Shown here: positions 1-64,000 of the stretch, in pieces
How positions within the stretch are numbered: position 1 is the first letter of the stretch
How the letters are laid out: every line of letters begins with the position of its first letter
The notes under the pieces: generated by a model
The model's database searches: none
What the model saw: only the letters and a program-made list of their open reading frames with translations
Told to the model about the DNA's origin: nothing
Position numbers and translations under genes: made by a program
From: Bacteroidales bacterium
GTDB taxonomy: Bacteria; Bacteroidota; Bacteroidia; Bacteroidales; WCHB1-69
Length of the DNA: 64,000 nt
Assembly (NCBI GenBank): GCA_045627805.1
Contig: JAZQOJ010000201.1
Coordinates: 59,467 to 123,466 of the forward strand
Reading direction: 5' to 3'

Positions 1-1419
1 AATCGCTATCTGGTTAAGAATTTCGTGTCTCCTTTTTTCCTTACTTTTTTCCTTTCATTGCTCATCATTTTGATGCAATTTTTGTGGAAATATGTTGATG
101 ATTTGGTCGGAAAAGGTTTGGAATGGTATTTGATTCTTGAACTATTGTTCTATGCATCAGCAACTTTCGTATCGCTTGCCTTGCCGTTGGCCGTTTTGTT
201 GTCATCGCTGATGACTTTTGGAAATTTAGGTGAAAGGTACGAAATCGTCGCGATGAAGTCAGCGGGAATTTCAGTGATGACACTGATGAAACCGTTAGCT
301 TTCATTGCTTTGCTTATCTCCTGTTTTTCTTTTTGGTTTACGGATGCCGTAGTGCCTATTGCCAATGTGAAGTTGAGGACTCTTTTGTACGAAATCCGCG
401 AGCAAAAACCTTCTTTGAGCATTGAAGAAGGCGTTTTTTATGACGGTTTGGGCGATTATACGATAAGAATTGGCAAGAAACATCGCGACAATGTCAACAT
501 TGAGGATGTGCTCATTTACGATCATTCCAAGCGCCAAGGAAATATTACAGCTACTTACGCCAATCGTGGCACAATGACTATAACTCCTGATAAAAAGCAC
601 TTCATTTTTACGCTATATAATGGCTATTTCTGGGATGAGAGCCGTAATCAGAATAGCAATAAGGCCACTTGTCCCTTCTTTTATGCCAAATTTGACAAGC
701 AGTATATGCGTATTGATTTGTCTTCTTTTGAAATGCAAAAAATTGACGAATCTTTTTTCAAATCTAATAATAAATCATTGACATTGAAAGAATTAACGTC
801 TAGCATTGATACTATGAAGATGGAGTTGGAGGAAGTTCGTAAAAGTGTGTCGCGTAAATATTACGATCAGGCGGTTTATTATCGGAGTTATATCTTACCG
901 GAAAAGGATACGAAATTGGAAATGACGGAGGTCAAGCCCATTGATATTAATACTTATCCGATTGAAAATCAACGAGAAATAATGGATTTAGCGCAGCGTA
1001 AATCCTTAGATGTTTTGGGCTGTATGAACCCCGCACGCGATGTTTTCTCAATGAATCAAACCTCAATATATTTATACCAAATCGAGTGGCATAGAAAATG
1101 GGTTTTACCATTGGCTTGCTTCCTGTTTTTCTTTATCGGTGCTCCCCTCGGAACCATTATCCGAAAAGGAGGAATTGGTGTTCCTTTGGTGATTACCGTT
1201 GCTTTTTTTGCTTTTTATTTCGTAGTTTCCATTATTGGGGAGAAAATGGCGAAAAGCGGCGATCTTCCCGTCTGGTTTGGGATGTGGTTATCATCCTTCA
1301 TTATATTCCCGATGGGAATTTACCTAACTTACAAGGCAGCAATGGATTCGGCCATTATGTCGCCCGATACATATATGCAATTGTTTAAGAAAATTTCCGG
1401 ATTTTTCAAGAAAAAATGA
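1..1419 (+). CDS. LptF/LptG (YjgP/YjgQ) family permease; 5' end outside the window
   Basis: Frame 1 is open from base 1 (NRYLVKNFVSPFF...), so the GTG at 25 in the ORF track is probably internal. Shows TM helices, a long extracytoplasmic insert, then more TM helices, plus the MKSAGIS motif typical of the family. Confidence 0.8.
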   Translation, partial: NRYLVKNFVSPFFLTFFLSLLIILMQFLWKYVDDLVGKGLEWYLILELLFYASATFVSLALPLAVLLSSLMTFGNLGERYEIVAMKSAGISVMTLMKPLAFIALLISCFSFWFTDAVVPIANVKLRTLLYEIREQKPSLSIEEGVFYDGLGDYTIRIGKKHRDNVNIEDVLIYDHSKRQGNITATYANRGTMTITPDKKHFIFTLYNGYFWDESRNQNSNKATCPFFYAKFDKQYMRIDLSSFEMQKIDESFFKSNNKSLTLKELTSSIDTMKMELEEVRKSVSRKYYDQAVYYRSYILPEKDTKLEMTEVKPIDINTYPIENQREIMDLAQRKSLDVLGCMNPARDVFSMNQTSIYLYQIEWHRKWVLPLACFLFFFIGAPLGTIIRKGGIGVPLVITVAFFAFYFVVSIIGEKMAKSGDLPVWFGMWLSSFIIFPMGIYLTYKAAMDSAIMSPDTYMQLFKKISGFFKKK

Positions 1420-2618
1420 AAATACTGCAACTTTGTCATAAAACTCCTTATCCTCCTACGGATGGAGGGACCATCGCGATGAACAATATTACGCAAGGGC
1501 TCCTGCAGGAAGGGCATTCCGTTAAGGTTTTGGCGGTTGAAACGGCAAAGCATCCCGTAAAATGGAACGAAATGCCAGACGATTACAGGAAAATCGTCGA
1601 CTTTGAAAGCGTTTTCATTGATACTTCGCTTTCTGTTTGGGCAGCCGTGAAAACACTTTTTACGAAAGAATCCTATAACGTAAAACGTTTTTATTCAAAG
1701 AGTTTTGCAAATAAACTGACTGAAATTCTGCGCACGGATCATTATGATATCGTTCATCTGGAGTCTATATTTATGACGCCTTACATTGATGTTGTGCGTG
1801 CGTGTTCTTCTGCGAAAATCGTGCTGAGAACCCATAATGTGGAGCATAAGATATGGGAACGGATGGCTAAGAATGAGTCCAATATTTTCAAGAGATTGAT
1901 TTTGGACTATTTATCCAAGCAATTGAAAAGATATGAATGCGCTTTATCGGCAAAAATAGATGCCTTTGCTACCATTTCTGATCCGGACTATGCTTTTTTT
2001 GAAAATTGCTATAAAAATGTACCCGGAAAAGTCGTTCCATTTGGAATTGATTTGGATGAATATCCTGAAAATGAGAATTATATACCATCCGAAGAACCCG
2101 AATTTTTTCACGTGGGAAGTATGAATTGGCTGCCCAATATTGAAGGAATTAACTGGTTTTTGGACGATGTGTGGCCTTCTGTTGTGAGCCAGTTCCCGAA
2201 GGTGACTTTTACGATTGCGGGTCGATCAATACCGGAAAGTATCCGACAAAGAAATGACCAAAATGTGGTGATTGCGGGAGAGGTTCCATCCGCAAATGAC
2301 TTTATGGCAGCTCACGACATAATGATTGTTCCGCTTCTTTCGGGTAGCGGAATCCGAGTCAAAATCATTGAGGGAATGGCACTTGGCAAGACAATCATTA
2401 CCACATCAGTTGGCGCTGAGGGGCTTGCGGTAGAAAATGGCAAAAACATTCTGCTTGCCGACACTCCGGAAGAGTTTTCGGCAGCTATTGCCAAATGTGT
2501 GAATACCCCCGACTTGTGCACCATTCTGGGGGAAAACGCCCGGAATTTTGTGGCTCTCAATCATAATAATACCTTGATAACAAGAGAATTGATAGAATTT
2601 TATAATACCATTTTGTAA
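1416..2618 (+). CDS. Glycosyltransferase, GT4/GT-B type
   Basis: N-terminus MKILQLCHKTPYPPTDGGT and C-terminal E-x7-E-like region (KIIEGMALGKTIITTSVGAEGL) are typical of group-1 glycosyltransferases. The start overlaps the upstream stop (ATGA). Confidence 0.8.
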   Translation: MKILQLCHKTPYPPTDGGTIAMNNITQGLLQEGHSVKVLAVETAKHPVKWNEMPDDYRKIVDFESVFIDTSLSVWAAVKTLFTKESYNVKRFYSKSFANKLTEILRTDHYDIVHLESIFMTPYIDVVRACSSAKIVLRTHNVEHKIWERMAKNESNIFKRLILDYLSKQLKRYECALSAKIDAFATISDPDYAFFENCYKNVPGKVVPFGIDLDEYPENENYIPSEEPEFFHVGSMNWLPNIEGINWFLDDVWPSVVSQFPKVTFTIAGRSIPESIRQRNDQNVVIAGEVPSANDFMAAHDIMIVPLLSGSGIRVKIIEGMALGKTIITTSVGAEGLAVENGKNILLADTPEEFSAAIAKCVNTPDLCTILGENARNFVALNHNNTLITRELIEFYNTIL

Positions 2619-4525
2619 TGATTGACTCCAAGTATAAATATCTATCGCAGATCAATAGTCCAGCTGACCTCCGTCGCTTGAAGGTGACGGAACTGCCTGC
2701 GTTGTGTGCTGAATTGCGAGATTTTATCATTACAGAAACCGCTGAAAATCCTGGCCATCTCGGCGCCAGTTTGGGAACGATTGAACTGACTGTCGCCATC
2801 CACTATGTGTTTGATACTCCGAATGATAAACTTGTTTGGGATGTTGGGCATCAGGCCTATGCGCATAAAATCCTTACCGGTCGGCGAGATTTGTTTCACA
2901 CGAATCGTAAATATCACGGAATCAGTGGATTCCCGAAAATGACCGAAAGCGAATACGATGCTTTTGGTACGGGACATTCCTCTACCTCCATCTCATCGGT
3001 GCTGGGAATGGCGGTGGCAGGGCACCTCGCAAATGACAACCAAACCAACTATATTGCGGTTATTGGTGACGGTTCTATGGGGGGCGGTATGGCTTTTGAG
3101 GCGTTGAATCACGCTGCGGAGACCAATGCTAACCTACTTATTATCTTGAATGATAATAAAATAGCAATTGATAAGAACGTGGGTGCGATGAGCCGTTATT
3201 TGCTTAAGATTACTTCTTCTTCCTCGTACAATCGTTTGAAAAGTAAAATCTGGAATTTCTTTACCACTCGAAAGCCCATTCATAATCGGATTGTTCAGTT
3301 TTTTAGTAATTTAGGCAATGCTTTAAAGGGTTATTTATTGCGGGGAAGCAACCTGTTTCAGGCCCTCGGTTTTCGCTATTTTGGCCCAATGGATGGGCAT
3401 AATGTCATTTCCTTGGTCAAGACGCTGCAATCCTTAAAAACCATTCAAGGGGCGAAACTGCTGCACGCGATCACGGTAAAGGGAAAGGGGCTGGCGCTTG
3501 CCGAGGAGAACCAAACTATTTACCACGCCCCAGGCAAGTTTGATCCCGATACTGGAGAATTGGTTGACACTTATAAAGAAGGTCAACCTCCTAAGTACCA
3601 GACTGTTTTTGGCGAAACAGTGTTGGAATTGGCTCGCCAGAATGAAAAAGTGGTAGGCATCACTCCTGCAATGGCTACGGGATGCTCGCTCAATATTATG
3701 AGCGCCGTTTTCCCGAACCGCGTGTTTGACGTTGGCATTGCGGAGCAACACGCAGTAACCTTCGCTGCTGGCCTCGCGTCACAAGGTTTCATTCCATTTT
3801 GTAATATCTATTCTTCGTTCCTGCAACGAGCTTACGATCAGATAATTCACGATGTGGCTTTACAAAAGCTGCCCGTTATTTTTTGCATTGATCGTGCGGG
3901 TTTGGTGGGCGAAGATGGCGCTACGCATCACGGTCTTTTTGACCTCGCCTTTTTGAGGGCGATTCCCAATATCATCATTTCCGCACCGCGTAATGTGCTG
4001 GAACTTCGCAATTTGCTTTATACTGCTTATCTTCATCGCGATTTGCCGTTCGCCATTCGTTACCCGCGGGGTAGGGGAGAGTTTTCCGAATGGAAAAAGC
4101 CGTTTGAAGAAATAGAAATCGGTAAAGCTGAAGTGCTGAAAACCGGTTCGCAAATAGCGATTCTTTCTATAGGTTCGATTGCCAATAATGTTCAAAAAGC
4201 ATTGCAAATAGTTGAAAAAGAAGGTATTAATCCTGCACACATTGATATGAGGTTCCTTGTTCCTTTCGACGAGGAAATGTTGTTGTCGGTGGCAGAAAAA
4301 TATCAGGCCATCATCACGGTGGAAGATGGCATAGAACAAGGAGGTCTTTTCTCAGCGGTATCCGAATATTTTGCGCAACATCATTTGCCTCAGCAAATTA
4401 CGCCAATAGCGATTCATCATTGTTTTGTGGAGCAGGGAGATATTCCTTCCTTGCAGGCGGAGCAACTCCTGGACCCGCAAAGCATCGCCGATAAAATTCG
4501 TTCTATTCATACTTTTTCTAATTAA
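2618..4525 (+). CDS. dxs: 1-deoxy-D-xylulose-5-phosphate synthase
   Basis: 635 aa. ThDP-binding motif GDGSMGGGMAFEALN, DVGIAEQHAVTFAAGLA pyrimidine-binding region and a transketolase-like C-terminus. The start overlaps the upstream stop. Confidence 0.95.
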   Translation: MIDSKYKYLSQINSPADLRRLKVTELPALCAELRDFIITETAENPGHLGASLGTIELTVAIHYVFDTPNDKLVWDVGHQAYAHKILTGRRDLFHTNRKYHGISGFPKMTESEYDAFGTGHSSTSISSVLGMAVAGHLANDNQTNYIAVIGDGSMGGGMAFEALNHAAETNANLLIILNDNKIAIDKNVGAMSRYLLKITSSSSYNRLKSKIWNFFTTRKPIHNRIVQFFSNLGNALKGYLLRGSNLFQALGFRYFGPMDGHNVISLVKTLQSLKTIQGAKLLHAITVKGKGLALAEENQTIYHAPGKFDPDTGELVDTYKEGQPPKYQTVFGETVLELARQNEKVVGITPAMATGCSLNIMSAVFPNRVFDVGIAEQHAVTFAAGLASQGFIPFCNIYSSFLQRAYDQIIHDVALQKLPVIFCIDRAGLVGEDGATHHGLFDLAFLRAIPNIIISAPRNVLELRNLLYTAYLHRDLPFAIRYPRGRGEFSEWKKPFEEIEIGKAEVLKTGSQIAILSIGSIANNVQKALQIVEKEGINPAHIDMRFLVPFDEEMLLSVAEKYQAIITVEDGIEQGGLFSAVSEYFAQHHLPQQITPIAIHHCFVEQGDIPSLQAEQLLDPQSIADKIRSIHTFSN

Positions 4526-4532
4526 ATTTGCG

Positions 4533-4540
4533 TATCTTTG
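4533..4540 (+). promoter_or_regulatory. Candidate Bacteroidota -7 box (TATCTTTG)
   Basis: Matches TAnnTTTG and lies 18 nt upstream of the ATG at 4558. No clear -33 TTTG at the canonical spacing. Confidence 0.4.
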
Positions 4541-4557
4541 CACCCCTTTTCAATAGA

Positions 4558-5484
4558 ATGACAATGAAAATAAAGAGCACTTCCCGGTTTCTCTTGGTGA
4601 TGGCGGCACTTGCTTGCTGCTTGTTTGCGTGTGCTCCCAAAATTTCGGAGGAAAAGGAGGAGGTGGTGGAGGAATATCCGCGAATCGTCATTGATTCTTT
4701 ATTGGGAGAAAATCCGAAATTGTACGAACTCTCGGAGGATTTCATCGAGGATTTTTTGCAAAAGTTCGGCAATTATGAAGGAACAAAAATGATTATGAAT
4801 GTTGAGCTCCCACGGGAATGGGGGCTCGTGGGATGGGAACAATTGCCAGAGGGTCAGGAATTGTGGCTGGTGCAGTCACTCTCTCGTGAATGGACTTGCC
4901 TGGTAGTAACGTCGGGTTCCAGCACACAGCGCATTAAGGACATCCTCCCTATCGGGCTGGATCTTGCAACGGGTGGCAACGATTACAATCAGCGAGAGCT
5001 CTGGACTTGGAAGCGTGAGGACGATGGCTTCGTGGTTGACAAATTCTATGAATTGAAAAAAGACATTCGCGACACGCTCCTGAATAATGAGTCTTCGCAC
5101 GTAGTTGACAAGTACCTTGTAAACGAGTCGGGTTATTTTGAATGGGTTCCCGTTTCCTGCGAGGAAACGCCCTCTTATCGTGCCGTTGTCGCCTACTGTG
5201 ATTGTCTGGAAACCCCTGAGAATTGGGAAGATTTGCTGATGGAAATTGAGCCGTTCTGTGAGGAAAACAACCTCTATTTCAAATCGGCTACTTGCAATTT
5301 CCGCCACGTGACCATAGAGGATTATAAGATGAACAATGTCGTTACCAAAGACCTCTCTTCATATATTCACGAAGGAGCAGCTGGATTTATTCTGTTTTCT
5401 CAAGATTCCGAGCCGATTACCGTCGCTCCCGCAAGTAGTGATTACATTATGATGACAATTAATAAGTATTTCAAAATTAAATAG
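4558..5484 (+). CDS. Hypothetical lipoprotein
   Basis: From ATG 4558 the N-terminus is MTMKIKSTSRFLLVMAALACCLFAC-APK (lipobox-like). The longer track ORF (4528) would contain the -7 box. No recognised domain. Confidence 0.6.
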   Translation: MTMKIKSTSRFLLVMAALACCLFACAPKISEEKEEVVEEYPRIVIDSLLGENPKLYELSEDFIEDFLQKFGNYEGTKMIMNVELPREWGLVGWEQLPEGQELWLVQSLSREWTCLVVTSGSSTQRIKDILPIGLDLATGGNDYNQRELWTWKREDDGFVVDKFYELKKDIRDTLLNNESSHVVDKYLVNESGYFEWVPVSCEETPSYRAVVAYCDCLETPENWEDLLMEIEPFCEENNLYFKSATCNFRHVTIEDYKMNNVVTKDLSSYIHEGAAGFILFSQDSEPITVAPASSDYIMMTINKYFKIK

Positions 5485-5487
5485 TTT

Positions 5488-7008
5488 ATGAAAGCACAGA
5501 CTAAGCAAGAAGATTTTGCAATGAACATGAATTCGGTGGTTAAGTATCTTAAGAAATCACCTAAGGATTTTACAAAGGCAGATATGATTCGTTTCGTGGA
5601 AGAAAACGAAATCCAAATGATTAATTTCCGTTATGTTGCGGGCGATGGCCGTCTGAAAACACTTAATTTCGTTCTGAATGACCGCGACTATCTTGAACAA
5701 ATTCTCTCTTGCGGAGAGCGTGTTGATGGCTCCAATATCTTCCCCGCTTTCATTCACGCTGGCTCCAGCGATATGTATGTGATTCCTCGTTTTCAGACCG
5801 CTTTCGTTGATCCTTTCGCTTCCATTCCTACGCTTTCTTTCCTCTGTTCCTACTTCAATAAGGATGGTCAGCCGATGGAAAACTCACCGGAATACATCCT
5901 TCGCAAGGCGGCTCAGTCCTTCAATCGCGTTACGGGTATGGAATTCCAGGCGATGGGCGAATTGGAATATTATGTGATCGGTGATCGCGATGATCTCTAC
6001 CTCACTCCCGACCAGAAAGGTTACCACGAATCTACTCCTTTTACCAAGTTTGAAGAATTCCGTACACAATGTATGCTCGCTATCGCACAGGTGGGCGGTC
6101 TGATTAAGTATGGTCACTCTGAAGTAGGCAACTTTACATTGGAAGACAAGATTTACGAGCAGAATGAGATTGAATTCCTCGTTACTGATGTACAAGATGC
6201 TGCTGATCAGCTGGTGCTTGCTAAATGGATTATCCGTAACTTGGCTTACCAGTACAACCTCGATGTCACGTTCGCTCCCAAAATCACTGCCGGGAAGGCG
6301 GGTAGCGGTCTGCATATTCACACCCGCATCGTGAAGGGCGGCAAGAACCAGATGGTTACCAAGGGGAAATTGAACTCCATCGCCAAGAACGCAATCGCAG
6401 GTTATATGACTTGCGCATCCTCTTTGACAGCTTTCGGCAATACCAATCCTACCTCTTATTTCCGTCTCGTTCCTCATCAGGAAGCTCCTACTTCCATCTG
6501 TTGGGGCGACCGCAACCGTTCCGTTCTGGTGCGCGTTCCGCTTGGCTGGACAAGCGCTAACGATATGGTGGCAATGGCTAATCCCAAAGAGAAAGCCAAC
6601 AATACGGATCATTCGCAAAAGCAAACGGTTGAGTTCCGTTGCCCGGATGGTTCTGCCGATATCTATCTCCTTCTTGCAGGTCTCGTAGTAGCCGCACGCC
6701 ACGGTTTTGAAATGGAAAAACCGCTTGAATTGGCTGAAAAAACCTACGTTGATGTCAACATCCATAAAACTGAAAACAAAGCCAAATTGGAAAGCTTAGA
6801 CCAGCTTCCCGCCTCCTGCTCTGAATCCGCCGACCAACTTTCAGAACACAGAAGCATCTTTGAAAAGTACGGCGTGTTCAACCCCGATATGATTGACGAT
6901 ATCATCAAGCAGTTGAAATCCTTTGAGGATGCTGACATCCGCGAGCGCATCGCTAAGAATCCTGACTTGATGCTTGAAATCGTTCACCAATATTTCTATT
7001 GCGGCTAA
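5488..7008 (+). CDS. glnA: Glutamine synthetase (about 500-aa form)
   Basis: GS motifs are present: KYGHSEVGN, FAPKITAGKAGSGLHIHT, NPTSYFRLVPHQEAPTSICWGDRNRSVLVRVP. Confidence 0.85.
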   Translation: MKAQTKQEDFAMNMNSVVKYLKKSPKDFTKADMIRFVEENEIQMINFRYVAGDGRLKTLNFVLNDRDYLEQILSCGERVDGSNIFPAFIHAGSSDMYVIPRFQTAFVDPFASIPTLSFLCSYFNKDGQPMENSPEYILRKAAQSFNRVTGMEFQAMGELEYYVIGDRDDLYLTPDQKGYHESTPFTKFEEFRTQCMLAIAQVGGLIKYGHSEVGNFTLEDKIYEQNEIEFLVTDVQDAADQLVLAKWIIRNLAYQYNLDVTFAPKITAGKAGSGLHIHTRIVKGGKNQMVTKGKLNSIAKNAIAGYMTCASSLTAFGNTNPTSYFRLVPHQEAPTSICWGDRNRSVLVRVPLGWTSANDMVAMANPKEKANNTDHSQKQTVEFRCPDGSADIYLLLAGLVVAARHGFEMEKPLELAEKTYVDVNIHKTENKAKLESLDQLPASCSESADQLSEHRSIFEKYGVFNPDMIDDIIKQLKSFEDADIRERIAKNPDLMLEIVHQYFYCG

Positions 7009-7026
7009 TCCTAATACATATATTAT

Positions 7027-7542
7027 ATGACTCCTCTTGTGATTGTTTTGGTAGCGGTTTTGCCCGCACTGATTATTGCCCTGACGGCTTTCCTCATCGT
7101 GAAATATTTTGTGGAAAACGATCAGAAGAAACGGCTTTTGGAATTGAAATACGAGTCCAAGAACATTACGATTCCGATTCGGTTGCAGGCCTACGAGCGT
7201 ATGGCGATGTTCCTTGAACGCATTGATCCGCCGCAGTTGCTCTTCCGTGTCAATAATCCCGAACTGACCGCATACCAGATGCAGACGATATTGCTGTCCA
7301 CAATTAGAAGCGAGTTCGAGCATAATATGTCGCAGCAGGTGTACATTGCTCCCGATGTGTGGGAGGGTATCCGCAACGCCAAGGAGATGGTGGTGAATGT
7401 GATCAACCTCGCAGGAGGTCGCTTGCCCGACGAGGCCACAGCTACCGATCTCGCTGCCTCTATTCTGGAGGCCGTCGCCGAGAAGTCCCCTATCTCAGTG
7501 GCTATGGAACGCCTCAAAAAAGAGGTAGCCCTACTATATTAA
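7027..7542 (+). CDS. Hypothetical N-terminally anchored protein
   Basis: N-terminal TM helix (MTPLVIVLVAVLPALIIALTAFLIV) followed by a soluble, probably helical domain. No family recognised. Confidence 0.55.
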   Translation: MTPLVIVLVAVLPALIIALTAFLIVKYFVENDQKKRLLELKYESKNITIPIRLQAYERMAMFLERIDPPQLLFRVNNPELTAYQMQTILLSTIRSEFEHNMSQQVYIAPDVWEGIRNAKEMVVNVINLAGGRLPDEATATDLAASILEAVAEKSPISVAMERLKKEVALLY

Positions 7543-7569
7543 TTAATTAGTGCACTTTCCTTATATAAA

Positions 7570-7603
7570 GGGCGTCGTCTATCTCAGACACGCCCTTTTT
7601 TTT
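7570..7603 (+). terminator. Rho-independent terminator
   Basis: GGGCGT (7570-7575) pairs with ACGCCC (7590-7595) and is followed by T8. Confidence 0.8.
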
Positions 7604-7856
7604 GTCAATGTTTCAAAACATTTGTTGGTGTCTGTTTTTATTCAAAAATGAGTCAATTTTTTATCGTTTTAACCCCTCGAAACAAAATATTTATTAAACA
7701 AGAGCTGTGAATATTAATGTTAATGAATTCAGTAAATTACTGATATACAAACGTATAAAATTGTGTTGATAAGCTGTTCAAAACCTCGGAAATGGTTGAT
7801 AAACAAAAACTCTCAAAAAAAATATATATAAGTGAATGTGCGAAGTTATTTTTTTG

Positions 7857-7864
7857 TATTTTTG
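7857..7864 (+). promoter_or_regulatory. Candidate -7 box (TATTTTTG) for the giant gene
   Basis: TAnnTTTG match in the 420-bp AT-rich gap, about 160 nt upstream of ATG 8023. The -33 element is unclear. Confidence 0.4.
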
Positions 7865-8022
7865 CAAGTTGAATATATTAAAGTGAAAAAAAGGTTTGAA
7901 TGATGAGTTCAAGCATAAAAATTTATGAAAAACGATGTATAACTGTTTAATAATCAGTGTATAAAAAATATAGAATTTATTAGGAAAATAAAAAATATAT
8001 AGTAATAATTAAAATCAAAGCA

Positions 8023-8085
8023 ATGAAAAAATTTACGATTTTTTTCCTGATGGTGTTTATCTTTTTAGGAAATCAGGCACGAAGC
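8023..8085 (+). other. Sec signal peptide of the giant protein
   Basis: MKKFTIFFLMVFIFLGNQARS followed by ETVF: a basic N-region, a hydrophobic core and small residues at the cut site. Confidence 0.75.
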
Positions 8086-11000
8086 GAGACAGTATTCTCG
8101 CCGAGTAGTGGTGCCAAAAACGGTTCCAAGGCGATAGTAGGAACCAAGTACAGCAACTACTCATCCGCCTACACTTCGGAAAAATCTGTTTACAACTATA
8201 CCAACCGCTCCGGTTCGGTATATGGGGTTAAAGGTCCTCGGGGAACACACAATGCTACTGTGGCCATTGAAGGTCCACATTATGCGTGTTCGGCCGCGGA
8301 ACTTATCCTGACAGCAATGGTCTCCGACAACAACGTCCTTGACACTACTCAGTATGGTTTTGTCTGGGAAATGTCTGACGATGGAGGCCACACCTGGAAC
8401 GCTGCCCCCCACGCAACGTCAAATCCGGTTTACCACGAACCGGTGGCAACGTTTGCGGATGGCTTGGTGATGTTCCGCGTGTATGTCACGAGCTACCCCA
8501 ACGGTCTTTGCCATAAGGATACATCCGCCGTCTTCTATTTTCAGAAGACAACCCCTGGCGCTGTCACCGTCACGGGTGAGTCTCCTGCGTGTAGCCAGTC
8601 GCTGTTGACAGCTACTACCACCAGCCCGGCCAATGTTGATCACTGGGTATGGAAGAAGGATGGTTCCACCGTGGCGATTACCACCGAACCCACTTACCTT
8701 GCAACCGCTGCTGGTAGCTATACCGCAACTGCCGTTTATGAAGGTGCCGAAAATTGTGACGATACTACCACGACAGCTTTCTCTCTCGTGATGGGTGGTA
8801 CTGGCATAGATCTGACCGCGAAGTTGGACGGCGATTTTTCTGCTGCCGACTATTATCAGTATGGCTGTCCGGGTGCACAGGTTAGACTTACCGCTACCGA
8901 TGGTCACGCTCCTTACAAATGGTATCGTGATGGTGTTCTCATTGGAGAAAGCAACTCCAATGTTTTCTATGATGCTCCGATGACCGTCGGTACTCATCAT
9001 TATACGGTTGAAAACGCTTTGGGTTGTGCTGGCACAGCAGACTTCAAAATCGTTGCTAACCCCACGGTCGTGATTGGCTCAACAGGAGGCGTACATTATT
9101 GTACGAACACAACTGCTAATGTTACCTTATGGTCTTCAGTACCTAGCGAACATTTTGCAACGGATTTATATACTTATGGATGGGTAAGAGATGGAATGGC
9201 ATATTCTAGTGTGGGTGCGTCCTATTTTACAGATAACGTTGCTCCTAATGACGATCCGATCACTTACGTTCTTCAACTTACAGATGCCGCTCGTAGTTGT
9301 AGCGCCATTAGTAACGAGGTACAAGTTTATGTGCATCCTATGCCCGGTGTTGAGATTGTTGCCAATCCGAATCCGGTTTGCTCGGGTGCTAACGTTGAAC
9401 TTAACGCAGTGACTTCCGGTTACGTTACCACGGCTCCGACTTTCCATTGGTCAAATGGCATCACCGATACTACTGCAAATGTAGTACTCGAAAATGTAAC
9501 GGCTGCGACTACTGTCACGGTTACCGTTACCGGTGCTCGTCCTTCAATGGAATGCACTGCTCAAGCTGACGTGGACATCACCTTGCTTCCGGAAATGGAA
9601 ACCCCTGTGGTGACCATTACCGATCCTACAACAGGTGTGGCCGGCGTTCTCGCTTGTAACGATGCTCAAGTTCGTGTTACTGCTACGGGTCTCTCCGCTT
9701 CACGTACCGACTATATATATACATGGTATAAGAATGGTGTTCTTATGCCTGGTGTTACCGATTCGACTTTTATGGATGAGTTGAACAATACTGCCAATGA
9801 GTCCATTGAAGTAGAATACACGGTAGAGCTCACCTCTACTTCTGGTTGTGGCACCAAGCGAAGCTCGAAGACCATTGAGTTGTTGCCGAAGTTCGATTTG
9901 TACATCACAGGTCCTAACCACGCTTGTGCAGGCACGGAAGTAACACTCACGGTGGGTGCATCAACGGATCCTATTTCGTTGACATTGGCCACGGGTGCTG
10001 AATATGATTGGTATATGGATGATAATACATCATTTGCCCATACAGTTACTGGCGAAGTCACTATTGACGCTGCTTCTATGATTGCTCAGTCTCAGCCTTA
10101 TCAGATTTATGCAATCGCTACATATGCAATCGCTCCTAAAATGTTAGGGTGCAAAGTGGTTTCAACTACTAACTTCCAACTCCAGGTTGACCCGCAGCCC
10201 GCTATCACATTGTCTGCTTCTGACACTATCATTTGCAATGATGGTTCTGTCACTTTGACTGTTAGCGACTGCCGCAATTGCGATGTCCAGAACGCTGCTT
10301 ATAAATGGGTAAGAAATACAACCGATACAGTTGCTGGTGCCATTGGTTCTTCCTTCACTGATACTCCTGACGCTGCTACTGATTATGAAGTTATTTTCTA
10401 TCAACACTATTCAGATGATCAGCTCAGCTCTGCTTCTTCTTGCACAGCTCACAGCACCATCCACGTTGATGTGGTTGCAGCCCCTGAGGTCGCTTCCATT
10501 ACTCTCGATCCTAATGCTGACACTGTTTGCAGTGGTACTGAAATCACCATCACTGCAGATACTACTATATATAATAATGTAGCCAATGGTCATTTCACTT
10601 GGTACAGAAATGGTGAATTGATGAACGGTGTTCAAGGCGCTTCTTTCACTGAAACCTTAACTGCTGAAGGTTCCGCTGCTTCATATTATTATACAGCTGT
10701 TTATACTCAGGATGCTTCTGGCTGCGTTTCTGAAAGCAAATATAGCGATACGATTCAGGTTCGCCCGATGCCTACGGTTACCATTACGGGTGCTCCCGTA
10801 GTTTGCAAAGGCACTGACAATGTGATTTTGACTGCAAATCTTAATGATACTTATGGTGCTACTTATAATTATCAATGGCGTCGCCATAATGTAAATGTTG
10901 GCACTAACTCCAATACACTCACTCTTACTGAGGATGCTCGCAATTATGCTTACGAATATTCTGTAGTTGTAACCAATGCAGCTACGGGTTGTTCTGTTAT

Positions 11001-14000
11001 GAGCGATACTTATTCTGTGATGGTTGACTCAGCTCCCGTATTCACCATCGCTACTCCTAACAACATTTGCGAAGGTGGTGATGTCACTCTCGTTCCCCAG
11101 TTTGCTGCCAATGTTAATCCTAACGATTTTACTTACGTATGGAGTACTGGTGCAACGACCGCCACTTTGAATACCGGCGCACTCACCACTACCCAGACTT
11201 ATAATGTAACGGTTACCGTTCCTGAAACTGGTTGTACTGCTACTTTGTCAAGTGATGTTACTGTCAATGTCGTAGCTGATCCTACCGTTGAACTGACCAT
11301 TGATCCCGCTGCCATTTGTTATGGTGCTCAGGTTACTCCTACTGCAGTTGCTGCTAATGGCGTTGCTAATGCAGATTTTACCTATACTTGGTATAGAAAT
11401 GGTGCAGAAATTGAAGGTGTATCTGCTGCTTCCTTCACTGAAACTCCTCACAATTATGACAATGAAGCTACTCGTTTTACCTATGTAGTAGTTGCTTCTC
11501 AAAATGCTTCTGGTTGCGTAAGCGTTGCCGATACTGCAGTTGTTACTGTTTATCAGAATCCTACTATCAGCATTACCGGTGATCCTGTCCTTTGCGCTGT
11601 CGGTAATCAAAATGAAGTACATTTAACTGCTACTTTGAATGATACTCTTGCAGGTCAAAACTACACTTACGTTTGGAGAAAAGACAATGTAAATACTTCT
11701 ATTACGACTGCCGATTATATTGAAGGTCTTACAGCTCGTGAGTATCCTTACACCTTCACTGTTGTTGCTACTGGTAACAATGGCTGTTCTGTTGTAAGCG
11801 AACCCTATAATGTTTACGTGAACGATTCCATTCTGGTTTCTGTTGATGCCACTTCCGCTAAGGTTTGCTCTGGCGTTGAAGTTACTTTGACCGCTAATGT
11901 AGGCAGCAATTTTGATGCTCTTAACTACAGATGGTACACGGTTAATGGTACTGTTGAAACCGAAATCACTGGTGAATATGGCCGCACACTGACCATTCAT
12001 CCTACCGCTACCACTCAATATCGTGTTCGTATTATGCAAGGTGAATCTTACTGCGAAGCTGTTGGTGATACTACTATTGAAGTCATCACTACCTCTCCTG
12101 CAGTTCAAATTACCCCGGCTACACCTGTAACCATTACTTTGTGCGATGGTGGCGAGCTCACTTTGAATGCTGTGGTTACTCCCGAAGCTAATGGAACTTA
12201 TACTTGGTACAAGAATAACCAACTCTTCAATACGACTTCAAGTACTTTGATTGATAATCCTACTACTGTTGACAACGATAGTACTCGTTACAGCTATATG
12301 GTTGTCTTCTTGCAAGACAGCACTGGTTGTGTATCCCGTGCTACTAAGAACGTTGACGTATTCAACAACATTACTGTCGAGGTTTCTGGAGATCAAATTA
12401 TTTGCGAAGGTACTAACGTAACTTTGACTGCCAATGCTCAAGGTTTTATGGATGATGCTCTGAGTATGACCTACACTTGGTATGTCAACAATGCGATTGC
12501 TGCTGGTACGAGCACTGTTAGTGGCGATGAGATTAAATTTGAATCCACTACTGCTCCGGTTGCTCAAGATGCACCTTATATGTACAGCGTTCAAATCAAT
12601 CGCGGCAATGGTTGCACCGCCAGAAGTGCAGAAATCCCTGTTTATGTAATGGCTAAACCCATTGTGAACATTACTGCAAACGATACTACTATCTGCGCTG
12701 GTGGCGAAATCATTTTCACTGCTAATTTGAATAATCAAAACGCTAATGATATTGTTTATACTTGGTATAATAACTCTACTGATTCTGTTGCCGGTGCTAC
12801 TTCCGACGTTTATGTTTCTGCTTTTGATGCTGCTGGCGAATATACCATCGTAGCCAAGGTTGCTCAAACTACTTCTGAATGCTCCGCTACAGATACTATT
12901 AAAGTTAATGTTCGCAACATTCCTACCATTACGATGACTGCTGATCGTGATACTGTTTGCGCTGGTTATGAATTCACTTTTACGGCCAATGCTACTTCGG
13001 ATATTGCTGAAACGTTCACTTACACTTGGTATAAGAATAATGAACTTATCGCAGGTGCTAATCAAGCTGTTTTGTATGATGCTCCTGAAGCAGTTGGCGC
13101 TCAGGAAACTCGTTATATTTACGGTGTTGTTGCTCACCAGGCAAGCGCTGGTTGCGAATCCAACATCAAATATGATACTGTTTATGTCCGTCCGAATCCT
13201 ACCGTTGCTATCAATGGTGATGCTATCATCTGCAATGATAGTGCTATTGTTCTTGCAGCCGTTGTAAACGACTACGTTGAAGGTATGGGTACTTTGGATT
13301 ATCAGTGGCGTTTGTTCAATCAGGATATCGCTGGTGCAACTACCGACACTTTACGCGCTAACAAGCCCGCTCAAGATGCTCCTTACATTTATACTGTTGT
13401 TGTTACTAATAACAATGATGGTTGTTCAGTGGTTAGCTCCGAATTCCCGGTATATGTGAATGATACCATTCTGGTTGAAGTCACCTCTTCTGTTGATTCC
13501 CTCTGTGAGGGTGCTGAAGTCACTTTCACTGCTAACTTGGGTGATTACAATGCAACGAATTTGGTTTATAGATGGTATGACAATGCTGGTAACGAAATCA
13601 CCGGTGCTACTAACCGTACTTTGACTGTTCAGCCGGCTAATACTGGTTGGAATCATTATTCAGTTCAAGTTTTCCAAACCACTTCTGAATGTGTCGCTAC
13701 TGGTGAAGATTCAGTTAAAGTTATTGCTGCTCCTGAAATTGATCTTACTTTGAATCGTAATATGGTATGTTCTGGTGGAGAAGTTGTTTTGAATGTCACT
13801 TCAACTCAAGAAGGTACCTTTGCTTGGTATAGACAGAATCGTTTGATTGATGGTGCTAATCAGGATGAATTGCACGATTCACCGATTGCAATCAACAATG
13901 ACTCTACTTTGTATATTTATGGTGTCACATTCACTTCTAATGTTCCTGGCTGCACTGCCACTGCTGATACTACAGTGAATGTATATCCGAATCCTTATGT

Positions 14001-17000
14001 TCTCGTTGTCGGAGATCCTATCATCTGTGATGGTAACGCCGTAGTTTTAACTGCCAATATCGTTGATTATGACACTACTTTAGTAAACCTCAACTATCAA
14101 TGGTTGGTTAACAACACTATCATTCCTGGTGCTACTACTCGCAATTTGACTTATAACGCTGCTGACAGTACTGATCCTTACATTTTTGTTGCTCACGTTC
14201 AGTTTGATAACGGTTGCAGAAGCTTCAGCGCTGATTATCCGGTTTATGTTAACGACAGCATCTATGTGACTGTTACCGCTGACGATACTACTATTTGTAA
14301 GAATGGTACGGTTACTTTGACTGCTAATCTCGCTGATTATAATGATGATTTCTTGACCTATCAATGGTACAAGGGCACTAATAGCATTCCTGGTGCTACC
14401 AGCAGAACTTATACTACTACGGTAGAAGATAATGCTACATTTAAGGTTCGTGTATATCAGACTTCTTCACAATGCACTGCAGAAGGAAGCATCAATATTC
14501 ACGCTTATGATGTTCCTACTATTTCTGCCATCACTTTGAGTCAGGATTCTGTTTGTACTGGTTATCAGGTTCGCGTTTCTGCTACTTTAGCAACTGCAGG
14601 AGTTTCTACTGATTCTTGCATCTATACTTGGTACAGAAATGGTGTCTTGATGAACGGTATTTCTGGTCCCAGCTTCTATGATGCTCCTCATATGGATGGT
14701 GATACTTTGCAGGTATTTGTTTACAGTGCAACTGTTAGCCAAACCAGTTCAGCTTGCGAATCACCAATGAAATTCTCTGACACATTGTTCGTTTTCCCGA
14801 TGCCTACTGTTGAGGTTTCTGGTGACGCTATCTTGTGCTATGGTGATACAATTACTCTCTTTGCTCATATTCAGCAAGATGACGCTTCTGATTTCTTGTC
14901 AACTACCCATACTTGGTTAGTTAATAATGATATCACTTTGAACGATGGTGTTCTTACAGCACCCAACACTATTTTCTATCGTGAAAATATTGTTCGTCCT
15001 GCTACTGATGAACCTTATATGTTCTCAGTTCGCATTAACCGGGGCAATGGTTGTACAGTTACAAGTGCTCCTTATGCTGTTAAGATCAATGCAGCTCCTG
15101 TAGCATTTGTTACGGCTGATGACACTACCATTTGCGAGAATGGCACTGCTACTCTTTATACTCACATTGATAACTATAATATTGATAACCTTACCTTCCA
15201 GTGGTATAAGGATGCAATCATTCCTGCCAATATGATTCAAGGTGCAAATGAACCTATTTACACCACATCTGAACTCTCAGCTACTACTACTTATTTTGTG
15301 ATTGTTTCTCAAACCACTTCTTTGTGTGCTGATACCGCTCAGATTAATGTTAATGTTGTTAGCGCTCCCAGCATTGCCAGCATTGAGTTAAGTGCTGACA
15401 ATATTTGCCAAGGTGCTCAGGATACAATTACTGCTCACGCTATTGGTGGCGTTGAAGGCGAAGCTTATTCTTTCACTTGGTATAGAAACAATGTTGAAAT
15501 TGAAGGTGTTCACGATTCTACTTTCGTTGATGCTCCTACACTTGCTGACATTGATCAGAACCAATTTGTTTATACTGCTGTTGTTCGTCAGGAAAGCGCT
15601 GGCTGCGTTGCGCCTGCCTCTGCTTCAGTTGTTCTTTCTGTACTTCAGAATCCTACTGTAAGCATTTCTGGTGATGCTATTCTCTGCAACGACAGTCTTA
15701 TTACTTTGGTTGCTCACGTTAATGATACTACTACTGGTGTTGGTGCATACGAATATCAGTGGAGATTGAATAATGAAGATATCGCGGGTATGACCACTGA
15801 TACTTTGAAACAGAACAAGGCCGCTCAGGATGAACCTTACTTGTATTCTGTTGTAATCTCCAATGTTAATGGCTGCACTTCGATCAGTGAACCTTATGCA
15901 GTTTATGTTAATGACACCATTTTGGTTGAAGTTACTTCTACTGAAGACAGTATCTGTGCAGGTGGTGTTGTCACTCTGACTGCTAATCTCGGCGATTATA
16001 ATGCTGATAATCTCGTTTACAGATGGTACACTGTTGATGGCAGTGCTGAAACTGAAATCGCAGGTGCTACTTCCCGTACTTTAACTGTTGAACCTATTGA
16101 AACGACTTCTTATAGAGTTCGCGTTCTTCAAACCACTTCAGAATGTAACGCTTTCGGTGACTACACCATTAAGGTTGTTGAAGCTCCTGAGGTTACTCTT
16201 ACTTTGACTCCTGACAGCGTTATTTGTAGTGGTGGTCAAATTACTTTAACTGCTACGGTTGAAGGTGAAGGTTCCTATGCTTGGTACAGAAATCAATCTT
16301 TGATTGCTGGTGCTGATCAGAACACTTATACTGATTCTCCGCTTGCAGTTGACGGTGATGTGACCGAATTCGCTTACGCTGTGATTTTCACTCCTAATAT
16401 TGAAGGTTGTGTTTCTACCACGGTTGATACTTTGGTTACTGTTTATCCGAATCATTCTGTAGAAATTGCTGGTGATCCTATCATTTGCAACACTAACAAT
16501 GTTCAGTTAACTGCTAATTTGAATGATACTGTTGCAGGTGGCACTTACACTTATCAGTGGATGCTTGCTAATGAAGATATCGCTGGTGCTACTGACCGTA
16601 TTTATGATGCTAATTATTCTACTTCAAGAGATTATCCGTACATCTTTACTGTTAGAGCTACTAATGAACTTTCTGGCTGCTCTTCTATTAGTGAACCTTT
16701 CTATGTATATGTAAATGCTAATCCTGTTGTTGCAGTTTCTGCTACCGACACCAGCGTTTGCAATGATGGTGAAGTTACTTTGACTGCTCATATTGGCGAT
16801 AATAATACTCCTAATTTGGTTTACACTTGGTATGCTGATGGCGTTGAAATCGCGGGTGCTACTGAAGCCACTTACACTACTACTGTTACGGCTACTACCA
16901 CCTACAAAGTTGATGTTCGTCAAACCACCTCTGATTGCCACGCTGAAAACACTATCGTTGTTTACAAACACGAAGTTCCTACTGTTGCTTTAGCAGTTGG

Positions 17001-20000
17001 TACGGTTACTGATTCTGTAGTTTGCGAAGGTGGTGAAGTTACTTTGGTAGCTACCGCTACTTCCGATAATGTTTTGGGCGCTCTCACTTATACTTGGTAC
17101 GACAATGGTCAGGTAATTGAGGGTGTCACTGGCGCTACCTATACTGTTTCTCCTGCTGCAGCTGATCACGATAGCACTACACATCATTATACTGTTGTTG
17201 TTTCTGCTGAAGCTCCCGCTTGTACGTCAGCTCCTTCTAATACCGTCAACATCTCTGTTGTTGCTAACCCGACAATTATGTTGTTAGCTGACCAGACTGT
17301 TTGCGAACTGGAAGATATTAATGTTACTGCAAGCATTATTGGTACTGTGTTAGCTCCGATTTCTTATCAGTGGTATGTAAATGACACTCCGAGTCCGGCT
17401 GCTGGTTTTGTTTTGGAAGAAGGTGTCCAGTATCAATTAACTGATAATCAACCTTACCGTGACGAACCTTATTTCTACAGATTTGGTCTTACTATGGGTA
17501 ATGGTTGCGTTTCTATGAGTGAACCCATTGCAATTCACGTTAATGCTTTGCCTTCTGTTGTCGTTACCCTCGATGATCAGAATATTTGCAAGGGTGGTGT
17601 TGTTACGGCTGTTGCCAACCTCGCCAATAACAATATGGAAGATCTTACTTATACTTGGCGTGTTGATGGTTTCACCGTTCCGGGTGCTACCAGTGCTACT
17701 TTCACCACTCCTGCATTCACGACTGTTGCTAATCATACGGTTTCTGTTCGCGTTGTTCAATCTACTGTTGATCAGACTTTGTGTGCTGTTACCTATGATA
17801 AACAAGTTGTAGTTAATGATATTCCTTCTATTGCTTCTGTTGAGTTGGATGCTGATAGCATTTGTGAAGGTCATCTTGTTACTGTTACCGCTCACGCTAC
17901 TTCAGGTGTTGCTAATGAACCTTATCATTTCACTTGGTATAAGAATGGTGTAGTGATTAATGGTGCTACCGATTCAGTTTATACTGAAACTCCTGTTGCA
18001 AATAATGGTGACACTGCTATCTATGTATATACTGTTGTTGCTTCTCAACCCAGTGCTGGTTGTACCTCAATTGCAGCATCTGATACTTTGTATGTCTTCC
18101 CGAATCCCTCTGTCCAGATTTCTGGTGATCAATTGATTTGCGAAGCCAATCAAATTAATTTGTATGCTAATGTTAATGATTATGCACTTGATAGCGCTCT
18201 TCATTATCAGTGGAGACTTTTCAATCACAATGTTGGCATTGACAGCGTTGGTTTGAAGCTTGACACTGTTCCGAGCGATCAACCGTACTTATTCACTGTT
18301 GAGGTTTCCAATGGTTTGGGTTGCTCTGCTTTGAGTGCAGAATATCCTGTTTACATCAATGATTCTATCTTTGTTGAAATCACTCACAACCAAGACTCAA
18401 TTTGTCCTGGTGCTGAAGTTACCTTTACTGCTAACTTAGTTGATTACAATAATGATAACTTGACCTACAGATGGTATAAGATTACTCCTTCTGATACGGC
18501 TGAAATCTGGGGTGCTACCAACTCAACTTTGACTGTTAATCCTGTTGATACTCAATATATCTATAAACTTGAAGTTCTTCAAACTACTTCTGGTTGCGTA
18601 GCTATTGGTTATGATTCAGTTAAGGTTATTGATGCTCCTATTCTCACTTGGGAAACAGTTTCCGATACCACTGTTTGCTTCGGTGGTGAGGTTCATCTTG
18701 CTGTTACTCCTAACTCAAATGGTTACTATACTTGGTATAGAAATGGTCAATTAATTACGGGCGCTAACTTGAACCAGTTATTTGACTCACCTGTTGCCGT
18801 TGATATGGATTCTACTTCTTATCGTTATGATGTGATGTACACTCCTCTCGTTGCTGGCTGCCGTTCCGAAATGATTGACACCGTTGTATATGTATATCCG
18901 AACCCGATGATTCAGATTACTGGTGATGCTATCGTTTGTACGCTTACTGACAGCAATGTTTACTTGATTGCTCATCTTTCAGATACCATTTCTGGCGCTA
19001 TGTATCAGGATATCACCTATCATTGGTTTGAATCTAACGAAAATATTGATGCGCAGAATTTGAGCACCAATGATACTTTGTTGATTGATTCTCTCCCGTT
19101 CCGTGATGAGCCCTACATCTTCCAGGTCGAACTCACAAACGGACGCGGTTGTACTGTTATGAGTGAACCTTTCGAAGTATTTGTAAATGATACTACTTTC
19201 GTCGAAGTCACTTCTTCATCCGATACTGTTTGTGCAGGTGGCGAGGTTGAATTGGTTGCAAACCTCGGCAACTATAATCACGATAATATGATTTACAGAT
19301 GGTACTACAAGACTGAAGGTATGACTGATTCAATGACTGTATGGGGTGGTACAAGCCGTACTTTGCTGTATGCTCCCGAAAAGACCACCTACTTTACTGT
19401 CGTTGCTACGCAAACCACTTCTGAATGCTATGCCGTTGGTTATGATACTGTATTTGTTACCACTCCTATTGTTGTTGAAATTGCTTCAGAAACAGGTCAC
19501 GACACTCTCTGTTCGGGTGGTGAAATCACTTTGGTTGCTCGCGATGCTAATACTCACGAAGATTTAGTTGGTGGTACTTATGTATGGACCGAAAATGGTG
19601 TTATCATTCCTGGTGCAGTTGCTTCTTCACTTACTAGAAGCTTAATGGCTATTGATGATGACTCTACCGCTTATATGTATGGCGTTACTTATTCTCAAGA
19701 TTTCGTTGGCTGTCATTCTGCTGAAGTTGACACTACCATCGTGGTTTATATGAATCCTACTGTACAAATTTCAGGTGACCCGATCATCTGTAATAGCGCA
19801 GAACCGTTCAATGTTGTTTTGGTTGCTAATGTGAATGACACTGTTCATCAGGATCTTTCTTACGAATGGCGTTTGTTCAACCGCGATTTGGAAGAAATCA
19901 CTGACAGTATCGAAGGTGTTGACACTGATACACTGAGAATGTTTGCGCCCGCTACTGACAATGCATACCTCTATACCGTTCAGGTTTCCAACCATCGTGG

Positions 20001-23000
20001 TTGCACCACGTTGAGCGAAGAATTCCCGGTATATGTCAATGATACTGCTTCCATCCAGGTCGTTGTTACTGCTGACAATGATACTGTTTGTATCGGTGGT
20101 GATGTTACCTTCACTGCTCATCTGTCAGATTACAACAGCACCAACCTGATTTTCCAGTGGTACAAGCACGACACTACTGCTACTGGCGAGGATACTTTGA
20201 TTGCTATTGATTATGGTACTGAGCCCATCCTTACCTACACTATGACCGATTCTTTGTGGAACAAGTTCGAACTCCACATTACTCAGACCAACTCCGGCTG
20301 TAAGGCGTTTGGTGTTGACTCTGTCTATGTATGGCCTCGTGTCCCGTATGCAATCTCCAGAGTTAATGCTCGTAATGTTGCTACTGGTTCACGCGAAATC
20401 TGCGAAGGTGGTGAAATTGACGTTGAAGTCTCTTTGGTTGACCTTAATGGTAACAGCATTGATTCAACTCTCTTCACTTACAATTGGTATAGAAATGGCT
20501 GGGGTGATAACCCGATGCTTAATGGTCCTTGGTTCAGAGAAAGCCCGCTGACCGTTGATCAGGATACGACTCACTATGTCTATAGTGCTGCCATCGTACT
20601 TGACATTCCGGGTTGCGAATTCTCACAGGCCAATTTCTCAGACACTGTTACTGTTAAACGTAATCCTGTTGTCACGATTTCTGGTGATCCGTACGTTTGC
20701 CAATACAATCCGGTTAGCTTGATTGCTTGGGTTGATGGTTTAGCAGACTTTTACACTACTTATGTATGGTATGAACACGGCCAAGAACGTGCAACTTGTA
20801 GTCCATATAACCCCTCCACTAATAATGCATATTTGTTCTCTTATCATGAAGAGTGGCCTGTTTCAACAGGATTCGCATACGAATTCACTGTTAGAACGCA
20901 TTCACCGAATGGTTGCGGCGCTTTGAGTGATCCTTTCCAGGTTGTAGTTGTTGAAGCTCCTGTTGTCAACATTACTGCTTCTGAAGATACTATCTGCGTT
21001 GGTGGTGAAGTCACCTTCACAGCTAACTTGGATAACTACAATCTCGATTACTTGCAGTATCAGTGGTATCACGATGCTCCTATCCAGGAAAACTTAATTC
21101 CTGGTGCTACTCTGCCGACTTATACCACCACTTTGGATGTAACACAGACCTACTATGTAAAAGTCTTCTCCGCACTGGTAGCTAATGATACTTTGTGTAC
21201 CGCTCTTGATGCTAAGGAAATCATCGTGGTTAGCGATCCTGTTGTTGATTCTGTAACCATCTCTGTCGATCAGATTTGCGATGGTGGTCAGGTCACTGTT
21301 ACTGCACATACCACTGAAGGCGTTCCTGCTGATGCTTATAGCTTCACTTGGTATCGCAATGGCATTTTGTTGCCTGGCATCGTTGACTCAACGTTCACGG
21401 AAAGCCCGCTGACTGTTGATGGCGATATTACCAGATATGTTTATAGCGCTGTTGCTACTCAGGTTTCATCTGGTTGTGAATCAGAACAGACCTTTGCAGC
21501 CGACACTCTCGTAGTTTACCCGAACCCGACTGTTGTCATCGCTGGTGATCCTATCATCTGCGAAGATAGCGTAGTGATGCTGTCTGCCAATGTTACCAAC
21601 GATTACTTTGGCGCTGAATTGACTTACACTTGGTTGCTTTACAATGACACCATCCGTGCACCTCGCACTGGAGCTGGTGCTGACACCATCATTGATGTCC
21701 GTGGTCCTCAGGATTACGCTTACATCTACACTGCTGTTGTCAACAATGCACACGGTTGCTTGACCGAGAGCGCACCTTACTATGTATATGTAAATGACAC
21801 TATCATTGTTGAAGTCACTGCTACCGAAGATACTATCTGCGAAACTGGTTCTGTTACTTTGACCGCTAACATTGGCGACTACAATGATACTGACCTCACT
21901 TACAGATGGTATGCTAATGAACCTGTTGCCGCTAACGAAATCTGGGGCGCTACTCAGTCACAGTTGACGATTGTTCCCGATAGCACTACCACTTATTTCG
22001 TACGTGTATTCCAAACCACTTCGGATTGCGAAACCTTTGGTTCTCATACAATTACTGTGAACGACCGTCCTGTAATTGATAGTATCAAGCTTAGCGTTTA
22101 CGAAATCTGCGAAGGTGGTCAGGTTACTGTTACCGCTCACGCAAATGGTGGTGTTGATCCTGAAAACAATGCGTACATCTTTACTTGGTATGCGAATGAC
22201 GAATTGATTGAAGGCGTTACCGATTCTACCTTCGTAGTTAGCCCGCTGACTGTTGATGGTGACATTCAGGATATTACCTATTCTGCTACTGTTCATCAGG
22301 AAGTTGCTGGTTGCGTATCTGATCGTAAGTTTGCTGACAGTGACTTGAGAATCAATCCGAATCCTCAGGTTGTTATCGAAAGCGATCCTTTGATTTGCGA
22401 AAACGATACTATGGTATTGTATGCCAATGTTACCAACCAGTATGCTACTGCTAATTTGACCTATACTTGGAAGTTAGAAAATGATACTGTTGGTCATAAT
22501 GACACTCTCCATTATTATGGTGAGCCTCGTGATCACGCATACAACTTCACCGTTGTTGTTGCTAACGAACACGGTTGTACTGTTGAGAGCGCAGTTTACA
22601 GTGTAACTGTTAACCCGCGTCCTGTCATCGAAGTTACCGCTTTCGAAGATACTATCTGTGAAACTGGCAGCACCGTTCTTACTGCTCACGTTGACAATGC
22701 CAACTTGAACAACCTGATGTACAGATGGTATAATGCTACCACTTCAGACAGCATCTATGGTGGTCGTGAAAACACCTTGACTGTTGCTCCTGAAACCACT
22801 ACTGATTATGCTGTAGCTGTTTATCAGGTCGGTTCAGAATGCTGGTCATACGACACGATTACTGTAACCGTGAACGACCGTCCTGTAATTGATAGTATCA
22901 AGCTTAGCGTTTACGAAATCTGCGAAGGCGGTCAGGTTACTGTTACTGCTCACGCTAATGGTGGAGTTAATCCTGAAAACAATGCATACATCTTCACTTG

Positions 23001-26000
23001 GTATGCTAATGACGAATTGATTGATGGTGTTACCGATTCAACCTTCGTAGTTAGCCCGCTGACCGTTGATGGTGACATTCAGGATATTACTTATTCTGCT
23101 ACTGTTCGTCAGGAAGTCGCTGGTTGCGTATCAGATCGTAAGTATGCCGATAGCGCATTGAGAATCAACCCGAATCCTCAGGTTGTTATCGAAAGCGATC
23201 CTTTGATTTGCGAAAACGATACTATCCATTTGCACGCTCGCACTACCAACGATTATCCGACTGCAAGCTTGACTTACACTTGGGAATTAGAAAACGTTCC
23301 TGTACACATTGGTGCTGATTTTGACACCGTAGTTGATGCTCGCGATCACGCTTACAACTTTACCGTTGTTGCTACTAACGATCACGGTTGTACTACTGAA
23401 AGTGCAGTTTACAGTGTAACTGTTAATCCGAGCCCTGTTGTTGAAGTTACTGCTTCTGAAGAAACTATCTGCGAAGGTGGCAACACTGTTCTTACTGCTA
23501 ACGTTGACAATTACAACTTGAATAACTTGACATATCAGTGGTATGCTGCTGACCTCAGCAATGAAGTTGATGGCGCTATGCAGCGTGAGATTACGGTTAA
23601 TCCTACTGACACCACTATGTACATTGTCGAGGTTTACCAGGTTGGTTCAGAATGTCGTAGCTACGACAGCATTACTATCAATGTAAATGAAGTACCTGTT
23701 GTTGATTCTGTCATCTTGAGCTCCTATGAAATGTGTTATGGTGGTCAGCCGACGATCACTGCCTATGCTCACGGTGGTGTTGATACTGCTGAATATCCGT
23801 ATTTCTATACTTGGTACAGAAATGGCCAACTTATTGAAGGTGTTACTGCAGCAACCTTTACTGACAACTTGTCAGAATGGGCTGTGGATAATGATGATAC
23901 TTACTATGTATATACTGCTGTTGCACATCAGGCCGCCTCTGGTTGTACTTCCGCTCCGGTTTCAGCTGACAGATTGAATGTCTATATGAATCCGCGTGTT
24001 GAAATCACTGGTGACCCGTATGTTTGCGAAACTGGTCCTGTATTCTTGTATGCAAATGTTGATACTTCTTCTATCAATGTTGGTTCTTTGAGCTATGTTT
24101 GGTATGAATCTGGTCAGTTGAGAGACAATACAGCTTATGGATTTGGCAATAGCTTCATCTTTAGTGAGTATTTCTATGCTCGTCCGAACCCGTATCATAT
24201 GCAGGTTGAAGTTAACCGTGGTAACGGCTGCCGCACTATGAGTGAACCGTTTGATGTTTATGTTATGGAACAGCCGCAGGCCTTTGTTACTGCTACTGAA
24301 ACTGAAATTTGTGAAGGTGGTTCTGTGACTGTCCGCGCTAACCTTGAAGATTATCATATGGAAGATCTCACTTTCCAGTGGTATGAAAATGTAGTTGACC
24401 ACGCACACGAAATCTATGGTGCTACTATGCCGGTCTACACTGCTAACAATGTTGATACTACAACTACTTACATTGTAAGAGTGTTCCGTACCTTGTCAGA
24501 ATGCGTTTACTATGACGATGTAACTGTTAATGTTCACGCTGATCCTACTGTTACCTTGTCTGTAAGCGATAACGATACTGTTATCTGCTCTGGTGGCGAA
24601 TTCACGATGACTGCTTCTGCAGTTTATGATGCTGAATTGGGTTATCCGACCTTCACTTGGAAACGTAATGGTGTTGTTCTTGACAATACGATGGATTCTG
24701 TCTTCACCGATCATCCTGTTACTGTTGATAATGATAGCGTAAACTTCACTTATGGTGTATATGTTACTTTGTCAGCTTCAGGTTGCACAAGCACGATTTC
24801 AGAAACTTCTACAATTAATGTTACTGTTCTCCCGAATGCTACTGTCCAGATTCAGGGCGACCCGGTTATCTGCGGTGCAGGCACTTCATTGGATACCATT
24901 ACTTTGATTGCTAATGTTAATGACACTAGTGCCCTTGTTGATGGTTTCACTTACGAATGGAGACTCTATAATCGTACCATCAATGCTGAACAAGATAGCA
25001 TCATTGGTCGCGCCGACAGCAATGTACTCTCTATCGTCGTTGCTCCGAGCACTGAACCTTATGTATTTACTGTTCAGGTATCGAATGAAAATGGTTGCTC
25101 AACCAGCAGTGCTGAGTTCCCAGTATTCGTAAGCGATACTACCAGTGTTGTTGTAACTGCTAACGAAACTGATATTTGTGAAGGTGGTGAAGTTACCTTG
25201 TATGCTAACCTTGGCGATTACAATGTCGCTAACCTCACTTATCAGTGGTTCGCTGATGGTGTAGAAATCCCTGGCGCTACTGGTTCTACTTATACTACCA
25301 CGCTTGATAGCACTACTACTTTCTCAGTTAACCTGATTCAAACTACCAGCTCTTGCTTGAGCTACTCAGACATCACTATCTATGTACACGAAGATCCTAC
25401 TGTAACTTTGGCTATCAATGACAATGATACTGTTATTTGCGAAGGTGGTCAGCTTACTTTGACTGCTACCGCAGTTTACGACACCATCTTGGGTGCAGCT
25501 ACCTATACTTGGTATCGTAATCACGTTGAAATCGCTGATGCTCACGACAGTATTTATGTTGAAAGCCCTGTCACCGTTGATAACGATGTTACTACTTACG
25601 AGTACTCAGTGGTAGTTTCTCTCGCTGCAAGCGGCTGTCAGTCTGTTGTTACTGATTCTTCTACTGTTAATGTTACGGTTTATGCAAACCCGACGATTCA
25701 AATCGAAGGCGATCATAACATTTGTGGTACGGGTGAAGGTTTAGACCATATCCATTTGGTTGCTAACGTTAATGATAGCGTTGCTAATAGCCGCGAATTC
25801 ACATTCGAATGGAGATTATTCAATGCTACGTTAGATCAGACTACCAACACGTTGGATACTGTTCTTGCTGCTAATGATGAACCTTATATCTTCACGGCCA
25901 TTGTTGCTAATGAAAATGGTTGCACGATGACAAGCGAAGCATTCGAGGTTTACGTTCACGAAGCTGTTGAAGTTGTCGCTATGACCACTGAGTCAGATGT

Positions 26001-29000
26001 CTGCGTAGGCGGCGAAGTGACTGTTTCTGCTCACTTGAACAACTACAATGTTGAAGGTTTGACTTATCAGTGGTTAGCTAATGGCGACACCATCGAAGGT
26101 GCTAACGAAGCTACTTATACTACTGTTCTTGATTCTACTACTACCTTCGAAGTTCTCGTTGCTCAACCCACCACTTCTTGTATCTCACGTAGCACTGTTG
26201 ACGTGAATGTACACGCTGATCCTACTGTAACCGTTGCCATCTCTGACGCAGACACCAACGTTTGCGAGGGTGGTCAGTTCACGTTGACTGCTACTGCTAC
26301 TTATGATGCAGTACTCGGTACTCCGGTTTACACTTGGTTCAGAAATGGTGTTGAAATCGTTAACGCTACTGAAGCTACTCTGACAGAATCTCCTGTTACT
26401 GTTGATGGTGACATCACCAACTATAGTTACGAAGTTCTCGTTACTTTGACTGCTAGCGGTTGTCAATCTGTTATTACTGATAGCTCTGCTTTGGATGTAC
26501 ACGTTTATCCGAACAGCACTGTTCAGATTTCAGGTGACCCGATTATCTGTGGCGCTGGTGCTAATAGCGTAGCCACCACTCTGACTGCTAACTTGAACGA
26601 TACTGTTACTGATGTTGATGGTTATACTTTCGAATGGAGATTGTTTAACAGTACGCTTACTTCTGCTGATGCTAGTGTTGTTAGCGGTGTTGAAACTGCT
26701 GAACTTACCTACAATTTGGCTGTTAGCGATAATCCGTACATCTTCACAGTTATCGTTCGTAACCCGAATGGTTGTACGACTGAAAGCGCACCGTTCTACG
26801 TATACGTTAACGATACTGCTGACATCAACGTTACTGCTAACGAATATGATGTTTGCGAAGGTGGTCAGGTTACTTTCACCGCTAACATTGGTGACTACAA
26901 TATGCCGAACTTGACTTATCAGTGGTTCGCTGGTGACACTACCAATGCTATTGCTGGTGCTACCCAGTCCACCTATACTACCACGTTTGACACTGCAGCT
27001 GATTATACCTATATTGTTAGAGTTTATCAGCCCACTTCAAATTGCGTAGCTTACGGTGAAAATACTGTTACTGTTCACGCTGATCCTACTGTTACGGTTG
27101 CTATCAGTGATAACGACACCACTATCTGTGAAGGCGGTGAGTTTACTTTGACTGCTACTGCTACTTACGATAGCGAGCTTGGTACTCCTGTTTATACTTG
27201 GTTCAGAAATGGTGTTGCAATCGCTAATGCTACTGAAGCTACTTTGACTGAATCACCTGTGACTATTAATGGTGACGTTACTACTTATACTTATGAAGTA
27301 TTGGTTACCCTCGCTCAAAGCGGTTGTCAGTCAGTCATCAATGCTGCTTCTACAATGAATGTTACTGTTCTTGCTAACCCGTCAGTTGAAATCGCTGGTG
27401 ACCATAATATCTGTGGTAACGGCGCTGGTGCTGACCACGTTATCTTGACTGCTAACGTAAATGATACTGTTGCTGATGTTGACGGCTTCACCTATGAATG
27501 GAGACTCTTCAACACCACGGTTGGTACAGATAATACTATTGACACTGTCCTCCCGAGCAACGATGAACCTTATGTCTTCACGGTAATCGTTCGCAACGAA
27601 AATGGTTGCACCACGACGAGTGCGCCGTTCGAAGTATTGGTTAACGAACCTGTTGTTGTGACTGCTCTTACTACGGAAGCTGACATCTGCGAAGGTGGTA
27701 ATGTTACCGTAAGCGCACATCTCGACAATTACAATGTTGGTGGTCTTACCTATCAGTGGGTTGCTAATGGCGACACCATCGAAGGTGCTAATGAAGCCAC
27801 TTACACTACCAGCTTGGATGCTACTACTACCTTCGAAGTTATCGTTGAACAGCCGACTACCTCTTGCATCAGCAATGCAGAAGTGACTGTTAACGTACAT
27901 CCGGATCCTGTTGTTACCGTTGCTATCAGCGATGATGACAATACAATCTGTGAAGGTGGTGAATTCACCCTGACTGCTACTGCTACTTATGATGACGTTC
28001 TTGGTGATGTAACCTATACTTGGACCAGAAACGGTGTTGTTATCGCAGGTGCTAACGGTGCTCAGTTGCACGAATCTCAGGTTACTGTTGACAACGATCT
28101 TACTACTATTACTTACACGGTTAAGGCAACTTTGACTGCCAGCGGTTGTGAATCAGTTATTACTGATGCTTCTACTATGGTTGTTACGGTTGTTCCTGCT
28201 CCGAGCATCGTAATTGCTGGTGATCCTGTTATCTGTGGTTCAGGTGCTGCTGCTACTACTGTTCAGTTGACTGCTAATGTTAATGACACGAGTGCAATGG
28301 TTGACGGCTTCGAATATGAATGGAGACTGTTCAACAACACTTTGTCCGCTTACACTACCAACGAACTCAATATGCAACTTGCTCCGAGCGTTGATCCTTA
28401 CATCTTCACTGTTGTTCTGCACAATGAAAATGGTTGTTCTACCACAAGCGCTGATTACAGTGTAATGGTTAACGCTGCTCCTGAAGTTGTCATTACTGCT
28501 TCTGAATCTGACATCTGCGAAGGTGGTCAGACTACCTTGACTGCTACTTTGAACGATTACAACACTGAAGCTCTGACTTATCAGTGGCAATTGAATGGTG
28601 TTGATATCGCTGGTGCTACTCAAGCTACTTATACTACTCCGGCTACCTTACTTGATGGTAACTATGAATACACTGTTATCGTAAGACAGACCACATCTGA
28701 CTGCGTATCATCTGACGTTTACAATGTGACTGTCCACGCTAACCCGGTTATCGCAGGTATCACTGTTAGCAACGACTTTATCTGTGATGGTGGTCAGGTT
28801 GTGGTTACTGCTACTGGCAATTATGACACTGAACTCGGTGCTGCTACCTACACTTGGTACAGAAATGGCATCGAACTTGAAGGTGTAACTGCTAACACGT
28901 TTGTTGATTATCCGACTGTTGTTGATGATCAAACCACGTTCACTTACAGTGCAGTTGTTACCTTAGCTGCTAGCGGTTGTACTTCTGCTGCTGCCTATGC

Positions 29001-32000
29001 TCCTGTTGTAACTGTTAATCCTCACGCTACTATCACTGTTGCAAGTGAAGGTTCTCTCACCGTTTGCGAAGGTGGTGATGTTACCTTGACTGCTAACGTG
29101 GATCCTGCTGGTACCTATGATTATCAGTGGTACATTGATAATGTAGAAGCTGGTCATAACAGCAACGTATTCGTTGCTCAGGGCCTCTCTGCTCGTGAAA
29201 CACCTTATATGGTACACGTTGTCGCTACTGGTGCTGCTGGTTGCATCACCTCTACAATGAACGACGCTGTAGCTATCAATGTGGTTGCTGATCCTATCGT
29301 TACCTTGGTTGATGCTGCTAATGCTGGTGCTTCTACCGTATGTGTTGGTGGTACTGCTACGCTGACTGCTTCCTTCGAAGGTGGCGTTGCTTCAATCAAT
29401 GGTATGGGTGCTCCTACTTACACTTGGTTCAACAATGGTGAGCAAGTTGGCACGGGTAGCACTTATGTAATCCCGACTGACCTTGCCGCTGGTTCATACA
29501 ACTACACTGTTGTTATGTCCTTCACTGACAATGCTTATGGCTGCGATGTGAATACCGCTGTTCAGGGTAATACTGGTGTTTACAACTTCACAGTTGTTGA
29601 CGAACCTGTTCCGTTCATTGCTATTAATGTTGATAATGACTCTATTGTATGCGAAGGTGGTCACACTGCTCTCTATGTACATCATATTGATGGTGGTATC
29701 GCTGGTGCTCAATACGAATATCAATGGTATCGCAATGGAATTATGCTGGCCGGTGAAACGAGCGAAACTTTGACCACGGCTGCTGATTTGGTTGCTAACA
29801 ACTACGAATACTATGTAACTGTTCGCAATGCTGAAGTTGCTTGTGAAGGTACTTCTAACACGATTACTATTCCGGTGGTTGCAGTTCCCGTTGCTACAAT
29901 CAGTGGTGCAGCTAATGTATGTGTTGGTGGTAATGTTACCTTGACCGCTTCCGTTGACAACACCTATGGCGCTGATGTTACTTATCAGTGGAATAGAAAC
30001 GGCGAAGCTATCAGTGGTGCTACTGAATCAACTTATACTACTGATGTGAATCTCGAAGCTGGTTCTTACAATTACACTGTAACTGTTATGAATCCGTTGA
30101 CTGGTTGCAATACGACTTCAGGTGCTGTTGCTGCTAATGTAGTTGCTGATCCTACTGTAGTAGTTCTTGGTGCAGCTGACGTATGCGAAGGTGGTACGAT
30201 CACTCTCGTTGCTGACGTTGCTGAAACCGTTGCTGGTGCTGCTTATGATTACGCTTGGTATAGAAATGGTGTTCAGGTTGGTGACAATGCTAACACCTAT
30301 ACTACTGACGCTACTCTTGCAGCTGGTACCTATAATTACAATGTAGTTATCACACCTTCAGACTTGATGGGTTGCAATGCTACTTCTGCAATGGTACAAT
30401 CAACTGTTATCGACCTTCCGGAAGTTACCATCTCTGGTGCTGCTAATGAAGTTTGTGAAGGCGGTAGCGTAGTACTGAATGCTAACGTACAGCCCACTGG
30501 CACTTACAACTACATTTGGTACGTTGATGGTCAGGTGTTGAATACTATGAATACTGCTACCGTTGCTACGGATGCTACCTTGGCTCAAGGTACTTATACC
30601 TATAGCGTTGAAGTTTGGAATAACGAGTATGACAACACTTGTAGAGCTACTGCTCAGTTTGACTACACCGTTGTTGCTGAACCTTCTATTGACAGCATTA
30701 TTACCTCACTTGACAACAACCAGATGTGTGTGGGTGGCAATGTTACCTTGACCGCTTTGATGAGCAATGGTACCACCGCTGCTAATAACAACGTACAGTA
30801 CTTCTGGAAGAAGAACGGTGTGGCTATTAATGGTGCTAACAGCGCTACTCTCACCGAAAACCTGAATGTTGCTGGTACCTATACTTACACTGTATATGCT
30901 ACTCAGACCAACGGTGCTTACACCACTGGTTGCCAGTCTGATGAAATGGAGGTTGTGATTGAAGTTCTTGATCAGCCGTTCGTAGCTATTCATCATGAAG
31001 GTCAGTTGCAGGTTTGCCAGGGTGGTTATGTTGAACTCAATGCTATCGTTGAAGGTGGTGTTGGTGAACCTACCATCGTTTGGAGACGCAATGGTGCTCG
31101 TATCTCTGCTTATGATAACTTGAGCACTATTACCACGGATGTCAATGACTTGGTTGGTAATTATACTTACTCAGTTAATGTCAATTATCCTGTTGCTTCT
31201 GGTTGCAGCGCAAGCTCAGATGAAGTTACGGTTAGCGTTCTTTACCAGCCCGTATGGGGTCAGACAGTTGTTTCTTCTGCTGATTTGTGCCAGGATGAGA
31301 CTGTTTACTTGACTGCTACTGTATCAGGTGGCATTGAAGATGCAAATCACCAGACTGGTTCTTACATCCAGTGGGTTGTTGCACCTGCTGATGATCAGAA
31401 CAACGTCAGCAATGTTGCTGGTGGTCTTGGCGGTCAGTCCTATGACATTGTGAATGTGGCTGGTAACTATATTTACTACCCGATCTATGTTGCTCCTGCT
31501 AATACTAACTGCTACCCGAACAATACTCCTAACGCTCATACTGTAGCTGTCCACGAACATCCTACTGCTACTATGACCCTTGGTAATGGTTCTGACATCA
31601 TTTGCTGGAACGACGGCGATGATAACGCTCAGTTGAACATCACCTTCCAAGGTACTGCTCCGTTCCACTTCTTCTTGCAGGATATGCGTACCAACGAAAT
31701 TTTCGAACACAATACGAATAGCAACCACTTCTCACTTGATGTTACTCCGGAATCTACTACTACTTATCAGATCTTCCAGTTGAGCGACAGATATTGCGAG
31801 GGTGAAGTTTTGAACACTGCTACTGTCACCGTAGTTGTATCACAATTCGAATTGCTTGTTGATAGCGTTGCAATCTGTCCTGAGGGAGATTATCCGACTG
31901 CTACCTTCACGTTCAACAATTCGACTGTGAACGACGACCGCGACACCGTATGGTTCGAAATCGTTGATTACAACAACATCGGCTTCGATTATCAATTCGG

Positions 32001-32622
32001 CACTGTTGACTTGAGCGACAACACGGTAACCGTTTATATGCCGACTACTGAGCCAGGTACTTACCAGTTCGGTATCGTAATCGATGGTTGTGAATACGAT
32101 GTTACTGCTCAAATCCTCTGGGGTTCATACAACGGCATCCAGATTGTGGATCAGAAGTGGGACGATGTTGCCGTATGCAATAACAATCCTACTACCAACG
32201 GTGGTTATAACTTCGTATCCTTCCAGTGGTACCGCAATGGTGTTGCCATTCCGGGTGCAACCAACCAGTACTATCAGGAAGTTGGTGGTCTGAATGGTGT
32301 CTATACCTTGTGGGTAATGGATGACCAGGGTAACGAATATATGACTTGCGAAATGATGGTTGCTACCAACCCGCAATTCAGAGTATATCCTGTTCCTGCT
32401 CACGTTGGTGTTGAAATCACTGTTGAGCTCCCGATGACTGCTGAAGAATTGGACGGCGCAGTACTTGACATCTTCGATGCTAAGGGTGCGTTGGTACAAA
32501 GAGTAACGAACTTGAACCCGATTACCCGCGTTGCTGGATTCGAAGCTCAAGGAACTTACTTCGGTCGCATCACGACTTCCAATAACACTATTGAGACGGT
32601 TAAATTCATCATTGTGAAATAA
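8023..32622 (+). CDS. Giant (8,199 aa) T9SS-sorted repetitive Ig-like-domain surface protein / adhesin-like
   Basis: Single uninterrupted 24.6-kb ORF with a signal peptide and a C-terminal Por/T9SS sorting-domain pattern. The body is almost entirely 85-95-aa modules that start with C-x-G-G-x-V-T-L-T-A and end with S/T-G-C, resembling the CHU_C-associated Ig-like module pattern as I recall it. Confidence 0.9.
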   Translation: MKKFTIFFLMVFIFLGNQARSETVFSPSSGAKNGSKAIVGTKYSNYSSAYTSEKSVYNYTNRSGSVYGVKGPRGTHNATVAIEGPHYACSAAELILTAMVSDNNVLDTTQYGFVWEMSDDGGHTWNAAPHATSNPVYHEPVATFADGLVMFRVYVTSYPNGLCHKDTSAVFYFQKTTPGAVTVTGESPACSQSLLTATTTSPANVDHWVWKKDGSTVAITTEPTYLATAAGSYTATAVYEGAENCDDTTTTAFSLVMGGTGIDLTAKLDGDFSAADYYQYGCPGAQVRLTATDGHAPYKWYRDGVLIGESNSNVFYDAPMTVGTHHYTVENALGCAGTADFKIVANPTVVIGSTGGVHYCTNTTANVTLWSSVPSEHFATDLYTYGWVRDGMAYSSVGASYFTDNVAPNDDPITYVLQLTDAARSCSAISNEVQVYVHPMPGVEIVANPNPVCSGANVELNAVTSGYVTTAPTFHWSNGITDTTANVVLENVTAATTVTVTVTGARPSMECTAQADVDITLLPEMETPVVTITDPTTGVAGVLACNDAQVRVTATGLSASRTDYIYTWYKNGVLMPGVTDSTFMDELNNTANESIEVEYTVELTSTSGCGTKRSSKTIELLPKFDLYITGPNHACAGTEVTLTVGASTDPISLTLATGAEYDWYMDDNTSFAHTVTGEVTIDAASMIAQSQPYQIYAIATYAIAPKMLGCKVVSTTNFQLQVDPQPAITLSASDTIICNDGSVTLTVSDCRNCDVQNAAYKWVRNTTDTVAGAIGSSFTDTPDAATDYEVIFYQHYSDDQLSSASSCTAHSTIHVDVVAAPEVASITLDPNADTVCSGTEITITADTTIYNNVANGHFTWYRNGELMNGVQGASFTETLTAEGSAASYYYTAVYTQDASGCVSESKYSDTIQVRPMPTVTITGAPVVCKGTDNVILTANLNDTYGATYNYQWRRHNVNVGTNSNTLTLTEDARNYAYEYSVVVTNAATGCSVMSDTYSVMVDSAPVFTIATPNNICEGGDVTLVPQFAANVNPNDFTYVWSTGATTATLNTGALTTTQTYNVTVTVPETGCTATLSSDVTVNVVADPTVELTIDPAAICYGAQVTPTAVAANGVANADFTYTWYRNGAEIEGVSAASFTETPHNYDNEATRFTYVVVASQNASGCVSVADTAVVTVYQNPTISITGDPVLCAVGNQNEVHLTATLNDTLAGQNYTYVWRKDNVNTSITTADYIEGLTAREYPYTFTVVATGNNGCSVVSEPYNVYVNDSILVSVDATSAKVCSGVEVTLTANVGSNFDALNYRWYTVNGTVETEITGEYGRTLTIHPTATTQYRVRIMQGESYCEAVGDTTIEVITTSPAVQITPATPVTITLCDGGELTLNAVVTPEANGTYTWYKNNQLFNTTSSTLIDNPTTVDNDSTRYSYMVVFLQDSTGCVSRATKNVDVFNNITVEVSGDQIICEGTNVTLTANAQGFMDDALSMTYTWYVNNAIAAGTSTVSGDEIKFESTTAPVAQDAPYMYSVQINRGNGCTARSAEIPVYVMAKPIVNITANDTTICAGGEIIFTANLNNQNANDIVYTWYNNSTDSVAGATSDVYVSAFDAAGEYTIVAKVAQTTSECSATDTIKVNVRNIPTITMTADRDTVCAGYEFTFTANATSDIAETFTYTWYKNNELIAGANQAVLYDAPEAVGAQETRYIYGVVAHQASAGCESNIKYDTVYVRPNPTVAINGDAIICNDSAIVLAAVVNDYVEGMGTLDYQWRLFNQDIAGATTDTLRANKPAQDAPYIYTVVVTNNNDGCSVVSSEFPVYVNDTILVEVTSSVDSLCEGAEVTFTANLGDYNATNLVYRWYDNAGNEITGATNRTLTVQPANTGWNHYSVQVFQTTSECVATGEDSVKVIAAPEIDLTLNRNMVCSGGEVVLNVTSTQEGTFAWYRQNRLIDGANQDELHDSPIAINNDSTLYIYGVTFTSNVPGCTATADTTVNVYPNPYVLVVGDPIICDGNAVVLTANIVDYDTTLVNLNYQWLVNNTIIPGATTRNLTYNAADSTDPYIFVAHVQFDNGCRSFSADYPVYVNDSIYVTVTADDTTICKNGTVTLTANLADYNDDFLTYQWYKGTNSIPGATSRTYTTTVEDNATFKVRVYQTSSQCTAEGSINIHAYDVPTISAITLSQDSVCTGYQVRVSATLATAGVSTDSCIYTWYRNGVLMNGISGPSFYDAPHMDGDTLQVFVYSATVSQTSSACESPMKFSDTLFVFPMPTVEVSGDAILCYGDTITLFAHIQQDDASDFLSTTHTWLVNNDITLNDGVLTAPNTIFYRENIVRPATDEPYMFSVRINRGNGCTVTSAPYAVKINAAPVAFVTADDTTICENGTATLYTHIDNYNIDNLTFQWYKDAIIPANMIQGANEPIYTTSELSATTTYFVIVSQTTSLCADTAQINVNVVSAPSIASIELSADNICQGAQDTITAHAIGGVEGEAYSFTWYRNNVEIEGVHDSTFVDAPTLADIDQNQFVYTAVVRQESAGCVAPASASVVLSVLQNPTVSISGDAILCNDSLITLVAHVNDTTTGVGAYEYQWRLNNEDIAGMTTDTLKQNKAAQDEPYLYSVVISNVNGCTSISEPYAVYVNDTILVEVTSTEDSICAGGVVTLTANLGDYNADNLVYRWYTVDGSAETEIAGATSRTLTVEPIETTSYRVRVLQTTSECNAFGDYTIKVVEAPEVTLTLTPDSVICSGGQITLTATVEGEGSYAWYRNQSLIAGADQNTYTDSPLAVDGDVTEFAYAVIFTPNIEGCVSTTVDTLVTVYPNHSVEIAGDPIICNTNNVQLTANLNDTVAGGTYTYQWMLANEDIAGATDRIYDANYSTSRDYPYIFTVRATNELSGCSSISEPFYVYVNANPVVAVSATDTSVCNDGEVTLTAHIGDNNTPNLVYTWYADGVEIAGATEATYTTTVTATTTYKVDVRQTTSDCHAENTIVVYKHEVPTVALAVGTVTDSVVCEGGEVTLVATATSDNVLGALTYTWYDNGQVIEGVTGATYTVSPAAADHDSTTHHYTVVVSAEAPACTSAPSNTVNISVVANPTIMLLADQTVCELEDINVTASIIGTVLAPISYQWYVNDTPSPAAGFVLEEGVQYQLTDNQPYRDEPYFYRFGLTMGNGCVSMSEPIAIHVNALPSVVVTLDDQNICKGGVVTAVANLANNNMEDLTYTWRVDGFTVPGATSATFTTPAFTTVANHTVSVRVVQSTVDQTLCAVTYDKQVVVNDIPSIASVELDADSICEGHLVTVTAHATSGVANEPYHFTWYKNGVVINGATDSVYTETPVANNGDTAIYVYTVVASQPSAGCTSIAASDTLYVFPNPSVQISGDQLICEANQINLYANVNDYALDSALHYQWRLFNHNVGIDSVGLKLDTVPSDQPYLFTVEVSNGLGCSALSAEYPVYINDSIFVEITHNQDSICPGAEVTFTANLVDYNNDNLTYRWYKITPSDTAEIWGATNSTLTVNPVDTQYIYKLEVLQTTSGCVAIGYDSVKVIDAPILTWETVSDTTVCFGGEVHLAVTPNSNGYYTWYRNGQLITGANLNQLFDSPVAVDMDSTSYRYDVMYTPLVAGCRSEMIDTVVYVYPNPMIQITGDAIVCTLTDSNVYLIAHLSDTISGAMYQDITYHWFESNENIDAQNLSTNDTLLIDSLPFRDEPYIFQVELTNGRGCTVMSEPFEVFVNDTTFVEVTSSSDTVCAGGEVELVANLGNYNHDNMIYRWYYKTEGMTDSMTVWGGTSRTLLYAPEKTTYFTVVATQTTSECYAVGYDTVFVTTPIVVEIASETGHDTLCSGGEITLVARDANTHEDLVGGTYVWTENGVIIPGAVASSLTRSLMAIDDDSTAYMYGVTYSQDFVGCHSAEVDTTIVVYMNPTVQISGDPIICNSAEPFNVVLVANVNDTVHQDLSYEWRLFNRDLEEITDSIEGVDTDTLRMFAPATDNAYLYTVQVSNHRGCTTLSEEFPVYVNDTASIQVVVTADNDTVCIGGDVTFTAHLSDYNSTNLIFQWYKHDTTATGEDTLIAIDYGTEPILTYTMTDSLWNKFELHITQTNSGCKAFGVDSVYVWPRVPYAISRVNARNVATGSREICEGGEIDVEVSLVDLNGNSIDSTLFTYNWYRNGWGDNPMLNGPWFRESPLTVDQDTTHYVYSAAIVLDIPGCEFSQANFSDTVTVKRNPVVTISGDPYVCQYNPVSLIAWVDGLADFYTTYVWYEHGQERATCSPYNPSTNNAYLFSYHEEWPVSTGFAYEFTVRTHSPNGCGALSDPFQVVVVEAPVVNITASEDTICVGGEVTFTANLDNYNLDYLQYQWYHDAPIQENLIPGATLPTYTTTLDVTQTYYVKVFSALVANDTLCTALDAKEIIVVSDPVVDSVTISVDQICDGGQVTVTAHTTEGVPADAYSFTWYRNGILLPGIVDSTFTESPLTVDGDITRYVYSAVATQVSSGCESEQTFAADTLVVYPNPTVVIAGDPIICEDSVVMLSANVTNDYFGAELTYTWLLYNDTIRAPRTGAGADTIIDVRGPQDYAYIYTAVVNNAHGCLTESAPYYVYVNDTIIVEVTATEDTICETGSVTLTANIGDYNDTDLTYRWYANEPVAANEIWGATQSQLTIVPDSTTTYFVRVFQTTSDCETFGSHTITVNDRPVIDSIKLSVYEICEGGQVTVTAHANGGVDPENNAYIFTWYANDELIEGVTDSTFVVSPLTVDGDIQDITYSATVHQEVAGCVSDRKFADSDLRINPNPQVVIESDPLICENDTMVLYANVTNQYATANLTYTWKLENDTVGHNDTLHYYGEPRDHAYNFTVVVANEHGCTVESAVYSVTVNPRPVIEVTAFEDTICETGSTVLTAHVDNANLNNLMYRWYNATTSDSIYGGRENTLTVAPETTTDYAVAVYQVGSECWSYDTITVTVNDRPVIDSIKLSVYEICEGGQVTVTAHANGGVNPENNAYIFTWYANDELIDGVTDSTFVVSPLTVDGDIQDITYSATVRQEVAGCVSDRKYADSALRINPNPQVVIESDPLICENDTIHLHARTTNDYPTASLTYTWELENVPVHIGADFDTVVDARDHAYNFTVVATNDHGCTTESAVYSVTVNPSPVVEVTASEETICEGGNTVLTANVDNYNLNNLTYQWYAADLSNEVDGAMQREITVNPTDTTMYIVEVYQVGSECRSYDSITINVNEVPVVDSVILSSYEMCYGGQPTITAYAHGGVDTAEYPYFYTWYRNGQLIEGVTAATFTDNLSEWAVDNDDTYYVYTAVAHQAASGCTSAPVSADRLNVYMNPRVEITGDPYVCETGPVFLYANVDTSSINVGSLSYVWYESGQLRDNTAYGFGNSFIFSEYFYARPNPYHMQVEVNRGNGCRTMSEPFDVYVMEQPQAFVTATETEICEGGSVTVRANLEDYHMEDLTFQWYENVVDHAHEIYGATMPVYTANNVDTTTTYIVRVFRTLSECVYYDDVTVNVHADPTVTLSVSDNDTVICSGGEFTMTASAVYDAELGYPTFTWKRNGVVLDNTMDSVFTDHPVTVDNDSVNFTYGVYVTLSASGCTSTISETSTINVTVLPNATVQIQGDPVICGAGTSLDTITLIANVNDTSALVDGFTYEWRLYNRTINAEQDSIIGRADSNVLSIVVAPSTEPYVFTVQVSNENGCSTSSAEFPVFVSDTTSVVVTANETDICEGGEVTLYANLGDYNVANLTYQWFADGVEIPGATGSTYTTTLDSTTTFSVNLIQTTSSCLSYSDITIYVHEDPTVTLAINDNDTVICEGGQLTLTATAVYDTILGAATYTWYRNHVEIADAHDSIYVESPVTVDNDVTTYEYSVVVSLAASGCQSVVTDSSTVNVTVYANPTIQIEGDHNICGTGEGLDHIHLVANVNDSVANSREFTFEWRLFNATLDQTTNTLDTVLAANDEPYIFTAIVANENGCTMTSEAFEVYVHEAVEVVAMTTESDVCVGGEVTVSAHLNNYNVEGLTYQWLANGDTIEGANEATYTTVLDSTTTFEVLVAQPTTSCISRSTVDVNVHADPTVTVAISDADTNVCEGGQFTLTATATYDAVLGTPVYTWFRNGVEIVNATEATLTESPVTVDGDITNYSYEVLVTLTASGCQSVITDSSALDVHVYPNSTVQISGDPIICGAGANSVATTLTANLNDTVTDVDGYTFEWRLFNSTLTSADASVVSGVETAELTYNLAVSDNPYIFTVIVRNPNGCTTESAPFYVYVNDTADINVTANEYDVCEGGQVTFTANIGDYNMPNLTYQWFAGDTTNAIAGATQSTYTTTFDTAADYTYIVRVYQPTSNCVAYGENTVTVHADPTVTVAISDNDTTICEGGEFTLTATATYDSELGTPVYTWFRNGVAIANATEATLTESPVTINGDVTTYTYEVLVTLAQSGCQSVINAASTMNVTVLANPSVEIAGDHNICGNGAGADHVILTANVNDTVADVDGFTYEWRLFNTTVGTDNTIDTVLPSNDEPYVFTVIVRNENGCTTTSAPFEVLVNEPVVVTALTTEADICEGGNVTVSAHLDNYNVGGLTYQWVANGDTIEGANEATYTTSLDATTTFEVIVEQPTTSCISNAEVTVNVHPDPVVTVAISDDDNTICEGGEFTLTATATYDDVLGDVTYTWTRNGVVIAGANGAQLHESQVTVDNDLTTITYTVKATLTASGCESVITDASTMVVTVVPAPSIVIAGDPVICGSGAAATTVQLTANVNDTSAMVDGFEYEWRLFNNTLSAYTTNELNMQLAPSVDPYIFTVVLHNENGCSTTSADYSVMVNAAPEVVITASESDICEGGQTTLTATLNDYNTEALTYQWQLNGVDIAGATQATYTTPATLLDGNYEYTVIVRQTTSDCVSSDVYNVTVHANPVIAGITVSNDFICDGGQVVVTATGNYDTELGAATYTWYRNGIELEGVTANTFVDYPTVVDDQTTFTYSAVVTLAASGCTSAAAYAPVVTVNPHATITVASEGSLTVCEGGDVTLTANVDPAGTYDYQWYIDNVEAGHNSNVFVAQGLSARETPYMVHVVATGAAGCITSTMNDAVAINVVADPIVTLVDAANAGASTVCVGGTATLTASFEGGVASINGMGAPTYTWFNNGEQVGTGSTYVIPTDLAAGSYNYTVVMSFTDNAYGCDVNTAVQGNTGVYNFTVVDEPVPFIAINVDNDSIVCEGGHTALYVHHIDGGIAGAQYEYQWYRNGIMLAGETSETLTTAADLVANNYEYYVTVRNAEVACEGTSNTITIPVVAVPVATISGAANVCVGGNVTLTASVDNTYGADVTYQWNRNGEAISGATESTYTTDVNLEAGSYNYTVTVMNPLTGCNTTSGAVAANVVADPTVVVLGAADVCEGGTITLVADVAETVAGAAYDYAWYRNGVQVGDNANTYTTDATLAAGTYNYNVVITPSDLMGCNATSAMVQSTVIDLPEVTISGAANEVCEGGSVVLNANVQPTGTYNYIWYVDGQVLNTMNTATVATDATLAQGTYTYSVEVWNNEYDNTCRATAQFDYTVVAEPSIDSIITSLDNNQMCVGGNVTLTALMSNGTTAANNNVQYFWKKNGVAINGANSATLTENLNVAGTYTYTVYATQTNGAYTTGCQSDEMEVVIEVLDQPFVAIHHEGQLQVCQGGYVELNAIVEGGVGEPTIVWRRNGARISAYDNLSTITTDVNDLVGNYTYSVNVNYPVASGCSASSDEVTVSVLYQPVWGQTVVSSADLCQDETVYLTATVSGGIEDANHQTGSYIQWVVAPADDQNNVSNVAGGLGGQSYDIVNVAGNYIYYPIYVAPANTNCYPNNTPNAHTVAVHEHPTATMTLGNGSDIICWNDGDDNAQLNITFQGTAPFHFFLQDMRTNEIFEHNTNSNHFSLDVTPESTTTYQIFQLSDRYCEGEVLNTATVTVVVSQFELLVDSVAICPEGDYPTATFTFNNSTVNDDRDTVWFEIVDYNNIGFDYQFGTVDLSDNTVTVYMPTTEPGTYQFGIVIDGCEYDVTAQILWGSYNGIQIVDQKWDDVAVCNNNPTTNGGYNFVSFQWYRNGVAIPGATNQYYQEVGGLNGVYTLWVMDDQGNEYMTCEMMVATNPQFRVYPVPAHVGVEITVELPMTAEELDGAVLDIFDAKGALVQRVTNLNPITRVAGFEAQGTYFGRITTSNNTIETVKFIIVK
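22058..23683 (+). repeat. Two tandem 813-bp units (recent in-frame duplication)
   Basis: 22058-22412 versus 22871-23225 align with an 813-nt offset. The first 57 nt are identical and most later differences are single substitutions. Similarity continues at lower level (for example 22528 versus 23341). Confidence 0.85.
24532..28731 (+). repeat. Five closely related triad units (starts at 24532, 25384, 26209, 27073, 27895)
   Basis: Each unit opens with GT(A/T)CA(C/T)(G/C)C(T/G)GATCCT(A/G)(C/T)TGT... encoding VHADPTVT(V/L)A(I/V)SD.D. Units 26209, 27073 and 27895 share long near-identical peptide runs (ICEGGEFTLTATATYD..LGTPVYTWFRNGV). Confidence 0.8.
32377..32619 (+). other. T9SS (Por) C-terminal sorting domain, type-A-like
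   Basis: The last 81 aa are FRVYPVPAHVGVEITVELP...LDIFDAKGALVQRV...AQGTYFGRITTSNNTIETVKFIIVK. This fits the YPNPA...G.Y...K.I/V pattern of TIGR04183-type CTDs, from memory of the family. Confidence 0.75.
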
Positions 32623-32637
32623 TAATCTTATGCCTAT

Positions 32638-32661
32638 CCTTAGCGGAGCAATCCGCTAAGG
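32638..32661 (+). promoter_or_regulatory. Perfect 10-bp stem / GCAA tetraloop hairpin without a U-tract
   Basis: CCTTAGCGGA-GCAA-TCCGCTAAGG sits 16 nt after the giant-gene stop. There is no T-run after it and no promoter box before the next gene. Confidence 0.5.
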
Positions 32662-32704
32662 ATCCAGGTTAACCTAAGTATAGAAAATTAAAATTTTATA
32701 TATT

Positions 32705-34264
32705 ATGAAAAAACAATTATTTTTAATCGGTCTTATTTTGGCTTGCTTTACCGGCTATTCTCAAGAAATTGATGATGCAATGGTAACCAAATCTGACTCT
32801 ATGGTTGTTGATTCAATTTGCCATTCACGCGTTACAGTTTTGTTTGGTGGTGGATTTACGAACAACTTCTATAACAGATTTGACGGTATCAAGTATTCCA
32901 AGATCCACCCGAGTGTGCACAGTATTGAATTAGGTTATGCTTATTTCTTTGACAGACATTGGGGAATCGGTTTAGGGGTTGGTTTACAGCGTCAGTCGGC
33001 AAGAGCTAACATGAATTTCAATGGTGTTATTCCTGATGCAGCTGATCAACCGTATTATAACGAGTTCTCACAGCATTATACCAATTATGACCTTCGTTAT
33101 GAGACTAAGAATCTCATTGAACGTCAAACTATTTGGGCTGTTGAAGTTCCCCTTACTGCTCAGTTCCATCATTTCTTTGATGGCAAGAATGGACTCTTCG
33201 CCAGCTTAGGAGTTCGTGGTTATTTCCCCATTTACAACCGTTCTAAAGTTGTTGATGGTTCGTTGGTTACCACAGGTTGGGATGAGTATTACCACTTGTA
33301 TTATACTCACGAGTATTGTGTAAATCACGGTTTTGATGAATATACTGTTGAAGGCAATGGATCTGCTAAATTGAGATGTTCAGTGGATTTGGAAGCTAAT
33401 TTTGGCGGTTTGTTCAGAATTAATAACAAGGTTGATTTCTATGTTGGTTTGTTCTGCAATTATGGTTTCTTGGATATTCTTCCGAAAGCTGAAAACAGAC
33501 ATTCTTTCGTAGAACCCACTGACAACGCATATCAGTTCGATTATAATGGTTTGCTTGGCTCCAATGCTGACATTCTTTATGATCAAACTACCATTGCGAA
33601 CTATGTTGGGGATCAAGATGGTCAGACCAATTTGTTGAAAGAAAACTTGATTGGCAATTTCAAGTGGCACAATCTTCAAGTTGGTGTTAAGTTCGGTTTC
33701 AGCATCAGTCCTTGTGGCAAGGTTGACGAATCTGCTCGCAAGAAGTATTATAAGAAGATGACCGAGGCCGCTCAGAAATATCTTGATGATACCTGTAGTG
33801 CATGCGACAAGAACACTGAATATATTTATATCGTTCCTATGTGCCCCGAAAGCACTGAGAATGGTAATGAGTTGTCTCCTGAACAAAAGAAGGAAGTAAA
33901 AGAATTGGCTGAAGACCTTGAAAAGATTAAGATCCTCTTCGATTTGGATAAGGATGTTCCGAAAATCAATGAATGTGGAGATTATATTGACAAGGCCGCT
34001 AAGAAATTGAACAGCAATTCAGACGTTATTTTGGTAATTGAAGCTTATACTTGCAAGTTGGGTCCCGAAGAACACAACCGTGACCTTGCTAAGAGAAGAG
34101 CTGAAAGTATCAAGAGACTGTTTGTGGAGGAAAAGGGCTGCAGTCCGGATCAATTGGAATTGTTCACCTTCACCACTTCTGACAAGGAAAACAACGAAAA
34201 CATTACGGATCCTTCATTGGAAGAGCACAGAGCTGCTATTATCCGTATCAAGGTTAGAGACTAA
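32705..34264 (+). CDS. Outer-membrane beta-barrel protein with C-terminal OmpA-like peptidoglycan-binding domain
   Basis: Signal peptide MKKQLFLIGLILACFTGYSQE. About 320 aa of alternating aromatic/Gly-rich beta-barrel-like sequence, then a Cys-containing linker. The C-terminus (VILVIEAYTCKLGPEEHNRDLAKRRAESIKRLF) is OmpA_C-like. Confidence 0.8.
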   Translation: MKKQLFLIGLILACFTGYSQEIDDAMVTKSDSMVVDSICHSRVTVLFGGGFTNNFYNRFDGIKYSKIHPSVHSIELGYAYFFDRHWGIGLGVGLQRQSARANMNFNGVIPDAADQPYYNEFSQHYTNYDLRYETKNLIERQTIWAVEVPLTAQFHHFFDGKNGLFASLGVRGYFPIYNRSKVVDGSLVTTGWDEYYHLYYTHEYCVNHGFDEYTVEGNGSAKLRCSVDLEANFGGLFRINNKVDFYVGLFCNYGFLDILPKAENRHSFVEPTDNAYQFDYNGLLGSNADILYDQTTIANYVGDQDGQTNLLKENLIGNFKWHNLQVGVKFGFSISPCGKVDESARKKYYKKMTEAAQKYLDDTCSACDKNTEYIYIVPMCPESTENGNELSPEQKKEVKELAEDLEKIKILFDLDKDVPKINECGDYIDKAAKKLNSNSDVILVIEAYTCKLGPEEHNRDLAKRRAESIKRLFVEEKGCSPDQLELFTFTTSDKENNENITDPSLEEHRAAIIRIKVRD

Positions 34265-34284
34265 TCCGTAATTTATGTATCCTA

Positions 34285-34318
34285 AGAGGGCAATCAGTAA
34301 TGGTTGCCCTCTTTTTTA
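34285..34318 (+). terminator. Rho-independent terminator
   Basis: AAGAGGGCAA (34285-34294) pairs with TTGCCCTCTT (34304-34313) and a T-run follows. Confidence 0.8.
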
Positions 34319-34416
34319 TTACGGGAAAATTCTCTATTGTATAGGTGTGCATTGAGGTGAAAATTTTACTGATATATTTATTTTGCTAACCTTGTTATTA
34401 ATATTGATAAAAGTAG

Positions 34417-34424
34417 TACTTTTG
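34417..34424 (+). promoter_or_regulatory. Candidate -7 box (TACTTTTG)
   Basis: TAnnTTTG match 57 nt upstream of ATG 34481. Confidence 0.45.
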
Positions 34425-34480
34425 CAGTAGCAAATTGCTGCAATGAACCTTTTTTAACTCGTAATAATATATCTTCTACT

Positions 34481-35179
34481 ATGCAAAAGAAGAGAGACGA
34501 ATTGGCCGACAGTTTTATTTTCTCTATTGTACACGATTTGAAGAATATGATGGTACCGATTATGTCGCGTGCGGATATGTTGCAGATGTCGGGTATAAGT
34601 GAAGAGCGGCGCCAGTATTTGTTGAAGCAGCTTAATATCAGCTGTTCTACGATGATGGATGCCCTGAATAAGGTGGTGCGTATTTGTAAGGACCGTAATG
34701 GTATGAGTCATTATCGTGCGGAGCGCTTTAGTCTTCGATTCATTGTGCTTGAGGCATTGGATGTGTTGCAAGAGGATTATACATTGAAGTCGATTGAAGT
34801 GGTAAATGATGTTTCTGAGGATATTTTTGTCCTGGCTGATAAAGAGTCGATTTTGGGCGTTGTGATGAATTTGGTTGGGAATGCGGTGAAGTTCACGCCT
34901 GAGGGAGGCCACGTGAGAATTACCGCAGTGGATTGCGGAAATCGTGTTGATCTTTGTGTGGAGGATGACGGGTTGGGTGTTGATGAGGAAAAAATCAGCA
35001 AGTTATTGTATGAGAATCTGTACTTTACTACGCCAGGTACGAATGGTGAGCCCGGTACTGGTTTAGGGCTGATGTTGTGTGAGTCGCAGTTGGTTCGTAA
35101 TGGCAGTCACTTGCATTTCCGGCGTAATGAATCGTCGGGTTCTACCTTCGGTTTTGAACTTGAAAAATATCAAGCATAG
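34481..35179 (+). CDS. Minimal histidine kinase core (HisKA + HATPase_c), with no sensor or TM region
   Basis: H-box FSIVHDLKNMM, N-box VMNLVGNAVKFTPEGG, G1 EDDGLGVDEE and G2 GTGLGLMLC. Only 232 aa, and no response regulator gene is adjacent. Confidence 0.8.
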   Translation: MQKKRDELADSFIFSIVHDLKNMMVPIMSRADMLQMSGISEERRQYLLKQLNISCSTMMDALNKVVRICKDRNGMSHYRAERFSLRFIVLEALDVLQEDYTLKSIEVVNDVSEDIFVLADKESILGVVMNLVGNAVKFTPEGGHVRITAVDCGNRVDLCVEDDGLGVDEEKISKLLYENLYFTTPGTNGEPGTGLGLMLCESQLVRNGSHLHFRRNESSGSTFGFELEKYQA

Positions 35180-35231
35180 AGGGCTTGAAAAATGTTGATT
35201 GAATAGGGACTGTATTTTTAAAAAAATGATG

Positions 35232-35239
35232 TAATTTTG
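35232..35239 (+). promoter_or_regulatory. Candidate -7 box (TAATTTTG) for topA
   Basis: TAnnTTTG match 27 nt upstream of ATG 35266. Confidence 0.5.
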
Positions 35240-35265
35240 CGGTCCTAAAATCTAAATAGTAGAGA

Positions 35266-37758
35266 ATGAGCAAAAATTTGATTATTGTTGAGTCTCCTGC
35301 CAAGGCGAAGACCATTCAGAAGTTTATTGGAAAAGACTATACTGTAATATCAAGCAAAGGGCACGTGAGAGACCTTCCGTCGAAGGATTTGGGTATTGAC
35401 GTGTCGAAGAATTTTCTTCCGCAGTATGAAATCTTGTCTGACAAGAAGAAACTGATTACAGACATTAAGAAGATGGTCGGAGAAGCGGACGTCGTTTGGT
35501 TGGCAACTGATGATGACCGCGAGGGTGAGGCCATTTCGTGGCATTTGATGGAAGCGGCGAGTATTCCTGCGGAGAAGACGAAACGCATTGTGTTTCACGA
35601 GATCACGAAAACGGCGATAGAGGGAGCATTGGCGAATCCGCGGCAACTGGATGTGGACTTGGTGGATGCTCAGCAGGCACGTCGTATTCTGGACCGATTG
35701 GTGGGTTTTGAGTTGTCGCCCGTATTGTGGCGCAAGGTGAAACCGCAGTTGTCGGCTGGTCGCGTGCAGTCAGTGGCGGTGAAGTTAATCGTGGAACAGG
35801 AACGCAGGATCAACCAGTTTGAGAGAACTTCTTCCTATAAGGTAGTGGGAGAGTTTGAGACGGAAGAAAAGGGTAAAAGCGCTTTCGATGCCGAATTGAA
35901 CAAGCGTTTTGACAGCAAGGAAGACGCTCGAAAGTTTTTGGAGGCCTGTTCAGAGAAGACCTTCCAGGTGGAGTCAGTGGAGAAAAATCCGGGCAAGAAA
36001 TCTCCAGCGCCGCCCTTCACTACTTCTACGTTGCAGCAGGAGGCCTCGCGCAAATTGGGTTTTTCTGTTAGCAAAACGATGGTGATTGCACAGCAGTTAT
36101 ATGAAGCGGGTTACATCACATATATGCGTACCGACTCTGTGAACCTGTCGGAATTTGCTCTTGCATCAGCGAAAGACGAGATTGAGACCTTGTATGGCAA
36201 GGAGTATTCAAAGGTTCGCAAGTACCAGACCAAGGCGTTGGGCGCGCAAGAGGCACACGAGGCCATTCGTCCGACCGTGATGGCAAATCATACGATTCCG
36301 GGCGACACCTTCGCCAAGAGATTGTATGAACTGATATGGAAACGCACGTTGGCTTCGCAGATGAGCGATGCCAAGACCGAGAAGACTGTGATCAACATTC
36401 CGGTACCGGGTCGTGATGAGAAATTCGTGGCCACGGGCGAAGTGGTGTTGTTCCAGGGATTTTTGAAAGTATATACCGAATCAACTGACGACGAGGTGGA
36501 AGAGGTGAAGGGATGGCTTCCCGCTTTGGAGAACGGCGAGCAATTGACATATAAGAACATTAAAGCGACACAGCGATACAGCCAGCCGCCCGCGCGTTAT
36601 ACGGAAGCGAGTTTGGTAAAGAAACTGGAAGAGTTGGGCATTGGCCGTCCGTCAACGTATGCTCCCACGATCACTACGATTTTGAAACGTGAGTATGTGG
36701 TGAAAGAGAGCCGCCAAGGCAGCGAGCGCGAATATTGCCAGCTCCGCTTGCAAGGCAGCAAGATTTCAGAAGATTTGAAAACTGAAAAATACGGCGTTGA
36801 GAAAGACAAGATTTTCCCGACTGATATCGGTATGGTGGTGAATGAGTACCTGCAAGACAACTTTGACTCCATTATGGATTACAGTTTTACTGCAAAAGTG
36901 GAGAAAGAGTTCGACGACATTGCCGAGGGCAAGATACAATGGCAAAAGATGTTGCAGTCATTCTACAATAAATTCCACGAATCTATTGAGCACGCCATTA
37001 CCTATTCAACGAAAGCGAGTGGCGAGCGCTTGCTGGGCCAGGATCCGAAGACGAACGAGAATGTGTATGTGAAGTTGGGCAAGTATGGTCCGATGGCGCA
37101 GATAGGGGAGAACTACGAGGATCAGAAACCGCGTTATGCGCGCTTGAAGCCGTCGCAGTCGATTGAGAGTATCACGCTGGAAGAGGCGTTGGAATTGTTC
37201 CGTTTGCCGCGCATTGCGGGCCAGTATGAGGGCAAGGACATTAAGATCGGCATTGGACGTTTCGGTGCCTACATTCAGTTTGATTCGAAGTTCATCTCCT
37301 TCCCGAAGACGGAGGAACCGACCGAAATCAGTTGCGAGCGTTGCATTGAGTTGATTGAGTTGAAACGCAAGCAGGATGTGGAGCGTGCCCCGCGCGTGCT
37401 GGGCGAACTGGACGGCAAGGAAATCACAGCGGCAGTTGGCCGTTTTGGCCCCTATTTGAAATACGACGAAAAGAACTACACTCTTGAGAAGGGCACAATG
37501 ATTGTTGATATGACGTTGGAACAGGCGATAGAGGTAATCAAGGGTGCGGCAATGAAGAACGTGCTTCGTACGTTCCCCGAAAACGACGACGTAAAGGTGA
37601 TGAACGGCCGTTATGGCGCATACATCACTAACGGAGAAGACAATTTCAAGATTCCGAAGGGGATGTTGGCCGACAACCTCACTTTGGAGGACTGCTTGAA
37701 TATCATTGCTACGACGGAGCCGACTGCGAAAAAGAAGGTTTACCGGAAGAAGAAATAA
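35266..37758 (+). CDS. topA: DNA topoisomerase I
   Basis: Toprim N-terminus (LIIVESPAKAKTIQKF, ATDDDREGEAISWH) and active-site region GYITYMRTDS. Repeated C-terminal GRFGxY motifs are typical of Bacteroidota TopA. Confidence 0.95.
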   Translation: MSKNLIIVESPAKAKTIQKFIGKDYTVISSKGHVRDLPSKDLGIDVSKNFLPQYEILSDKKKLITDIKKMVGEADVVWLATDDDREGEAISWHLMEAASIPAEKTKRIVFHEITKTAIEGALANPRQLDVDLVDAQQARRILDRLVGFELSPVLWRKVKPQLSAGRVQSVAVKLIVEQERRINQFERTSSYKVVGEFETEEKGKSAFDAELNKRFDSKEDARKFLEACSEKTFQVESVEKNPGKKSPAPPFTTSTLQQEASRKLGFSVSKTMVIAQQLYEAGYITYMRTDSVNLSEFALASAKDEIETLYGKEYSKVRKYQTKALGAQEAHEAIRPTVMANHTIPGDTFAKRLYELIWKRTLASQMSDAKTEKTVINIPVPGRDEKFVATGEVVLFQGFLKVYTESTDDEVEEVKGWLPALENGEQLTYKNIKATQRYSQPPARYTEASLVKKLEELGIGRPSTYAPTITTILKREYVVKESRQGSEREYCQLRLQGSKISEDLKTEKYGVEKDKIFPTDIGMVVNEYLQDNFDSIMDYSFTAKVEKEFDDIAEGKIQWQKMLQSFYNKFHESIEHAITYSTKASGERLLGQDPKTNENVYVKLGKYGPMAQIGENYEDQKPRYARLKPSQSIESITLEEALELFRLPRIAGQYEGKDIKIGIGRFGAYIQFDSKFISFPKTEEPTEISCERCIELIELKRKQDVERAPRVLGELDGKEITAAVGRFGPYLKYDEKNYTLEKGTMIVDMTLEQAIEVIKGAAMKNVLRTFPENDDVKVMNGRYGAYITNGEDNFKIPKGMLADNLTLEDCLNIIATTEPTAKKKVYRKKK

Positions 37759-37826
37759 GGTTTTGGCCAACGGAAAGCGTTGAAAATGGGTGGAATGGTA
37801 GAAAAATCTTCAAAATTTATTAAAAA

Positions 37827-40016
37827 ATGAAAATAAGAAGTTTGCTTTTGATAATGGTGTTGCTCGTTTTTGCGGGCAACATTCAGGCACAAAAAGAGAT
37901 TACCCTTCAGGGAATTTGGAAGGATTATACTTTTTATCCGAGGGGAATCCGTAGCTTTGAGTCGATGCCGAACAGCGATTACTATACGGTAGTGGATGCG
38001 TCGTCAATTTCAAAATTCAGTTTCCAGACGGGAGAGAAGGTTGGCGAAGTAGTGTCGGCGGAGGATTTGCGCAGTGCCAGTAACGGCGAGATTACGCTGC
38101 GCGACATCGACGAGTACGTTTTTGACGGTGCTTGCAACAAGTTGCTGATTTCTACCGAAGGCGAAAGTATCTACCGTCGCTCAATGGCTTCTTTCTATTA
38201 TGTTTACGATTTGCAGACGAAGAAAATGCAGAGCGTTTCCGACAAGTCGAAGGGAAAACTGAACTTCGCTGATTTTTCGGAGGATGGCAGCAAGGTTGTG
38301 TTCGTTCGCGACTACAATCTGTTTTATGTGGACTTGTCGAATGGCAAGGAGGTGCAGATTACTTTTGACGGCAAGGAGAATGCGATTCGCAATGGCTGGG
38401 CCGACTGGGTTTATGAAGAAGAATTGAGCCAGTCGAAGTACTATGCGTGGTCGCCTGACGGCAAAAAGATTGCTTACTATCGCTTTGATGAGAGCAATGT
38501 GAAGGAATTTTCGATGACGATGTGGGGCGGTTTGTATCCGGAGGAATATCGTTACAAATATCCGAAAGCGGGCGAGGACAACTCTTTGGTTGACATTTAT
38601 GTATATGACTTGGAAACGGGCAAGAGCGAACGCGTGGGCTTTGAGCGCGAGGATTGCTACTATCCGCGTATGTATTGGCTTTCCAATTCGCAGGATTTGG
38701 TGGTGCTGAAGTTGAACCGCTTGCAGAATCGCTTGGATTTTTATCGTTACAATACGATATCCAAGCAGATGGATGTGGTTTTAACAGATGAGAATGCCTG
38801 CTGGATTGACATCACCGATAATTACTATTTTCTGGATGATAATAAGACGGTTATTTTCTTGTCGGAACGTGATGGATTTCGTCATATTTACCGTGCCGAA
38901 TTTGGTCAGCAGCCGGTTCAGCTGACGCACGGACAGTATGAGGTAGCGGAGATCAGTGCCATTGATTTTCCCAAGAAGACCATTTATTATTTGTCGAATG
39001 AAACGGATGTTCCGAACCAGGATTTGTACAGCATTAATTTTGATGGAAAGAAAAAGAGAATGCTCACGGATGGAACGGGATGGAACAATCCCACATTCAA
39101 TAGCAATGCGCATTATTACTGCAACCAGTACAGCAATGCGAACACGCCGAGTGTTTACACGTTGCACGATGCGAGTGGAAAGAAACTTTACACGATTGAA
39201 GACAATGCGAAATTCCGTCAGGTGATGGCCGATTACGGTTATGCGAAGAAGGAAATGTTCACTTTCACTACGAGCGAGGGTGTGTTGTTGCACGGCTGGA
39301 TGTTGAAACCGGCCAATTTCAACAGCAACACTTCTCATAAGTATCCGGTGCTGATGTATGTTTATGGTGGTCCGGAAACGCCTCAGGTATTGAATTCTTT
39401 CAGCAATCCGTTTGATTTGGCGTGGTACCAGATGCTGGCGCAGAAGGGTTACATTGTGGTTTGTGTTGATGGTCGTGGCACTGGTCGCAAGGGCGATGCC
39501 TTCACCAAGGTGATTTACAAACAGATGGGCAAGTGCGAAGCAAAGGACCAGATTGAAACGGCTCAGTATTTGAAGACCCTGCCTTACGTTGACGGCGACA
39601 GAATCGGCATTTGGGGCTGGAGTTTTGGCGGCTATTTGTCAGCACTTTCACTGTTCAAAGGCGAGGGCGTTTTCAAAATGGCAATGTCGGTGGCACCGGT
39701 TACCAACTGGAGATATTACGACAATATTTACACGGAGCGATTCTTGCAGAAACCGCAGGACAATCCGAGCGGTTATGATGACAACTCGCCTTGTTTCTTT
39801 GCCGACAAGATGCAAGGGGACTTCCTTTTGATTCACGGCACGGCCGACGACAATGTGCATTTCCAGAATTCGATGGACCTGGTGACGCAGTTGAACAAGG
39901 CGGAAAAACAGTACGAACAGTTCTTCTATCCCAACAAAAACCATTCTATTTACGGCGGCAACACGCGTTACCATTTGTATGTGAAGCTGACGGATTTCGT
40001 ACTGAAGAATTTGTAG
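37827..40016 (+). CDS. dpp4: Dipeptidyl-peptidase IV (S9B family)
   Basis: Signal peptide, beta-propeller region with the DWVYEEE double-Glu motif, catalytic Ser motif GWSFGGY, and C-terminal HGTADDNVH. Confidence 0.9.
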   Translation: MKIRSLLLIMVLLVFAGNIQAQKEITLQGIWKDYTFYPRGIRSFESMPNSDYYTVVDASSISKFSFQTGEKVGEVVSAEDLRSASNGEITLRDIDEYVFDGACNKLLISTEGESIYRRSMASFYYVYDLQTKKMQSVSDKSKGKLNFADFSEDGSKVVFVRDYNLFYVDLSNGKEVQITFDGKENAIRNGWADWVYEEELSQSKYYAWSPDGKKIAYYRFDESNVKEFSMTMWGGLYPEEYRYKYPKAGEDNSLVDIYVYDLETGKSERVGFEREDCYYPRMYWLSNSQDLVVLKLNRLQNRLDFYRYNTISKQMDVVLTDENACWIDITDNYYFLDDNKTVIFLSERDGFRHIYRAEFGQQPVQLTHGQYEVAEISAIDFPKKTIYYLSNETDVPNQDLYSINFDGKKKRMLTDGTGWNNPTFNSNAHYYCNQYSNANTPSVYTLHDASGKKLYTIEDNAKFRQVMADYGYAKKEMFTFTTSEGVLLHGWMLKPANFNSNTSHKYPVLMYVYGGPETPQVLNSFSNPFDLAWYQMLAQKGYIVVCVDGRGTGRKGDAFTKVIYKQMGKCEAKDQIETAQYLKTLPYVDGDRIGIWGWSFGGYLSALSLFKGEGVFKMAMSVAPVTNWRYYDNIYTERFLQKPQDNPSGYDDNSPCFFADKMQGDFLLIHGTADDNVHFQNSMDLVTQLNKAEKQYEQFFYPNKNHSIYGGNTRYHLYVKLTDFVLKNL

Positions 40017-40046
40017 GGTCCAAGTTTTAAGAAACGAGAAAAAGAA

Positions 40047-40083
40047 AGAGAGACATAACGAAAAGTTGTGTCTCTCTTTTTTA
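40047..40083. terminator. Bidirectional hairpin terminator (serves dpp4 and, ancestrally, a convergent tRNA)
   Basis: AGAGAGACA (40047-40055) pairs with TGTCTCTCT (40069-40077). There is a T-run on the plus strand and TTTCTTTTT on the minus strand. Confidence 0.8.
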
Positions 40084-40084
40084 T

Positions 40085-40112
40085 GAGCGGTAAACGGGTC
40101 TCGAACCCGCGA
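40085..40112 (-). other. Orphan tRNA 3'-end fragment (T-arm plus 3' acceptor strand); putative att site of the integrated element
   Basis: The minus strand reads TCGCGGG-TTCGAGA-CCCGT-TTACCGC-T. That gives a T-stem/T-loop, a 7-nt acceptor strand and a U discriminator, resembling a tRNA-Gly 3' end. The sequence on its 5' side is AT-rich with no D or anticodon arms. Confidence 0.7.
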
Positions 40113-40231
40113 TAAAAAAAATTAATTGCACCAGATTACAACTTACTGATTTTCAGACTGTTTTTGTTTTCTCTATTGGGGTATTTGTTGCAAAAATGTT
40201 GCATTTTTTAATGTAAATAATTGATTTGTTG

Positions 40232-40627
40232 CTATTTATCGCCTAACTTTTCCACGATTGACAGCAACCGAGCTATCTGCGCATCCTTTTCCTTGATCTG
40301 CGCATCCTTTTCCTTGATCCGTTCGTCCAATAGATCTATCTGGGCACGCAGCACATCCGGACTGTCGCTATAGTACTGGCGGTTGTCAATATTGCCGTTA
40401 TTGTCATTCCCAACCACAACGTTACCATTATTTTTGGAGAAAACTTCCGAATTTTCCGAAAAATACATTTCCAATATTGAAAGATTCGCTTTATTAGGCT
40501 TGGTCTTACCTTCAATATAATTCTTTAGTGTTGAATTACTTAAATTTGTAGCTTTTGAAATTTGATTTAGCGGGATATTGGTATCCCGCAATTTTTTTAA
40601 AATTTTTTCTATCTGTAAATCAGTCAT
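40232..40627 (-). CDS. CI-like HTH (XRE-type) repressor with C-terminal coiled coil
   Basis: The N-terminus has an HTH (IPLNQISKATNLSNSTLKNYIEGKTKP). The C-terminus is heptad-rich (IKEKDAQIKEKDAQIARLLSIVEKL). It is divergent from a cro-like gene. Confidence 0.7.
   Translation of the reverse strand: MTDLQIEKILKKLRDTNIPLNQISKATNLSNSTLKNYIEGKTKPNKANLSILEMYFSENSEVFSKNNGNVVVGNDNNGNIDNRQYYSDSPDVLRAQIDLLDERIKEKDAQIKEKDAQIARLLSIVEKLGDK
40277..40318. repeat. Perfect 21-bp tandem duplication inside the repressor gene
   Basis: CTGCGCATCCTTTTCCTTGAT occurs twice (40277-40297 and 40298-40318), encoding IKEKDAQ twice, which is one added heptad in the coiled coil. Confidence 0.95.
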
Positions 40628-40641
40628 TTATAATTATTTTA

Positions 40642-40676
40642 TTGCAATATTGTAAATTATCTTTCCAATATTGGAA
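40642..40676. promoter_or_regulatory. Two palindromic operator candidates (CAATATTG core) in the divergent switch region
   Basis: TTGCAATATTGTAA (40642-40655) and the perfect palindrome TTCCAATATTGGAA (40663-40676) have centres 21 bp apart. A third copy, TTCCAATATTGAAA, lies at 40469-40482 inside the repressor gene. Confidence 0.55.
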
Positions 40677-40684
40677 AATATGTG

Positions 40685-40692
40685 TATTTTTG
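40685..40692 (+). promoter_or_regulatory. Candidate -7 box (TATTTTTG) for the rightward early operon
   Basis: TAnnTTTG match 9 nt after the second operator and 55 nt upstream of ATG 40747. Confidence 0.5.
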
Positions 40693-40746
40693 CACAAAAT
40701 TATTGAACTAATACAAGAATACAAATAAACAACAAATTTACAAAAT

Positions 40747-40947
40747 ATGAGAACGAAATTCAAAAAATTTTACGACGAATCCACCATCGGTATGAACCGA
40801 AATGAGAAAGCTGCATTCAGGCAGAAAATTTGCGACTACACCGGGAAGTCATACCACGTGATACAGAACTGGATCTATGGCGTAACAATCCCTACCCCAT
40901 TGGAGCAGAAAGCACTCAACCAGATTTTCGGCAAAGAAATTTACTAA
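40747..40947 (+). CDS. Cro/excisionase-like small HTH protein
   Basis: 66 aa. HTH-like segment FRQKICDYTGKSYHVIQNWIYGVTIP. First gene divergent from the repressor. Confidence 0.5.
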   Translation: MRTKFKKFYDESTIGMNRNEKAAFRQKICDYTGKSYHVIQNWIYGVTIPTPLEQKALNQIFGKEIY

Positions 40948-40948
40948 G

Positions 40949-41320
40949 ATGGAACCGGTGAAATACAAATTATTTAAGTGGAATGAACACGGAGTTTGCA
41001 CCAATCCAAAGATCCCAATATCTTTCCGATATAAAGGTTCAAGAAAAATTTTCAATGTGCTTACCGCAGAATGCGAGAGTGGATGGTCTTATTCTGTGGA
41101 ATACGAACTGGTAAACACTGGTGGAGGCTATTTACCGAGGTACGGAGGAACAGTAACAAACGAAAAAGAGTGTATCGTTGCCGGGCTGAAAGAGCTGCAC
41201 TGGCGGTTTCGACATAACATAGATTATAATCAAGATCGAAGCGATAAAGAGTCAGCAAGGCAGATGCTGCGCCGCGTGGAAGAGTTGTTAGCGGAGCACA
41301 GACAGTATGAACTATTTTAA
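40949..41320 (+). CDS. Hypothetical protein
   Basis: 123-aa ORF tightly coupled to its neighbours. No motif recognised. Confidence 0.5.
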   Translation: MEPVKYKLFKWNEHGVCTNPKIPISFRYKGSRKIFNVLTAECESGWSYSVEYELVNTGGGYLPRYGGTVTNEKECIVAGLKELHWRFRHNIDYNQDRSDKESARQMLRRVEELLAEHRQYELF

Positions 41321-41331
41321 TTGTAAGAATT

Positions 41332-41658
41332 ATGGATTACGGAGACTTTGAATTAAAAAGCAGGGCTGAAATCATTGAATTGACAAAAAATAGAGCCTGG
41401 AGGAAAAAGGTGTTTTCCAGGTCGTTAGATTCATTCAAAGTAAAAACCCTGATTGATAACGCGACTGTTGAACTGACAATAATAAAGGGCGGTTCCTACA
41501 GAGGGGAAACAATTTACAATTGCGGAATAGTAGTCAATGGGAAAACCATTAATGTGAAGAAATATGATGGTGTTCTCAACATTGAAAAACTTGTAATTCA
41601 ATGGTTAAGACGCTATGACATAGACAACGTAACGATCTACATAATAAATGATCGATGA
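41332..41658 (+). CDS. Hypothetical protein
   Basis: 108-aa ORF, co-oriented. No motif recognised. Confidence 0.5.
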   Translation: MDYGDFELKSRAEIIELTKNRAWRKKVFSRSLDSFKVKTLIDNATVELTIIKGGSYRGETIYNCGIVVNGKTINVKKYDGVLNIEKLVIQWLRRYDIDNVTIYIINDR

Positions 41659-41953
41659 TGCAATACATATCCACCATCAAAAAGCAATCATTATGAAATT
41701 CATATCAATCACCCTCGACAATATAAAGATCGTTGATGCCCATTCAAGGTTCGATCTCTTAGAATTGATTTGCAAACTGAATGAGAGGTTCAGCCAAGGA
41801 GAAATCGACCAATACACCATACTGAAGTGCGAAGACGGGATGCCAATTTGCGGGAGAAAGAGGTTTTTGCTAAGCAGCAACGACAGAGGGTTCATTCTTA
41901 ACGAATTACAATGGAGCAAACTGATAGACGACCTGGAAAAAGAAGTATGGTGA
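41648..41953 (+). CDS. Hypothetical protein (an alternative start at ATG 41693 is possible)
   Basis: 101-aa ORF overlapping the previous gene by 11 nt. No motif recognised. Confidence 0.45.
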   Translation: MIDDAIHIHHQKAIIMKFISITLDNIKIVDAHSRFDLLELICKLNERFSQGEIDQYTILKCEDGMPICGRKRFLLSSNDRGFILNELQWSKLIDDLEKEVW

Positions 41954-42008
41954 TAAAAACGGATAGTGGATGCCGTGAGTTCCACGAAAGGTTCTTTACA
42001 ATTGGGGT

Positions 42009-42039
42009 GTGGGCACCCGACGGAGTGCCCACTTTTTTT
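42009..42039 (+). terminator. Strong intrinsic terminator immediately upstream of the primase-helicase gene
   Basis: GTGGGCAC (42009-42016) pairs with GTGCCCAC (42025-42032), followed by T7. It ends 20 nt before ATG 42059 and no promoter box lies between them. Confidence 0.75.
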
Positions 42040-42058
42040 AACACAAAAAGAAAAAAAA

Positions 42059-44833
42059 ATGATAAACAGAATACTTGAAACCACGGACGGAGGTAAAGAC
42101 ATCATACTTTACTATTACCCACAGGCAGATGCTGCATTTTCCGGACGCAATCGTTTCTTTAAATTGAGAGATGAGAAGACAGCAAGCGCAGCGGTTAAGA
42201 AAATCGGCAATCAGTGGAAAGTCACCGACTTCGGCGACGACCAGCACGCAAAAAGCTGTTTCGATATTTGTATGAAGGAGGAAAACGTCTCATTCAACGA
42301 GGCGTTGCACCTGCTGGCAGAACGTTACGGGGTTTCCGAACGGCTTGATGAAAAGACAAACAAGCCGACGTTTACGGCGAGAGCCGCCAACAAGGATGAA
42401 AAGGAAGGCGATTTCCACTACGAGGCAAAAGACAATCCCACACCGGAGGAATTGAAGGTATTGGGGCCCTTTGTCACTGTTGATACCTGCAAAAGATATA
42501 GTTATTTCTCATTGAAGTCATACCAACTTACGAAACGTGACAAAGAAGGCACGCTCAAAACCTATATTTTTGAGAGCAACGAGAACTATCCGATATTCTT
42601 GCACGACTGTGGCGATTTTTGCAAGATCTACAAGCCGTTGGAGTTCAACAAGCAATATCGTTTCTTCTACAAGGGAAACAAACCGAAAGACTATATTAAC
42701 GGACTTGACGTATTGAAAGAAGCATATTCCCGTTTGATGAAGGATGCCGAACTCGATGACGATTCCATTCCGGGCTCAATGAAAAAGAAGCTGCCGGAGG
42801 CCATCTTTTGCAGTGGTGAACGCGACGCGCTCAATGCCGCCGGTTTGGGATATTACGCTTTATGGTTGAATAGTGAGACAGCGGATCTGGAGTGGAAGGA
42901 ATATATTGAGATCAGCAAGATGGTTGACAGAATATACAATGTGCCGGATATTGACGACACCGGTATTCGTATGGGGAAGGAGTTGGCTCTTCGCTATCTT
43001 GACATATATACGGTTTTCCTACCGGAGTGGGTGCGCAACTACAAGGATGCGCGTGGCAGACGGAGAAAGGATCTTCGGGATTTTCTGGAACTTCACCCCG
43101 ATAGGCGCGAGTTCGACAATATGCTGAAAACCGCACCCCGATGCTGCTTTTGGGAAACGGTGTATGCGGACAATAGAGCCAAACAGGAAATCAACACAGA
43201 GTATCTTCTTTTCTTCCTCGCCTGCAATGGTTTCGCTAAGATTTATGAAAAGAAGACCAAGACCGACAAATACATCCGGGTCAAAGATTTTGTCGTAAGT
43301 GAGTATCAACCCAAACAGATACGTAATTTCATCTACAACGAATTGAAAAGACGCAATATCGACAACTCTATCGTCAACCTGTTCTTGAACAGCAAGCGGA
43401 CTGGCAGCACGCTTGCCGACGACTTGAAAATCGCGGAACTCAAGTTTGAGCGCAACACACAGAACTCCAGAAGTCTCTTTTTTGAGAACGTTGCTTTAAA
43501 GATCACGGCGGACGCAATCACCGAAACGCGCACATCCGACATATCCAATTACGTGTGGGCGGACAACATCTGCCATCATTCATACAAGAAGCTGGAACCC
43601 GCGTTTGAATATTCGATTGATTCTCAAACCGGAGAAATCAATTTGCAGGTAAAGCATATCAGAAGCCACTATTTTCGTTTTCTCATCAACTCCAGCCGTA
43701 TATTTTGGAGACAGGAATTTGAAGAAAGAGCTACCTCGAATGCAGCCGTCAATGAAGAATACAACCAGAAGTATCGTTTCTCCATTGCCGGACAACGCCT
43801 CACCGCGACCGAGTGCCAGAAACAGACACGCCACCTGCTTAATAAAATGTACGCCATCGGCTACATTTTGCACCGCTATAAGAGAGAAAGTAACGCAATG
43901 GCTGTCTGGATTATGGAGAACAAACTAACCGAGGAGGATGAGAGTAGCGGCGGCAGCGGAAAGTCATTTATGCTGCGCGCTTTGAAGAAAATCGGATTGA
44001 TCAATGTGGCCACCATCAACGGTCGCGAAAAGAAGATGACCGAGAACAAGCACCTGTTAGACCGTATCAATTCAGTTACCGACCTGTTGCAGATTGACGA
44101 TGCGGATCGGTACTTTGACTTTTCCTACTTTTATGGTATGATTACCGGTGAAACCATCATCAACCGGAAGAACATCCAGAGCGAAGAACTGGATTTTATG
44201 GAATCCCCGGTATTGGCCTTCACCTCAAACTTTCCCCCACCGAGCGACGACCGTTCCACACTTCGCCGTATGCTCACGGTCGTTTTTTCCGACTACTACC
44301 ACGAACAAGGGCTTGACAACGTGTATCGAGAGACGCGTAAGGTTTCCGACGATTTCGGATATGATTTGTACGATGAAAATTATTCCGAACAATATTACAA
44401 TGAGGACATCAACTTTATGATCAACTGCCTGCAATTCTATCTTTCGGTTTCCGCGCAGGGAATTGTCATCCGCCCACCGATGGAGAATGTGATAAAGAGA
44501 ATCAACATCAGCAAGATGGGAGACAATTTCAAGGAATGGGCTGAGACGATATTTGCTCCGGATAGTGTGATGCTTGACGTACTTCTCGTACGGACTCAAC
44601 TTTTCAACAAGTTCAAGATTGACACGGGCGGCAACAAATGGAAGATGCAGCGTTTCAACAAGGCACTGGCCGCGTTTGTTGAAAACACCGACTATATCGA
44701 GGAACTGAATCCGAAGGAACTGCAAGGGGCAAGCGGCAGGATCATCCGTAAAGAAGGTTGCTTCACAGTGGAGTGCGTCTATCTGCGCACGAAAGGGCAA
44801 AAACTGAACGACTATATAATGCCAATTAGCTAA
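42059..44833 (+). CDS. Primase-helicase replication protein (Toprim primase + P-loop NTPase, P4-alpha/D5-like organisation)
   Basis: The start is moved to ATG 42059 because the terminator lies inside the longer GTG ORF. Toprim motifs CSGERDALNAAG and VPDIDDTG are present. Walker A-like SSGGSGKS and Walker B-like LLQIDDAD follow. The N-terminal region resembles a Cys-less CHC2 primase finger. Confidence 0.75.
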   Translation: MINRILETTDGGKDIILYYYPQADAAFSGRNRFFKLRDEKTASAAVKKIGNQWKVTDFGDDQHAKSCFDICMKEENVSFNEALHLLAERYGVSERLDEKTNKPTFTARAANKDEKEGDFHYEAKDNPTPEELKVLGPFVTVDTCKRYSYFSLKSYQLTKRDKEGTLKTYIFESNENYPIFLHDCGDFCKIYKPLEFNKQYRFFYKGNKPKDYINGLDVLKEAYSRLMKDAELDDDSIPGSMKKKLPEAIFCSGERDALNAAGLGYYALWLNSETADLEWKEYIEISKMVDRIYNVPDIDDTGIRMGKELALRYLDIYTVFLPEWVRNYKDARGRRRKDLRDFLELHPDRREFDNMLKTAPRCCFWETVYADNRAKQEINTEYLLFFLACNGFAKIYEKKTKTDKYIRVKDFVVSEYQPKQIRNFIYNELKRRNIDNSIVNLFLNSKRTGSTLADDLKIAELKFERNTQNSRSLFFENVALKITADAITETRTSDISNYVWADNICHHSYKKLEPAFEYSIDSQTGEINLQVKHIRSHYFRFLINSSRIFWRQEFEERATSNAAVNEEYNQKYRFSIAGQRLTATECQKQTRHLLNKMYAIGYILHRYKRESNAMAVWIMENKLTEEDESSGGSGKSFMLRALKKIGLINVATINGREKKMTENKHLLDRINSVTDLLQIDDADRYFDFSYFYGMITGETIINRKNIQSEELDFMESPVLAFTSNFPPPSDDRSTLRRMLTVVFSDYYHEQGLDNVYRETRKVSDDFGYDLYDENYSEQYYNEDINFMINCLQFYLSVSAQGIVIRPPMENVIKRINISKMGDNFKEWAETIFAPDSVMLDVLLVRTQLFNKFKIDTGGNKWKMQRFNKALAAFVENTDYIEELNPKELQGASGRIIRKEGCFTVECVYLRTKGQKLNDYIMPIS

Positions 44834-44846
44834 CCAACAAAAAACA

Positions 44847-45041
44847 ATGATTATGGAATTAGTGTTAAACGATTACGAACAGGAAAAGTTGAGGAAAATC
44901 TTATCCCCGATAAGAAAAAAGCTTTTGGTGAAGCGTGAAAAGTACAGGGACATCCACGATGGCGGCGAAGCCACCGCACGCCAGGAAACGACACTCTCAA
45001 AAACAGAGTGCTATTTGGAAGTGATTGAGAAATTTTTTTAG
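44847..45041 (+). CDS. Hypothetical small protein
   Basis: 64-aa ORF. No motif recognised. Confidence 0.4.
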   Translation: MIMELVLNDYEQEKLRKILSPIRKKLLVKREKYRDIHDGGEATARQETTLSKTECYLEVIEKFF

Positions 45042-45049
45042 TATCTTTG
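45042..45049 (+). promoter_or_regulatory. Candidate -7 box (TATCTTTG) for the toxin-antitoxin pair
   Basis: TAnnTTTG match 26 nt upstream of ATG 45075. Confidence 0.5.
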
Positions 45050-45074
45050 CAACCGACTTTTAATTTGTAATAAA

Positions 45075-45275
45075 ATGGCAGAAATCACATTGACATACGA
45101 TGGCAGAAATATAGCTGCAAAAAAAATGTTGGAAGCTATATTATCACTTGGTCTGTTTAAAAAGAAAGAAAAAAGAATGTCCGGATTGGACGAAGCATTG
45201 AAAGAAATTAAAGATGGAAAGGTCAATAGATATTCCACTGTTGATGAATTTGTAGAGAAGATGAAGAATGTTTAA
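45075..45275 (+). CDS. Putative type II antitoxin
   Basis: 66-aa ORF whose stop overlaps the toxin start by 8 nt. Assigned from position upstream of a YafQ-like toxin. Confidence 0.6.
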   Translation: MAEITLTYDGRNIAAKKMLEAILSLGLFKKKEKRMSGLDEALKEIKDGKVNRYSTVDEFVEKMKNV

Positions 45276-45543
45276 GATTCTAACCACTAATAAATTTGAA
45301 AAGGATTTTCAACGTTGCATCAAGCGAGGATTGGATATAAACATCATTACTAATGCGATGAAATTGTTGGAAATATCTGGAACATTACCACAAAGCTATC
45401 GTCCGCATAAGCTAACAGGGAATTATAAAGGATGCTGGGAATGCCATTTACAGTCAGACTGGCTTATGGTATGGCAACAGGACAACAATGAATTAACATT
45501 GCTCTTTACTGATACTGGGTCTCATTCCGATTTGTTCAAATAA
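45268..45543 (+). CDS. RelE/YafQ-family type II toxin (mRNA interferase)
   Basis: 91 aa. FEKDFQRCIKRG...HKLTGNYKGCWECHLQSDWLMVWQQD matches the YafQ pattern (H.L.G...G..ECHI.PDWLLIY). Confidence 0.8.
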   Translation: MFKILTTNKFEKDFQRCIKRGLDINIITNAMKLLEISGTLPQSYRPHKLTGNYKGCWECHLQSDWLMVWQQDNNELTLLFTDTGSHSDLFK

Positions 45544-45597
45544 ACATCTAAGAGCAATATTACAGCAAGTTATGGGAAAGGAGAATCCATCCGCACC

Positions 45598-45627
45598 ACC
45601 GGTTCAGAAATGGACCGGTTTTTTTTT
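45598..45627 (+). terminator. Rho-independent terminator
   Basis: ACCGGT(TC) pairs with (GG)ACCGGT (45598-45619), followed by T9. Confidence 0.75.
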
Positions 45628-45675
45628 GCATAAAAATCTTTCGGGAAAACCTATGCTTTCAACACGTCATTTTTT

Positions 45676-45766
45676 TTGTAACTTTGTAACCTTATATAAA
45701 AAAATCAACTTATATTATTAAAAATAAATAGGTTACAAAAGGTTACAAAAAGTTACAAAGTTACAA
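45676..45766. repeat. Iteron cluster 1: 2x TTGTAAC, a 41-bp AT-rich spacer, then 4x GTTACAA
   Basis: TTGTAAC at 45676 and 45684. GTTACAA at 45732, 45742, 45752 and 45760 (10, 10 and 8-bp spacing). The spacer is nearly pure A/T. Confidence 0.85.
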
Positions 45767-45824
45767 AAAAACGAGTTTTTTCGTTTTTTTTGTTTCAGCA
45801 GGAAATTATTCGGTTTTTTTACCA

Positions 45825-45832
45825 TACCTTTG
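45825..45832 (+). promoter_or_regulatory. Candidate -7 box (TACCTTTG, extended TTTGCAGCG)
   Basis: TAnnTTTG match about 60 nt after the iterons and about 270 nt upstream of ATG 46103. It shares the TTTGCAGC extension with other boxes in the element. Confidence 0.45.
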
Positions 45833-46102
45833 CAGCGTTTTCCGAAAGGAAACGCGTGTGTGGCGGTTTGCCAGCTTTCCACACCGCCCAATTACCCCAA
45901 TTTTTTTTGTGATTACTTTCAGAAAGTGGTTGCCCAGGTGAATATTTCCGTCGTTTTTCGGTAAACTGATGTGCGAAAACCGCCACTTACCGGTAATTCC
46001 ACACGTCGAAAACGGTTTACTATGACGGGAAACCATTTTAAAATACGATAACATATTAATTATCAAGTAATTGTTTTATAAATCAAATCAAAAGGCAAAA
46101 AA

Positions 46103-46738
46103 ATGGATAACACAGAATCAAGAAAATTGCAGCCGATTACGGTAAAGTTATCGCCTGAAACCTACGACAGATGGAAGGAACTCACCCTGGAGGGAGCTTT
46201 CGAGACCAACGGTCAACTTGTGGCAGCACTTATCGAGAACTACTATTCACCGATGAAGGCAAACAAGGATAATGAAAAGACCATTGCTCAGCAGAAGGAA
46301 ACCATTTCTTCTTTGTCGGGTCGGATTTCCGAAATGGAAAAAGAACTCACGGCACTCCGTCATTCCCTGGCTGAGGAACAGGGAAACAACGAAAACCTTT
46401 GCGGAAAAAACGAGGAACTGGCAGGCAGAATTTCCGAACTGGAAGACCGTAATGCCGAAATGGGCTTGCAGATCAGCGAGGCAGAGAAAAAGCAGAAACA
46501 GTTGGCCGGCCACCTGATTGTACCGGTTTCCCCACTCGAAACAGAATGCCTGAAATATCTGAGCGAACGCGAATGCAAACGCCGTGGGCGCAACGACATC
46601 ACGCCGGAAATCTTTTTCCGCTACTGCGTTTCCGAAATGCTGATTAAGGGAAACAAGTTTTCCGTTGACTGTGTTCCCGACCGCGTAATCAATGAGATCA
46701 AAGCTCGCCTTAATACCGAAAAACAACCAACCGAATAA
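46103..46738 (+). CDS. Putative ribbon-helix-helix / coiled-coil protein
   Basis: The N-terminus ITVKLSPETYDRWKELT is RHH-like and the central part is a long coiled coil. Function unknown. Confidence 0.55.
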   Translation: MDNTESRKLQPITVKLSPETYDRWKELTLEGAFETNGQLVAALIENYYSPMKANKDNEKTIAQQKETISSLSGRISEMEKELTALRHSLAEEQGNNENLCGKNEELAGRISELEDRNAEMGLQISEAEKKQKQLAGHLIVPVSPLETECLKYLSERECKRRGRNDITPEIFFRYCVSEMLIKGNKFSVDCVPDRVINEIKARLNTEKQPTE

Positions 46739-46759
46739 GAGAACTATGAATGAGATGGT
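46722..46759 (+). repeat. 38-bp direct repeat, copy A
   Basis: AACAACCAACCGAATAAGAGAACTATGAATGAGATGGT differs by 1 nt from copy B, 275 bp downstream. It spans the stop of 46103..46738 and an ATG. Confidence 0.9.
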
Positions 46760-46841
46760 GAGACGTACAGGAAGAAAGAAGTTGGCTTTTAAGACGATGT
46801 ATAAAATCGAACTTAAATCAAGAAAAAAGCGGAAAAAATAA
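46746..46841 (+). CDS. Possible 31-aa highly basic peptide
   Basis: MNEMVRRTGRKKLAFKTMYKIELKSRKKRKK. Its first 4-5 codons are copied from the start of 47021..47299 through the direct repeat, so it may be an insertion artefact rather than a gene. Confidence 0.25.
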   Translation: MNEMVRRTGRKKLAFKTMYKIELKSRKKRKK

Positions 46842-46857
46842 ATCTTCTCCGCTTTTT
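46828..46857. terminator. Hairpin terminator, potentially bidirectional
   Basis: AGCGGA (46828-46833) pairs with TCCGCT (46848-46853). T-runs follow on both strands. Confidence 0.6.
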
Positions 46858-46944
46858 CGCCGTAAGCGAGGGTATATGTGAAATCTCCCTCAAACGTCCA
46901 GAACGATCTTACGCACTATGTCTTGCGTATGGCAAAACCTGCTG

Positions 46945-46952
46945 CAAAAATA
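46945..46952 (-). promoter_or_regulatory. Minus-strand -7-like box (TATTTTTG, extended TTTGCAGC)
   Basis: The plus strand reads GCTGCAAAAATACAC. Its reverse complement matches TAnnTTTGCAGC and points leftward toward hairpins and the 46828 terminator. Confidence 0.3.
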
Positions 46953-46996
46953 CACAAATATTTTAATAAAAAATAAATACCATAAAAATTTTAATC

Positions 46997-47034
46997 AACA
47001 ACCAACCGAATAAGTGAACTATGAATGAGATGGT
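46997..47034 (+). repeat. 38-bp direct repeat, copy B
   Basis: AACAACCAACCGAATAAGTGAACTATGAATGAGATGGT. It contains the start codon of 47021..47299. Confidence 0.9.
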
Positions 47035-47299
47035 AATCAAATCACTAATAAAACCGTTGCTTCCGAAAGCGAAAACCTTTGTCGCCTCCGGAAAAATTGA
47101 CGGATTTCTGCAAGAAAGAAAAAAACAGTTTTCCAACCAGGTCAACATTAATGAGACCGTTGAGATACTGGTAACTACCGAAGGGAAGGACGAATACGTT
47201 AATTTCATCGCGTTGGAAAATGGCCTGAATCACAGATTCCGTGTGATTTCTCAAATGAGACTTACAGAACTTCTTGTTTCAATCATAGATCAAATCTAA
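47021..47299 (+). CDS. Hypothetical protein
   Basis: 92-aa ORF. No motif recognised. Confidence 0.5.
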   Translation: MNEMVIKSLIKPLLPKAKTFVASGKIDGFLQERKKQFSNQVNINETVEILVTTEGKDEYVNFIALENGLNHRFRVISQMRLTELLVSIIDQI

Positions 47300-47300
47300 T

Positions 47301-47945
47301 ATGGGAGTAGGTATTATCAATGGTGATGTGCAGCCGGAAGGCGGCGCACCACAGACAAAAGATGCTTTTGATGAGTTTCTGGATGCTTTGAAGCAACCCA
47401 AACAGAATTACCGTCCCATTGACGAGCCACCGGCGGAAGATCCAGAGGATTACGAAGATGATACGGATAATCCGGAAGAATCCGGCGACACATATCTCAC
47501 CCCGGAAGAGATAAAGACGCAGCGCAACAATTTCGAGTTTTCCTTAGTACCGGCGGAAACCATTGTCGAGTGCATTGATATGGGCTACTGTGGCGTTGGC
47601 AAGCTCATCGTCAAAGAGGAAGTCGAGGGTGCGACGGAAGACGAAAAGACCAATCTGACGAAGGCGTGGGCGGATTATCTGAAAGATAAGAATGCCGACC
47701 TGTCGCCCGGATGGGTGCTGGTCATTATGCTGCTGATTGTTTACGCTCCGAAGATCTATACCTGTTTCGAGGTCCGCAAACTAAATCAGGAAAACCAGGA
47801 ACTTCAGGCGGCGAATGAGGAACTGGCAGCTCAGAATGAATACCTGATCCGTAGAATGGAGGCGTATGATAAGAAAAAGAAAGCAAAGAAAGCCGCTCAG
47901 GAAGAGCCAACGGAAACGGAAAGCGAGCCCAAGCCAAAAAACTAA
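47301..47945 (+). CDS. Hypothetical membrane protein with acidic N-terminus and C-terminal coiled coil
   Basis: Acidic Pro/Glu/Asp-rich N-terminus, one TM helix (WVLVIMLLIVYAPKIY), then a QELQAANEELAAQNEYL coiled coil and a Lys-rich tail. Confidence 0.55.
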   Translation: MGVGIINGDVQPEGGAPQTKDAFDEFLDALKQPKQNYRPIDEPPAEDPEDYEDDTDNPEESGDTYLTPEEIKTQRNNFEFSLVPAETIVECIDMGYCGVGKLIVKEEVEGATEDEKTNLTKAWADYLKDKNADLSPGWVLVIMLLIVYAPKIYTCFEVRKLNQENQELQAANEELAAQNEYLIRRMEAYDKKKKAKKAAQEEPTETESEPKPKN

Positions 47946-47948
47946 AAG

Positions 47949-48365
47949 ATGAATATTAAGAATACTGATTATAAAACCATTAAAGGCAATGAATATATCA
48001 AGGTTGGTAGGATTACTATGTCTGTCGCAAGGAAATCACATATAAAGGCGGCCAACATTATGATTGATATGAATCATATAAAGCACATTGCACAAAAACA
48101 CGAATTAGAACTTTCCAAACTCGGAATCTCTTCAATAGACTTTGTGAAATGCATTGCTTCTTCTTACACAGAAATTAGAGTCCTTGGAAATTCGCTATAT
48201 CTCGTAGCACCTAATGATTCCAAACAGACATTTGTAGCTATCGTTAAAATGAATTACAACATTGGGAAGGGATTCTGGGAAGTAAAAACGGCTATCCCGA
48301 TGAGAATAGCCGAAGTTCTAAAAAAAGAACTTATTTGGAAAAAGGGAGCGAACCCCTTAAAGTAG
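47949..48365 (+). CDS. Small protein of the 'NH.KHIA.KH ... GFWEVKTA' family (possible barnase/EndoU/RelE-like nuclease domain)
   Basis: Paralogue of 59512..59937, with shared motifs I..NH.KHIA.KH..EL..LGI, MNY....GFWEVKTA.P and KKEL.W. The nuclease idea rests only on my memory of PBECR-type domains. Confidence 0.5.
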   Translation: MNIKNTDYKTIKGNEYIKVGRITMSVARKSHIKAANIMIDMNHIKHIAQKHELELSKLGISSIDFVKCIASSYTEIRVLGNSLYLVAPNDSKQTFVAIVKMNYNIGKGFWEVKTAIPMRIAEVLKKELIWKKGANPLK

Positions 48366-48416
48366 TATAAAAAACTACTGTATCCTTCTGCAATTAAGCA
48401 ATTCGCTGATACGCTG

Positions 48417-48424
48417 CAAAAATA
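48417..48424 (-). promoter_or_regulatory. Minus-strand -7-like box (TATTTTTG, extended TTTGCAGCGT)
   Basis: The plus strand reads ACGCTGCAAAAATACAA, 52 nt after the stop of 47949..48365, and points back into that gene. Confidence 0.3.
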
Positions 48425-48463
48425 CAATCTTTTTTCTTATAAAACATAATCTTGAACAAAAAA

Positions 48464-48574
48464 ATGAAAAAAAACGCAAAAGACAGCACAAATGCAAATC
48501 AGTTAATGAGTACAAGTCGATTCTCCAAATTTATAATTGGGAATCCGCACAATATTTTGGACTGCACGGATTAA
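48464..48574 (+). CDS. Possible 36-aa ORF
   Basis: MKKNAKDSTNANQLMSTSRFSKFIIGNPHNILDCTD fills the gap before the ATPase gene. No other support. Confidence 0.2.
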   Translation: MKKNAKDSTNANQLMSTSRFSKFIIGNPHNILDCTD

Positions 48575-48601
48575 TGTAAAAGCCACTATTCTAATAAACC
48601 A

Positions 48602-49192
48602 ATGGAAGATAAACCAGAACGTATCGCAACCAGCGTTATTTTGTGCGGAATCAACGGAACCGGGAAGACGACATTGCTTCGGAATATTCTCACCGAAATG
48701 ATGAATAGTGGGCAGCGGGCGTTGATCGTAACTCCGGATCCGCTCGAATGGGGTGGCGTGAAGGAAGTCAATGACCGGAACCAGTCGGAAATATCCACAT
48801 TTGAAGGAGCACGGAAAATCATCTATTACAAGGGCTGTATGGAGCTCATACAGAAATACTACTACAACGGTATTCTGGTTTTTGATGATGCGCGTGTCTA
48901 TATCCGGGCGCAAAGCGACGACTTTATGACCTGGCTCCAGATACGCCGCCGACAGGCGGGTATAGACCTGTTCACTGTAACTCACGGACTCACACAGGTG
49001 CCGCCAATATTCTTCACCTTTGCCTCAACGCTGATACTCTTTTACACCAAAGACAATATCAAACGTCGCGGCGACTATGTGGATGAAGCCGACTTTGAGG
49101 AAATACAGCAGGCCAAAAAGCGAATCTCGCAGATTGTAACCACTGGCAACAAATATTATTACGAAATCATCAAGTTAGACAAACGCATTTAA
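48602..49192 (+). CDS. Small P-loop ATPase, Zot-like (alternatively an A32/FtsK-HerA-type packaging ATPase)
   Basis: 196 aa. Walker A GINGTGKTT and Walker B ILVFDDA. Then RRRQAGIDLFTVTHGLTQV, which resembles the HRHxGxDhhhhTQ motif of Zot/pI-type assembly ATPases as I recall it. Confidence 0.65.
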   Translation: MEDKPERIATSVILCGINGTGKTTLLRNILTEMMNSGQRALIVTPDPLEWGGVKEVNDRNQSEISTFEGARKIIYYKGCMELIQKYYYNGILVFDDARVYIRAQSDDFMTWLQIRRRQAGIDLFTVTHGLTQVPPIFFTFASTLILFYTKDNIKRRGDYVDEADFEEIQQAKKRISQIVTTGNKYYYEIIKLDKRI

Positions 49193-49202
49193 TATCAAGA
49201 AA

Positions 49203-49619
49203 ATGGAAGAATTCATCGAACCCGTTTACCAGGCAGTCGCCCCGGAAACAAAACCCAAAATGAGCAAAGAAAAAATCATCATCATCGCCCTTGCCGTCGT
49301 GTGTGCCGGAGCAATCGTTTACTGCATCATACTGAAAAAGAGGTTGAAATCCAAACCGAAGGACAATGTGCATCGCAGCCGTCCGCTTGTAATCCAGGAC
49401 GATCCGGATGAGGATGAAGACGAAGACTTTAATGATGATCCTGGAAATACGGAATTACCGTCCCACGATAATGAAGATCTAAACGTAACTCCAGACAGTA
49501 ACATTATGGCTGTATTGAATAAAATCCGCAGCGGCGAAATCACAAGGACTGACGCGGCCAAGGAGTTGGGGGTTAGCAGACGAACAATCGGAAGATATTA
49601 TGCAAAATACATCGGATAA
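49203..49619 (+). CDS. Membrane-anchored protein with acidic linker and C-terminal HTH
   Basis: TM helix IIIIALAVVCAGAIVYCIIL, an acidic run DDPDEDEDEDFNDD, and a C-terminal resolvase-like HTH (ITRTDAAKELGVSRRTIGRYYAKY). Confidence 0.65.
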   Translation: MEEFIEPVYQAVAPETKPKMSKEKIIIIALAVVCAGAIVYCIILKKRLKSKPKDNVHRSRPLVIQDDPDEDEDEDFNDDPGNTELPSHDNEDLNVTPDSNIMAVLNKIRSGEITRTDAAKELGVSRRTIGRYYAKYIG

Positions 49620-49794
49620 CAAACTCACCGCACAACCGAGAACCCTATCGGAATTGGCCTGCGCTTATCACGTAAGCAAGCGGACATTCAAGAAATGGCT
49701 TTCTTGTGATACGTTGAAGGACATTCAACCTATTGGCAATTTCTATTCCATCGCACAGATCACACGAATAATCAACCATCTTGGAGAACCGTAA
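49600..49794 (+). CDS. DUF4248-like small HTH protein
   Basis: LSELACAYHVSKRTFKKWL...FYSIAQITRIINHLGEP resembles the Bacteroides DUF4248 pattern that ends in LGEP (from memory). It overlaps the previous gene by 20 nt. Confidence 0.55.
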   Translation: MQNTSDNKLTAQPRTLSELACAYHVSKRTFKKWLSCDTLKDIQPIGNFYSIAQITRIINHLGEP

Positions 49795-49844
49795 GTGTGC
49801 AAAAGTGTACAAAATCGCTAAAAAACGGACAAAAAAGTGCAGAA

Positions 49845-49878
49845 GTGCGCAAAAGTGATAATCGTGACTTTTGCGCAC
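49845..49878 (+). promoter_or_regulatory. Perfect 12-bp inverted repeat (hairpin or operator) abutting a promoter box
   Basis: GTGCGCAAAAGT (49845-49856) and ACTTTTGCGCAC (49867-49878) are separated by 10 nt. Related half-sites GTGCAAAAGTG and GTGCAGAAGTG lie just upstream. Confidence 0.6.
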
Positions 49879-49881
49879 TTG

Positions 49882-49889
49882 TATTTTTG
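49882..49889 (+). promoter_or_regulatory. Candidate -7 box (TATTTTTG, extended TTTGCAGC)
   Basis: TAnnTTTG match 37 nt upstream of ATG 49926. Confidence 0.5.
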
Positions 49890-49925
49890 CAGCTCAAAAT
49901 TAATCAAAAACAAAAAAAACAGAAA

Positions 49926-50096
49926 ATGAAGAAATTTTTAACCGACAATTTACACATCATTGTGATTGTGGTGGCCGTGATCGCAGTTTGTGCGCTTGTC
50001 AAAGTTCGTAGAATTGAAAACGGCAACACGACTAAAACTGAAACAAAAGACATCATCAATCCCAAATGCGGCGAAACCGATGATGACGAAGAATAG
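49926..50096 (+). CDS. Small single-TM protein with acidic C-terminus
   Basis: 56 aa from ATG 49926, since the track ORF start at 49797 would run through the hairpin and promoter. TM helix HIIVIVVAVIAVCALV and tail GETDDDEE. Confidence 0.55.
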   Translation: MKKFLTDNLHIIVIVVAVIAVCALVKVRRIENGNTTKTETKDIINPKCGETDDDEE

Positions 50097-50119
50097 TTAA
50101 CAACATAAATTTTTTGAAT

Positions 50120-58053: not shown

Positions 58054-58512
58054 ATGAAAAAAAAGAAAATAGCCGCGATAATCATTGTTGCCGTTGTAAT
58101 AGCAATCATCGTGATCGTCTGTCTGTTGGTTTCAAAAAGAAAGAGATATTCCGCATATCAGGATTCACTCAAATATGATCCATCCGTGTTCCCGCTCAAG
58201 AAGGGAAGTAGAGGAAAAGAGGTGGAGGAAATTCAGAAATATATGAATGCCGTGTTCTCGTCAAAGATGTACAAAGAGAAATTTGGAGAACACGAACTTT
58301 TGGATGTGGATGGTATTTGGGGTGATAAAACCGAAGCCGCCGTCAACGGATTTATGGCGACATCTTCGATTGAAGAAGCGATGTACGGTTGTCTAATGAC
58401 TTATAAGAAATATAAGAATTTTGACAAGTTTTACGAAGCTGTCGAAAGCGGTAAGGAATCCTGTCAATACACCACCCCGTCAAGGTCTGTTACGGTTTCT
58501 GTCAATGGATGA
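58054..58512 (+). CDS. N-terminally anchored peptidoglycan-binding-domain protein
   Basis: TM IAAIIIVAVVIAIIVIVCLLV. KKGSRGKEVEEIQKYMN...VDGIWGDKTEAAVNGF is PG_binding_1-like. Confidence 0.65.
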   Translation: MKKKKIAAIIIVAVVIAIIVIVCLLVSKRKRYSAYQDSLKYDPSVFPLKKGSRGKEVEEIQKYMNAVFSSKMYKEKFGEHELLDVDGIWGDKTEAAVNGFMATSSIEEAMYGCLMTYKKYKNFDKFYEAVESGKESCQYTTPSRSVTVSVNG

Positions 58513-58548
58513 TTCGCCTTTCAATTGATGGTCGGTAAACGATAAAGA

Positions 58549-58953
58549 ATGAAAGATTTACAGATTCCAAAAGGAACCAAGCCAGAAGATGTAAAAAAAC
58601 GCTGTCAGATTATCAAATCACAGTTAAAAAAATTAAAGGGGAAAACAATCATTTGCCCTTGCTTAGGTAATGTTCCTGTTGACATATCTGCAAGAAGCAT
58701 AGATGAAATCTCGACACACGCAGCAAAAAAATATTCCTCCACCCTTGCCGCATTGGATATAAAAAATGCGATAAAAAAAGCAAGGTTTTTCAGAATGCAT
58801 ATACCTAAAGACAATATGCAGCAAAGGAAAATGGGATTTCTTTTCCTGTATGTATTAAAATGTGAATCTTCAAATGGAGAAACGATAAAAATAACTATTG
58901 GAGTAAGGGAACGCCCCATTAAATTCTTACAATACTGTATAACAGTAGAGTAA
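58549..58953 (+). CDS. Hypothetical 134-aa protein (possibly another small nuclease-like fold)
   Basis: VPVDISARSIDEISTHAAKK followed by beta-rich FLFLYVLKCESSNGETIKITIGV. Its layout resembles the 47949/59512 family loosely, and it is followed by the same downstream motif. Confidence 0.4.
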   Translation: MKDLQIPKGTKPEDVKKRCQIIKSQLKKLKGKTIICPCLGNVPVDISARSIDEISTHAAKKYSSTLAALDIKNAIKKARFFRMHIPKDNMQQRKMGFLFLYVLKCESSNGETIKITIGVRERPIKFLQYCITVE

Positions 58954-59026
58954 TAAAAAAAAGGTGGTTACTCTGAATCTTTCCCGACTATGATACTAGT
59001 CTTGTACCAACCACCAAAGGACGCTG

Positions 59027-59034
59027 CAAAAATA
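59027..59034 (-). promoter_or_regulatory. Minus-strand -7-like box (TATTTTTG, extended TTTGCAGCGT)
   Basis: The plus strand reads ACGCTGCAAAAATACAAAAT, 70 nt after the stop of 58549..58953. A GGTGGTT/AACCACC hairpin (58963-59016) lies between the box and that gene. Confidence 0.3.
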
Positions 59035-59319
59035 CAAAATAAAATCAAATTACAACATCCAATCAAAATATTTATGAAAAAGTCGAACACCAGCACCCGC
59101 GCAAGCAAGATCCTTCGTGAAAGCCGTAAGGAGTACCAGTCAATCCTACAGAAGAACATCAGCAAGCAAACCGGTAAAAAGAACGTCTGCAAGGCCGCTA
59201 AGGAGGCAAGCAAGCAGTACGACAAGATGAGTTGGGCCGAGGCACTCCGGATTGCCGCATCAAACGGAACCGGAACGAAGAAAGTGAAAAAGACGGCTTC
59301 CAAGCCGAAACATAAAAAG
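59027..59319 (+). repeat. 293-bp dispersed repeat, copy 1 (5' region and first ~80 codons)
   Basis: Aligns with 59965-60257 at a 938-nt offset with few substitutions. Covers the upstream motif, the RBS region and the codons for MKKSNTSTRASKILRESRKEYQSILQKN...KKVKKTA. Confidence 0.9.
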
Positions 59320-59511
59320 ACCAGTAAAAGAACAGAAGAAAGAATCTCTTATTTCAAGAGAATCGGAGTGACCTTTTTTGATGAGCTGCCAAAAGGTTGG
59401 AAACTTGATGAATCGGGCACAACAGCACCAAACGGATATGCGTGGTGCAATAACGGGGTGAGTAGATTTTCGAACCAATACCGTATCGCATTAGTGAAGA
59501 TTGATGAGTAG
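59074..59511 (+). CDS. Lys-rich basic protein, short form (145 aa)
   Basis: Start at ATG 59074. The N-terminal ~80 aa are nearly identical to those of 60012..61064. The unique C-terminus is PKGWKLDESGTTAPNGYAWCNNGVSRF. Confidence 0.6.
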   Translation: MKKSNTSTRASKILRESRKEYQSILQKNISKQTGKKNVCKAAKEASKQYDKMSWAEALRIAASNGTGTKKVKKTASKPKHKKTSKRTEERISYFKRIGVTFFDELPKGWKLDESGTTAPNGYAWCNNGVSRFSNQYRIALVKIDE

Positions 59512-59937
59512 GTGATGATAAGAGTGGGACGTCTAAGGAGAACTGTCGCAAATGCAGTCCGTAGAGAATGCGCTGACATCTATATTTCAGATAATTATGT
59601 AAAGCATATAGCAATTCATCATAAAAAGGAACTGATGCAGCTGGGTATAGAGGCCTTGGCCTACGTCAGAATAATTGTCTCTAATTTCAATCAAATCAGA
59701 AAGGGGACAGGAAATTCATTGTTATTGATTATGTGCAGCGATGAGATGAGCCATATTGCAGCAATTGAAATGAATTATTCAACTAAAGATGGATTTTGGG
59801 AAGTCAAAACAGCACAACCCCGATTGAAAACCAAGGTTGAAAAAAAAGAATTGCTGTGGGGAATTGCCCAAGTTCCCAAACGTTCCTGCAACGCTTCCCA
59901 TTTTCTATCAAAGACAAAAAAAGCAGGGTCTAAATAG
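59512..59937 (+). CDS. Second member of the 'KHIA.HH ... GFWEVKTA' family
   Basis: DNYVKHIAIHHKKELMQLGI, MNYSTKDGFWEVKTAQP and KKELLW are shared with 47949..48365. Confidence 0.5.
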   Translation: MMIRVGRLRRTVANAVRRECADIYISDNYVKHIAIHHKKELMQLGIEALAYVRIIVSNFNQIRKGTGNSLLLIMCSDEMSHIAAIEMNYSTKDGFWEVKTAQPRLKTKVEKKELLWGIAQVPKRSCNASHFLSKTKKAGSK

Positions 59938-59964
59938 TATGGCCATCAGACACAACAATTTTGG

Positions 59965-59972
59965 CAAAAATA
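59965..59972 (-). promoter_or_regulatory. Minus-strand -7-like box (TATTTTTG)
   Basis: The plus strand reads TTGGCAAAAATACAAAAT, 28 nt after the stop of 59512..59937. It is part of repeat copy 2. Confidence 0.25.
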
Positions 59973-60257
59973 CAAAATAAATTCAAATTCCAACATCAAA
60001 TCAAAATATTTATGAAAAAGTCGAACACCAGCACCCGCGCAAGCAAGATCTTACGGGAAAGCCGTAAGGAGTACCAGTCAATCCTACAGAAGAACATCAG
60101 CAAGCAAACCGGCAAAAAGAACGTCTGCAAGGCCGCAAAGGAGGCGAGCAAACAGTACGACAAAATGAGTTGGCCCGAGGCACTCCGGATTGCCGCATCA
60201 AACGGAACCGGAACGAAGAAAGTGAAAAAGACGGCCCCCAAGCCGAAACCTAAAAAG
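59965..60257 (+). repeat. 293-bp dispersed repeat, copy 2
   Basis: See copy 1. Confidence 0.9.
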
Positions 60258-61064
60258 TCGGTGGCTATCAAGCGCGACCGTTCCCAACGCAGTCTCGCCT
60301 TCAAAAAAATGGTGGCGGAAAAGAGGGCAAAAAGTTCTTGCTCACGTTCTGCCAAAATGTGTGACAGCAAAAAAAAAAACAATCGCGTACTAACCAATGA
60401 AAAGATCACCGAAATATTACTCAAGGTAGCGAGCGCCGAAACCCTTAGACCAGGAATGTGCTGCGTATATTGGGATGCCGAACAACAGAATATCGTATCG
60501 ACAGACGCACACATACTGTGTTGCGTTCATACGCATATCGCCGCCAAGGATCATCAAAGATTATTCACCACCAAAAGCAGACTGAACAAAATAATCAAAG
60601 GGTACGATCCGAGAGTTGACAAATTCCCACTTGAAAACTTGAAAAAACTGGAAGAGGGTACCGCTACTTGCAAAAACACAGGATTGCACTACCCTAAGTA
60701 TATGAACGTTATTCCACGTGACTATTCAACCAGTTTTACTGCGAATCTGTCGGATTTTTATGACGCAGCGGAAAAAAGCATAAAAAAGCCGAATGATCAT
60801 CCTGCTTTTGACAGAAACAAATCGCGAGTTTCCTTGAGGGTGCCAGGAACTGTGATCCAACTAAACGCGGAATTATTAAAGAAGTTTGTGAAAACACTTA
60901 TGGCCTTTGGCGAAAAAGCAACTGTAAAAATTGCTGCAAAAGATGAAGCACCACTACAGGCAGTGCTGTTTGAAGTAGGACAATGTACCGGACTGATTAT
61001 GCCATTATTTATTAGAGAAGAAGACATCACCTGCCAGAACTGCCAAATTCTTTCTCTAAAATAA
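60012..61064 (+). CDS. Lys-rich basic protein, long form (350 aa)
   Basis: Start at ATG 60012. It has the same basic N-terminal module, then a unique ~250-aa domain (…LRPGMCCVYWDAEQQNIVSTDAHILC…). Its last codons resemble the 3' ends of the downstream tandem genes. Confidence 0.6.
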   Translation: MKKSNTSTRASKILRESRKEYQSILQKNISKQTGKKNVCKAAKEASKQYDKMSWPEALRIAASNGTGTKKVKKTAPKPKPKKSVAIKRDRSQRSLAFKKMVAEKRAKSSCSRSAKMCDSKKKNNRVLTNEKITEILLKVASAETLRPGMCCVYWDAEQQNIVSTDAHILCCVHTHIAAKDHQRLFTTKSRLNKIIKGYDPRVDKFPLENLKKLEEGTATCKNTGLHYPKYMNVIPRDYSTSFTANLSDFYDAAEKSIKKPNDHPAFDRNKSRVSLRVPGTVIQLNAELLKKFVKTLMAFGEKATVKIAAKDEAPLQAVLFEVGQCTGLIMPLFIREEDITCQNCQILSLK

Positions 61065-61108
61065 TTCCAGGAATGAATCGTTAAAGTGAACAATCAAAAC
61101 GAAGTGTT

Positions 61109-61585
61109 ATGGCTATGAAGAAAGAATTGAAAAAAGTGAATTGGTACCGCGTCGAAGACGTGATCGTAATGGTTGGCGTGTTGCTTTTTATATTGGTATT
61201 GTGTAAAAAAATGGATGTAATTACATTCTTGTTTTCAGAAACCGGTGTTTTTTTGTTGTGTGTGTTAGTTGTTTTTTTATTAAAAAAAAACTATATCGGA
61301 GATACTGTAGTAGAAAATGAGACCGAGCACGATATTTATTCCAAAGACGAGGAATCGTCGAATGTGGTCGTGATTCCATCACACGAAAGAGTTTCCGGTA
61401 TCGACGGAATCAAGGTGGACGGTGTGGTTTACAAACTGTGTTCCGGAACCCACGTGGTAGTGAAGGAAAATGGGAAGGTGAGAACAAAATCCTTGACAGG
61501 AAAACTTGTCAACAACACCCGCGGCGGAAAAATATCATCCCCGCCGGATGAGGGTTGGAATAACCTATTTCTTTCTATAGCATAA
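61109..61585 (+). CDS. Two-TM protein with conserved C-terminal soluble domain, copy 1
   Basis: 158 aa. The N-terminal 19 aa and C-terminal ~95 aa are nearly identical among the copies, while the TM region (aa ~20-60) diverges. Confidence 0.7.
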   Translation: MAMKKELKKVNWYRVEDVIVMVGVLLFILVLCKKMDVITFLFSETGVFLLCVLVVFLLKKNYIGDTVVENETEHDIYSKDEESSNVVVIPSHERVSGIDGIKVDGVVYKLCSGTHVVVKENGKVRTKSLTGKLVNNTRGGKISSPPDEGWNNLFLSIA

Positions 61586-61629
61586 TTCCAGGAATGAATC
61601 GTTAAAGTGAACAATCAAAACGAAGTGTT

Positions 61630-62106
61630 ATGGCTATGAAGAAAGAATTGAAAAAAGTGAATTGGTACCGCGTCGAAGACGTGATTTTAATTGTTGGCGT
61701 GTTGTTTTTTATACTACTATTGTGTAAAAAAATAAATTATTTAACCTGGGTCTTTTCAGAGTTGAGCGCATTCTTTCTGTTATTTTTGATTACGTTTTCG
61801 TTGTTAAAACACTATATCGGAGATACTGTGGTGGAGAATGAGACTGATAAAGATATTTATGCCAAAGACGAGGAATCGTCAAATGTGGTCGTGATACCAT
61901 CACACAAAAGAGTTTCCGGTATCGACGGAATCAAGGTGGACGGTGTGGTTTACAAACTCTGTTCCGGAACACACGTGGTAGTGAAAGAGAACGGGAAGGT
62001 GAGAACAAAATCTTTGACAGGAAAACTTGTCAACAACACCCACGGCGGAAAAATATCATCCCCGCCGGATGAGGGTTGGAATAACATATTCCTTTCCATA
62101 GCATAA
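61630..62106 (+). CDS. Two-TM protein with conserved C-terminal soluble domain, copy 2
   Basis: 158 aa. Same pattern as copy 1. Confidence 0.7.
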   Translation: MAMKKELKKVNWYRVEDVILIVGVLFFILLLCKKINYLTWVFSELSAFFLLFLITFSLLKHYIGDTVVENETDKDIYAKDEESSNVVVIPSHKRVSGIDGIKVDGVVYKLCSGTHVVVKENGKVRTKSLTGKLVNNTHGGKISSPPDEGWNNIFLSIA

Positions 62107-62150
62107 TTCCAGGAATGAATCGTTAAAGTGAACAATCAAAACGAAGTGTT

Positions 62151-62621
62151 ATGGCTATGAAGAAAGAATTGAAAAAAGTGAATTGGTACCGCGTCGAAGA
62201 CGTGCTCGTAATTGTGGGCGTGTTGCTTCTAATATTAGTATTGTGTAAAAAAATAAATCCTTACACCTGGTTCTTTTCAGAGTTGAGTGCGGTTTTTCTG
62301 GTATTTGTAATTACGTTTTTGTTATTAGAACACTATATCGGAGATACAGTAGTGGAAAATGATACCGATCACGATATTTATGCCAAAGACGAGGAATCGT
62401 CGAATGTGGTCGTGATTCCATCACACAAAAGAGTTTCCGGCATCGACGGAATCAAGGTGAACGGTGTGGTTTACAAACTGTGTTCCGGAACCCACGTGGT
62501 GGTGAAAGAGAACGGGAAGGTGAGAACAAAATCTTTGACAGGAAAACTTGTCAACAACACCCACGGCGGGAAAATATCATCCCCTCCCGATGAAGGTTGG
62601 AACAACATATTCCAAGCTTGA
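62151..62621 (+). CDS. Two-TM protein with conserved C-terminal soluble domain, copy 3
   Basis: 156 aa. The C-terminus differs in the last 4-5 residues, where the array ends. Confidence 0.7.
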   Translation: MAMKKELKKVNWYRVEDVLVIVGVLLLILVLCKKINPYTWFFSELSAVFLVFVITFLLLEHYIGDTVVENDTDHDIYAKDEESSNVVVIPSHKRVSGIDGIKVNGVVYKLCSGTHVVVKENGKVRTKSLTGKLVNNTHGGKISSPPDEGWNNIFQA

Positions 62622-62643
62622 TTCAGGGCTTTCAGTTCAACAC

Positions 62644-62677
62644 AAAGGCGGATCTTCAACAGAAGTTCCGCCTTTTT
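62644..62677 (+). terminator. Rho-independent terminator
   Basis: AAAGGCGGA (62644-62652) pairs with TCCGCCTTT (62667-62675). An inner CTTC/GAAG stem extends the helix, and a T-run follows. Confidence 0.8.
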
Positions 62678-62681
62678 AATT

Positions 62682-62786
62682 TTGTAACCGATTTTGTAAC
62701 CGATTTGTAACTCGTTTTGTAACCTTGTAAAATATTGTAAATTAGAAATTTATATTGATTTTGTTGTGTTGGTTACAAAGTTACAA
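62682..62786. repeat. Iteron cluster 2: 4x TTGTAAC plus 2x TTGTAAA, an AT-rich spacer, then 2x GTTACAA; the inverted counterpart of cluster 1
   Basis: TTGTAAC at 62682, 62694, 62705 and 62717. TTGTAAA at 62725 and 62735. GTTACAA at 62772 and 62780. The terminal GGTTACAAAGTTACAAAAA is identical to the reverse complement of the start of cluster 1. Confidence 0.85.
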
Positions 62787-62880
62787 AAATTTTGCACGTT
62801 TTTATGCGTATAAAATCATCTTTAAGCAATAATTAAATGCTTAATGCGTTAAGTCTAAAATTTATTAAACTTCATTCAAA

Positions 62881-63627
62881 ATGGAACAGAGTAGAAATAA
62901 AAAGCCCATCATTATTGCGGCAGTTATTTTTGTATTACTGATAATCACAGTGGTTGTTCTGTGGATTCTAAAATCCGGAAATAAAAAATCGGAAGATTCT
63001 GGTAGTGTTGCTGTCAAAACTACAATTGATTCAACCAGCATGAATGTGAACAGTGATTCAATTAAATTCGTTAACTTCACCAGTTCTGATTTGATGATGC
63101 ACGGACTTCACGGAAAAGTGAGCCGTGTTGTCTATACTGAGGGCGAGGGTACTGTGACAGAAATATATGATGCCACCTTTGACACATTAGGAGTTTACGT
63201 TTCAGCAAAAGCAGGTCCCTATGGAGGGGTAAATACGGTCATTGAAAGAAATGGATCTGATCAAATAGTACATATTAAAGATCCTAAAGAGCCATACACA
63301 AGCGATGATATGTTTGACTACAAATACAAATATAATTCACAAGGACAGGTTAGCGCTGTTGAAGGTTTCGGTTGGGAGTGGCATGATAAATTCGATTATA
63401 TATGGGATGAAAATGGTTCCCTTAAAAAGAGTGGCACCGGTAGCGACGATGGGGGAAGTTGGGAATCAACCTCTACATTTCAATGCGTTGCATTTGACCA
63501 ATACCACAATTGGACGGAAGCCAAATGTACAGTTAAAAGTCGTAGCAAATTACATGGTGGTGATTATGGCGACTGGGAAACGAGAACTTTTAAGGTGAAA
63601 CGTGAAATAGAATATTTCCCAAGATAA
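62881..63627 (+). CDS. N-terminally anchored hypothetical protein (cargo position next to the integrase)
   Basis: TM IIIAAVIFVLLIITVVVLWIL, then a Gly/Asp/Trp/Tyr-rich, probably beta-rich domain. No family recognised. Confidence 0.55.
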   Translation: MEQSRNKKPIIIAAVIFVLLIITVVVLWILKSGNKKSEDSGSVAVKTTIDSTSMNVNSDSIKFVNFTSSDLMMHGLHGKVSRVVYTEGEGTVTEIYDATFDTLGVYVSAKAGPYGGVNTVIERNGSDQIVHIKDPKEPYTSDDMFDYKYKYNSQGQVSAVEGFGWEWHDKFDYIWDENGSLKKSGTGSDDGGSWESTSTFQCVAFDQYHNWTEAKCTVKSRSKLHGGDYGDWETRTFKVKREIEYFPR

Positions 63628-63629
63628 TC

Positions 63630-64000
63630 CTAAAAATCCGGAGCGTTGTTGTAAATGGTTTCTATTAGTTTCTCGTCCGCGTGGTTGGCATAACGTGTGG
63701 TCATAGATAGGTCGTGGTGGTCGGCGTGCTGCATCACCGTGAGCGGATCAACGCCTGACTTCAACATATTGTTTATACCGGTATCTCTGAAAGAATAAAG
63801 CTGCATTTCCTTTGGGAGTTTCAGCGCGCTTCTAACCTTTTCCCACTCTTTGCGGAAACGGGCCTGTCCGCAGGGCGTTTTTGCCGGCAGCAAGTCCTCT
63901 CCGAACAAATAGTAGCTTGCCGGGTATCGCTCGATATGCAGCGAACTCAAGTTCTCATAGAGCTGTTCATTCATCGCAGAGAACCTCTCGTTATGCGTCT
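63630..64000 (-). CDS. Tyrosine recombinase/integrase, C-terminal part (N-terminus beyond the window)
   Basis: The reading frame stays open upstream of the track's Met to base 64000. The C-terminal catalytic region is LYSFRDTGINNML...HADHHDLSMTTRYANH (Arg, His and Tyr of the R-H-R-Y set). Confidence 0.8.
   Translation of the reverse strand, partial: THNERFSAMNEQLYENLSSLHIERYPASYYLFGEDLLPAKTPCGQARFRKEWEKVRSALKLPKEMQLYSFRDTGINNMLKSGVDPLTVMQHADHHDLSMTTRYANHADEKLIETIYNNAPDF

Follow-up and report, generated by a model that had tools for sequence, protein, structure and literature searches.

In classical tRNA-targeting temperate elements such as satellite phage P4, the attP site copies the 3' part of a tRNA gene, integration regenerates the gene, and the integrase gene comes to lie beside the regenerated tRNA. 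Islands integrated in tRNA genes (tDNAs) carry the Islander signature, which consists of a displaced end fragment of the tDNA, a cognate full-length tDNA, and a tyrosine integrase inside an island of 2-200 kb (PMC4383910). The full tDNA and its 3' fragment share a replicon and an orientation, and the fragment is the downstream one of the two (PMC4383910). Fragments of the 3' end were found in 3,760 of the 3,919 islands of the Islander survey, and sites in the T-stem region form one of the two main classes of attP sites (PMC4383910).

We analysed a 64,000-nucleotide stretch of Bacteroidales DNA (the window), in which a short tRNA-like sequence lies between a peptidase gene and a series of phage-like genes. 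This sequence, at 40085-40112, is very probably the displaced 3' end of a host tRNA-Gly(CCC) gene and the attR core of a temperate phage-like element of about 25 kb, which extends from 40113 to beyond the end of the window. Coordinates of the features discussed below are collected in Table 1.

Table 1. Features of the host-element junction and of the visible part of the element
Feature	Position	Strand	Evidence
Host DPP-IV (S9 peptidase) gene, chromosomal flank on the B' side	37827..40016	+	DPPIV_N 9e-89, Peptidase_S9 1e-55 (Pfam)
Hairpin with A-tract before and T-tract after; likely bidirectional intrinsic terminator (DPP-IV on +, original tRNA-Gly on -)	40042..40082	.	Fold
Orphan 3' fragment of tRNA-Gly(CCC); very probable att core at the repressor-side junction (attR)	40085..40112	-	28/28 identity to intact genes
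Visible part (23.9 kb) of the integrated phage-like element	40113..64000	.	Phage-like genes; no match to DPP-IV downstream regions
AT-rich element-side arm beside the core (presumed P arm of attR)	40113..40231	.	Similarity end at 40112; GC drop
HTH repressor-like gene, first of the element	40232..40627	-	Pfam HTH_3; PHROG transcriptional regulator/repressor families
DUF5906 primase/helicase-like replication protein, 955 aa	41966..44833	+	Pfam DUF5906; phrog_28855 4e-29
RelE/YafQ-like toxin gene (cargo)	45268..45543	+	phrog_7251 2e-25; homologue in L063
Three endolysin-like genes, lysis region 56231..58512	56231-56773, 57217-57675, 58054-58512	+	PHROG endolysin families 1e-31, 6e-28, 2e-06
Tyrosine integrase C-terminus, 122 codons, running off the window end	63630..64000	-	Pfam Phage_integrase (PF00589) 2e-08; PHROG integrase families

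The tRNA-Gly(CCC) fragment and its boundary

Read on the minus strand from 40112 to 40085, the fragment begins with two variable-loop nucleotides (TC), followed by a 5-bp T-stem (GCGGG and CCCGT) that encloses a canonical TTCGAnn loop (TTCGAGA), the 7-nt 3' strand of the acceptor stem (TTACCGC), U73 (T), and the next base (C). On the plus strand, 40080-40119 reads tttatGAGCGGTAAACGGGTCTCGAACCCGCGAtaaaaaaa. The fragment extends from about tRNA position 47 to position 73 and into the first trailer bases, and it represents the 3' end of a real tRNA gene and not an interior part. The T-arm and acceptor strand are present as the original prediction had described them. The AT-rich sequence that it noted where the D and anticodon arms belong was likewise found to be TTTTTTTTA, which is unrelated to a tRNA. 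ARAGORN, one of the checks that it had proposed, called no tRNA gene anywhere in the 64-kb window, and Rfam gave no tRNA match at E<=10 within 39000-41500; we therefore regard the fragment as an orphan. It is intergenic, located between the stop of the DPP-IV gene (40016) and the end of the repressor ORF (40232), and overlaps no sequence coding for a conserved protein domain.

A scan of metagenome contigs for the 24-nt core of the fragment returned 10 contigs. The core was the exact 3' end of an intact tRNA-Gly(CCC) gene in nine of them, and the tenth was cut by the contig end. In the intact genes the sequence around the core runs GCGGTAATAGCTCAGTTGGTAGAGCGGCAGCTTCCCAAGCTGCAGGTC, then GCGGGTTCGAGACCCGTTTACCGC, then TCA. 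The tentative assignment to tRNA-Gly with U73 was thus correct, and the nine intact genes sharpen it to the anticodon CCC. When the window was aligned to these loci by BLASTN, identity covered 26-32 nt, apart from one 40-nt alignment at 92.5%, and the alignments ended at base 40112 in nine loci and at 40110 in one. Similarity to the tRNA ceases sharply at 40112/40113. The ten contigs serve to identify the tRNA; they have no protein-coding gene in common with the window and hence are not empty sites of this locus. The exact fragment had no match among viral contigs, and a 26-mer of it occurs in the window as a single copy even when up to 3 mismatches are permitted.

The idea that so short a sequence resembles a tRNA by chance, or that it is a tRNA-like motif with a function of its own, such as an RNA processing signal, and has no tie to integration, could draw on its length and on the lack of any score with the Rfam tRNA model. 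It is, however, effectively refuted, as all 28 nucleotides agree with those of real tRNA-Gly(CCC) genes, and 100 shuffles produced no match to the 26-mer. Orphan fragments in five relatives (four integrated, one of attP type), described below, moreover occupy the same location in the same orientation. We consider the probability of this explanation to be negligible.

The host flank and the element side

On the host side, the DPP-IV gene and the gene upstream of it (35266-37758) show synteny with MAGs of rumen Bacteroidales, at 74-83% amino acid identity. Between DPP-IV and the fragment lies a hairpin in which 40042-40059 pairs with 40065-40082 around a GAAAA loop. On the plus strand it folds at -26.1 kcal/mol (z = -7.75) and is followed by T6; on the minus strand its z is -4.4 and TTTCTTTTTCTC follows. 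The hairpin with T-runs on both strands that had been proposed is real, and it is strong. A simple consensus terminator scan did not list it at 40042-40082, probably because part of the T-run is taken up in the maximal stem. Elsewhere, intact tRNA-Gly(CCC) genes have a hairpin and T-run within a few bases of their 3' end, often facing a convergent gene, and a reasonable reading is that one terminator served both DPP-IV and the former tRNA.

The further suggestion that DPP-IV and the tRNA were an ancestral convergent pair fared less well, with one distant relative pointing to it and the closest relatives pointing away. The distant one (L023, DPP-IV 60% identical) is the only relative in which DPP-IV faces a tRNA-Gly gene; this is the GCC isoacceptor, with 4 differences in the 28 positions and a tRNA-Leu after it. 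The four closest relatives whose sequence continues past DPP-IV (74-75% identical) lack any tRNA in the next 10 kb. A search for a same-species empty site, that is, attB beside the same flank, found none, the closest DPP-IV relatives being 74-75% identical. The 3' flank of DPP-IV differs among the four closest relatives (L009, L010, L011, and L017); two of them, L009 and L017, have about 130 nt in common after DPP-IV and then diverge. This flank looks like a variable spot in the lineage even where no tRNA is present. The host part of the window also contains a single plus-strand ORF of 8,199 codons (24.6 kb) at 8023-32622, which presumably encodes a giant protein of the surface or adhesin type; the 7.5-10 kb upstream of DPP-IV in related MAG loci showed no counterpart.

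On the other side of the junction the GC content falls to 0.35 in 40000-40999, as against 0.46-0.49 in the flanking host genes, and the genes from 40113 onward had no match in the 10 kb downstream of DPP-IV in relatives. In no related genome did the sequence from 40113 onward continue as contiguous core; such continuity would have told against the original prediction. The visible element is at least 23.9 kb long, inside the 2-200 kb range of islands. Its replication protein matches DUF5906 of Pfam at E 1e-05 and 26.6 bits, below the 27.6-bit cutoff, and the second of its endolysin-like genes (57217-57675) matches the Peptidase_M15_3 gene of a relative (L152). At the far end, the integrase has the orientation that such an element should show, and its visible C-terminus includes the catalytic HxxR...Y region and is 62-63% identical to the C-termini of the full-length integrases of L066 and L152. 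The element also holds many small ORFs without family matches. PHROG and Pfam scans of 30 ORFs recognised no capsid, portal, or full terminase gene, although divergent structural genes are possible; the weak structural matches were limited to one partial terminase (profile positions 321-503 of 555, in a 196-aa ORF) and one virion-structural match. We call the element phage-like; it may represent a prophage that is complete or defective, or a satellite. Reassignment of a stop codon was considered as a cause of the short ORFs and rejected, as TAA is the usual stop (30 of 43) and reading it as sense merges frames trivially. The last complete protein of the window had an exact match only on a 1.4-kb Logan contig; SRR21151032 is an example of a sample in which the element occurs.

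Several repeats were observed within the element. The repressor-like ORF 40232-40627(-) contains a perfect 21-nt tandem duplication at 40275-40319 (ATCTGCGCATCCTTTTCCTTG, 2.1 copies), by which seven codons are duplicated in frame. Three tandem paralogous genes of 158, 158, and 156 aa, 80-88% identical to one another, lie on the plus strand at 61109-62621. Each has an N-terminal hydrophobic segment, none has a family match, and they are 1 kb from the integrase with a 248-aa gene between; a Logan contig (L001) encodes a variant that is 91-95% identical. The sequence TTTGTAACC has seven exact copies in the window, all in two intergenic clusters of the element, at 45675-45767 and 62681-62787. Counting copies with one mismatch, there are six per cluster, in opposed arrays (2 forward and 4 reverse; 4 forward and 2 reverse), and similar GTTACAA motifs are present beside the 3' end of the L066 integrase. 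These clusters may be operator or iteron arrays, or arm sites of the recombinase.

Related elements and their integration sites

The 955-aa DUF5906 protein, which has 572 homologues, was used as a marker for finding relatives. A 100% identical copy (P0055) is encoded on a 154.6-kb NCBI contig, taken to be the source contig of the window. Homologues of 48-57% identity are found in elements with the same left-end layout. Four of these are integrated (L062, L063, L064, and L068), and in each an orphan T-arm with acceptor 3' strand is located on the minus strand exactly between the host genes and the repressor end. The orphan derives from a different tRNA in each case, and ARAGORN makes no call there. 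The DUF5906 proteins of L063, L064, and L068 are 48-56% identical to that of the window. An HTH gene is present at the repressor end of all four, with one or two small genes intervening in three. A fifth relative, L066 (DUF5906 50% identical, integrase 62% identical to the window C-terminus), has an attP layout, reading on the minus strand from repressor-side genes, which are unannotated, through an orphan fragment and about 115 nt to the integrase. Including the window, six members of this group (five integrated, one of attP type) have an orphan 3' fragment in the same position beside the same gene module. The other orphan fragments had no match among 23 tRNAs in the fetched loci, the L066 fragment being 3 mismatches from tRNA-Met. 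IMG/VR contained no close relative of the 955-aa protein. A profile scan did recover 80 distant DUF5906 relatives there (33-45% identical), which we do not count as support, as most lack the arrangement.

The arrangement predicted for the window, with an intact tRNA by the integrase and a repeat at the repressor end, is seen complete in one relative, on contig JAZSBO010000021.1. Its far end was reached from L062, on a 190-kb contig, by way of a cluster member (P0343) of a mid-element protein, which led to L152; L062 and L152 overlap by 10,951 identical nucleotides. L152 carries a 388-aa integrase on the minus strand, 63% identical over 121 aa to the window C-terminus, and an intact tRNA-Gln(CTG) on the same strand 119 nt upstream of it. 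An exact 31-nt repeat of the 3' part of this tRNA, GTCAGGGTTCGAGTCCTTGTGGGGCAACAAA, is present at the repressor end, 20,239 nt away, where the orphan fragment lies beside an HTH repressor and a host terminator. This repeat and the stretch of tRNA identity in the window have the same starting point, 2 nt ahead of the T-stem. Like the window, this element runs from host and terminator through orphan fragment (-), HTH repressor (-), small plus-strand genes, DUF5906, and lysis gene to integrase (-) and tRNA (-), and its integrase has the same ...NAPDF end. It differs in its target, tRNA-Gln(CTG) as opposed to tRNA-Gly(CCC), and in size, 20.2 kb as opposed to the predicted 24.8 kb or so of the window's element. 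Homologues in the window were detected for just 6 of its 37 genes, and the integrases are 63% identical, so that the support it lends comes from architecture and integrase family, not from near-identity. In L152 (16189-16451), the tRNA-Gln(CTG) gene (-) stands back-to-back with a divergent tRNA-Arg(CCG) gene (+), 118 nt apart; insertion of the element thus took place at the margin of a small group of tRNA genes.

The integrase family was also followed more widely. A word-indexed protein search with the integrase C-terminus returned only short fragments, at most 79% identical, and an exhaustive search of representatives returned full-length integrases at most 64% identical to the C-terminal 122 aa of the window. 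With no close full-length homologue, the target of the window's integrase cannot be read from a close one. Two truncated integrase matches (P0001 and P0005) were remnants in unrelated contexts and were set aside as uninformative. In five phage contigs whose integrases are 55-64% identical to the window C-terminus, an orphan 3' fragment of tRNA-Val(GAC) lies 130-150 nt upstream of int. Two more contigs have the same fragment followed by a terminator, with no integrase, and look like attR. In L004 an intact tRNA-Val(TAC) is located directly upstream of int. Taken together, the relatives display the complete attL/attR/attP picture.

Two Logan contigs of related elements (L067 and L069) end 3 nt past the orphan tRNA fragment, and two 47.8-kb contigs (L150 and L151) with a related element (97% identity) end inside the integrase C-terminus. 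The ends of these four fit branching of the assembly graph at att sites where integrated and free or empty forms coexist in a sample.

Origin of the junction and comparison with known systems

Integration into the 3' end of a tRNA gene, as originally proposed, is supported by a tRNA-Gly 3' end placed between host DNA and a phage-like element that has an integrase at its far end on the minus strand. According to this model, the free element would carry its attP core between the repressor-side arm and the integrase gene, and the core would reproduce the tRNA sequence that begins two bases ahead of the T-stem and ends a few bases beyond the discriminator. Recombination by the tyrosine integrase would take place between this core and its identical counterpart in the tRNA gene of the chromosome. 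In the integrated state, an intact tRNA directly upstream of int would consist of the host's 5' two-thirds and one copy of the core, and the other copy would remain on the old terminator and the convergent DPP-IV gene, with element DNA replacing the D and anticodon arms. The order expected on the minus strand is tRNA, int, element, repressor, fragment, terminator. Using the 388-aa integrase and 119-nt spacer of L152 as a guide, we predict that the integrase extends from 63630 to about 64796 (-), that an intact tRNA-Gly(CCC) lies at about 64,900-65,000 (-), and that the element measures about 24.8 kb; the exact length of its repeat we likewise infer from the model.

The junction could instead be a relic, that is, a true attR scar left by an element that is now defective or rearranged, with the tRNA or repeat at the far end damaged or absent, or with an integrase that belongs to a second element in tandem at the same tRNA, in which case 40113-64000 would not be a single excisable unit. 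Most ORFs are indeed short and without family matches, the terminase-like match is partial with no capsid or portal gene recognised, tandem arrays at one tDNA are known (PMC4383910), and the assemblies of related elements in L150 and L151 break inside the integrase. Yet the repressor, replication, and lysis genes and the integrase C-terminus are open and follow the same order as in the bounded relative, which looks intact and is itself typified by small ORFs, and no second copy of the core is present inside the window, even at 3 mismatches. We judge a relic to be unlikely. Less likely still is that a non-site-specific insertion or rearrangement destroyed the tRNA-Gly gene, in which case the core would not be duplicated, the tRNA would not be regenerated, and the 5' two-thirds of the gene would be at the other breakpoint or lost. 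Such an event would agree with the visibility of one end alone in the window, but it has to contend with a break 2 nt before the T-stem, as in the 31-nt repeat of the bounded relative, with an orphan 3' fragment at the same place in all six members of the group (five integrated, one of attP type), and with a tyrosine integrase of the same family at the far end.

Site-specific integration into tRNA-Gly(CCC) therefore remains our preferred reading. It fixes the boundary of the element to the base (40112/40113), names the target, and allows a region of about 25 kb to be annotated as integrated foreign DNA and not as core genome. As a standard attR scar, the fragment is the ordinary footprint of tRNA-gene integration, textbook biology that implies no new mechanism; what is mildly new is that related Bacteroidales elements reuse one att design on several tRNAs. 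The evidence leaves evenly balanced the broader view that the window's element is one of an undescribed clade of small (~20-25 kb) temperate elements of Bacteroidales, with one architecture and with integrases switched among at least six tRNA targets at the same T-stem crossover position. The common architecture would be int, an attP of a tRNA 3' end, a repressor, and the DUF5906 replication module. The targets would comprise Gly-CCC, Gln-CTG, and four others, with tRNA-Val in more distant relatives, and the integrases would be 60-65% identical to that of the window in the catalytic C-terminus. If this were true, the clade would offer natural integrase/att pairs useful for studying how target specificity changes in tyrosine integrases, and orthogonal integration tools for gut and rumen Bacteroidales.

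The likeness to satellite phage P4 is in the general logic of attP and tRNA regeneration; host phylum and gene content differ. With respect to the Islander islands, the window differs in that its element and integrase have no close characterised relative, the best full-length integrase representatives being about 60% identical over the C-terminal 122 aa, and in that its cognate full tRNA is predicted, beyond the window end; in the relative assembled from L062 and L152 the cognate full-length tDNA is present. In other respects the window resembles those islands closely, with an intergenic 3' tDNA end fragment that reaches the tRNA 3' end, a tyrosine integrase inside, and a size of about 25 kb, and its core covers the T-stem region, which corresponds to the 'T-stem region' class of that survey (PMC4383910).

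Follow-up and report, generated by a model that had tools for sequence, protein, structure and literature searches.

The locus considered here raises the question of why a promoter-like box recurs on both strands of a ~24-kb integrated phage-related element, at several sites pointing back towards the genes that precede it. The element begins near 40.1 kb of the window (the whole 64-kb stretch of DNA analysed) and continues past 64 kb; it has an HTH gene on its left and an integrase on its right, and its remaining genes all lie on the plus strand. An initial annotation had read the minus-strand boxes as possible promoters of short convergent RNAs directed against the 3′ ends of putative small nuclease-like genes, an interpretation that is partly supported by the evidence described below.

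Identity and distribution of the repeated box

The exact motif TANNTTTGCAGC occurs five times in the window (the two plus-strand boxes and those of sites A, B and C in Table 1), compared with 0.31 copies expected from dinucleotide shuffles; at least five copies were reached in none of 100 shuffles. The −7 consensus of sigma-ABfr, TAnnTTTG, is phylum-wide in Bacteroidota (PMC7366714). Judged by its letters, the repeated motif is this canonical primary-sigma −7 promoter box with a common 3′ extension, GCA..., in agreement with the earlier reading of the boxes as promoters. TAnnTTTG is exact at all sites, and relatives vary at the two free positions only. The extended sequence is shared with host genes in the same window (TAnnTTTGCA at 4533, 7857 and 34417) and with viral genes: the 16-mer TGTATTTTTGCAGCGT is present in 115 stretches of viral contigs, with at least eight copies in one 413-kb viral contig, mostly sense and 10-36 nt 5′ of an ATG. 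This phylum-wide distribution, which includes use by host genes and by the 413-kb contig, contradicts the suggestion that the motif is specific to the element. The sites differ from a typical sigma-ABfr promoter in two respects: a −33 TTTG at the canonical 19-21-nt spacing is absent at every site, both plus-strand promoters included, and four or five copies oppose all neighbouring genes. The −33 element has been reported to be undetectable in some Bacteroidota. In the intergenic gaps of the element (2,510 nt), plain TAnnTTTG is found eight times on the minus strand (2.5 expected; 5 of 2,000 shuffles reach eight) and four times on the plus strand (1.0 expected). Minus-strand boxes do turn up by chance more readily here, since the element is A-rich on its plus strand.

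The exact plus-strand matches at 45825 and 49882 each precede an operon, as previously described, and are the predicted promoters of the two main rightward operons of the element. The first heads the operon starting at 46103, with a ~270-nt leader between them, and the unit preceding it is closed by a plus-strand terminator with T8 identified in a terminator scan (45598-45619). The second, immediately preceded by a 13-bp inverted repeat (49844-49856 / 49867-49879), heads the operon starting at 49926. A fifth minus-strand box, overlooked in the initial annotation, faces this promoter (49902-49895); transcription from it would cross the inverted repeat in the direction of 49800, and the fold of the minus strand there has z = −3.5. 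The face-to-face layout of 49882/49902 recurs at 40685-40702 and in Bacteroides phage BT-TP2.

Four minus-strand copies of the extended box had been listed, here called sites A to D. Those at 46945, 48417 and 59027 hold, while at 59965 the box is followed by CCAA instead of CAGC, and the minus-strand sequence, TATTTTTGCCAA, is degenerate relative to the extended box. The boxes of sites B, C and D do lie downstream of the stop codons of three small genes, at distances of 48, 70 and 28 nt, respectively.

Table 1. Boxes, predicted RNAs, genes and repeats of the element, in window coordinates
Feature	Position	Strand	Box sequence	Basis or remark
−7 box, plus-strand promoter	45825..45836	+	TACCTTTGCAGC	exact match; conserved in relative L001
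38-bp direct repeats (46722-46759 / 46997-47034)	46722..47034			flank 275-bp segment carrying site A
Site A, predicted RNA (~115-120 nt)	46820..46940	-		three or four hairpins and terminator
Site A, −7 box	46941..46952	-	TATTTTTGCAGC	exact match
PBECR3-like gene (138 aa)	47949..48365	+		upstream of site B; Pfam PBECR3 E = 0.004, below curated cut-off
Site B, predicted antisense RNA (~130 nt)	48284..48412	-		terminator scan, fold, paralog comparison
Site B, −7 box	48413..48424	-	TATTTTTGCAGC	exact match; identical in L001
−7 box, plus-strand promoter	49882..49893	+	TATTTTTGCAGC	exact match; conserved in L001
Fifth minus-strand −7 box	49895..49902	-	TAATTTTG	overlaps and faces plus-strand promoter (TATTTTTGCAGCTCAAAATTA)
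LPD3-domain gene (134 aa)	58549..58953	+		upstream of site C; Pfam LPD3 E = 7e-6, 26.7 bits against a cut-off of 27
Site C, predicted RNA (~65-70 nt)	58954..59022	-		alignment, pair counts, covariance-model match
Site C, −7 box	59023..59034	-	TATTTTTGCAGC	exact match; box kept in 7/9 family members
Second PBECR3-like gene (141 aa)	59512..59937	+		upstream of site D; Pfam PBECR3 E = 0.0012
Site D, possible antisense RNA	59806..59960	-		end at T7 run 59922-59916 or hairpin 59839-59815
Site D, degenerate −7 box	59965..59972	-	TATTTTTG	CCAA follows, not CAGC; within duplicated segment

The predicted site C RNA family

Site C offers the strongest case for a short non-coding RNA encoded on the minus strand. 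Its family consists of nine distinct copies that share a conserved minus-strand −7 box, loops, a hairpin and a T-run; the box varies solely at its two free positions, and conservation stops short of the CAGC extension. The predicted RNA is built from an outer stem of 7 bp, an inner hairpin that covaries and two loops, GGUUGGUACAA and GGGAAAGAUUCAGAG, that are invariant. Eight T on the minus strand adjoin the stop codon of the LPD3 gene, and in every family member this T8 run keeps to the minus strand. A covariance model matches 58963-59022(−) at 83.7 bits. In the alignment, 97% of cells are paired, and covariation is 0.419 versus 0.141, with none of 500 shuffles reaching 0.419. Pairing in the inner hairpin is 100%, with compensatory changes in four of its five pairs. 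Covariation of a hairpin does not by itself distinguish the strands; the presence of four G-U cells and zero A-C cells favours the minus strand. No similarity of the RNAs to Rfam families was found, and the site C RNA most likely belongs to a conserved RNA family that has yet to be described. The earlier proposal of short convergent RNAs thus draws support from the conservation and covariation of site C in eight other elements, and from structured stretches with minus-strand T-run terminators.

Eight of the nine copies lie directly 3′ of an LPD3 gene, and the proteins encoded by these genes are only ~50% identical. The remaining copy (L023) is solitary, with no LPD3 gene; this orphan is located in a Bacteroidales chromosome. 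Homologs of the window's LPD3 protein carry PF18798, and its confident structure model has no informative match among PDB structures. The same layout, with unrelated RNA sequences, is found after distant LPD3 genes (11-15% identity) in L005, L006 and L030. The loops of the site C RNA are near-invariant, which a purely cis-antisense RNA would not need; this hints at another partner.

Sites A, B and D

At site B, a 10-bp hairpin (48312-48289) followed by T5 would terminate the RNA within the PBECR3-like coding sequence, giving ~80 nt of overlap, and the 131-nt RNA has a predicted fold of −38.1 kcal/mol (z = −5.0). Conservation of site B is limited to a 97%-identical relative and is hence uninformative. 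Of the four sites, D makes the weakest case: the fold of its RNA does not surpass that of shuffled sequences (z = −1.35), and its minus-strand box is present because it was imported by a 294-bp duplication (59026-59319 / 59964-60257, 95% identical), at the edge of which it sits. The hairpin at 59839-59815 falls inside the second PBECR3-like gene, and a terminator-like hairpin within the coding sequence is kept in both paralogs in the window, which are 41% identical. In L002 and L033, the RNA terminator is 3′ of the stop codon and the coding-sequence hairpin is absent. A convergent-RNA layout, again with unrelated RNA sequences, also occurs 3′ of PBECR3-like genes in L002, L009 and L033. Since minus-strand terminator-like hairpins lie inside the PBECR3-like genes, the RNAs of sites B and D would be antisense to gene 3′ ends, as had been proposed; those of sites A and C would overlap coding sequence by 0 nt or a few nt. 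The description of the genes as nuclease-like finds weak support in the two PBECR3-like genes and none in the LPD3 gene. PBECR3 is matched by five of the nine family members of the 47949..48365 protein (best E = 4e-5), and the best PDB match of the model of that protein (pLDDT 85.6) is the BrnT RNase toxin (probability 0.93, E = 0.09).

Site A has no LPD3- or PBECR3-like gene upstream. The ~110-nt stretch that it faces does form a strong minus-strand fold (−38.2 kcal/mol, z = −4.1); the terminator scan places a stem at 46858-46823 followed by T6, and this final hairpin has T-runs on both strands. There is no AUG within the predicted RNA sequence. The 275-bp segment carrying site A is missing from the relative L001, and a search for relatives of site A found none.

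Proposed antisense action and its alternatives

The data are best accommodated by a model, held with slightly more confidence than doubt, in which the minus-strand copies are promoters of short antisense-nested RNAs (about 65-130 nt), the plus-strand copies are operon promoters, and the RNAs act in the manner of phage lambda OOP RNA. The box statistics, the match to the phylum consensus, the conservation and covariation of the site C family and the strandedness of the terminators are observed features of the sequence; from them we infer that the boxes fire, where the RNAs end and that their mode of action is antisense. Minus-strand transcription would start ~5 nt past the −7 box, and RNA polymerase would cross the structured body and halt at an intrinsic terminator with a U-run that is exclusive to the minus strand or predominantly there. 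That asymmetry allows rightward transcription of the operon to pass these hairpins; genuine plus-strand terminators in the element, such as that at 45598-45619, do have plus-strand T-runs.

An alternative, which we consider unlikely, is that the convergent RNAs are dedicated partners (an RNA antitoxin, immunity RNA or RNP component) of the upstream LPD3- or PBECR3-like proteins, bound or cut by them. The linkage to diverged LPD3 genes is tight, and invariant loops on covarying stems are what a recognition surface would show. Distant LPD3 genes and four PBECR3-like lineages have a convergent RNA gene in the same place, and the PBECR3-like model resembles RelE/BrnT-type RNase toxins. However, neither the PBECR3 nor the BrnT match reaches significance, the LPD3 protein matches nothing informative, L023 is without an LPD3 gene and site A has no such gene upstream. 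The layout had also been likened to type I and type III toxin-antitoxin systems, and membership in either was rejected: a small hydrophobic toxin and tandem RNA repeats are both lacking, and the RNA comes from the opposite strand. In 3′-overlapping type I pairs, such as Bacillus txpA/RatA and bsrG/SR4, a convergent small RNA likewise overlaps the 3′ end of the neighbouring mRNA with its 3′ part, but the upstream genes here lie within operons and encode soluble-looking proteins of 134-141 aa, not small hydrophobic peptides.

It is also improbable that the minus-strand boxes at sites A, B and D arose by chance in A-rich leaders, were copied by duplication and yield at most transcriptional noise. 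Minus-strand matches are inflated by the A-rich plus-strand leaders, site D did arrive with the duplication, and terminator-like matches are frequent in the terminator scan (30 versus 20 expected). Moreover, in B. thetaiotaomicron the transcripts from the majority of antisense start sites are weak and may be spurious (PMC7366714). Against this, the 14-nt identity among three sites is far beyond chance, the RNAs of sites A and B fold 4-5 sd better than shuffles, and site C is conserved and covarying, with a strand-specific terminator.

A trans-acting role, in which the RNAs regulate host or element mRNAs through conserved single-stranded loops, like Bacteroides GibS and FopS, seems about as doubtful. 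It would account for loops that are invariant across elements with diverged neighbouring genes and for the orphan chromosomal copy, and intergenic sRNAs with canonical promoters and terminators are common in Bacteroides (PMC7366714; PMC11697453). However, the window holds no complementary site outside the RNA's own locus (the best other match has three mismatches, at chance level), and the RNAs differ from the GibS/FopS family in matching nothing in Rfam, in being encoded in a mobile element and in always being convergent to an accessory gene. Very improbable is the suggestion, partly raised already in the initial annotation, that the box works in its plus-strand reading, GCTGCAAAAATACA (as a late promoter, regulator site or mRNA leader element): three copies do sit 40-90 nt 5′ of the next start codon and the box moves along with the downstream leader in the 294-bp duplication and in L002, but within the site C family the box stands at a constant distance from the minus-strand RNA body (TTTGCnGyGTCC), whereas its distance to the next ATG ranges from 35 to 75 nt, the leader between box and ATG is not conserved, variation obeys the TAnnTTTG rule on the minus strand, and TAnnTTTG is absent from the plus strand of the gaps concerned.

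The antisense model finds its closest parallel in lambda OOP, a 77-nt antisense RNA that is convergent with the pR operon and overlaps the 3′ end of cII. The similarities are a short convergent RNA with its own promoter, located just 3′ of a gene within a long operon of a temperate element, and, for sites B and D, an intrinsic terminator that coincides with the 3′ end of the gene or lies inside it. The differences are that there is no sequence relationship, that this element has several units, and that the units of sites A and C hardly reach into the coding sequence upstream. The operon mRNA runs across these units, so each small RNA would be complementary to it over its whole length; for sites B and D this would take in the final 80-130 nt of a PBECR3-like gene, and for sites A and C the intergenic stretch only. 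By analogy with OOP, the convergent promoter could interfere with rightward transcription, or the RNA duplex could trigger cleavage, tuning the flanking accessory genes of the element.

Promoter boxes and the element that carries them

The sequence TANNTTTGCAGC is present as five exact copies in the 64-kb window, compared with 0.31 expected from dinucleotide-preserving shuffles, none of 100 of which reached five. The initial annotation had placed this extended box at six sites, two on the plus strand and four on the minus strand (sites A to D). That observation was largely right, and the distances given from boxes to upstream stop codons (48, 70 and 28 nt) were reproduced on recomputation; one of the four antisense copies was overstated, as site D has TATTTTTG followed by CCAA, not CAGC. 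The core of the box, TAnnTTTG, is the published −7 consensus of sigma-ABfr, the primary sigma factor of Bacteroidota (PMC7366714), and it is exact at all six sites and at a further minus-strand box at 49902. A −33 TTTG, which canonically lies about 19-21 nt upstream of the −7 box, was not found at 15-24-nt spacing at sites A, B and C or at 45825 and 49882. The −33 element is a weak criterion for a sigma-ABfr promoter, since the motif is reported to be undetectable in Flavobacterium johnsoniae (PMC7366714).

The longer motif is a phylum-wide strong-promoter sequence rather than a signal specific to the element, on three lines of evidence. First, TAnnTTTGCA is found at host promoters in the same window (4533, 7857 and 34417). 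Second, viral contigs contain the 16-mer TGTATTTTTGCAGCGT in 115 stretches. Many of the 115 are redundant matches within coding sequence of unrelated phages; a single 413-kb contig has eight or more copies, each with a conserved block upstream and most with a same-direction ATG 10-36 nt downstream. Third, the CAGC part is variable among relatives of site C, reading CAGC, CCGC, CTGC, CAGT or CGGT. By sequence, the boxes are canonical promoters, and they are enriched on the minus strand of intergenic gaps: the 16 gaps of the element (2,510 nt) hold eight minus-strand −7 boxes where 2.5 are expected from same-gap shuffles (five of 2,000 reach eight), and their density there is about five times that in coding sequence.

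The boxes at 45825 and 49882, both kept in L001 (the locus of a 97%-identical relative), appear to be the expected operon promoters. Between the first of these and gene 46103 lies a 265-nt leader (45838-46102) that has 95% identity to its L001 counterpart and a moderate degree of structure (z = −2.3); it could serve in regulation as a leader or give rise to a small RNA from the plus strand. Transcription from the minus-strand box that overlaps the second promoter would pass through a 13-bp inverted repeat. Face-to-face −7 boxes on both strands (TAyTTTTGCA…CAAAATTA) are found at 49797-49902, at 40685-40702, and at 15449-15471 in Bacteroides phage BT-TP2. Upstream of the pair at 49.85 kb lie the 13-bp inverted repeat (AGTGCGCAAAAGT/ACTTTTGCGCACT) and GTGCAAAAGTG-like repeats, and the region looks like an operator and switch region.

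The first 40 kb of the window are chromosomal, with genes for LptF/G, a glycosyltransferase, Dxs, glutamine synthetase, an OmpA-family protein, topoisomerase I and DPP-IV, and with a single ORF of 8,199 aa (8023-32622) whose promoter box at 7857 reads TATTTTTGCAAG. An integrated element extends from ~40.1 kb to the window end. All of its genes are on the plus strand except an HTH gene (40232-40627) and the C-terminal part of a tyrosine integrase (63630-63974). Its 955-aa primase/helicase-like protein resembles gp6 of BT-TP2, a temperate Bacteroides phage, at 41% identity and the Polaribacter phage Leef_1 primase at 37%. Among its other products are a YafQ toxin, a glucosaminidase and an M15 peptidase, and no capsid or tail genes were recognisable in the element. 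Its relatives, which come from ruminant-gut metagenomes and one Bacteroidales MAG, likewise end in a minus-strand integrase.

The element has several other features of its own. The YafQ-family type II toxin gene (45075-45543, E = 4e-30) follows a small ORF, with its own plus-strand box TATCTTTGCAAC at 45042, and the two genes are a conventional protein toxin-antitoxin pair. Arrays of three to four GGTTACAAA / TTTGTAACC repeats at 45730-45769 and 62679-62724 (also 45675-45690 and 62772-62787) are inverted relative to each other and flank the main plus-strand gene block; a protein of the element probably binds them, and several of the repeats look like the −7 box (TAACTTTG). A 30-nt tandem repeat (GTGCGACTGGTTACGTTCCATCCGGTTCAG, 2.8 copies, 52367-52451) lies inside coding sequence. 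Three tandem paralogous genes of 156-158 aa occupy 61043-62621 with a 521-bp period and 81% DNA identity; the first copy gave no family match. Genes 59074-59511 and 60012-61064 share a duplicated, very basic N-terminal region of ~80 aa, and the 350-aa product of the second weakly matches PHROG families of RusA-like and DNA-polymerase-processivity proteins. Exact-protein look-up of a 92-aa protein returned no record, and protein queries of viral contigs found no relatives of a 145-aa protein.

Coordinates of promoter boxes, terminators and RNA-like regions in the window and in the loci of relatives (L002, L009, L033)
Feature	Position	Strand	Remarks
Plus promoter, exact TANNTTTGCAGC	45825	+	After a T8 plus-strand terminator at 45598-45619; 270-nt leader, then gene 46103
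Plus promoter, exact TANNTTTGCAGC	49882	+	2 nt past a 13-bp inverted repeat; 44 nt before gene 49926
Site A box, exact TANNTTTGCAGC	46952-46941	-	
Site A terminator	46858-46823	-	Stem, then T6; T-runs on both strands
Site B box, exact TANNTTTGCAGC	48424-48413	-	
Site B predicted terminator	48312-48289	-	10-bp hairpin, then U5; ~100 nt beyond the first hairpin, inside the gene
Site C box, exact TANNTTTGCAGC	59034-59023	-	
Site D box	59972-59965	-	
Fifth minus box	49902-49895	-	Overlaps plus promoter 49882 (TATTTTTGCAGCTCAAAATTA)
290-430-nt RNA-like region, L002, two copies	4409-4690; 2255-2500	-	
290-430-nt RNA-like region, L009	2450-2880	-	
290-430-nt RNA-like region, L033	1527-1950	-	

The proposed RNA family at site C

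The decisive case is site C, downstream of a gene for an LPD3 protein. Comparison with relatives shows that at least one minus-strand box would drive a unit in which promoter, structure and strand-specific terminator are conserved together. LPD3 homologs with ~50% amino-acid identity were traced on other contigs, and the same ~60-nt element lies past their stop codons; a pattern scan added a copy from a Bacteroidales MAG, giving nine distinct copies. The scan with the site C core pattern gave a single match in the genome collection and none in viral contigs. The minus-strand TAnnTTTG box is present in seven of the nine copies, with changes confined to the free positions (TT or GT), and its spacing to the RNA body is fixed (TTTGCnGyGTCC).

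The pattern of base changes supports the predicted structure. The inner hairpin sequences are wholly different among copies (GACUA/UAGUC, GGCGG/CCGCC, GUCAG/CUGAC, GCCCC/GGGGC), inside an outer stem of 7 bp, and the loops GGUUGGUACAA and GGGAAAGAUUCAGAG are invariant. Standard pairs are formed in 97% of cells, five pairs are changed on both sides, and the covariation score is 0.419, compared with 0.141 in shuffles (none of 500 reach 0.419); scores were far lower when the 3' partner was slid by 1-3 columns as a control. The pairing includes four G-U cells and no A-C cells, which favours the minus strand. A T8 run is found on the minus strand only, in every member that reaches that region, either directly past the outer stem (in the window and in L014, another relative's locus) or past an additional hairpin; the plus strand has only an A-run ahead of the hairpin and no T-run behind it. 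Depending on the copy, the start codon that follows lies 35 to 75 nt from the box, and the leader between them is not conserved; the box therefore belongs to the minus-strand RNA and not to the downstream gene. In relatives, the genes after the RNA also begin with Lys-rich basic stretches.

With a covariance model of the RNA body, the copy in the window (58963-59022, minus strand) reaches a score of 83.7 bits. The model finds known copies only, and the RNAs after LPD3 genes in four other loci (L005, L006, L021 and L030) are not detectably homologous to it. A search of Rfam at gathering thresholds gave no match anywhere in the window; relaxing the limit to E <= 5 for 40-64 kb and to E <= 1 for relatives L001, L002 and L008 added nothing relevant. 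We propose that the site C copies form a new family of conserved, structured sRNAs with genetic linkage to LPD3 genes and no entry in Rfam. LPD3 itself is listed among domains of elusive function (PMC5512222). The structural model of the window protein is confident (pLDDT 89) and has no informative PDB match; LPD3 relatives were not found in the genome collection, and exact look-ups of the LPD3 protein and of the second PBECR3-like protein returned no record.

Sites A, B and D and similar layouts in relatives

A promoter box with a same-strand terminator-like hairpin and U-run is present at sites A, B and C and weak at site D. Compensatory base changes are seen at site C only, sites A, B and D being without informative relatives, and the predicted overlap with upstream coding sequence is 0 nt at sites A and C. 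The box at site A faces a ~115-nt stretch without an AUG; the structured ~110-nt stretch described earlier opposite this box is confirmed by folding (−38.2 kcal/mol, z = −4.1, minus strand). The whole unit lies inside a 275-bp segment that has 38-bp direct repeats on either side (46722-46759 and 46997-47034). L001 lacks the segment and has 7 nt between the two flanking genes, and local BLAST against all fetched loci found no relative of the segment. In its left part, a duplicated start codon runs into a 31-aa highly basic ORF (MNEMVRRTGRKKLAFKTMYKIELKSRKKRKK).

Sites B and D each follow a PBECR3-like gene, and the two genes are paralogs with 41% identity. At site B the box is intact, and the first hairpin past it includes the stop codon and lacks a U-run. 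The 131-nt RNA predicted there folds at −38.1 kcal/mol (z = −5.0); if the hairpin inside the gene is the terminator, this RNA would lie antisense to the final ~80 nt of the PBECR3-like gene. Conservation of site B is limited to L001, which is too close to be informative. In the site D paralog, the corresponding codons hold a hairpin that differs from that of site B, with a U-rich tract behind it; as a control, the L002 and L033 homologs, in which the RNA terminator lies past the stop codon, lack a hairpin there. With an in-gene terminator, the site D RNA would overlap the 3' end of the gene by up to ~130 nt. Site D is weak, having a degenerate box and an RNA fold of z = −1.35; the box came with a 294-bp duplication (59026-59319 / 59964-60257, 95% identical), at whose left edge it lies.

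PBECR domains are predicted RNases of phages and conjugative elements (PMC5512222). The Pfam PBECR3 matches of the two window proteins are weak (E = 0.004 and 0.0012, below the 30-bit cut-off); five of nine family members have a match, the best with E = 4e-5. The family has conserved His, Glu, Arg and Lys-Thr residues, and a confident structural model (pLDDT 85.6) has as its best PDB match the RelE-fold RNase toxin BrnT (probability 0.93, E = 0.09). A protein query of viral contigs found no relatives of the PBECR3-like protein.

The same layout is found with other RNAs in relatives. Downstream of very distant LPD3 genes in L005 and L006 (11-15% identity) there is a minus box, TAACTTTGCA(A/G)GCGT, with a long hairpin of different stem sequences and a T7 that abuts the LPD3 stop codon; L030, with a closer LPD3 gene, has the same layout with TTTATTTG as its minus box. 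For PBECR3-like genes from three lineages (L002, L009 and L033), a minus-strand terminator past the stop codon is followed by an RNA-like region of 290-430 nt. The region contains a conserved domain of ~170 nt (…GUUUAGYCCGCCUSCGAA…GGCAUCRGGCGGUUGCCRGCUC), in which some pairs are compensatory, and has its own minus-strand TAnnTTTG −7 box; its terminator is minus-only and abuts the stop codon. It has no Rfam match and is not found in the window.

The only FopS-like hit of the Rfam searches, in L002 (7223-7302, plus strand), is weak (31 bits, E = 0.43, under the gathering score and not significant), with a sequence like the FopS 5' seed (UCAUAGUAUUAGAUU) followed by a terminator hairpin. FopS was rejected as an identity for the predicted RNAs: the Rfam search excludes it, and the FopS paper does not state a mobile-element link.

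Proposed mode of action and its alternatives

Minus-strand transcription is predicted to start near 46940, 48412 and 59022. The rightward operons would read through the hairpins of the minus-strand units, because these hairpins lack the plus-strand U-runs that real plus-strand terminators of the element have. Each small RNA would then be complementary to the operon mRNA, and could act by convergent-promoter interference or by duplex-triggered cleavage, tuning flanking accessory genes. In phage lambda, OOP RNA is a short convergent RNA that ends at the 3' end of cII, and it is the closest working analogue of the predicted RNAs. For the combined statement that the minus boxes make short RNAs and that these act as OOP-like cis-antisense regulators, the balance tips slightly in favour; RNA production is likelier than the combination, and cis-antisense regulation is less likely.

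The initial annotation had likened the layout to type I or type III toxin-antitoxin control, and neither likeness holds. The upstream proteins are PBECR3-like or LPD3 proteins of 138, 134 and 141 aa, not small (usually under 60 aa) hydrophobic peptides as in type I systems, and the 31-aa ORF beside site A is highly basic, not hydrophobic. In type III (ToxIN-like) systems, tandem antitoxin RNA repeats lie upstream of the toxin gene and are co-transcribed with it, whereas the relevant gaps here have no tandem repeats and the RNAs lie downstream, encoded by the opposite strand.

The convergent RNAs, meaning the ~65-nt site C family and the ~290-430-nt family in relatives, could instead be dedicated partners that neutralise or guide the LPD3 or PBECR3-like predicted effectors. 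The tight linkage to both types of gene and the invariant loops at site C fit this reading, which is possible but unlikely; if true, it would describe an unrecognised protein-RNA conflict module of Bacteroidales mobile elements, toxin-antitoxin-like yet outside all current types. That the boxes are incidental is also unlikely, being an explanation available for sites A, B and D but not for site C. It is quite unlikely that the site C family is a trans-acting sRNA: conserved loops would suit such a role, but the loop complement matches only the RNA's own locus within the window. A duplex-energy search over all element start regions was uninformative, as shuffled RNAs scored better. A plus-strand function of the boxes, raised in the initial annotation, is very improbable, since within the site C family it is the spacing to the minus-strand RNA body that is fixed and the 35- to 75-nt distance to the start codon that varies.

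The antisense arrangement is real enough to test. The motif is ordinary: as a standard Bacteroidota promoter it should not be read as a signal peculiar to the element. What is notable is the layout, with several small transcription units in antisense orientation nested in the operons of a temperate, phage-related element from ruminant-gut Bacteroidales. In related elements, the equivalent position downstream of PBECR3-like predicted RNases is taken by a much larger structured RNA. If the RNAs are confirmed, they would offer a first way into the function of LPD3 and PBECR "solo" genes, and OOP-like antisense control would join a very small set of RNA regulators of Bacteroidota mobile elements.
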